Below are positions 1 through 32,000 of a DNA stretch of 32,000 nucleotides, piece by piece. Source of the DNA: Candidatus Saccharimonadota bacterium (GTDB taxonomy: Archaea > Micrarchaeota > Micrarchaeia > Micrarchaeales > Micrarchaeaceae). The notes beneath the pieces were generated by a model, which had not been told where the DNA came from, made no database searches, and saw only the letters and a list, made by a program, of their open reading frames with translations. The translations under genes were made by a program, and so were the position numbers. How positions within the stretch are numbered: the first letter of the stretch is position 1; the number at the start of each line of letters is the position of its first letter. The stretch covers positions 480,001 through 512,000 of the forward strand of contig NZ_CP019964.1 of the NCBI RefSeq assembly GCF_002214165.1, in the 5' to 3' direction.

Positions 1-121
1 GCCTTAGCATGCTGGTTGAATTTGAAATCCTGTATATGTCCTTCAACAATTTAGAATCATGGTCATTGAAAGAGGTTATATCCAATGTATTCCTATAACT
101 ATTACGCGTTTTTGACACCAT
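1..121 (-). CDS. hypothetical protein, N-terminal fragment running off the window start
   Basis: Hand translation of the minus strand from the ATG (complement of 119-121) gives MVSKTRNSYRNTLDITSFNDHDSKLLKDIYRISNSTSMLR, open to position 1. AT-rich TATA-like AATTATATATATTT lies about 30-45 nt upstream on that strand. The ORF is too short for the ORF track. Confidence 0.25.
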   Translation of the reverse strand, partial: MVSKTRNSYRNTLDITSFNDHDSKLLKDIYRISNSTSMLR

Positions 122-235
122 CAAATCACGAATATATTTCCTTACCAAATATATATAATTTACCTAACCCGCTTGGGATTTCCTAAAAAATAAAAACATA
201 TTTAAAATTTACATACAACTTAATATGATGCTACT

Positions 236-1153
236 ATGTATGCAAACAAAGAGGTTCCGGATAAAGCTGCACTGGGGGTTGACAGCTATTTGGCGTTGCT
301 CAAATTGGATGCGGTAGGCAGTATAAAGGATTCAGAATTTGATTCAAAGGATAGGTCAAGCACCATTAGAAAGATGACTTCTATAATTAACTATCTCTCT
401 AATCCTGGCAGCTTAATGATGGCTAATTCAAATTCAAAATTAAGAAACAGCGAAATTTCACAGGCTTTGGAGAAGGGGCAAGCTGAATGCGAATTGACTT
501 ACCTGCTAAGGACTTCTAAAAGATGTGATCCAGATAGGGTATATTTTGACAATAGCCTCGAGTCTTATTTATATGATAATGCAGAGCTTCTTGACAGGAT
601 AATTTACAAGCTGATAAATGGCAGGAAGCTTACGGAGAAGGAGGAGATGTATTCGAAAGCTGACAACAATGCGTTGTCGGATATGGGTGTGTTCAGGCTT
701 GGAGACTCGTCATACCTTATGATCATGGACAATTACAGGGATTCCTTCCATCTGATTGAACTGTCAAGCGATGAAAGCATTCCGATAAATAGAATAATGG
801 ACAAAAAAGGCAATGTCATAGATATAACGCCTAAAAATTTGATAAACGTAGATATATCACCAGGATTGATATCGGTGAAATCCTATGACCTTGTAAGCTC
901 AAGCTTGGATAGAAAGCAGATCTTGGGGAAGTTTGACATTATAAAAAGCAAGTTCTTGCCTGGATGGAACGCTGCAAGCAACTACAGGTTGAACGTCAAT
1001 CATTACAATTCCAAATTGGGTGATAGCCAAATAATAAACCTGTCCTGCAATATATTTTATGACAACCTCACCAAAGACAGGTGGATAGCAGCGAAACTTA
1101 TAAAGTTTATAATGTTTCATGATAATATAGTATCTGGTGCTGAATACCAATGA
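236..1153 (+). CDS. hypothetical protein (305 aa), no recognisable motif
   Basis: Long ATG-initiated ORF. TATA-like CATATTTAAAATT lies about 30 nt upstream. No TM segments, signal peptide or catalytic motif seen. Confidence 0.6.
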   Translation: MYANKEVPDKAALGVDSYLALLKLDAVGSIKDSEFDSKDRSSTIRKMTSIINYLSNPGSLMMANSNSKLRNSEISQALEKGQAECELTYLLRTSKRCDPDRVYFDNSLESYLYDNAELLDRIIYKLINGRKLTEKEEMYSKADNNALSDMGVFRLGDSSYLMIMDNYRDSFHLIELSSDESIPINRIMDKKGNVIDITPKNLINVDISPGLISVKSYDLVSSSLDRKQILGKFDIIKSKFLPGWNAASNYRLNVNHYNSKLGDSQIINLSCNIFYDNLTKDRWIAAKLIKFIMFHDNIVSGAEYQ

Positions 1154-1213
1154 GAGTTATTTGAGGAATTGCAAATGATACTGGTTTGAAATTATTTATC
1201 GGAGTGATGGCAG

Positions 1214-1474
1214 ATGCTTATAGAGATGATTGTACTTTATGGGATTATTGTATTCGCAATCATATTTGGGCTTTATCTGCTGTTCAAGCTTGGCGGAATC
1301 ATATTGGGGCTTATCGCCAATACTATAATGGGATTGGCGTCAATATTCATAGTCAACTTCTTTTTCGGATTGGGGATAGCGATAAACCTGCTGACAATAG
1401 TTCTGGTCGCGATATTCGGGCTTCCCGCTGCTGCAATAATAATAATCTTGAAGATTATTGGCATATCTATATAA
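1214..1474 (+). CDS. small integral membrane protein, BofA-like (SigK-processing-regulator family fold)
   Basis: 86 aa and almost entirely hydrophobic. The C-terminal half, VNFFFGLGIAINLLTIVLVAIFGLPAAAIIIILK, resembles B. subtilis BofA VNMFGGSLGLHVPINLVTTAISGILGIPGIAALVVIK as I recall it. Confidence 0.6.
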   Translation: MLIEMIVLYGIIVFAIIFGLYLLFKLGGIILGLIANTIMGLASIFIVNFFFGLGIAINLLTIVLVAIFGLPAAAIIIILKIIGISI

Positions 1475-1507
1475 AATTTAAATATCTTGGTTGCAGATAC
1501 TATTTTT

Positions 1508-2359
1508 ATGGAAACTGGATGCTGCATCATATCTGGATACCACATAGAGAGGATACTCAAGAATGATGATGGAGAATTTGATTTAAGCCTGGACTTGGGG
1601 CTGACCCGTTCAAAAGTAATAAAATCTAACAATGCGGTAGAGCTTCCAGATGGGCAGAGAATTGGGATTGAACTGCTTAAAAAGATCAATAGGAGAAGGC
1701 AGCTTTCCGATTGCTTCATGATAAAGGACAGCTCTCTGCTCTTCATATACCTGTTTGATGGCAATTCGTCATACAAGCTATATGAGCCGGGAATTGACCT
1801 GTCCCCAACATTGTGGATAAACGGCAGTGTGATGCACATGATCTCGCATTCAATCCCAATCGAAGAATCAAGGATGAAGGTGAATCTGCTCGGCAAACTG
1901 CATGGCAATGTGCTTGACACCTGCTTCGGCCTTGGATACTCCTCTATTGAACTTTCAAAGAAGGGAGCGGATACAGTACACAGCTATGAGATATCAGAAA
2001 GCTCCTTGGAGATAGCCAAGGTTAATCCATGGTCAAGGGAGGCATTTTCAAATCCGAAGATAAAACTTGACAATATGGATGTTGCAAAGGGCTTGAGGTC
2101 ATCCAAGGATGAAGAGTACGATTTCATATTCCATGACCCGCCGAATATAAAGATGGGAGGGGACCTTTACTCCCTGGATTTCTACAAAGATCTTTTCAGA
2201 GCATTAAAGCCCAACGGCATACTTTACCACTTTATAGGAAGCGGAAGGGAGGAGGGCAAGCACAAATCGGATTATGTCAGGGGTGCAATGAGCAGGTTAA
2301 GGATGGCGGGGTTCAAGAAGATAAAAAGAAGCTATGCGGGAGTCATCGCATCCAAATGA
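1508..2359 (+). CDS. class I SAM-dependent methyltransferase with DPPN (D/N-PP-Y/F-like) motif
   Basis: Motif I is VLDTCFGLGYSSIELSKKG. Motif IV-like FIFHDPPN is typical of amino-group (N6-A / N2-G type) methyltransferases. The track ORF starts at TTG 1487; the first ATG is 1508 (METGCC...). Confidence 0.75.
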   Translation: METGCCIISGYHIERILKNDDGEFDLSLDLGLTRSKVIKSNNAVELPDGQRIGIELLKKINRRRQLSDCFMIKDSSLLFIYLFDGNSSYKLYEPGIDLSPTLWINGSVMHMISHSIPIEESRMKVNLLGKLHGNVLDTCFGLGYSSIELSKKGADTVHSYEISESSLEIAKVNPWSREAFSNPKIKLDNMDVAKGLRSSKDEEYDFIFHDPPNIKMGGDLYSLDFYKDLFRALKPNGILYHFIGSGREEGKHKSDYVRGAMSRLRMAGFKKIKRSYAGVIASK

Positions 2360-2438
2360 GCTTGATTTGCTTTTCGGATGCGAATCCGAAGTAAAATATA
2401 TTAAACTAAATTTCAAAAATGAATTGGCTGTTGATTTC

Positions 2439-3512
2439 ATGGAAAAGACAACTTTTGTTAAGGCTAAAAAGAACATTGCCGAAAATGTTCGCAGGCAGCT
2501 ATTGAAGTTATCGCTGCTCGACAACAGCTTTACCATACTTTCAGATTCCTCCTATATTTATTTCCCGTTAAAGGACCAAAACGGCATACAATCCCTAATG
2601 GGCGATTTCGGAGGCGAATTAAAAACAGTCAAAAAATTAGGCGTCAGGATCAATAGGCGAGCAGATGATTACAGATATGGATTGGGCAGCATATTGACCC
2701 AAAAGGAGCTCAAGGACTTCTCAAGCGGCTATGATGCCTTTGGCAACATCGCGGTGATAAGCTTGCCGGACAGCCTTGCGGAAAAGGAGAATGATATTGC
2801 AAAGATTATCCTGAATTCGAATAAGAACCTTACAACGATACTTAAAAAGGCAGGGCCGGTAAAGGGCGTATACAGGGTTAGGCCCGTCAAGTACCTATTA
2901 GGCAAGCGCACGTACATCGCTGATTACAAGGAAAACGGCTGCAGGTTCGTTTTCGATGTGAGAAGGGTGTTCTTTTCGACTAGGCTGGCGTACGAGAGGA
3001 ACAGGATATCCAATCTTGTCTCCCACGGGGAAACGGTAATGGTCCCTTTTGCCGGGATAGGCCCTTTTGCAATAGAGATAGCGAAGAAGCGCCCCGATGC
3101 GGATGTTGTTGCATTGGAGTTGAACAAATATGGCGTCTACTACATGAAGAAGAATATCAAGATAAACAAGGCAAACAACGTTGAGGCGGTTCTCGGTGAT
3201 TTCCACGAAGCGTCTAAAGGGTACAGGCTGATGTTTGACAGGATCATAATGCCTCTCCCCAAATCAAGCACGGTTTTTCTCGATGATGCAATTGCAGTGG
3301 CCAAGAGCACTGCAGTAATACATCTCTATGCTTTCTATGAAAAAGACAGGATAAACGAGCTGAAGGATGAAATAATCGAACATGGGAAAGCAAACAAGTA
3401 CAAGGTAACCTTCCTTTTCGAGAGAGTCGTTAGGACTTATTCGAAGAGCATGATCGAAGTTGTCCTCGATTACCGCATCGAGAAGCAGAACACTGTTTGG
3501 GCGATGCAGTAG
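2439..3512 (+). CDS. trm5: tRNA (guanine37-N1)-methyltransferase, Trm5/Met-10 family
   Basis: The SAM motif VMVPFAGIGPFAIEIAK and DRIIMPLPKSS...AVIHLYAF match the archaeal Trm5 pattern (RVIMNLP...IHYY). The track ORF (2334) overlaps the previous gene; ATG 2439 (MEKTTF) lies downstream of that gene's stop. Confidence 0.8.
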   Translation: MEKTTFVKAKKNIAENVRRQLLKLSLLDNSFTILSDSSYIYFPLKDQNGIQSLMGDFGGELKTVKKLGVRINRRADDYRYGLGSILTQKELKDFSSGYDAFGNIAVISLPDSLAEKENDIAKIILNSNKNLTTILKKAGPVKGVYRVRPVKYLLGKRTYIADYKENGCRFVFDVRRVFFSTRLAYERNRISNLVSHGETVMVPFAGIGPFAIEIAKKRPDADVVALELNKYGVYYMKKNIKINKANNVEAVLGDFHEASKGYRLMFDRIIMPLPKSSTVFLDDAIAVAKSTAVIHLYAFYEKDRINELKDEIIEHGKANKYKVTFLFERVVRTYSKSMIEVVLDYRIEKQNTVWAMQ

Positions 3513-3577
3513 CATCGCAATGATCTTTGAATTGATTTTAGTTTTGCATTTAATAATTTAACAAAGTGAGCGGGAAA

Positions 3578-3600
3578 TCCCACACGCTTTAGCGGTGGGA
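3578..3600 (+). repeat. left-end subterminal hairpin of the IS element
   Basis: TCCCACACGC-TTTA-GCGGTGGGA is an imperfect palindrome with one bulged base. It is the counterpart of the right-end hairpin. Confidence 0.7.
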
Positions 3601-3670
3601 TGAAAGTGAACCACAGATATAAGAATATAAAAGTTTCGATGAATAAATAAACAAACGAGAAAGGGATATA

Positions 3671-4918
3671 ATGGAAATTATAAGTGCCTACAAGTTCAGG
3701 ATCTACCCTGACGCAAAAAGGCAAAAAGAGATAGACCTGCAACTTTTGCTTTCAAAAGAATTCTACAACCTGCTTCTTGAAAAGTCGATAAAATCATATA
3801 AAGGAGGTAACAAGAAGCTTTCAATGTCAACCCTGAACAAGTTTGCCAAGGAGATAGAGAAGGACAAGAGATTCCTTCAAATATACTCACAGGTGCGTTG
3901 CGAAATAAAATATCGTGTCTTGAAGGCATACAAGAATTTCTTCAGAAGGATAAATGAAAAGAAGCAGGGCAAGAAAGTGAAGGCGGGCTTTCCCCGTTTC
4001 AAATCAAAAGACAGGTATTACAGCATAACCTACCCGCAAGACAACGGCTCTTTCAGTATAAAAAAGAAAGGCAAAAAGCACATGCTCAGGGTTTCCAAAC
4101 TGAGTGGAAGAATAGAAATAGAGTTGCACAGACCAATAGAAGGCAAAATAAAAACACTTACAATAAAGAAAAAGGCTGAAGAATATTTTGCAATCTTTAC
4201 CACAATCACAGAGACTGAACCTCCAAAAATTGAAGACACGAATCCTGTCGGTATAGATATGGGTTTGCATTCTTTTGTTACAACTTCTGACGGCATGAAG
4301 ACGGAGAAGCCAAAGTTTGTGAGAAAACATGTGAAGCACATTGCGAGATGGCAAAGAAAAATTGCGAGAAGGGAAAAAGGCTCTGAAAGAAGAGAGAAGG
4401 CAAAGCAGCATTTGCAAAATGAATGGGAACATGTTGCAGAGCAATCCAATGACTTCGCTCACAAACTTTCTAGTAAATTAGTAAATTCGGGATATACCTC
4501 ATTTGCAGTAGAAGGCCTTCATATTCAAAATATGGTAAAAAATCACAATCTTGCACAGTCAATTTATAATGCTTCATGGAACAGGTTCATCCAAATGCTC
4601 TCATACAAGGCTGAAAGTGCTGGTATGAAGGTAATAAAGGTAGACGCAAAAGATACGACACAGGAATGTAGCAACTGCCATCATATAAAGGAAGGCAATG
4701 AAAGACTGACATTAGGGGACAGAATATACCACTGTAATGTCTGTGGACTGACAATAGACAGGGATATAAACGCGTCAATAAACATACTCAAAAGAGCTAC
4801 CCTCGGACAGAGGGGAAGTCACGCTCAGAGAGAGGGTGTAAGACCTCAAATGGAGGCAGTTCTCGAGGAACTGAGAACCGCTAAAACACATCCTTTGCAG
4901 GATGCAGTGACTGCATGA
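3671..4918 (+). CDS. tnpB: TnpB / OrfB RNA-guided endonuclease (IS200/IS605 accessory protein)
   Basis: The N-terminus YKFRIYP is typical of the family. RuvC-like residues are present in GIDMGL, FAVEGL and DRDINASINIL. The zinc ribbon is CSNCHH...CNVCG. Confidence 0.9.
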   Translation: MEIISAYKFRIYPDAKRQKEIDLQLLLSKEFYNLLLEKSIKSYKGGNKKLSMSTLNKFAKEIEKDKRFLQIYSQVRCEIKYRVLKAYKNFFRRINEKKQGKKVKAGFPRFKSKDRYYSITYPQDNGSFSIKKKGKKHMLRVSKLSGRIEIELHRPIEGKIKTLTIKKKAEEYFAIFTTITETEPPKIEDTNPVGIDMGLHSFVTTSDGMKTEKPKFVRKHVKHIARWQRKIARREKGSERREKAKQHLQNEWEHVAEQSNDFAHKLSSKLVNSGYTSFAVEGLHIQNMVKNHNLAQSIYNASWNRFIQMLSYKAESAGMKVIKVDAKDTTQECSNCHHIKEGNERLTLGDRIYHCNVCGLTIDRDINASINILKRATLGQRGSHAQREGVRPQMEAVLEELRTAKTHPLQDAVTA

Positions 4919-4975
4919 ATGCGAAGGAAGCCCACACCGTTTACGGGTGGGAGGATGTCACCAGTTTAATATTTG
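4790..4975 (+). ncRNA. putative TnpB guide RNA (omega-RNA / reRNA) overlapping the tnpB 3' end and the right end
   Basis: By analogy with characterised TnpB systems, the scaffold is encoded by the ORF 3' end plus the right-end hairpin (4931-4951). The extent is not determinable from sequence alone. Confidence 0.35.
4931..4951 (+). repeat. right-end subterminal hairpin of the IS element
   Basis: CCCACACCG-TTTA-CGGGTGGG has the same stem core and TTTA loop as the left-end hairpin. The following GGATGTCACCAG resembles GAAAGTGAACCACAG after the left hairpin. Confidence 0.7.
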
Positions 4976-4987
4976 TGGGATAAGAGG

Positions 4988-5806
4988 ATGTTCATGGACG
5001 GGATTGGTGGATTGGATCTGGGTTATGGCAATAAAAAATCCATAAACCTGGTTACCGATCTAAACGGCACAATAGGAAATGGCACTTTGACTGGTGAGAA
5101 TGCCGATGCCTTCCAGAGGCTTGTCAATCGTGGTATAAACGTAATACCTGCAACCAGCTACTCGCTTGCTTCGGCTTTTGAAACCTATTTTTCACGGCTT
5201 TCCGTAAAGCCTAATATATTGATAGTTGAAAGGGGAAATGCGATAGCTGTTGAAAGGGGGAACGCAAACATAATATCAAGGTTTGCCAAGGCCGGCTTTC
5301 GGAATGAGAGGGCTGACGAATACGGATACATCGAATATGTGTTTGGCGATGACAATGAGGAGCTTTCAAGAAAGGTGCTTGATGTGTCAAAGGAGCTTGG
5401 CATATCTATTGGGATAGCTCCAATGTATGGGTGCTCAGCCGCAATCAAGATAATGTTCGATGAAAATAAAACTTCCTCACGCCAGTTGGAGGATAGGATG
5501 GATAAGCTTGGGATATCAATGCACCGTAATGGGCAGGGAACCGCAACCTTGGTAGATGACAGGTTCAACAAATGGACAAGCTACCTAGAGCTAGTCTCCA
5601 AGGGCATTATAGATGACGGATTTCTTATAGGGATAGGGAATGACCTGAACGATGTTCAGCTGCTCAACCACTCTGACATATCAATTCTTGTTGGCAGGAA
5701 GATAAATCCTTCAAGGCTGGCAAAGGAAGCATCGTACAAATTTGAAGGGCCTTGGGAATGGCACAAAGTTGAAAGCATAATTGAAAGGTTATTGCACAAT
5801 AAATAA
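4988..5806 (+). CDS. HAD-superfamily hydrolase, Cof/IIB-like
   Basis: Motif I-like LVTDLNGTI and motif IV GIGNDLNDVQLL. ATG starts are at 4988 and 4994; the track start at 4973 is TTG. Confidence 0.7.
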   Translation: MFMDGIGGLDLGYGNKKSINLVTDLNGTIGNGTLTGENADAFQRLVNRGINVIPATSYSLASAFETYFSRLSVKPNILIVERGNAIAVERGNANIISRFAKAGFRNERADEYGYIEYVFGDDNEELSRKVLDVSKELGISIGIAPMYGCSAAIKIMFDENKTSSRQLEDRMDKLGISMHRNGQGTATLVDDRFNKWTSYLELVSKGIIDDGFLIGIGNDLNDVQLLNHSDISILVGRKINPSRLAKEASYKFEGPWEWHKVESIIERLLHNK

Positions 5807-5820
5807 AAACAAATGATCTG

Positions 5821-6858
5821 ATGGAACCTAAAATATCTGTTATAATAAGCTCTTACAATCGTAAGGAGTTCATACGTGCGGCTGTCCAATCCGTGATGGA
5901 CCAGACACTTCGGAAGGATCTTTATGAGATAATTGTAGTAAAAAATTTCATTGACGGCGAGATAGATTCCTTCCTTCAGCAAAATAATGTGAAAAACCTT
6001 TATTACAGCCCGGATATTGCCAGAGGGGCAGGTACAAAGGCGGTGAAGGGGATAAAGGCCTCCAAGGGTGATGTGATATGCTTTTTGGATGACGATGACG
6101 TTTTCTCGAATGACAAGCTTGAGGAGGTATACAAGCTTTTCGCAGATGGCAGGATAGGGTTTTATCACAACGGGCATAAAATTTACTACTCTGGAAAAGC
6201 GATAGATGGTACTTGGGCGGACTCCGGAAATTATTACTTAACAGGAAAAGAGGCATTCACAGATGAGGATATTAAATTTTTGGCAAAGCATCAATTCTGG
6301 TTCAATAGCAGTTCAATATCTATGAGAAAGGGTATAATAGATCTTGAACTTCTAGGGAAGGTGAATTTCACTATTGATTATTACCTTGCATTTATGGGGA
6401 TAAACTCCAATATGGATGCGGTTTTTGATTACATGCCATTGACCCTTTATGGGGTCCATAATAGCAATGGAAGCAAGAGCTCAACCGAGGACTTCAAGAA
6501 ATTCTGCGATTCGCATAATGCTTACAATTCATCGCGCATAGATGACCATATTGCATTGTTTGATTACTTTAAAGGGAAAAAGGTTGGATTGCTGCTAGGC
6601 AAGTATTTTTTCAAGAAGAAGCTTGGATACCTGCTATTTTCTTCCAGAGGCAATGCTGCCAAGATTGACTATATCAAAACATCGTTTGACCTGCTCAAAT
6701 CCGACATTAAGCTCAAAATGTACGGTGACATCGCTGAAGCCATTGGCGGGTGCACACTTTTCCTGATAAGCCCCAACTCATTGAGAAGGAGGCTTTACAA
6801 GATGTATCTTAAAAATGAGGAAGAAAGAGAAAGGTTATTGGAAAGGCGGCAAGGTTAA
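5821..6858 (+). CDS. family 2 glycosyltransferase
   Basis: ISVIISSYNRKEFIRAAVQSVMDQT and FLDDDD are the GT-A fold signature and DxD-type acidic motif. Confidence 0.85.
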   Translation: MEPKISVIISSYNRKEFIRAAVQSVMDQTLRKDLYEIIVVKNFIDGEIDSFLQQNNVKNLYYSPDIARGAGTKAVKGIKASKGDVICFLDDDDVFSNDKLEEVYKLFADGRIGFYHNGHKIYYSGKAIDGTWADSGNYYLTGKEAFTDEDIKFLAKHQFWFNSSSISMRKGIIDLELLGKVNFTIDYYLAFMGINSNMDAVFDYMPLTLYGVHNSNGSKSSTEDFKKFCDSHNAYNSSRIDDHIALFDYFKGKKVGLLLGKYFFKKKLGYLLFSSRGNAAKIDYIKTSFDLLKSDIKLKMYGDIAEAIGGCTLFLISPNSLRRRLYKMYLKNEEERERLLERRQG

Positions 6859-6866
6859 TCCATAGC

Positions 6867-7433
6867 CTATTTCTTGTAATACTCGTGGAACTTGTAGAGC
6901 CTGTATTTTATCTCTTCCATATCCCCTGGAGTTATCCCTTCAAAAAATTTCTCCGCCAGTGCCATCGACTTCTTTTCATGCTCCTGCAGCTCGTTGTCTA
7001 AATCTTCATCGTGGTAATCAAAGCAGTGGTCAAAATTCATCTTGTACTTATCCCCGAAAGTCATCTCGAAGATGTATTTTGACCTTTTCATGTGCCAGCA
7101 TGATGTCACTATATACACGGTCGATATTCCGCTCAGCCCATTGAGTTTAAGCATTGAGAAGTATGCATTTCCTATCGTGTCGAGCGCCGATTCCTCCTTT
7201 ATTATCTTGTCGTTTGGCACGCCTATCGAAACGAGATAGTTTTCCATTATCTCCGCCTCCGACATATTTATGGAGGGGTTTGTAGTGCCTCCTGAAACGA
7301 TTACCTGGCTTATAGACCCGTTCTTGAACAGATCCTGTGCGACTGATAGCCTTCCTTTGAGCTCATCGTCTATATCACTGTCGGAATACTGCTTTGATCC
7401 AAGGACTACAGCAATTTTAGATCCTGCCTGCAT
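6867..7433 (-). CDS. YdcF/DUF218 (ElyC/SanA-like) family protein
   Basis: IAVVLGS...VIVSGG...SEAEIMENYL...DTIGNAYFS...VYIVTSCWHMKRS follows the DUF218 layout. Confidence 0.7.
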   Translation of the reverse strand: MQAGSKIAVVLGSKQYSDSDIDDELKGRLSVAQDLFKNGSISQVIVSGGTTNPSINMSEAEIMENYLVSIGVPNDKIIKEESALDTIGNAYFSMLKLNGLSGISTVYIVTSCWHMKRSKYIFEMTFGDKYKMNFDHCFDYHDEDLDNELQEHEKKSMALAEKFFEGITPGDMEEIKYRLYKFHEYYKK

Positions 7434-7618
7434 ATTAATCGGTTTATTTATTCATGTAAAAGGATTTATTTTTTGCTTTATTGTTCATTATAGCAATTTA
7501 CATTCCTTTGTCTCTCGTTTATGGCAAAAGGATTACTGGTTTTATCTTTTGATCCTCATAGGTTTATAGTAAGATTGTGGATACCAATTTATACCGAACT
7601 GCATAAAAATACTACTGT

Positions 7619-8164
7619 ATGAGGGCTTTTATCTCTATTGATATTCCAGATGAGGCAGCAGGGGGCATAACTGAATTCCAGAGCGGTATGCGGAAACAGC
7701 TGGGCGTAAGCTTTGCTGCAGCGGATAAACTCCATATAACAATGATGTTCTTCCCCGACCTTGACAGCAACGGATTGGCAAGCTTGGCGTCAAATTTTTC
7801 AATGCTGAAGTTCAACAGATTCAAGGTTTCATTGAATGGCGTGGGCCTGTTCACTCCAAGAATCCCGAGGGTGCTTTATATAGGTGCTTCATCAGAGCAT
7901 GGGGAAATGCAGCAGCTTTATAAGATGATGCATTCGCTGGCATTGGATAAAGGCATCAATTTCGATGAAAAAAGATTTGTCCCGCACCTTACAATTGGAA
8001 GGATAAAGGGGCATGTAAACAGGATAAAGCTCCTCAATGCGATAAAGAGGTTTGAAGGATACGATTTTGGTTCGTTCATTTGCAGCGGATTCTCGATAAA
8101 AGAGAGCACGTTCGTAGACAGGTCCACCGAATACAAGGACCTGTTCACCAAAAAGCTTGATTGA
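7619..8164 (+). CDS. thpR: RNA 2',3'-cyclic phosphodiesterase (2H phosphoesterase, ThpR/LigT family)
   Basis: Two H-x-T motifs at the expected spacing: KLHITMMF and VPHLTIGRI. The 181-aa size fits the family. Confidence 0.8.
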   Translation: MRAFISIDIPDEAAGGITEFQSGMRKQLGVSFAAADKLHITMMFFPDLDSNGLASLASNFSMLKFNRFKVSLNGVGLFTPRIPRVLYIGASSEHGEMQQLYKMMHSLALDKGINFDEKRFVPHLTIGRIKGHVNRIKLLNAIKRFEGYDFGSFICSGFSIKESTFVDRSTEYKDLFTKKLD

Positions 8165-8203
8165 GGGATCCTGAAAGAATTCGCATTCGCGTGGTATTTG
8201 CTG

Positions 8204-10933
8204 TCACATTGAATCTATTATTCTTTCAAGCAGCAGATCGCTTTCGCCTTCGGCTGCCTTCTTCACTATATCAACAAACTTGCCGGGATCCTTCTTGCAT
8301 TCAAGGAAATCGTTCGTTTTCTTCAAGAAATTGTTCAGGAGCGTTTTGGAATTGCCTGTATCGACTATATCGTATTCCATTTTGCCTGTATTTATCTTTC
8401 CTTTTAGACCCAGGTACATCACCTTGGAGCTTATCTTGTCCAATTGTACGTTGTGCTTCAAAGAGTATAGCTTTCTGTATACCTCCAGCTGCTTCCTATG
8501 TGCGGTGTTGTAATCCTCGGTCTTGTCCGTCTTGTAGTCTATAAGTATGTATCTCCCGTTTTCATCTGCATATACCGCGTCTATTTTTCCATGGAATGAC
8601 ATTTCGTCGGGTGCACTGCTTAAGAGAGAATTTAGGGGCACTGCTATACTCTCTTCTGCCGCGACCTGCTCTGCCCCGGTCGTCTTCGTGAGCTCGGCCC
8701 TTGCGGCTTTTAGGTTGTCGAAGTACGGCTTTTCCTCCTCATCCATGCTTGCTTCATCCACATTTCCGTGGAACATGCTCTCCGCTATCTGATGCACTCC
8801 CAATCCTTTGCTTAAAGACACATTCCCATAGTTTATCCCCAATATGACGTATTTGAGGAAATCCGCAGGTTTGTCAAATTTATCTATAGTTGAGAACGAT
8901 ATCGCGTTTATCCTGCTGAAATAGTCCTTTACCTCGTTATACGCCCATGGCTCCTTATACGAAAGGGCCTTCATTGCGCCTTCATAATCCTTGTTCACGA
9001 ACATTGAATAGGCTTCGTCGTACTTCCTGTGCTCGGGCTCCGGCATGATGTCGTCCTTTATGTCTATCTCCTCCGATATTCCATCCACCTTGTGCGAATT
9101 GAGGAATTTTGCATCTGCAACTATGTATAGAAGGTCTTTTGCCCTGGTAATCGCAACGAAGTCAACCCTCGACTCCTCGTCGCTTAATTCATCCCTTACC
9201 TCAATTCCTATCGTTGCCTTTATTACCGCCAATGTTACAACGTCTATAAAGCTAAGATTGTTCCTTTCCGACTGCTTTGGGATGTATATCACATTCTTGA
9301 ATTCAAGCCCCTTTGCCTTGTGCACCGTTGTCAGAGTAACCCCCTCATCGGTTGTTGGAGGCTGATAGTCCTCCTGGGTTATCGATATGTAGTCGAAAAG
9401 CTCTTTTGGATCGTTGTTATAGCCGATTAATTCGTAGAACTCATTTATGCTGTTAAGTACGGTCCTTGCGGTTATAAAGTAATCCATGCCGATCTGCGCG
9501 GATATGGGGAATATTACATCTTGGAACAAGCGGTTCAGTCCGATCCTTCCGGAGCAGCTTTCGCGAAGCTCGAAAAATTTAGGGGCTCTGCTCTTGATTT
9601 CCTTTATCGTGCTGCACTCTTTGCTGATGGCTATCGCCTTGTATGTCGGCAGCCCAGCGAATGCGGTATTCAGGGCATTGATTATGTATTCCGTATCCTC
9701 ATAAAAGAATCCCTTAAGGTAATTGACAATCTCGGCCTTGGCTGCTTCCGAGGTGGAATTGCTTGCCGTTGTCTTGTACTTTATTCCCTCAGAGTCAAGC
9801 AGCCTTGAAACGGCCAAGAGCTGGCCGTTTGTCCTTGTTATTATTGCGGTATCGTTCAGTTCATCCCCTAATTCCTTAAGCACTTTTACTGCGGGCCCGA
9901 ATGACTTTTGGGAATTTACCATCCTCACCTTCCCTCCCTCTTCACTGCTTGAGAAGTCCTTGAGCTCCTCAATATATGAATCAACCTCCTCCCTGCTTTT
10001 TATATTGTTTATAAATGCATTTTTCGCATATTCGACTATCCTGTCCTTGCTCCTGTAGTTCTTGCTCAAGTGCTCTAGCTGCAATCCGGATTTGCTGAAA
10101 TGATTGAAATTGCCTATGCTGCCGCCTTGGAACCCGAATATGGATTGTTTTCTGTCCCCTACCAGGAATAGCGAATCCCCGCTCATCACCGCAATATTTG
10201 CCTCCATCTCGTTTACGTCCTGGAGCTCGTCTACAAGCACCCATTTGTAGTGCCTTGCATTTCTGTCGTAATGCTCTATGAATTTAAGGAGCATGTCGTT
10301 GTAATCTATAAAGCCCTCTTTCTTGCTGCTCTCGTAGTCCTTGAACGCGGAAACAAAGTAGTCAAGGAATTTCTCAACCTCCTCCAACGTTACGGATTGT
10401 ATTCTTGAATCATTGTATATCTCCCTTATGTTTTCCCTTGCCTTATCCATATCTATCTTTTCGGGCGTTATACCAAAGCTTTTCATATACCTTATCGCGT
10501 TTTCGGTATTCGGCATCAATGTTGATATTATGTGGTCCTTTGAGTAATTGAATGCCTTGTTGGCTTCAAAGCTCTTGTAGATTGAATAGCGCATTATGTT
10601 GTTGCTTACAAGCTGGTATGAATTGCCGATTTCCTGCAGGTAATCGAGTGCATAGCTGTGGAAAGTCGATATCTTCAGGTCGGCAATCCTTGATTGGTCT
10701 ATCCCCTTATCCTTTGACATCTTGAATATCTTGCTCTGCATCTCGGCTGCCGCTTTCTCTGTAAATGTGATGCAGAGTATATCCTTTGATTGCACTCCTC
10801 CAATGAGAAGCTCTATAACCTTATTCGCAAGGCGGGTCGTCTTTCCCGTCCCCGGGCTTGCGATAACAATGGTCCCGTTCAAATTGCTTACTTTATTGTC
10901 CATATCAACACCGGTAAAACAGTCTCCTTGCAT
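8204..10933 (-). CDS. UvrD/PcrA-type SF1 helicase fused to a C-terminal PD-(D/E)XK (RecB/AddB-like) nuclease
   Basis: Helicase motifs: Walker A SPGTGKTT, CITFTEKAAAEM, VLVDELQDV, LVGDRKQSIFGFQG, KNYRS, TVHKAKGLEFKNV, VAITRAKDLLYIV. The C-terminal GKIDAVYADENGRYILIDYKTDK...QLEVY is nuclease-like. An alternative ATG is at 10903. Confidence 0.9.
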   Translation of the reverse strand: MQGDCFTGVDMDNKVSNLNGTIVIASPGTGKTTRLANKVIELLIGGVQSKDILCITFTEKAAAEMQSKIFKMSKDKGIDQSRIADLKISTFHSYALDYLQEIGNSYQLVSNNIMRYSIYKSFEANKAFNYSKDHIISTLMPNTENAIRYMKSFGITPEKIDMDKARENIREIYNDSRIQSVTLEEVEKFLDYFVSAFKDYESSKKEGFIDYNDMLLKFIEHYDRNARHYKWVLVDELQDVNEMEANIAVMSGDSLFLVGDRKQSIFGFQGGSIGNFNHFSKSGLQLEHLSKNYRSKDRIVEYAKNAFINNIKSREEVDSYIEELKDFSSSEEGGKVRMVNSQKSFGPAVKVLKELGDELNDTAIITRTNGQLLAVSRLLDSEGIKYKTTASNSTSEAAKAEIVNYLKGFFYEDTEYIINALNTAFAGLPTYKAIAISKECSTIKEIKSRAPKFFELRESCSGRIGLNRLFQDVIFPISAQIGMDYFITARTVLNSINEFYELIGYNNDPKELFDYISITQEDYQPPTTDEGVTLTTVHKAKGLEFKNVIYIPKQSERNNLSFIDVVTLAVIKATIGIEVRDELSDEESRVDFVAITRAKDLLYIVADAKFLNSHKVDGISEEIDIKDDIMPEPEHRKYDEAYSMFVNKDYEGAMKALSYKEPWAYNEVKDYFSRINAISFSTIDKFDKPADFLKYVILGINYGNVSLSKGLGVHQIAESMFHGNVDEASMDEEEKPYFDNLKAARAELTKTTGAEQVAAEESIAVPLNSLLSSAPDEMSFHGKIDAVYADENGRYILIDYKTDKTEDYNTAHRKQLEVYRKLYSLKHNVQLDKISSKVMYLGLKGKINTGKMEYDIVDTGNSKTLLNNFLKKTNDFLECKKDPGKFVDIVKKAAEGESDLLLERIIDSM

Positions 10934-11056
10934 GCAAGATTACGCTCGGATGCGCATGTAAGCCAAAATCCCCTTATTGGATTAAGCAAACAATGCTTAT
11001 ATATGTTGCATTGCCATCGCTCGCTGGTGCATTAGGCATGCGGGATAAAGCGGTTT

Positions 11057-12178
11057 TTACTCAAGGCTGCTGAAGTAATTGTCCGCCTGTTCCTTGTCCT
11101 TTTGATTTGGATTCATATGGAAATCGACCGCCGCATTTCCGTATAGGACATTTGGCGGATTCAGGTATGCTTCAAGCTCTTTCAGCTGCCTCTCGTCCTT
11201 CGAAAAGAAAACAAGGCTTGGGCCGGTGTCGGCAGTGACATATACGCCATCGTTCGATTTTTTGAAATCGAAGAACTTGCCAAGATTGCTCATGCTGCTG
11301 TTGTTGTGCACAAAGAATCCCGATGACATCAGTATCCCGTCAAGCCTGAACATGTCCTTTTCTGCCATCGAAAGGAGGTCCTCGGCTGAAAATGGGTTTT
11401 CGAGCAGCGCCTTTATCCTGTTGTACTTTCCAAAGATCCAATTCTTATAGAAATCTGATTGCACTGCTGCGGAATGCGCACTTATCGTCTCTATCAATGA
11501 CTTTTCTGGTATTGTGAAAAATTTGATGCCTTTGTAATCAGCCTCCATCCTCTCCGCATAGCACTCTTCGTTGGCTATACCTGGAAATGACATCCATAAT
11601 GATATCCCTCCTGCGGCGGACCTGCTGCCGGATCCTGAAACAAGCCTCGCATACCTTGAGACAAATGCGGTATCGCCAACTGCCTCTTTACCGAAAACGC
11701 ATCCCAAAAGAGCCCTTGCCGTTGCCGAAGCCACTGCCGCGGATTCTCCCAGCCCCTTTGCTTCTTTGTACCTGCGCTCCCTTTTGAGGAAGAACTGGAA
11801 GCTTCCTTCTATACTGTTCTCTTTTCGGAATAGGTCCAATGCCTTCTCCATCCTGCCTAGGTACTTCTCGTTTGTTGTGCCGTCCACCATTATCGAGTCC
11901 TTGCCCGATTTCGAATACCTGCAGAACGCCTTCGCAACACTGAAATCGGTATTCATTGATATTGACGGGCTGTATGCTATGTTCATTGATGGGTCATAGT
12001 AGCCCAAAAACTTTTCCATCCCTATTATAGGATTTCCTTCTCCATAGCTGATCTCTCCATCATGCGGGTCTGCTGTGTACCTTTTGGTTGAAAGGAATTT
12101 TCCGTTTTTTTGGGCAATCTTCTGGATTGCTGATCCCATTGCCTTCAGTTCCTGCATTTCAGAATTAGTCATCTCCAT
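11057..12178 (-). CDS. mevalonate-3,5-bisphosphate decarboxylase (diphosphomevalonate-decarboxylase homologue, Ta0893-like)
   Basis: GHMP/MDD-family features include RLVSGSGSRSAAGG (compare MDD GSGSACRS). Its length and operon context with the two Thermoplasma-type kinases support the call. Its start overlaps the upstream stop by 14 nt (ATGGAGATGACTAA). Confidence 0.7.
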   Translation of the reverse strand: MEMTNSEMQELKAMGSAIQKIAQKNGKFLSTKRYTADPHDGEISYGEGNPIIGMEKFLGYYDPSMNIAYSPSISMNTDFSVAKAFCRYSKSGKDSIMVDGTTNEKYLGRMEKALDLFRKENSIEGSFQFFLKRERRYKEAKGLGESAAVASATARALLGCVFGKEAVGDTAFVSRYARLVSGSGSRSAAGGISLWMSFPGIANEECYAERMEADYKGIKFFTIPEKSLIETISAHSAAVQSDFYKNWIFGKYNRIKALLENPFSAEDLLSMAEKDMFRLDGILMSSGFFVHNNSSMSNLGKFFDFKKSNDGVYVTADTGPSLVFFSKDERQLKELEAYLNPPNVLYGNAAVDFHMNPNQKDKEQADNYFSSLE

Positions 12179-12785
12179 AGTACTCTCCTACAAACTTGAT
12201 TACATCATCGCGTGTTTTTGCGTAATCCGTATTGTCAAATATTCTCATGCTGTTCTTCTTTAGCAGGTCTATTGAATAGTCCATTATGGACCTATATACA
12301 TCCAACTGGGCCGAAAGCCTGCTTCCAGGGGATTTCTTGTGCGTGTAAAGTTCGCGCTCGTTAAGCCTTTTTGAATGCAGATCCCAATCGGATATGTAAA
12401 GGTATGCGGAGCATGCATTGTATTTTTTAAGTGTGTCCAAAAGCTCCTGATTCAGGTAAAGGGATTCGACAATAACGTTTTCCCCATTCTTGTCGGCACG
12501 CTCAATCACCGCATTTATTCCGCTGCATATGGGCTTTGACTGCTCGAGGTATCCTTTTATTATGTTTTCATTGGTCTTTTCCCCAAATTCCTTCCAAGCC
12601 TCGTACACGCTTGTCATCAGGTTATTGCCTTCGCCTTTTGATGATATTATTGGCCTTGCAAACTCCCTAAGATAGTCTCCTGAAAGCATTATGTCTATAT
12701 TGTACTTCCTTGATAATGCCCCCGATATGCTTGTCTTGCCAACTCCAGGCACGCCGCCTATGAATATTATCTTGTAATCTGCCAT
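12165..12785 (-). CDS. mevalonate-3-phosphate 5-kinase (2-phosphoglycerate-kinase-like P-loop kinase, Ta0762-like)
   Basis: The N-terminus IIFIGGVPGVGKTSIS...LSGDYLREFARP matches the 2PGK-domain pattern. The roughly 200-aa size matches the Thermoplasma enzyme class. It sits between two MDD homologues. Confidence 0.7.
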   Translation of the reverse strand: MADYKIIFIGGVPGVGKTSISGALSRKYNIDIMLSGDYLREFARPIISSKGEGNNLMTSVYEAWKEFGEKTNENIIKGYLEQSKPICSGINAVIERADKNGENVIVESLYLNQELLDTLKKYNACSAYLYISDWDLHSKRLNERELYTHKKSPGSRLSAQLDVYRSIMDYSIDLLKKNSMRIFDNTDYAKTRDDVIKFVGEYYGDD

Positions 12786-12792
12786 TTTACCA

Positions 12793-13779
12793 TCATTCGT
12801 ATTTTACTTCTGTGACCCTTGCGGATGGCGCTACTTTGTACTCGACAGGTTTCTGTCCTCTGCTCCTTAGCTCCTTAAGCACATCACTTGCATAAGGATC
12901 CCATGTGAAGGCATTTATTACATTGCCTCCACCTGCAGTCCAGTATACGGGAAGACCCGACTGCCTTATCTCTTCTACGTCTATCACCGCATTCATCATC
13001 TCCTTCTTCCTTGCCCTGCCTCCTGAGCTCTCTATCAGGTAGTGAGCGTTTGAGCAGTTGTCCTCGGCATTGGAGAACACCATGTTCCAGTCCTTGTGCA
13101 GCAGCCCCAGTTTTATCTTGGCCTCCCACTGCGGCACCATCTTAAGCCTGTAGTCGTAGAATGGGCTGCTCCTCGTAAGCTGGAATATCTCTGCGGCGGA
13201 CAGCCTGCTGTCGTAATCAAATGTCATCGCAAATATGTGTATGTCCTTAAGGTCTTCCTCCGATGCAAGCTGCTTTGCATAAGGGGCTCCGGGGCCTTCC
13301 ACAACCAGTGTATTGAGCCCTCCGTAAACAGCCCTTATTGCGGATTCCGATATCTTGTTGGCAAGGAACGCAATCTTTTCGGTTTCGTAATTTGTCCCAA
13401 ACATCTTGTCCAAAGCGACAACAAATGCCGCCGCACCGGCATCGCTGCTCCCGGCAAATACGTTGTAGTTGTCCGACTCCGCCTTTATCCCATAGTTCTT
13501 TCCGCTTTCTTTCTGGAATGCCCTGAGCACCTCCGACATCGATTGCACCCTCTCCAATTGCAGTGCCTTGCCGTTCAGGATGAAACTTTCCAGCTCTCCC
13601 GAATCCGTCCTGCTTATGTGAGTCACAACCTTTGTCTTGCCTTCATTGTCGGTAACCGAAAGCCCCATTGAGTTGTGCAGAGGCAGCCTGTTGTCCCGTA
13701 CGCTCGATACAAATATTATGGGTATCGTTGGATTTGCTTCTGCTTTTACCTCTGATATTATTTTTTCATCTTTAGCCAT
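12793..13779 (-). CDS. mevalonate 3-kinase (MDD homologue, Ta1305/PTO1356-like)
   Basis: FAGSSDAGAAAFVVAL, ISESAIRAVYGGLNTL, FAMTFDYDSR and TAGGGNVINAF parallel blocks I recall from T. acidophilum Ta1305 (SGSSDAGAAS, VSESAGRSLFGGL, AFAFDYQR, TGGSNVYV). 328 aa. Confidence 0.75.
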   Translation of the reverse strand: MAKDEKIISEVKAEANPTIPIIFVSSVRDNRLPLHNSMGLSVTDNEGKTKVVTHISRTDSGELESFILNGKALQLERVQSMSEVLRAFQKESGKNYGIKAESDNYNVFAGSSDAGAAAFVVALDKMFGTNYETEKIAFLANKISESAIRAVYGGLNTLVVEGPGAPYAKQLASEEDLKDIHIFAMTFDYDSRLSAAEIFQLTRSSPFYDYRLKMVPQWEAKIKLGLLHKDWNMVFSNAEDNCSNAHYLIESSGGRARKKEMMNAVIDVEEIRQSGLPVYWTAGGGNVINAFTWDPYASDVLKELRSRGQKPVEYKVAPSARVTEVKYE

Positions 13780-13951
13780 AGTTGCACCTTAAGATCATTA
13801 ATCTGCATATTTTATTTTATATATGACAGTCATTATTTTGATTTAGTCTTTTTAACTTAATTCAAGGATATGGACAATTGTCTATTTGCAGGGAAACTGC
13901 CCTATTTTTATACAAAAAACTTTTAAAAGTAAGCTGCATATTTTAACTTCG

Positions 13952-14794
13952 GTGGATATATTGTATGTGTACGTGAGGAACATTGAACTGCCGCGCGCTG
14001 AAATAATTGGATGCAGCAGAAAACTTGATGACGAAGGGAAGGGGGCAAGCATAGAATTTCATTTGGACGATTACAGTATTGCAAAGGAATTCACGTCTTC
14101 TGACAAAAGCGTAAAGATTGAGAGGGAGGAAAAAGAGAAAGATCCAGGTAGGCAGAACAGTGCATCTGGGTATTCCTACTTTATCTCTTATGAACATGAA
14201 GGGCGCAGGCACCGGATTGGGCTGTACCCAAGAAGCATGGATGAAAAGGCAGTTCTTGATTACCTGAGCTCCCACCAGGGGCACTTCAAAACCGATGCCT
14301 ATTTCAGGGATATATTTGGCAACAATGTGAAAGTGGATTTTGCGTCTAGGTACTCCAGTACACTGAGGATATCATCACGTGTAAAAAGGCTGAAAGTTGA
14401 AAGCGACCTATACTTTGACGAGAATGAAAATTGCCAGACCTTGTCAATACCATATATACCTAACAAGCTCGCAAAGAAGCTTGAGACAGCAGAGAACCTG
14501 GTGGTTGAAAAGGTAAAATACCTTTATCCATCAGTTCCGGGTATTTTCAATAATGCGGGCAAGGATTATGATTACGCCATCAGCTTCAAATACCATGGGA
14601 TTAGGGATGAGATATACTTGGAACCTGTCAAGGAGGAGACCGAAAAGATGCTAGAATATCTATCATCCAATGGGAAGCTGTTAAGATATGGCAATATACG
14701 CACAGGAGATGGAACTTCCTCGATGGATATAGACTTCTCGTTGAAATACGAGATGGTTGACTTATATCTGGATGGAAAGAAGTTCCGCAGATGA
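13952..14794 (+). CDS. hypothetical protein built from two copies of an approximately 110-aa module
   Basis: Internal repeat: GYSYFISYEHEGRRHRIGLYPRSMDEKAVLDYLSSHQG...VKVDFASRY versus DYDYAISFKYHGIRDEIYLEPVKEETEKMLEYLSSNGK...MDIDFSLKY. There is no in-frame ATG near the 5' end. Candidate starts are GTG 13952/13967/13973; the track uses TTG 13886, which lies inside AT-rich promoter-like sequence. Confidence 0.6.
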   Translation: MDILYVYVRNIELPRAEIIGCSRKLDDEGKGASIEFHLDDYSIAKEFTSSDKSVKIEREEKEKDPGRQNSASGYSYFISYEHEGRRHRIGLYPRSMDEKAVLDYLSSHQGHFKTDAYFRDIFGNNVKVDFASRYSSTLRISSRVKRLKVESDLYFDENENCQTLSIPYIPNKLAKKLETAENLVVEKVKYLYPSVPGIFNNAGKDYDYAISFKYHGIRDEIYLEPVKEETEKMLEYLSSNGKLLRYGNIRTGDGTSSMDIDFSLKYEMVDLYLDGKKFRR

Positions 14795-14803
14795 TAGAAA
14801 AAT

Positions 14804-14819
14804 AATATATATTTGAATA
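14804..14819 (+). promoter_or_regulatory. TATA-box-like promoter motif AATATATATTTGAATA
   Basis: A 16-nt motif identical to 16150-16165. It ends 26 nt before ATG 14845, which fits an archaeal TATA box with a short or absent leader. Confidence 0.5.
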
Positions 14820-14844
14820 GCTTTTATTTTATCTAGTTGCTTTT

Positions 14845-16104
14845 ATGGCCTATAAGATAAAAGATTTAAACAATCAAGAATCCGATGCAAACCTAAAATC
14901 GCTCAACAGGGATCGTAAGGATCATCGCAGTGCAGGGCAGAGCAAAGAGGAAGAGCTAAATAGGCATTTCAAGGAATCCGATATTGAGAGATTCAAGGAT
15001 GCTGTTAAAATAGTCTACAGGAACTCGGTTGAGGGCTACAAGGGGCTCGTCCAAAAATACCGCACTGGGTTTAAGGCGCCGATTCTTTATTTTGATTTTG
15101 ACGATTCCTATAAAACGGCTTCTGGTTTTATTGATGATTCAAGGCTTAGCTTCAAAGTCCTTGGCGCTTACGATTTTATTTCGAATAGGATAATAATAAA
15201 ACCTGGCCTTCTTTACAAGTATGTCAATCATGGTTGTAAAACCTATAGCATTGAGCACACTGTAAATCATGAGATAGCGCATTCTTTGGTCAAACAATTG
15301 GGCCTTGCCGATGAAAGCATGGAGGAAGGCAAAACAGATTTCCATGGGATTGTCAAAGGCGAACTGCTCGCCAACCTGTTTGCGGCAGAACTTGAGGTTG
15401 CCAAGCAGGGGCTGCCGATTTCCAATGAATCCATGGCTAGGCAGCTAATCAAGGACGATTCAGACCTGGAGTACCTGTCCAAGGACATAGATGCTGCAAA
15501 GGCATATTTTAGGTGGCTCAATAAGTATTCAAGGGAGGCACAGAATGCCATTGAACATATATCGTATGAAGTATACAAGTACATAAAGAAATCGGAAGGG
15601 TCGGGGAAAGTAATCGATTATGATGCGGTAAATGATTATTATTCGGAAAAGGTTGACAAAGTGCTAAAGAATTACTTGGTCAACATAATGAGGAATTATG
15701 CCATATCGGTTTACAGCGCACCGGTTCTTGGAGCGGCAAAGGCACTGCTTAGCGAAAGAAAGGGTGTTGAAGAGATAATCAATAGCGTTTCAAAGGATAT
15801 GTCATCCGTTAAGGAGATCCGGAGGTATCTTAAGGGTTCGTTCGCCTCAGTTGATCTTAGATCCATGTCCATTACAAAGCCCGGCTCCATAAAGCGTATA
15901 CCAATCAAGCTTGTAACAGAATCCCTTAAGAACGAAGGCATATACTTTGATTATAAAAGCACGTTTTCTAGAATAGCGGATAGTGTTGAGGACGAGTTCG
16001 ACGAAATCGGCCATTACCTTTCTAAGAATCTAAGAACTGAAAGGAAACTGCTTAGGGACCTTTCACGGATGGAAAAACGGTTTGGCATAAATTCCATTTG
16101 GTAA
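14845..16104 (+). CDS. uncharacterised cytoplasmic protein with a single HExxH zincin-like motif (paralogue 1)
   Basis: NRIIIKPGLL...SIEHTVNHEIAHSL. No signal peptide or TM segment. It is a paralogue of the next gene along its whole length. Confidence 0.8.
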   Translation: MAYKIKDLNNQESDANLKSLNRDRKDHRSAGQSKEEELNRHFKESDIERFKDAVKIVYRNSVEGYKGLVQKYRTGFKAPILYFDFDDSYKTASGFIDDSRLSFKVLGAYDFISNRIIIKPGLLYKYVNHGCKTYSIEHTVNHEIAHSLVKQLGLADESMEEGKTDFHGIVKGELLANLFAAELEVAKQGLPISNESMARQLIKDDSDLEYLSKDIDAAKAYFRWLNKYSREAQNAIEHISYEVYKYIKKSEGSGKVIDYDAVNDYYSEKVDKVLKNYLVNIMRNYAISVYSAPVLGAAKALLSERKGVEEIINSVSKDMSSVKEIRRYLKGSFASVDLRSMSITKPGSIKRIPIKLVTESLKNEGIYFDYKSTFSRIADSVEDEFDEIGHYLSKNLRTERKLLRDLSRMEKRFGINSIW

Positions 16105-16149
16105 AGCTGTTGCTCTGAATTTAAGGGATCCGCAGATCGCTTGGCAACT

Positions 16150-16165
16150 AATATATATTTGAATA
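16150..16165 (+). promoter_or_regulatory. TATA-box-like promoter motif AATATATATTTGAATA (second copy)
   Basis: Identical to 14804-14819. It ends 24 nt before ATG 16189. Confidence 0.5.
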
Positions 16166-16188
16166 TGGATAAGCTTATTGGTGTTCCT

Positions 16189-17433
16189 ATGCCGACTAAG
16201 GCTGTTGATCTTGATAAGGATAAAAAGGTGGATTATTTAAAGGAAGACAAGGCGGATAGAGCCTTGGAAAAGGAGCCAAAGGTCAGGTTCAATGAAAAGG
16301 ACATAGAGCAGTTCAAGTCATTTATAAAAGACCTTTACAAGGCAGATCTTGATGGTTTTGCTGGGATAATAAATTCTTATTACAAGGATTTCAGGCCCCC
16401 AGAACTTTATTTTGATTTTGACAGTTCTTACAAGACTGGATTCAAGCTTATTGATGAATCTAAGATCAATTCGGTGGTACTGGCCGCATATGACAGGGGA
16501 TTAAATAAGATAATAATAAAGAGGGAGCTTCTGGATCTCTATAAGAAAGGCGAAGATAATGTTGATTCGATTGACCATGCACTGGCACATGAGCTCGGGC
16601 ATTCTATAGCAATGCAGTCAGACATTACCAAAAACGGGGTTTACAATAGCAAAAAAAGCATTTATGGGACGGTAACGGATGAACTGCTCGCCAACCTGTT
16701 TGCGGCAGAACTGATGATTGTCAAGCAGGGGCTGCCGATTTCCAATGAATCCGTGGCGAGGCAGCTGATTAAGGACAATGTTGACATAGAGTTCTTTTCA
16801 AAAGACATAGATGCTGCTAAGATATACCTAAAGGAACTTGATAATTATTCCACAAATGTTGTACCAAGCATCAAACGCATTTCAGATACGGTTCATGCCA
16901 AGATAATCGATTTTTCAAATAGGGGCTTAAAGTCTTTAAACTACGAAACCGTTGTAAAAATCAACAATGTCTACTTTGATGAAGTGAAAAAGCAGTTGAA
17001 TGATTATCTGATAAATGCGCTGGCCAACTATTCGATTCATGTGTACAGTGCACCATTGCTTGGCGCTTCTAGGGCGCTATTGAGCAAAAGGATGAGTGTC
17101 GGGCAACTGATAAATGCTGTATCTGATGATATATCATCTGTGAAGGAGATCCGTAGGTATCTTAAGGGTTCGTTCGCCTCAGTGAACCTTAAGATGTTGT
17201 CCGCGATAGAATCAGATTTAATTGAGATAACATCCGAACAGCCGGTTATAGAGGCGGTTAATGATCAGGATAAAATTTCTAATTACGCAGAGGTATTCTT
17301 GAAGGTAGCAGACAGAGTTGAGGATGAATTCAAGAACATGAACAGGCATTTGGAGATGGAAATAGAGAGCGAGAAAAGGCTTTTGAAGGATTTCTCAAAG
17401 TTTAAGAGAAAATTCGACAGAGGTACAAAATAA
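16189..17433 (+). CDS. uncharacterised cytoplasmic protein with a single HExxH zincin-like motif (paralogue 2)
   Basis: NKIIIKRELL...SIDHALAHELGHSI. The start is moved to ATG 16189 because MPTKAVDLDK aligns with MAYKIKDLNN of paralogue 1, and the track start (TTG 16141) would place the shared promoter motif inside the ORF. Confidence 0.8.
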   Translation: MPTKAVDLDKDKKVDYLKEDKADRALEKEPKVRFNEKDIEQFKSFIKDLYKADLDGFAGIINSYYKDFRPPELYFDFDSSYKTGFKLIDESKINSVVLAAYDRGLNKIIIKRELLDLYKKGEDNVDSIDHALAHELGHSIAMQSDITKNGVYNSKKSIYGTVTDELLANLFAAELMIVKQGLPISNESVARQLIKDNVDIEFFSKDIDAAKIYLKELDNYSTNVVPSIKRISDTVHAKIIDFSNRGLKSLNYETVVKINNVYFDEVKKQLNDYLINALANYSIHVYSAPLLGASRALLSKRMSVGQLINAVSDDISSVKEIRRYLKGSFASVNLKMLSAIESDLIEITSEQPVIEAVNDQDKISNYAEVFLKVADRVEDEFKNMNRHLEMEIESEKRLLKDFSKFKRKFDRGTK

Positions 17434-17504
17434 GCGTGGTATTGCCAAAATTGTTGGGTTCGGCAAACGCCCAAAGTTTTACCAATTACCTAATCCTTTT
17501 CCTG

Positions 17505-18494
17505 TCAATCTTTCCTATTTTCGAAAAAGTACATTGACAGGCTGAGTATAGAAGTGGCCGTTACCGATAGAAGAAGCAGGCTGAATCCAAAGGATGTTCC
17601 AAACGCTGAATAAGTATTAGGGGCTCCAAATCCAAACAGGTAATTGAATCCATAGGACAATGACCCGGATACCTGTGTCAATGGCAGCCCGAGAATAGCA
17701 TCAAGAAACATTGCAAGCACGAACAACGCCGACAGTGCTCCCAATACAAGCAGCGCATTCCTGCGCATCTTCCTGTTGCCGTAAATTAGATATGAAAGAA
17801 TTATTGTAAGTATGAAGAAAACTATAAGTATGTCGTAGTGAAGCATGCCGGAAACCCTGAGCAATGTGTCAAATACCAACAGGTATGCGGCGGCAATCAG
17901 GCTCAGCAGTATTGAACCGCCCATTGCATATCCTGCTGCCTTGACGAACTTTGCTTTCATTGAAAGGGACAGCCCTGAAAGCGCTATTATCAATACCAGG
18001 AATAAAATGCCGACATAAGCGAAATAATTCTTTGGCTTTGAGGTGCTTGTGACCGGAGGCGTAACGGTTCTGGAAACGTTTGTTGAATTTGAGGCTTTTG
18101 TCGAATTCAATACATTCACGACCAGCACCACAGGAGAAACGGATGGGTCATCTCCGACCGCGGAGATATTGAACTTGTATTTCCCGCTTGGAGCCCCATT
18201 TGCAACGCTTATTGAAAGCGTGCCGTTATATGTAGGATCGCTGTTTGATACGCTCGGAGAAAATGTGATGTATTTGCTTGAAGGGCTTTCCGCAAGCGAC
18301 GTCCCCCAGTAGCTTCCGCTGAATAGTGAAATTGTGAATCCGATATTGGCAGAGCCACCCTGTGAGACATTCACCGAGTATTGGGTAAGTGAAACCTTTG
18401 AAGTCCCGTAGCCTGCCGCATATACAAAGTTGAATAAGAATAGGGCTGAAATAAGAAAAACAGTGGTAGCCAAAATAATCGGTTTAGCATGCAT
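17505..18494 (-). CDS. membrane glycoprotein: signal peptide, beta-rich ectodomain, S/T/P linker, polytopic C-terminal half
   Basis: N-terminal hydrophobic segment IILATTVFLISALFLFNFVYA. Six N-x-S/T sequons in the first 150 aa or so (NVS, NGT, NIS, NST, NST, NVS). TPPVTSTSKPK linker, then several hydrophobic helices. Confidence 0.75.
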   Translation of the reverse strand: MHAKPIILATTVFLISALFLFNFVYAAGYGTSKVSLTQYSVNVSQGGSANIGFTISLFSGSYWGTSLAESPSSKYITFSPSVSNSDPTYNGTLSISVANGAPSGKYKFNISAVGDDPSVSPVVLVVNVLNSTKASNSTNVSRTVTPPVTSTSKPKNYFAYVGILFLVLIIALSGLSLSMKAKFVKAAGYAMGGSILLSLIAAAYLLVFDTLLRVSGMLHYDILIVFFILTIILSYLIYGNRKMRRNALLVLGALSALFVLAMFLDAILGLPLTQVSGSLSYGFNYLFGFGAPNTYSAFGTSFGFSLLLLSVTATSILSLSMYFFENRKD

Positions 18495-18538
18495 AATAGC
18501 AATCCACTGTAAAGTTATTTAAAACTTTTGATGCAGAT

Positions 18539-18946
18539 TCAGACGTCCTTTACATCGCTTGAATGCATTGGTATCATTACCTGTGGGTCGTCTCCCCTGC
18601 TGCCAAAGCCATTATCAACGTGCTTTACTGCTGTGCCTATTGCGGTAACCTCCATCCATTCCCCATTGTGCATGTAGTTGATATTTAGCTTTACCGCTAT
18701 AACTCCATCCGCTCCAAGCTTGTTCGCTTCATCAAGCATCCTGTTCAATGCCATCATCCTTGCGTTGTAGAGAAGCTCTGTTATCTGAGGTATTTCCCCT
18801 TTTCCCATACCTTTTATCCCTGTCATCATCCCCCCTACAACACCCATGCTGTATACGGAATTTCCTACGACGAGGCCAAGAGGCATGTAGCCCTGCTTCC
18901 TAAGAAGCCAAAAGTCACTAGTCGACAGATCGCTTGTAAAAGCCAT
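18539..18946 (-). CDS. YbjQ/UPF0145 family protein
   Basis: ARMMALNRMLDEANKLGADGVIAVKLN...VTAIGTAVK parallels E. coli YbjQ ([27 protein letters not shown]...VSGTAVK as I recall it). Confidence 0.75.
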   Translation of the reverse strand: MAFTSDLSTSDFWLLRKQGYMPLGLVVGNSVYSMGVVGGMMTGIKGMGKGEIPQITELLYNARMMALNRMLDEANKLGADGVIAVKLNINYMHNGEWMEVTAIGTAVKHVDNGFGSRGDDPQVMIPMHSSDVKDV

Positions 18947-19034
18947 TTTATCACATTTATATTATGCAATCAAACATTAAATAGGTTTTGATTGGTTGTC
19001 AAAACTGTAAAAATACGGCAAAAGAAGAAGGACA

Positions 19035-19748
19035 TCAGGAATTCGTCAGGTTTGGGTTGTTCAGGTCTCTCTCATATACAAGGTATTTCTTGAATTCCTC
19101 CGCCTGCTCCTTTGTCATATGGGGGAATGCACGGATTAGCGACTGCCCTCCATAGGCCTGCCCTGAGGAGGACATGTATCCAGTAAATGCAATTGGATGG
19201 GCTATGACAGTCCATCCCTCCTGGAACATTTTTGAAAGATGGAGATCTCTTATCTCTACCTCGGAAACCGTGTCAAGTGGCATTACATCCAATGCCTGGC
19301 TGATCACTGTCGTTATCCCAACCTGCCTTATAAGGCGCTTTGTTGTTATCCAATAATTCTGGTACTGGTATCCAAACAGCGCAGACTTTTTTGTAAAGTA
19401 AGCTGCTAAGAATTCTATCAAAAGCATTATGATTATTACTGCAATGCTGTATATTGCCGCATTCACAAGCCCTATCAAACTTTCAATAATAAAGAATATG
19501 AAACCTATTATAAGCAAGGCCAGGATCAAAAGCGCTATACCTACAACATATTTGACACTGCTAGTCAGATTGTGCACGTATATGTCCTTGTCGGGCTTCG
19601 CATAATATATTATTTTCTCTCCTTTATCAAGCGTGAACGGAAGGTCCGCGGAAGGAGGAATCTCCTTTATCACGATGCCTTCGCCAGGGCTGGAGGCGGC
19701 TGCATTTTGCGCGTTGGTTGAATTATCATGTTCCTTCGAAAGCTCCAT
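19035..19748 (-). CDS. membrane protein, two long TM helices followed by a possible bacterial-PH (YdbS/YdbT-like) domain
   Basis: Hydrophobic stretch VVGIALLILALLIIGFIFFIIESLIGLVNAAIYSIAVIIIMLLIEFLAAYF, then YWITTKRLIRQVG...MPLDTVSEVEI, reminiscent of bPH_2. The family call is weak. Confidence 0.55.
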   Translation of the reverse strand: MELSKEHDNSTNAQNAAASSPGEGIVIKEIPPSADLPFTLDKGEKIIYYAKPDKDIYVHNLTSSVKYVVGIALLILALLIIGFIFFIIESLIGLVNAAIYSIAVIIIMLLIEFLAAYFTKKSALFGYQYQNYWITTKRLIRQVGITTVISQALDVMPLDTVSEVEIRDLHLSKMFQEGWTVIAHPIAFTGYMSSSGQAYGGQSLIRAFPHMTKEQAEEFKKYLVYERDLNNPNLTNS

Positions 19749-19794
19749 ATTAAAACCAAATTTACATTAGATTTTGGACGGAAATATCTAAATA

Positions 19795-20433
19795 TTAGTA
19801 CAGTTTCTGTACTCCCATCCCTCCCTTGTCCAACACCGAATTTATGCCTTTCTTGTAAGCGGTATGTATAAGGACGTACGCCAAGATCAATGCCGCGATT
19901 ATTATCTCGTAGAAACCCGCGGACCTGCTCCTGCCGTTCCTGACAACCCTAAGAGCGCCCTTGAAACCTGATGCGTACATCGATATATCGAACAGTATTA
20001 TAATGACATTGAATATTGATATGGCTATTGATCCAAGGCTCCTCCTATGAACGGCGACAAGTATTGACTGCACTGTTACAAGCACCCCAAAGGATATTAT
20101 CATGAGCCCAAATACAAGGAAGCTGAAGTTCAATGTATAAACCAGAAGGCTTGCTCCTATATAGCCTATCGCATAAAGTATCAATGACAGTATTATTACC
20201 AATACATATGTCATTCCAAAGAAAGCTATGCCAACTCCTGCATATACGAAGAGCACTTTGGTGAACATGCTTGCGAACGTCTGCTTCTTCTCAAGCATGC
20301 CTTTGTTAACGCCGCTTGCATACGCGTCCCAGAGCGATATTACAAAGTCGAATATAAGGAATATCGCTATAATTATATATCCAAGCATTAGGATTACCAA
20401 ATCGCAGTTTACCTTGTATTTATTTCCACTCAC
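19795..20433 (-). CDS. polytopic membrane protein, unknown family
   Basis: 212-aa ORF that is largely hydrophobic, with about 5-6 helices. GTG start at 20433; an alternative ATG is 45 nt downstream. Confidence 0.65.
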   Translation of the reverse strand: MSGNKYKVNCDLVILMLGYIIIAIFLIFDFVISLWDAYASGVNKGMLEKKQTFASMFTKVLFVYAGVGIAFFGMTYVLVIILSLILYAIGYIGASLLVYTLNFSFLVFGLMIISFGVLVTVQSILVAVHRRSLGSIAISIFNVIIILFDISMYASGFKGALRVVRNGRSRSAGFYEIIIAALILAYVLIHTAYKKGINSVLDKGGMGVQKLY

Positions 20434-20459
20434 ATCTTTTTATTTGTTTGGCTGTGCCC

Positions 20460-21650
20460 TCATGCTTTCAATAGGGGTATCTCCATCTCCTCCTTTGAAA
20501 GCCCTCCGTGATGGCCCGAGGAGCCAGAAACCCACTCCTTTCCTCCGGGGTACTCTCTGCCACCGGGATATTTGTAATAAAATATGTTTTTTCCTTTTGG
20601 TATGGCCATGTGCGTGCCGAAGCGGTATCTCAGCGAGTCGCTCACCTTCGTGCTACCGAACAAGCCGGATTTTATCGCTTCGCTGGAATCGTAAAGGATG
20701 AAGTTCTTCCCGAACTCCTTCTCAAACCCTTTTTCGAATTTCTCTCCCATGCCTTCGGCCGCATCGAAGAATATGCTCCTGTCGGTTCCCCATGGAGGGC
20801 TCCTTAGGTACTTCAGTATATTGGTTTTTGCGTCAAACCTGTTTATGTCCTCGTGCCTTGATGAAACCTGCCCGTGGTCGGATGATATGAGCAGTTCCCA
20901 TCCGTTGTCCTTGAGCTTTGGGAGCAGCTTCTCCATTATCATCTCCATGATGAATGTTGTTATGCTAAGTACGCGCCTTGAGTCCTTTGTATATTCATGC
21001 TGCGCATGGTCTATGTCAGGGATGTAGGTGTATGCCAGGTTGTACTGGTCCGATTCAGCGATGTCTATCGACTGGTAAAGGAGGTCATCAAATGATATGT
21101 AGTCCGTGTAGTTTATCTTGCTGTATAAGTATGTCTGCGAGTTCTTGTTCGTGACACGCTCAAACTGCATGTATATGAAATCCCCCCTGCTGCCCATTCT
21201 AAGGAGTGTATCCAAGTTGGGGAAAAGAGGTTCTGCCTCGGATTTCCCTGAGACCTCTTCAACCGATGGGCTCCATGGAAGCGTTAGTATGTCCTTCATC
21301 ATCCCGTACTCCCTTATCGGAATGGGGCTTCCGATTATACCGTGCTCCGCGGGCGTCTTGCCTGAGTCTATGCTCGTGAACACTGTAGGGGTGAAAGAAG
21401 GGAATACGGTGCTTATCTTGCCCATCTGCATTTCGGAGGGCAGTCTCTTTAGCTGCCTGCTGTTCGATATCGCGGATTTCAGCAGGTCATATCCAAACCC
21501 GTCGATGAAGAGAAGGAACCTCCGCTTTCTCTTCCCTCCTATCATCTTTCCATGGCCATCGGCCACTTCCTTCGCAAGCTCCATGCTGCTGTTTTTATAA
21601 TCTGGAAAAATAAACCCGTTATCAATTAGATCGGACTTTATGCTGTGCAT
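20460..21650 (-). CDS. alkaline-phosphatase-superfamily enzyme, nucleotide pyrophosphatase/phosphodiesterase (NPP)-like, copy 1
   Basis: FPSFTPTVFTSIDSGKTPAEHGIIG parallels the NPP nucleophile motif ([23 protein letters not shown]). Metal-ligand-like blocks: FIDGFGYD, DIDHAQHE, SSDHGQ, GHHGG. Confidence 0.8.
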   Translation of the reverse strand: MHSIKSDLIDNGFIFPDYKNSSMELAKEVADGHGKMIGGKRKRRFLLFIDGFGYDLLKSAISNSRQLKRLPSEMQMGKISTVFPSFTPTVFTSIDSGKTPAEHGIIGSPIPIREYGMMKDILTLPWSPSVEEVSGKSEAEPLFPNLDTLLRMGSRGDFIYMQFERVTNKNSQTYLYSKINYTDYISFDDLLYQSIDIAESDQYNLAYTYIPDIDHAQHEYTKDSRRVLSITTFIMEMIMEKLLPKLKDNGWELLISSDHGQVSSRHEDINRFDAKTNILKYLRSPPWGTDRSIFFDAAEGMGEKFEKGFEKEFGKNFILYDSSEAIKSGLFGSTKVSDSLRYRFGTHMAIPKGKNIFYYKYPGGREYPGGKEWVSGSSGHHGGLSKEEMEIPLLKA

Positions 21651-21670
21651 GATACCGGTATATTGTCATC

Positions 21671-21685
21671 ATAAAAATATAAAAA
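21671..21685 (-). promoter_or_regulatory. TATA-like box upstream of NPP-like copy 1
   Basis: On the minus strand, TTTTTATATTTTTAT lies 21-35 nt upstream of ATG 21650. It is part of the 63-nt block duplicated at 23028-23042. Confidence 0.45.
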
Positions 21686-21834
21686 TCTTGGGAATTTACC
21701 GAAGGTGTTCATTCGAGCAAAACCTCTTTATTCCAATCTGGAGATTCGTAAATGATGCACAGGCAGCTTTCTTAGGGCGTGTAGAATTTTGCATCAATGC
21801 TTTTCCGCAAAGCCCTATCCATCCGGATGTGCCC

Positions 21835-23007
21835 TCATGCTTTCAATAGGGGTATCTCCATCTCCTCCTTTGAAAGCCCTCCATGATGGCCTGACAACTC
21901 TGAAGTCCACTCCTTTCCTCCAGGGTACCTGTAATGGAAGAGCTTGTTATGCTTTGATATCGCTATATGGGTTGCGAAGCGGTATCTCAGCGAGTCGCTC
22001 ACCTTCGTGCTTCCAAACAGGCCGGATTTTATCGCTTCGCTGGAATCGTAAAGGACGAAGCTCTTGCTGAAATTCCTGCTGAACTCCTTTTCGAACTTCT
22101 CGCTCAACCCTTCGACGGTATCGAAGAACATTACTCTGTCGGTTCCCCATGGAGGGCTCCTGAGATACTTCAATACCTCGCTCTTTGCATTAAGATCTAT
22201 TATGTCATCGTTCTTTGATGAAACCTGCCCGTGGTCTGATGACATGAGCAGCTCCCATCCGTTGTCCTTGAGCTTTGGGAGCAGCTTCTCCATCAGCCTC
22301 TCCAGCATCATTGTGGTTATCCCAAGCCCAAGCCGTGAGCTCTTTGCATACTGGTGCTGCGCATGGTCTATTTCAGGGATGTAGGCGTATATAGTGTTGT
22401 ACTGGTCCGATTCCGCAAGATCCATTGACTGGAAAAGGAAATCGTCAAATGAGATGTAGCCTGTATAATTGATATTGTTGTACACATAGGTCTGGGCATT
22501 CTTCCTTGCAACCTGCTCGGACTGAAGGTAGAGGAAATCCTTTTTCCTGCCTGCCTTCAGCAAATTATCGGAGATCGGGAATGGTGATATTGTTTCGGAT
22601 TTCCCTGAGACTTCGTCAACCGATGGGCTCCAAGGGATCGAAAACATGTCCTTCATCATCCCATATTCTCTTATCGGGATAGGGCTTCCTATTATACCGT
22701 GCTCCGCGGGCGTCTTGCCTGAGTCTATGCTCGTGAACACTGTAGGGGTGAAAGAAGGGAATACTGTGCTTATCTTATCGACTTGCATTTTTGATGAAAT
22801 CCCTTTCAGCTGCCTGCTGTTCGATATCGCTGACTTCAGTAAGTCATACCCCAAGCCGTCGATGAATAACAGGAATCTTCTTTTCCTCTTCCCTCCTATA
22901 AGCTTTCCGTGGCCATCTGCCACTTCCTTCGCAAGCTCCATGTTGCTGCTTCCATAATCAGGGAACGCAAACCCTTTTTCAATCAGATCGGACTTTATGC
23001 TGTGCAT
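21835..23007 (-). CDS. alkaline-phosphatase-superfamily enzyme, NPP-like, copy 2
   Basis: Same motif set as copy 1 and identical N-terminus MHSIKSDLI and C-terminus GHHGGLSKEEMEIPLLKA. By eye, about three quarters of residues are identical. Confidence 0.8.
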   Translation of the reverse strand: MHSIKSDLIEKGFAFPDYGSSNMELAKEVADGHGKLIGGKRKRRFLLFIDGLGYDLLKSAISNSRQLKGISSKMQVDKISTVFPSFTPTVFTSIDSGKTPAEHGIIGSPIPIREYGMMKDMFSIPWSPSVDEVSGKSETISPFPISDNLLKAGRKKDFLYLQSEQVARKNAQTYVYNNINYTGYISFDDFLFQSMDLAESDQYNTIYAYIPEIDHAQHQYAKSSRLGLGITTMMLERLMEKLLPKLKDNGWELLMSSDHGQVSSKNDDIIDLNAKSEVLKYLRSPPWGTDRVMFFDTVEGLSEKFEKEFSRNFSKSFVLYDSSEAIKSGLFGSTKVSDSLRYRFATHIAISKHNKLFHYRYPGGKEWTSELSGHHGGLSKEEMEIPLLKA

Positions 23008-23027
23008 GATACCGGTATATTGTCATC

Positions 23028-23042
23028 ATAAAAATATAAAAA
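23028..23042 (-). promoter_or_regulatory. TATA-like box upstream of NPP-like copy 2
   Basis: Identical duplicated sequence, at the same distance from ATG 23007. Confidence 0.45.
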
Positions 23043-23093
23043 TCTTGATAACGCTTATTACATATCTTCGTTTGCAATCGCTTTTGTGGTTTT

Positions 23094-23399
23094 ATGGATT
23101 CGAAAAAAAGGGCAGAGGGCTCGGGCAAAATGGGCTTTATGGCCGCATCTATAATAATATTATTGGGAAGCGTCATAGGCTACTATATACTTTACGCTCC
23201 GGCAATAGCCTTTGGTCTTATTTACCTTGGGATTGCGATAGGGATAATCTTATTCCTGATATCATTGGGCATGCTCAAGAGCGTGAGGACGCTGAACACA
23301 TTCGCCTACATATTCTTTGCGGTATGCTGCATCTTCCTCCCTTTCATAGGAGGTGTAATAGGATACGCATTTATGAGAAAGAATAAGATAGCGAGATAA
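23094..23399 (+). CDS. small membrane protein (about 3 TM helices)
   Basis: 101 aa. Hydrophobic segments MAASIIILLGSVIGYYILY, FGLIYLGIAIGIILFLISLGML and YIFFAVCCIFLPFIGGVIGYAF. Confidence 0.55.
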   Translation: MDSKKRAEGSGKMGFMAASIIILLGSVIGYYILYAPAIAFGLIYLGIAIGIILFLISLGMLKSVRTLNTFAYIFFAVCCIFLPFIGGVIGYAFMRKNKIAR

Positions 23400-23421
23400 G
23401 AAAAATAAAAATCAGGGAGCT

Positions 23422-24792
23422 TCATTTCGGAGGGGCGACATAGAAATCGATCGGCCTTCCCAATGCCCCTTCCGCCGCCTCCTCGAGCCCTTCGCTCATC
23501 GTTGGATGCGGGTGTATCGTATCCGCTATGTCCTCAAGCATGGCGCTCATTTCTATTGCCAATGTCGCTTCGCCTATCACCACATCCGCGTTCTGCCCTA
23601 CGATTCCTACACCTTTTACCACACCGTTCTCGTCGTATGCGATCTTTGTAAACCCTTCGGTGGCGTCATCCGCTATGGCCCTTCCGGATGCGGAGAACGG
23701 GAACTTTATCGTTTTTATCCCGTCTCCCGAAAGCTTGCCAACAACCGCAATCTCCGGATCCGAGAGTATCGTCTCAGGCACTACGACATTGTCGAACTCG
23801 GAGTTCAATCCGGATGCGGATTCCCCTGCAATAACTCCCTGCCTGAGCGCTTTTGTCGCCGACATCGGCTGCCCGACTATATCGCCCGAGGCATAGATGT
23901 TTGGATCGGTTGTCTGCAGATGGCTGTCAACTTTTATGTAGCCCTTTTCGTTGAGCTGCACCTTTGTGTTGTCCAATCCAAGCCCTTCAGTGTAAGGCAC
24001 GCGTTCGGGCGACAGGGCGATTATGTCCGCTGTAATCTCCTTTCCGCTTTCAAGTGTTATCTTTCCATCGGAATACGACTTAATCGGATCCTTCTCGTAT
24101 ACTTCGACACCCATGTCCGCAAGCTTCTTCTTGGGCACTGCGATCAGCTCCTGGTCAATCCTTGAGAAGATTCCTTTCTCAGATATCACATATACTTTTG
24201 AACCGAGCTTCGCGAACATTGAGCTGAATTCTATAGCGGCATAATCGTCATTCACTATTGCGACGCTCTTCGGTATATAGTCCAAGGAAAGCACTGACTT
24301 ATGGTCAAGGACTTTCACTCCGTCGACCTTTAATTTTTCAGGCTGCTCGAGCTTTGTGCCAGTGGCTATTATCGCTTTCTTGAAGTTGAGGGTTACCCCA
24401 TCGCTAAGCTGCAATGAATTTGATGAAAGGAAGGACCCCATAGCGTTGAACACCTCAATCCCGTGCATTTTGCACAATGACTCGACTCCGGAGGACAGCT
24501 TCTTTGAAACTCCCATCCTGTATTCGTGGGCTTTCTTGAAGTCTATCTGTGGACTTCCCGTTATCCCAAGGTCCTTGTTTCCTTTCGCGTACTGGAATTT
24601 GTCCGCGATGTTTATCATTGTTGCCGCGGGTATGCATGTATAGTTCAAGCAGCTTCCTCCAAGCTTGTCAGCTTCTACAAGGGCAACGCTCTTTCCGAGT
24701 TCCGCTGCCCTTATCGCCGCAGTATATCCTCCTGCTCCTCCTCCTATTACTACTACATCCACTTCTTCAGGTAAAGATCCTACTACTCCCAT
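23422..24792 (-). CDS. lpdA: dihydrolipoyl dehydrogenase (E3)
   Basis: FAD motif VVVIGGGAGGYTAA. Redox disulfide GGSCLNYTCIP. C-terminal HPHPTMSE. Confidence 0.9.
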   Translation of the reverse strand: MGVVGSLPEEVDVVVIGGGAGGYTAAIRAAELGKSVALVEADKLGGSCLNYTCIPAATMINIADKFQYAKGNKDLGITGSPQIDFKKAHEYRMGVSKKLSSGVESLCKMHGIEVFNAMGSFLSSNSLQLSDGVTLNFKKAIIATGTKLEQPEKLKVDGVKVLDHKSVLSLDYIPKSVAIVNDDYAAIEFSSMFAKLGSKVYVISEKGIFSRIDQELIAVPKKKLADMGVEVYEKDPIKSYSDGKITLESGKEITADIIALSPERVPYTEGLGLDNTKVQLNEKGYIKVDSHLQTTDPNIYASGDIVGQPMSATKALRQGVIAGESASGLNSEFDNVVVPETILSDPEIAVVGKLSGDGIKTIKFPFSASGRAIADDATEGFTKIAYDENGVVKGVGIVGQNADVVIGEATLAIEMSAMLEDIADTIHPHPTMSEGLEEAAEGALGRPIDFYVAPPK

Positions 24793-24811
24793 AATTACAC
24801 CAATCTATAAA

Positions 24812-26107
24812 TTAATCCCCCATTTCAAGGAACTCCGGATCCTCTATATAGCCTTTCAGCTCGTTCCCGAACTTTACGGCCTCTGCCCCATCGACTACCC
24901 TGTGGTCGAATGTCAGTGTGAAAGGAAGTATCTTCCTTATCTCGACCTTTCCATCAACCGCTACTGGCATGTCCTTCATCATGCTGAAAGCGAGTATTGC
25001 TACGTCGGGAGGGTTTATCATAGGGATCCCTATGAATCCGCCGCCCAAGCTGCCCGCGTTCGTTATGGTGAACGAGGAATCCTTCATGTCATCCAATGTT
25101 ATCGTGTTGGCATAAAGCTTGTCCCTGAGGTCCGCTAGATCCCTTGCTATCTGGACTATGCTTTTCTTGTCGGCATCCTTTATCACGATAACCTTCAATC
25201 CGTCCTTTGTCTCCGCACCGAGCCCTATATTGTAATAGTGCTTCACCAGTATCTCCCTGTTTACCGGGTCGTAGCTTGCATTGAAGTGGGGGTTGTCCTT
25301 CAATGCGGCTACTGTAGCCTTAATCAATATTGGCAGGAATGTCAGCTTTATGTTGAACTGCTTCAGGAACTTGTCCTTCGCTTCGGAGACGATCCTGTTA
25401 AGCTCGCTCGCATCTATAAGGTCTATGTGCGATGCCCTTGGTATGGTCCATGACGCCTCCATGTTCTTGGCGATTGCCTTTCTCACCGGGGATAAAGGCA
25501 CATGCTCGATCTCCTCTCCATGCTTCTCCGCAAGAATCTCAGGATGCCTTGGCTTCTTCAATACGTCGGATGTCTCCTTCGCTGCATCCCTTACATCGAC
25601 TTCCATTATCCTTCCGTTAGGGCCGGTACCTTTTATCTGTGCAAGGTCGACTTTCAGCTGCTCCGCGAGCTTCCTCACGAATGGAGTAGTCAATATTTCG
25701 GGATGTGGTGCACCTTGTTGGGTTGGGGAGGATGCGGGCTTGGTCTCAGCTTGGGGCTTTGCCGGTGCTCCAGCACTTGCTTCTTGAGTCTTGTTTTGCT
25801 CCTGTGCTTTTGGTGCACTTGGCTGAGGAGCTGCCGCTCCTGCACTAGGCGCATTCTTAAGCTCATCAGGAGTGCCGACATATGCGAGTATGTCCCCTAC
25901 CTTTATGTCAGTGTTCTCCTTTGCGACAACCTTTACCGTGCCCCCTTTTATCGAGGGTATATTGACAACTGCTTTGTCTGTTTCAACCTGCATTAATGGC
26001 TGGTCCTCCTTTACTTGGTCCCCATCCTTTACAAGTATCTTCTGAATATGCCCTTCTGTTATACCTTCTCCTACATCTGCAAATTTGACTGTCTCCATTT
26101 TTACCAC
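24812..26107 (-). CDS. dihydrolipoamide acyltransferase (E2) of a 2-oxoacid dehydrogenase complex
   Basis: Lipoyl-lysine motif VETDKAVVNIPS. Ala/Pro-rich linker and a peripheral-subunit-binding region (GTGPNGRI). Catalytic DHRVVDGA. Confidence 0.9.
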   Translation of the reverse strand: MVKMETVKFADVGEGITEGHIQKILVKDGDQVKEDQPLMQVETDKAVVNIPSIKGGTVKVVAKENTDIKVGDILAYVGTPDELKNAPSAGAAAPQPSAPKAQEQNKTQEASAGAPAKPQAETKPASSPTQQGAPHPEILTTPFVRKLAEQLKVDLAQIKGTGPNGRIMEVDVRDAAKETSDVLKKPRHPEILAEKHGEEIEHVPLSPVRKAIAKNMEASWTIPRASHIDLIDASELNRIVSEAKDKFLKQFNIKLTFLPILIKATVAALKDNPHFNASYDPVNREILVKHYYNIGLGAETKDGLKVIVIKDADKKSIVQIARDLADLRDKLYANTITLDDMKDSSFTITNAGSLGGGFIGIPMINPPDVAILAFSMMKDMPVAVDGKVEIRKILPFTLTFDHRVVDGAEAVKFGNELKGYIEDPEFLEMGD

Positions 26108-26116
26108 TTAAAAAAT

Positions 26117-27091
26117 TTATGCTGAAAGCAAACTATCAATCGCTTGTGAAACCCTCTTCTCATTTGGAATCCAGTAATTCTCGTATCCCGCAAACGGTAT
26201 AGGCGTGTGGAATCCTGCGACACGTAGTATAGGCGCTTTGAGTTCAAACATCGCCTTCTCTGCTATCACAGCTGACACCTCCGCACCTACACTGAATGAT
26301 TTCTGGTCCTCATGCACTATAAGCGCTCTGCCTGTCCTCTTGACGCTGTCCAGTATTGTCTTCTCATCCAACGGGTTTATCGTCCTAAGGTCTATCACAT
26401 CAGCGGAAACCTTCTTGTCTTTCACCGCATTCTGGACTACTGGTGACATTGTACCATAGGTTATTATAGTAATGTCGTCTCCGTGGTTGACAACGTTTGC
26501 CTTTCCTATTGGGACCTCGTAACTGTCTTCCGGCACCTCCTGCTTGAACATCCTGTAAAGCTTCGTAGGCTCTATGAATACAACAGGATCGTTTAAGTGG
26601 GAAGCCGATATAAGAAGCCCTTTTGCGTCATATGGTGTCGATGCCTCTATAACAACCAATGATCCTATATGTGAGAACAACGCTTCCGGGCTTTCAGAAT
26701 GTATCTCGGGTCCTCCAACCCCACCGCTTGCGGGGAACCTTATAACCATAGGTATGGGCATCTTTGACCTTGTCCTTGTCCTGAACCTCGCCGCATGATG
26801 CATTATCTGAGAGAACGCCTGGTATGAAAATCCACCGAACTGTATTTCGGGGAACGGGTGCATCCCTCCCAATGCCATACCAACTGCAGTGCCTATTATG
26901 GAATTTTCAGCCAAAGGCGTGTTCATTACCCTTGTGGGCCCGTATTTGTCTAGCAGCCCATCGGTCACCCTGAATACCCCTCCGTCCTTTGCTACATCCT
27001 CTCCCATTATTACTATATCCTCGTTTTCGGCGAGGCAAAGATCCAATGCATTATTCAACGCAGAAATCATATTCGCCATCATTTTATCCAC
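26117..27091 (-). CDS. 2-oxoacid dehydrogenase E1 component, beta subunit
   Basis: Transketolase-like pyrimidine-binding and C-terminal domains (GEDVAKDGGVFRVT...NTPLAENSIIG...IDLRTINPLD). Confidence 0.9.
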   Translation of the reverse strand: MDKMMANMISALNNALDLCLAENEDIVIMGEDVAKDGGVFRVTDGLLDKYGPTRVMNTPLAENSIIGTAVGMALGGMHPFPEIQFGGFSYQAFSQIMHHAARFRTRTRSKMPIPMVIRFPASGGVGGPEIHSESPEALFSHIGSLVVIEASTPYDAKGLLISASHLNDPVVFIEPTKLYRMFKQEVPEDSYEVPIGKANVVNHGDDITIITYGTMSPVVQNAVKDKKVSADVIDLRTINPLDEKTILDSVKRTGRALIVHEDQKSFSVGAEVSAVIAEKAMFELKAPILRVAGFHTPIPFAGYENYWIPNEKRVSQAIDSLLSA

Positions 27092-27101
27092 CTATTAAAA
27101 T

Positions 27102-28184
27102 TCACTGCCAGAAATTATTCTTGACTGCTTCGTCCTCCTCCTCTTTCAATGAATCAGGCATAAAGCTCAATGCGGTCTCGAATATGGACTTTGGATCCGG
27201 CTTGAATTCCTTGATCTTGTCCATGGCATCGTCAAGAAGCTTGTTGTGCTCTTCCTTCATCTTCGCTTCCATGTCATCGTTCCAAAGCTTCTTCGAAACA
27301 AGGTACTTCTTCATCCTTGTTATAGGATCTTTGGGCTTCCAAGGGTCAACTTCGGATTCCGGCCTGTACTTGGTTGGGTCGTCTGCCGTAGTGTGCATTC
27401 CCATCCTGTATGTCAATGCCTCTATTATGTATGGCCTGCCGCCTTTCTTTATGCTGTCAATCGCATCTTTCGTCGCCTTGTATACCGCAAGGACATCGTT
27501 TCCGTCAACCTGTATCGTGTCCATCCCAACTGCGAATGCTTTCTGCGCCAGTGTCTCCGCAGCTGTCTGCTGGCTCCTTGGGACTGATATCGCCCATTCG
27601 TTATCCTCTATTATTGTTACCAAAGGGACTTTGTTTACGCCCGCAAAGTTCATCCCCTCGTAGAAATCGCCTTCGGATGTTCCTCCATCACCTACATAGG
27701 TAAGCACGACATTGGGCTTCTTCTTGTACTTCAATGAAAATGCGACTCCCGCAGCATGAGGTATTCCTGCACCTACCGGCGCTATCTCCGGTCCCGAATT
27801 GTTTACCGCACCGAGCTGGAATCCTTCCTCGTATCCCTTGAAGTAAAGGAATATTGAATATATTGACACCCCTTTTATTATAAGTGAAAGGTGCTGCCTG
27901 AATGTTGGTATTATCCAATCATCCTTTGTAAGAGCGTATGCACTCCCCGCTTGGGTTGCCTCTTCTCCGTAAATAGGGACTATCGTTGGCATAAGGCCCG
28001 CCCTCTGCAATGCGACAAGCTTGTCGCTCATTTCCCTGCCTAGGTTCATGTATTTATATAATTCGACAAGGTCCTTGTCCGTAAGGTCCTTGGGATATAG
28101 ATCTTTGTCGATGTTTCCATTCTCATCCATAACTTGGATGTATTTAACAGACCCATTAAAAACCGTTTTCTCCATTTTTCCCAC
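27102..28184 (-). CDS. 2-oxoacid dehydrogenase E1 component, alpha subunit (TPP-binding)
   Basis: TPP motif YVGDGGTSEGDFYEGMNFA...IIEDNEWAIS, and YRMGMHTTADD. Confidence 0.9.
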   Translation of the reverse strand: MGKMEKTVFNGSVKYIQVMDENGNIDKDLYPKDLTDKDLVELYKYMNLGREMSDKLVALQRAGLMPTIVPIYGEEATQAGSAYALTKDDWIIPTFRQHLSLIIKGVSIYSIFLYFKGYEEGFQLGAVNNSGPEIAPVGAGIPHAAGVAFSLKYKKKPNVVLTYVGDGGTSEGDFYEGMNFAGVNKVPLVTIIEDNEWAISVPRSQQTAAETLAQKAFAVGMDTIQVDGNDVLAVYKATKDAIDSIKKGGRPYIIEALTYRMGMHTTADDPTKYRPESEVDPWKPKDPITRMKKYLVSKKLWNDDMEAKMKEEHNKLLDDAMDKIKEFKPDPKSIFETALSFMPDSLKEEEDEAVKNNFWQ

Positions 28185-28311
28185 CGATATGTTTTTAAAT
28201 TAAAAAAATATAAACGTTCCCTTTTATATGATTCTTTGGCTATGCATTCGATTTCCGTCTATCAAATGCCAAAAATAGTGCCTTGTTTTGCATGTAGCTA
28301 TTGCAAGCTTT

Positions 28312-29124
28312 TTACCCTTGGATGGCTGAAGATTCCTTATCCTGGTTGTGCAATGCTTTCACAAGGATTGCATATGCAAGTATCAACGAACTTGCTATTG
28401 CTATCAAGTATAGTATTGAACGGAATTCCACGTCAAAAGAGGGCAGGAACACGTTGATGCCCTCATACCCTATGTAGACAAGTATTGCAAATCTCAGCGA
28501 GAATCCAACGGCATTCGTGATGAAGAACTTGAGAGAATTCATCTTCAGGGTCCCTGCTGCAAGCGAAGTTACATTCTTGAAGTACGGGACGAATGTGGCA
28601 ATGAATATGGAGGCTATTCCGTGGTTGCTTATCCAGTCATCAGCAACTGAAATGTCCCTTTCCGTAATGCCGACATGTAAAAGCACCTTTAGAAGGAGAG
28701 GCCTTCCTGCAAATCTGCCTCCGAAATACTCGATTGCGGTAAGGAACATCATCGCAAGCACCGCAACAATGAATACCAAATAAACGTTAAAGTAGTTCAG
28801 GGATGCCAAATACCCATAGAACGGCACTAATAGGTAATCGGGAGGAGGAGCAAATGCTATGATCAGGAATATACCCAAATATCCGAGGTAATAGAACGGG
28901 CTGAATACCTTCACTTCGCTGCTGTAGTAATCCTTGTAGTTGAAATAATGAAAGTATCCGTTGGTTATTCCAAGGGCGGAGATCACGATGCCAATTATCG
29001 CAACAGTCGCTATATAGTAGAAGTATTTGGAAATCTTGCTGTTTACGCTTTCAATCCTTATGCGGGAAGTTCTGCTTGCCGGCAGCTTGCGTATCTTATC
29101 GGATTTTGAACTTGCTGCCGGCAT
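28312..29124 (-). CDS. DedA / SNARE-associated family membrane protein
   Basis: Polytopic, with LVPFYGYLASL and NHGIASIFIATFVPYFKNVTSLAAGTLKM, typical of the DedA core. Confidence 0.75.
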   Translation of the reverse strand: MPAASSKSDKIRKLPASRTSRIRIESVNSKISKYFYYIATVAIIGIVISALGITNGYFHYFNYKDYYSSEVKVFSPFYYLGYLGIFLIIAFAPPPDYLLVPFYGYLASLNYFNVYLVFIVAVLAMMFLTAIEYFGGRFAGRPLLLKVLLHVGITERDISVADDWISNHGIASIFIATFVPYFKNVTSLAAGTLKMNSLKFFITNAVGFSLRFAILVYIGYEGINVFLPSFDVEFRSILYLIAIASSLILAYAILVKALHNQDKESSAIQG

Positions 29125-29261
29125 TTTGCTTTACCTTTTATAATTTAATTTCATCAAAAGCATTTTGCATTTGTAGTTTAAGATTTTAAATAATATCCTT
29201 TTATCTGGTTATTTTATGTTAATTTAGCAGTAGGTACTTTTGGAAAACTTTTAATTTTTGC

Positions 29262-30170
29262 TTATTTTGTATTTCTGCTTGTATCCTCTTCAATAAGATG
29301 CTCAAAGTATGCTTCATTTGCAATTTCTCTAAACCATCTATTTATTCCTGTACCTAATGAACTCCCTGTATATATACCAATATTAAAATTGCTTAGTTTG
29401 AAATTGCAATTCTGTAAATACTTATAGTACAACCACGTGTCTTCGTGACCATTTATAAATGTATCATCAAATACCTACCATCAATATGTTTAATAAAATT
29501 TGCATTGATGGCAAGAAAACGCCTTGAAGGTGCCTTATTCTTATTGACTGTTTGTACATTAAATTTTTATAGAAAAACCGTTACTTTTAAGATTCAAAGT
29601 TTCAAATTTTACCTTTAATTTATTCTCAATTAATTTATAATTCCTTCTCAAATAGAAAAACAATCTAAAGATATTTATTAATCTTGGTTTTGCTAAAACC
29701 TCATAATTAGAATAAGCATTAGATTTAGGAAAGAATAATGTATCATAGTTTTCACTTTCTTTTAACTCATTTATCAATTTTGATACATCATCAATTTTGA
29801 ACATGTCATCGTTTGATATTATTATCCACCTTGGATTGTATTCCATAGCCTTGCTTACTCCTGTATTTACCGAAAAGGCATAATTGAAATAGGGATTTGG
29901 TTTTTATCTGGATTCTCAGCAAATATTATATGTAATCCATCAAAAATCTACTTGCACTTTTTTGGCCATTTTCCATTTGAATTAATTGTTGGTATTACAA
30001 CAATTGCATAATTGTCGGCATCTTTATTTAATTCAATTAAATTAGGCATCATTTTTGGTCGGTGTTTCATCCATTCTATTATTTCTTCTTTACTTTTAAA
30101 AAGTCATAAAATTTATTATATCTTTAAGATTATTGCTTGCATAAAGTTTGTTTAAATCTTCGTCATTCAC
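29262..30170 (-). pseudogene. decayed family 2 glycosyltransferase gene (in-frame stop plus frameshifts)
   Basis: Hand translation of the minus strand gives GT2-like pieces in different frames. These are ...NYAIVVIPTINSNGKWPKKCK* (stop at 29948-29950), FDGLHIIFAENPDKNQ..., SVNTGVSKAMEYNPRWIIISNDDMF... (track ORF 29559-29846), RRFLAINANFIKHIDG..., and FDDTFINGHEDTWLYYKYL...NTK* (stop at 29262-29264). The 5' limit is uncertain. Confidence 0.65.
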
Positions 30171-30233
30171 ATGTTATCAACTTAAATCAATTTTATCGAC
30201 TTTTAAACTGATAGTAAATTATTTATAAATTAA

Positions 30234-31259
30234 CTAAACTGTTAGCCCTTCTCTTTCAACTAAGATTGCTTGAGCCTTTGACTTGCTTATCCTATTCAAT
30301 ATAATCAGTATTATAAATAAATCTAGTTTACCGCAATAGATTAAATAGGGTATGGAGAAATTTTTAACATAATCCATTAGTTTGCTAATTTTTATATCTT
30401 TTGAATTTAGAACTCTATAATCTAATTCATTTCTTATAGCACGTGAATACAAAGCTTTTAAAGCAATTTTTTGATTTGTTTTCAGTAAGAAATCCTTAAA
30501 TAAAACATGATACATTTTATACTCTCTATCGTAATGCCCATTCCTTCCAAAAGGATTTGACCTTGAAGTATTATTTTTGTGTATCCTGTAATTTGTTAAT
30601 TTTAAATTATCGCATAGAATTTTGCCTTTAATCGACATTGCGAGATATCCAAAAAAATCATCAGGATCAGTAATAATCTTTTTAATATAATCTATATTAT
30701 TTATGGAAATTTGCCTTTTTATACTGACACAACTTAAATTGAAATAATATCCGAATAGAACAAACTTATAAATATACCTTTTACTTGAAGTAGGTATGAA
30801 CCTCTTTATGTTTATATTGGGCATTTTAAGTGGTTTGTTATATTTATCTTCATAATTTACCTTAAAATCATTATGATAATATACTAAATCTTTATATTTT
30901 GAAAACATTTCACTTACCACTTTAAGTTTTCTTCTTTCAAATGTATCGTCATCATCTAAGAAAGATATTATTTCTCCTTTTGAATGAATGATTCCCAATG
31001 CTAAAAATTGCCCTACAGAACCTTCTTTTTTATATATAATTTTAATTCCTTTGCTAATCCATTCTTTATCAAATTCTGTAATAAAATTCTTTACTATAAT
31101 TATCTCATAATTATGTTTTGGGAAATTTTGATTTAAAACAGATTGCACTGCATATTTAAGAAATTGCTTTCTATTATAAGCAGTTATAATTATTGATATG
31201 ATTGGATTATTCTTATTTTGCTCTTTTAATTTTATTATTGAATTAGGGGTTTTTTCCAT
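30234..31259 (-). CDS. family 2 glycosyltransferase
   Basis: ISIIITAYNRKQFLKYAVQSVLNQ and SFLDDDD. It is a clear paralogue of 5821-6858. Confidence 0.85.
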   Translation of the reverse strand: MEKTPNSIIKLKEQNKNNPIISIIITAYNRKQFLKYAVQSVLNQNFPKHNYEIIIVKNFITEFDKEWISKGIKIIYKKEGSVGQFLALGIIHSKGEIISFLDDDDTFERRKLKVVSEMFSKYKDLVYYHNDFKVNYEDKYNKPLKMPNINIKRFIPTSSKRYIYKFVLFGYYFNLSCVSIKRQISINNIDYIKKIITDPDDFFGYLAMSIKGKILCDNLKLTNYRIHKNNTSRSNPFGRNGHYDREYKMYHVLFKDFLLKTNQKIALKALYSRAIRNELDYRVLNSKDIKISKLMDYVKNFSIPYLIYCGKLDLFIILIILNRISKSKAQAILVEREGLTV

Positions 31260-31290
31260 TTTTTAACACCTTTTTATAAATTCTAAATTT

Positions 31291-32000
31291 CTATTTTATA
31301 TTAGTCTTTTTATATTCCAAGTATTTATTTATTATTTTCAAATATTGTTTTTTGAAATTTTCATAGCTAAATCCTTGGCTATGCTTCCATGCATTGTAGC
31401 TTATCTGCTTATAATTTTTCTTTATTTTGTTTATTAACTCTGGAATCTCATTTATATCCTTAAACAAATATCCATTATATCCATCTTTTACTAATTCATC
31501 CATTGCAGTTCCTTTTCTTACTAAGACAGGGAGGCTGTGAGCTTCTGCCTCAATAAGGGGCATCCCAAAACCCTCATGATGGGAATTGCTTATGTATATA
31601 GTAGCTGGATTTAGCTCATTCTCAAAGTCATCAATTTTACTTGATAAGGTCGCATAATTATTTACGTTAAATCTAAGGGCTTCTCTATATTCGTCTTTGA
31701 ATTCTCTTGTTTGATAATTATCTCCAAATATTCTTATTGGGATTTTGTATTGGTTGCAAGCTCTCACCAACTCTGGGATCCCTTTGTTTAAAGCATACCT
31801 TCCCCAACTTATTAAATGGATCGGCTTTGTATACCTTTCTTGGTAAGGTAACTTATATTTATGGAATAATGGCAAAATATAGATATTATTTGACTTAAAG
31901 CCCAAATCAGCAATGCTCTGCTTTATAAACTGACTTTGTACTATAACAAAAGGATTCATATCTAATATAGATTGAAGCATTGTTTTGGAGTATATATTAA
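31291..32000 (-). CDS. family 4 (GT-B) glycosyltransferase, C-terminal part; probably continues past the window end
   Basis: EGFGMPLIEAEAHSLPVLVRKGTAMDELVKDGYNGYLF is the GT4 EX7E-region signature. The frame stays open from 31980 to 32000 (NIYSKTM...), and 229 aa is short for the family. Confidence 0.8.
   Translation of the reverse strand, partial: NIYSKTMLQSILDMNPFVIVQSQFIKQSIADLGFKSNNIYILPLFHKYKLPYQERYTKPIHLISWGRYALNKGIPELVRACNQYKIPIRIFGDNYQTREFKDEYREALRFNVNNYATLSSKIDDFENELNPATIYISNSHHEGFGMPLIEAEAHSLPVLVRKGTAMDELVKDGYNGYLFKDINEIPELINKIKKNYKQISYNAWKHSQGFSYENFKKQYLKIINKYLEYKKTNIK

Follow-up and report, generated by a model that had tools for sequence, protein, structure and literature searches.

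Two tandem genes of Candidatus Mancarchaeum acidiphilum Mia14, here called g2 and g3, encode proteins whose residues ~40-205 are predicted from sequence comparison to form a divergent Peptidase M78 (ImmA/IrrE, COG2856) core. An HExxH domain joined to an orphan helical domain, present in tandem, is an architecture that is both real and rare. Coordinates refer to the window, the whole 32 kb stretch of DNA analysed.

Genomic setting of the block

The three plus-strand genes (locus tags Mia14_0538-0540) belong to a DPANN archaeon of the Micrarchaeota, not to the Thermoplasmatales as a preliminary description of this DNA had guessed. The three consecutive ORFs of that description were all found as it gave them:

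13967..14794, plus strand: g1 (Mia14_0538), 275 aa, GTG start, predicted soluble alpha/beta orphan (gene calls, orthologue comparison)
14845..16104, plus strand: g2 (Mia14_0539, WP_088820122.1), 419 aa, M78-like zincin core plus orphan helical C-terminal domain (ORF, BLASTP, AF2, hhalign)
16189..17433, plus strand: g3 (Mia14_0540, WP_088820123.1), 414 aa, paralogue of g2 (ORF, BLASTP, RefSeq)

The intergenic spacers of the block measure only 50-187 bp and so leave no room for a further gene. The block lies on the strand opposite to both flanks, its GC content is below theirs, and it is flanked by a mevalonate operon, a membrane protein gene and YbjQ. No integrase, tRNA or repeat boundary was found at the block, and the paper on the Mia14 genome is silent on the three genes. 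In a related metagenome-assembled genome, Micrarchaeota MAG HSP2.bin36, the block is present and fully syntenic; the proposed check of copy number gave three protease copies there against two in Mia14. A more distant relative has the same mevalonate operon, and the block is absent beside it.

Amino acid identity between Mia14 and HSP2.bin36 is 64% for g1, 58% for g2 and 53% for g3, compared with 70-98% for the flanking genes, making these three the fastest-evolving genes in the syntenic block. Across the block genes pN is 0.21-0.28 and pS ~0.73 (saturated), with values of 0.21 and 0.70 for g1. By these sequence measures the block genes appear to be real and constrained, under overall purifying and not diversifying selection. 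The most similar spacer is the one shared by g1 and the divergent mevalonate-3-kinase gene, at 82-90% nt identity to HSP2.bin36 versus 7-73% for the other block spacers; neither an Rfam search (no match) nor folding analysis (no signal) suggested an RNA element in it. It contains the following:

13780..13966, no strand assigned: spacer with divergent promoters that separates g1 from the mevalonate-3-kinase gene on the minus strand (identity to HSP2.bin36)
13873-13882: palindrome GACAATTGTC, upstream of g1
13920-13929: TATA-like box CTTTTAAAAG, upstream of g1
13939-13947: TATA-like box TATTTTAAC, upstream of g1

The upstream repeat protein g1

Three in-frame starts have been used for g1: GTG 13952 in the preliminary description, TTG 13961 in GenBank (Mia14_0538, 277 aa) and GTG 13967 in other gene calls (275 aa). 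The non-ATG start is conserved, as the orthologue in HSP2.bin36 likewise begins with GTG. A longer ORF from TTG 13886 was ruled out by a 1-nt indel relative to that genome at ~13935. The description of g1 as a two-module repeat protein was also correct, the internal duplication spanning 65-66 aa:

14156..14353, plus strand: g1 repeat module 1, residues 64-129 (self-alignment, hhalign)
14552..14749, plus strand: g1 repeat module 2, residues 196-261 (self-alignment, hhalign)

The modules share 27% identity (E 3e-7), with a Smith-Waterman score (z = 8.2) reached by none of 500 shuffles, and hhalign matched the N half to the C half at 87.8% (E 3e-6). No Pfam, NCBIfam, PADLOC or PHROGs family matched g1 above cut-off. 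An 'RL domain' match (20.5 vs 22.8 bits) was rejected, being missing from the orthologue and from module 2. The structure model of g1 (pLDDT 39) was unusable.

A predicted M78-like zincin core in g2 and g3

BLASTP aligned g2 with g3 at 45% identity over 388 aa (E 6e-108), bearing out the claim of full-length paralogy with about half of the residues identical. As described before, each protein has a single HExxH preceded by N(R/K)IIIK..LL (NRIIIKPGLL in g2, NKIIIKRELL in g3), and the reading of both as minimal zincins was right, the HExxH being followed by a downstream E-helix:

14962..15459, plus strand: g2 zincin domain, residues ~40-205 (AF2, hhalign)
15268..15282, plus strand: g2 HEIAH (H142, E143, H146), invariant in the seven aligned members
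15361..15390, plus strand: g2 ELLANLFAAE with E173, putative third zinc ligand, 27 residues past H146 (alignment, hhalign)
16588..16602, plus strand: g3 HELGH (H134, E135, H138) (sequence)
16681..16710, plus strand: g3 ELLANLFAAE with E165, 27 residues past H138 (sequence)

In IrrE, the Glu of the E-x2-AN-x-FA helix is the third zinc ligand. H142, E143, H146 and E173 are invariant across the seven domain-bearing members that could be aligned (five from two Mancarchaeum-like genomes, plus P0009 and P0010). In the AF2 model of g2 this domain combines a long helix and three strands with the helices that carry HExxH and E173, at a block-mean pLDDT of mostly 67-95 and with low-confidence loops at 92-104 and 157-167; the whole model has a pLDDT of 53 and is usable only at residues 40-200. 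In both proteins the N-terminus consists of ~40 disordered aa followed by a long helix. The C-terminal ~230 aa are helical, family-specific and modelled at pLDDT <50, and searches detected no relatives of this domain, in agreement with the long helical, motif-free region noted earlier. With a maximum Kyte-Doolittle 19-residue average of 1.18-1.36 across g1-g3, g2 and g3 are predicted to be soluble and to have no membrane-spanning segment, as had been claimed. Judged by the hydrophilic N-termini, a signal peptide is probably absent too, as the description also claimed.

In hhalign, the family matched 41 non-redundant phage M78 proteins at 96.6% probability (E 6.5e-10, 85 columns, g2 residues 89-183), compared with 1.7% for the reversed query and at most 0.4% for 20 column shuffles; a smaller test against M78 with three sequences gave 95.4%. 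When the HExxH was masked the score (30.4) still exceeded those of the controls (9.8-22.4), showing that the match reaches past the pentapeptide. Of the 40 phage M78 proteins listed, 27 have the motif E..AN.FA..LL.P downstream of the second His, mostly at a distance of 22-41 residues and once at 12.

Neither g2 nor g3 had a match above cut-off in Pfam, NCBIfam, PADLOC or PHROGs. Pfam PF06114 (gathering cut-off 22 bits) gave 14.8 bits (E 0.025) for g3 and no match for g2. Sub-threshold matches across the family were to Pfam M78 (4/8 members, best E 0.0012), the PADLOC CapP model (6/8, best E 1.7e-5, the best PADLOC match) and the phrog_87 metallo-protease (3/9). Weak tblastn matches fell mainly at genes annotated ImmA/IrrE; full-length g3 had no tblastn match in phages, and the family profiles no meaningful match among PDB sequences. 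Of the suggested structural check, the prediction yielded a confident helix/3-strand/HExxH-helix domain in g2 and the Foldseek comparison no significant match: with the full-length g2 model nothing reached E <0.001 (PDB best E 0.15; BFVD best 'Peptidase M48', E 0.29). The top Foldseek PDB matches (AhlB/SmhB pore toxins, BAR domains) were rejected as long-helix artefacts of the low-confidence region.

RefSeq already names g3 'ImmA/IrrE family metallo-endopeptidase', with 'M57 family metalloprotease' as an alternative, and g1 and g2 still carry the label 'hypothetical'. Given that name and the profile-to-profile match of residues ~40-205 to M78, the earlier statement that the genes fit no named family was too strong; ImmA/IrrE, one of the layouts it had considered, is supported by the E-x2-AN-x-FAAE helix and the profile match. 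It had also held that confident matches to a housekeeping peptidase family, with an unrelated neighbour gene, would argue against its reading; neither protein gave such a match.

We consider it extremely improbable that the zincin domain should be placed with SprT/WLM (DNA-protein crosslink proteases) or with M57 rather than with M78. Pfam SprT-like matches occur in 4/8 members below cut-off (best E 6e-4), and M57 scores 20.9 bits (cut-off 21) for g3 only, the protein that bears the M57 name as its alternative. In SprT/WLM/M57 zincins, however, the third zinc ligand is a His soon after the HExxH (HExxHxxxxxH-type), and this His is absent in 7/7 aligned members. Their motif is instead HE(I/L)(A/G)HS(L/I)..Q with an invariant Q151, the E-x2-AN-x-FAAE helix is an M78 hallmark, and the M78 match extends beyond HExxH in an hhalign comparison that covered M78 profiles only.

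Duplication and gene conversion

The g2/g3 duplication is older than the split of the two Mancarchaeum-like species, the other of which has a third copy. Two gene-conversion tracts were found:

15331..15474, plus strand: tract 1 in g2; partner in g3 at 16651..16794, plus strand
15763..15867, plus strand: tract 2 in g2; partner in g3 at 17095..17199, plus strand

In tract 1, pS is 0.25-0.33 within a genome versus 0.67-0.80 between orthologues, and quartet sites group by genome 13 to 1, compared with 28 to 96 beyond the two tracts. The alignments indicate that, within a genome, gene conversion has homogenised the E-helix of the catalytic core and one motif of the C-terminal domain and that the remainder diverges fast, a pattern consistent with one chemistry combined with diversifying recognition surfaces.

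Some COG2856 proteins work without proteolysis; Rir, for example, blocks its repressor without cleavage though it has an HExxH (PMC6868357). g2 and g3 might likewise have kept the zincin fold as non-proteolytic binders, either anti-repressor-like or scaffolds, and the large helical C-terminal domain could serve for such interactions. We think this very unlikely, as the four catalytic/ligand residues and the M78 signature are invariant in paralogues and distant members, and conservation is strongest in the catalytic segment, which gene conversion homogenises.

Promoters and start codons

The preliminary description assigned an identical promoter motif to each protease gene, and two exact copies are indeed present:

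14803..14819, plus strand: promoter (TATA/BRE-like) motif TAATATATATTTGAATA of g2, ending 25 nt before the ATG
16149..16165, plus strand: promoter motif TAATATATATTTGAATA of g3, ending 23 nt before ATG 16189

These are the only two matches to the 17-nt motif at ≤3 mismatches in 32 kb (0.36 expected; two matches in 5/100 shuffles), and it recurs with 1-3 mismatches upstream of all three paralogues in HSP2.bin36. Since the motif occupies 16149-16165, the TTG 16141 and ATG 16165 starts of some gene calls for g3 are disfavoured; several database starts for g3 and its orthologues overlap the motif. Each protease copy is predicted to have its own duplicated TATA-type promoter, with a leader that is very short or missing.

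A small family and the link to g1

Word-index searches and an exhaustive HMM search, covering 1.84 billion representatives, returned a family of ~9 sequences and no annotated or distant relatives beyond them. A scan of genome contigs found only HSP2.bin36, and a first metagenome scan gave no matches. As far as sequence searches can tell, the family of the tandem paralogues g2 and g3 is very small and lineage-restricted.

The sole homologue of g1 is P0007 of HSP2.bin36 (64% identity); none was found beyond that genome. The short contigs of the three more distant family members contain no g1 homologue, tblastn with g1 against L004-L008 gave no match, and g1 showed no similarity to the N-terminal domains of the L005 relatives (z -0.7 and -1.0). 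The L005 protein has a second HExxH domain, which does not resemble M78. None of the three proteins matched an HTH family, even at E up to 1-5, and the block contains no XRE/HTH partner or fusion. The suggested test of neighbourhood conservation had a mixed outcome: the g1-protease order is kept in the syntenic HSP2.bin36, and no g1 was seen near the distant members, where short contigs give low power. The data do not support a single system of all three genes, given their separate promoters and the restriction of g1 to Mia14 and HSP2.bin36; with no XRE/HTH partner and no g1 beside the distant members, a g1-protease system is unproven.

Discussion

ImmA/IrrE-type proteases are usually read as cleaving a neighbouring XRE repressor. 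g2 and g3 have in common with ImmA (B. subtilis ICEBs1) and phage ImmA/IrrE (M78, COG2856, PF06114) the HExxH and, at the customary distance from it, the E-x2-AN-x-FAAE helix, and are predicted to share their small, soluble, intracellular alpha/beta zincin core. They differ in falling below the Pfam cut-off, in having no adjacent or fused XRE repressor, in their disordered ~40 aa N-terminus with long helix and their ~230 aa helical C-terminal domain (ImmA has none), in being tandem paralogues with separate promoters and in their archaeal (DPANN) host. IrrE/PprI (Deinococcus) and CapP (CBASS-associated protease) resemble them in adding to the M78 core a C-terminal domain thought to be sensory or regulatory. 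In CapP that domain is GAF-like. IrrE also carries a GAF-like domain (PMC6868357), whereas that of g2/g3 is all-helical and unrelated by sequence to either. The DdrO- or CapH-like HTH substrate gene and the CBASS genes of those systems are missing near g2/g3; a CBASS CapH/CapP pair with a CD-NTase operon is not at the locus, where only weak capP model matches occur.

With slightly more confidence than doubt, we propose that g2 and g3 are cytoplasmic, site-specific regulatory proteases whose sensor or substrate domain is new. The M78-like core would cleave a single defined partner, as ImmA, IrrE and CapP do, and the C-terminal domain, itself not catalytic, would detect a signal or pick the substrate, a role that, with pLDDT <50 and no detectable relatives, we purely infer. 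g1, which stands to g2 as ImmR stands to ImmA, may be the protease partner, as we infer solely from adjacency in two syntenic genomes.

Alternatively, the block could be a conflict module (anti-virus defence, TA-like or symbiont-host) in which the M78-like proteases act as effectors or triggers and g1 as bait, inhibitor or immunity protein. Its fast evolution, varying copy number (2 vs 3), opposite strand and lower GC, its absence beside the mevalonate operon of the more distant relative, the near absence of the family from public data and CapP as best PADLOC match all fit this. Most COG2856 proteins are accompanied by an XRE/HTH partner or fusion, and such proteases are frequent in TA-like and phage/defence regulation modules (PMC2701414). 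The COG2856-Xre TA-like modules of Makarova et al. 2009 (PMC2701414) share with the block a predicted Zn protease, an upstream partner, patchy distribution and paralogous expansion, but g1 has no Xre/HTH domain or relatives and no PIN or RelE third component is present. Neither a PADLOC system nor an effector partner such as an HTH protein or a nuclease was found, nor any boundary in the form of an integrase, tRNA or repeat, the block sits in conserved chromosomal synteny, g1 homologues are not seen with distant family members, and selection is purifying overall; we therefore regard this reading as rather unlikely. A more specific version, an HTH-less M78-protease sensing/conflict module of Mancarchaeum-like DPANN symbionts in which rapidly diversifying paralogous proteases recognise foreign or host proteins (viral or Cuniculiplasma-derived) through the helical domain, with g1 as bait, inhibitor or substrate, seems quite doubtful; if true, it would be a protease-based conflict/sensing system without described counterpart.

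The present result on g1-g3, drawn from sequence, is probably best seen as an incremental annotation step, in which g2 (Mia14_0539) can take the same annotation as g3. DPANN archaea have tiny genomes, so the upkeep of two to three diverging protease copies with their own promoters suggests a role important to the symbiont. Identification of the substrate of the proposed regulatory proteases would widen the regulatory range of ImmA/IrrE proteases, in archaea and in an obligate symbiont.

Three genes of the block

The preliminary description of this block was real and accurate, and all three consecutive plus-strand ORFs are present:

ending at 14794, plus strand: g1 (Mia14_0538)
14845-16104, plus strand: g2, 419-aa ORF, 100% identical to 'hypothetical protein Mia14_0539' (Candidatus Mancarchaeum acidiphilum)
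15268-15282, plus strand: HEIAH of g2, NRIIIKPGLL upstream
16189-17433, plus strand: g3, 414-aa ORF (RefSeq WP_088820123.1, Mia14_0540)
16588-16602, plus strand: HELGH of g3, NKIIIKRELL upstream

Full-length paralogy of g2 and g3, with about half of the residues identical, had been judged by eye; BLASTP agrees (45% identity over 388 residues, E 6e-108), and each protein has its one expected HExxH after N(R/K)IIIK..LL. Both had also been said to lack a signal peptide and a TM segment. The second part holds: no membrane-spanning segment was seen by 19-residue hydropathy average (maximum 1.18-1.36). Thermoplasmatales had been taken as the source lineage, incorrectly: the window comes from a member of the Micrarchaeota (DPANN) that lives as an ectosymbiont on Cuniculiplasma, which is itself a Thermoplasmatales archaeon. 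The genome paper of this organism, Mia14, does not discuss g1, g2 or g3 (PMC5498576).

We recovered the two-module repeat proposed for g1: residues 64-129 match 196-261 (27% identity, E 3e-7, z = 8.2 against shuffles), and hhalign of the two halves gave 87.8%. As predicted, a non-ATG start is required; GTG 13952, TTG 13961 and GTG 13967 are in frame and conserved in the related Micrarchaeota MAG HSP2.bin36, and database gene calls use 13961 or 13967. A longer ORF from TTG 13886 is excluded by a 1-nt indel relative to HSP2.bin36. The protein is soluble, acidic-to-neutral and alpha/beta, with two 65-aa modules. Profile searches and a structure model gave no family, structural or HTH signal, and word-index search returned a single homologue, P0007 of HSP2.bin36 (64% identity).

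Probable placement of the HExxH proteins in Peptidase M78

The HExxH proteins had been assigned to no named family. This stands for curated family models, none of which reach threshold, but not for profile comparison, which matches M78, nor for RefSeq, which independently of this analysis names g3 'ImmA/IrrE family metallo-endopeptidase' (g2 is still 'hypothetical'). Sub-threshold matches were to Peptidase_M78 (4/8 members), SprT-like (4/8), PADLOC CapP (6/8) and phrog_87 'metallo-protease' (3/9). Confidence in the AF2 model is confined to residues 40-200, comprising a long helix, three strands, the HExxH helix and the helix of E173, the putative third zinc ligand, which is invariant.

Searching phage genomes with this core by tblastn yielded weak matches only (E 0.1-10); the annotated targets were mostly 'ImmA/IrrE family metallo-endopeptidase' genes from three unrelated phage groups, three of them bona fide Pfam M78 members. 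With these three, selected via similarity to the query, hhalign gave 95.4% (E 1.7e-8). Because they had been chosen by likeness to the query, a second set of 41 non-redundant M78 proteins was gathered independently, with an M78 protein of an E. coli phage as the seed. Here the hhalign probability was 96.6% (E 6.5e-10, score 73.4), and the 85 aligned columns take in the strands, the HExxH motif and the helix with the Glu. The reversed query reached 1.7% and twenty column shuffles at most 0.4% (scores 9.8-17); masking HExxH still left a score of 30.4. In genuine M78 proteins, E..AN.FA..LL.P mostly lies 22-41 residues past the second His, and g2 and g3 have ELLANLFAAE at +27. Membership of SprT/WLM or M57 instead is very improbable, as no third His follows HExxH. 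Judged by profiles and motifs, g2 and g3 are predicted to form a divergent branch, new in its architecture, of a protease family already known.

The C-terminal ~230 residues are predicted to be helical, at low confidence. Two motifs, Y(S/G)(A/G)P.LGA.KALL and S..K(E/Y)(I/V)..YL.G..A, are kept even in distant members, and nothing known was matched in profile searches against Pfam and PDB sequences or by Foldseek against PDB and BFVD.

Rarity and distant members

Only five proteins of the HExxH family turned up when 5.8 billion clusters were searched by word index. Exhaustive HMM searching of 1.84 billion representatives brought three more:

P0009: on L005, a 6.2-kb contig
P0010: zincin domain only, on L004, a 1.6-kb contig
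P0008: C-terminal fragment, on L006 (1-240)

An enriched-profile search gave nothing beyond these members. Of 185,579 species genomes, a single one has the family, namely the MAG 'Micrarchaeota archaeon HSP2.bin36'.

L005 has two members (5-2347 and 4257-5823) with a membrane-protein gene between them, each fused to an extra ~90-aa N-terminal domain unrelated to g1. One, of 780 aa, has a C-terminal extension bearing a second HExxH (HEGFH), which by hhalign is not M78-like; the other is split by a frameshift. P0008, the only JGI metagenome member, follows GAT/GTT low-complexity repeats on a contig of 23% GC and represents a degraded copy or else an assembly error.

Comparison with HSP2.bin36

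Synteny between the window and HSP2.bin36 extends over >15 kb, in the order mevalonate operon (minus), g1 orthologue, three HExxH paralogues (P0002, P0004, P0005), a 329-aa membrane protein and YbjQ. HExxH copy number, suspected to vary, is thus two in the window and three in HSP2.bin36. The orthologue pairs are g2-P0002 (59%) and g3-P0004 (53%); P0005 arose by a further duplication in the g3 lineage; it shares 65% identity with P0004, and the first 30 codons of the two are the same nucleotide for nucleotide. The proposed neighbourhood of repeat protein and HExxH genes holds in syntenic HSP2.bin36 but was not seen further out: all contigs checked of more distant relatives (L004-L008) lack a g1 homologue. 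Unrelated genes occupy the place of the block in a more distant relative (mevalonate-3-kinase 69% identical).

For g1, g2 and g3, pN against HSP2.bin36 is 0.21-0.28 while pS is saturated (~0.73); the three genes are therefore real and under purifying selection. No other genes of the block evolve as fast: aa identity is 64, 58 and 53%, versus 70-98% for ten flanking genes. This fast evolution, the copy-number change and the patchy distribution would suit a conflict system, a reading that we nevertheless consider rather unlikely.

Promoters and gene conversion

The identical promoter motif reported before each paralogue was confirmed: exact copies of TAATATATATTTGAATA stand at 14803-14819 and 16149-16165, ending 25 nt (g2) and 23 nt (g3) before the ATG, with no further match at <=3 mismatches in the 32-kb window. 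Since the motif recurs upstream of all three HSP2.bin36 paralogues, the duplication unit took in the promoter. N-terminally extended database gene calls run through it: the 430- and 422-aa g3 calls and the 434-aa P0005 call begin 5' of, or within, the motif (window 16141-16188; L001 of HSP2.bin36, 12818-12847). The RefSeq 414-aa g3 call (ATG 16189; GTG in orthologues) appears the better fit to promoter and family alignment.

Two tracts of g2 and g3 are closer within a genome than between orthologues:

g2 15331-15474, g3 16651-16794, plus strand: tract 1, encoding ELLANLFAAE...PISNE..ARQLIKD
g2 15763-15867, g3 17095-17199, plus strand: tract 2, encoding SSVKEIRRYLKGSFASV

Nucleotide identity in the tracts is 77-94% within a genome versus 63-73% between orthologues, and pS in tract 1 is 0.25-0.33 for paralogues versus 0.67-0.80 for orthologues. 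At columns 176-200, informative quartet sites favour grouping by genome over orthology by 13 to 1, and at columns 326-350 by 11 to 5; beyond the two tracts, 96 favour orthology and 28 genome. The process is gene conversion, limited to the most conserved segments, with the rest of the protein diverging.

Other features of the window

11057-13779, minus strand: three-gene operon, Thermoplasma-type mevalonate pathway
13780-13966: spacer between the mevalonate-3-kinase gene and g1
13873-13882: conserved 10-bp palindrome GACAATTGTC, within the spacer
20460-21650 and 21835-23007, minus strand: tandem paralogues, phosphodiesterase/alkaline-phosphatase superfamily
23422-28184: 2-oxoacid dehydrogenase complex E3, E2, E1beta, E1alpha, adjoining the low-GC region
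29000-32000: low-GC region
30234-31259 and 31291-31980: GT2 and GT4 glycosyltransferase genes, within the low-GC region

The best NCBIfam matches of the operon are bisphosphomevalonate decarboxylase, mevalonate-3-phosphate 5-kinase and mevalonate-3-kinase, all below equivalog cut-offs; such an operon is notable in a DPANN symbiont with a Thermoplasmatales host. Identity of the spacer to HSP2.bin36 is 82-90%, compared with 7-73% for the other spacers, and synonymous sites in the flanking genes are saturated. The spacer gave no Rfam match and no RNA folding signal, and its palindrome may be where a regulator binds, within a bidirectional promoter. The two phosphodiesterase/alkaline-phosphatase genes each match the other's orthologue at 72-73% nt identity, and Pfam Phosphodiest was found in the relative's counterpart; besides g2 and g3, this pair makes the window's second tandem duplication. 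From 29000, GC falls abruptly to 25-29% (~42% for the window), consistent with one of the small genomic islands that have been reported in Mia14 (PMC5498576).

Predicted function

That the three genes form one system is unproven; g1 sits in the position of a repressor gene, its only tie to the proteases. COG2856 proteins are usually paired or fused with Xre (PMC2701414). This customary XRE partner is absent from the block, and we therefore assign no substrate to g2 and g3. Altogether, both proteins keep an M78-type active-site signature and lack membrane-spanning segments; their genes are under purifying selection, have separate promoters and show tandem duplication with gene conversion. From known COG2856 behaviour, including the Xre pairing, g2 and g3 are predicted to act as intracellular site-specific proteases, in which the extra domain may provide sensing or substrate choice.
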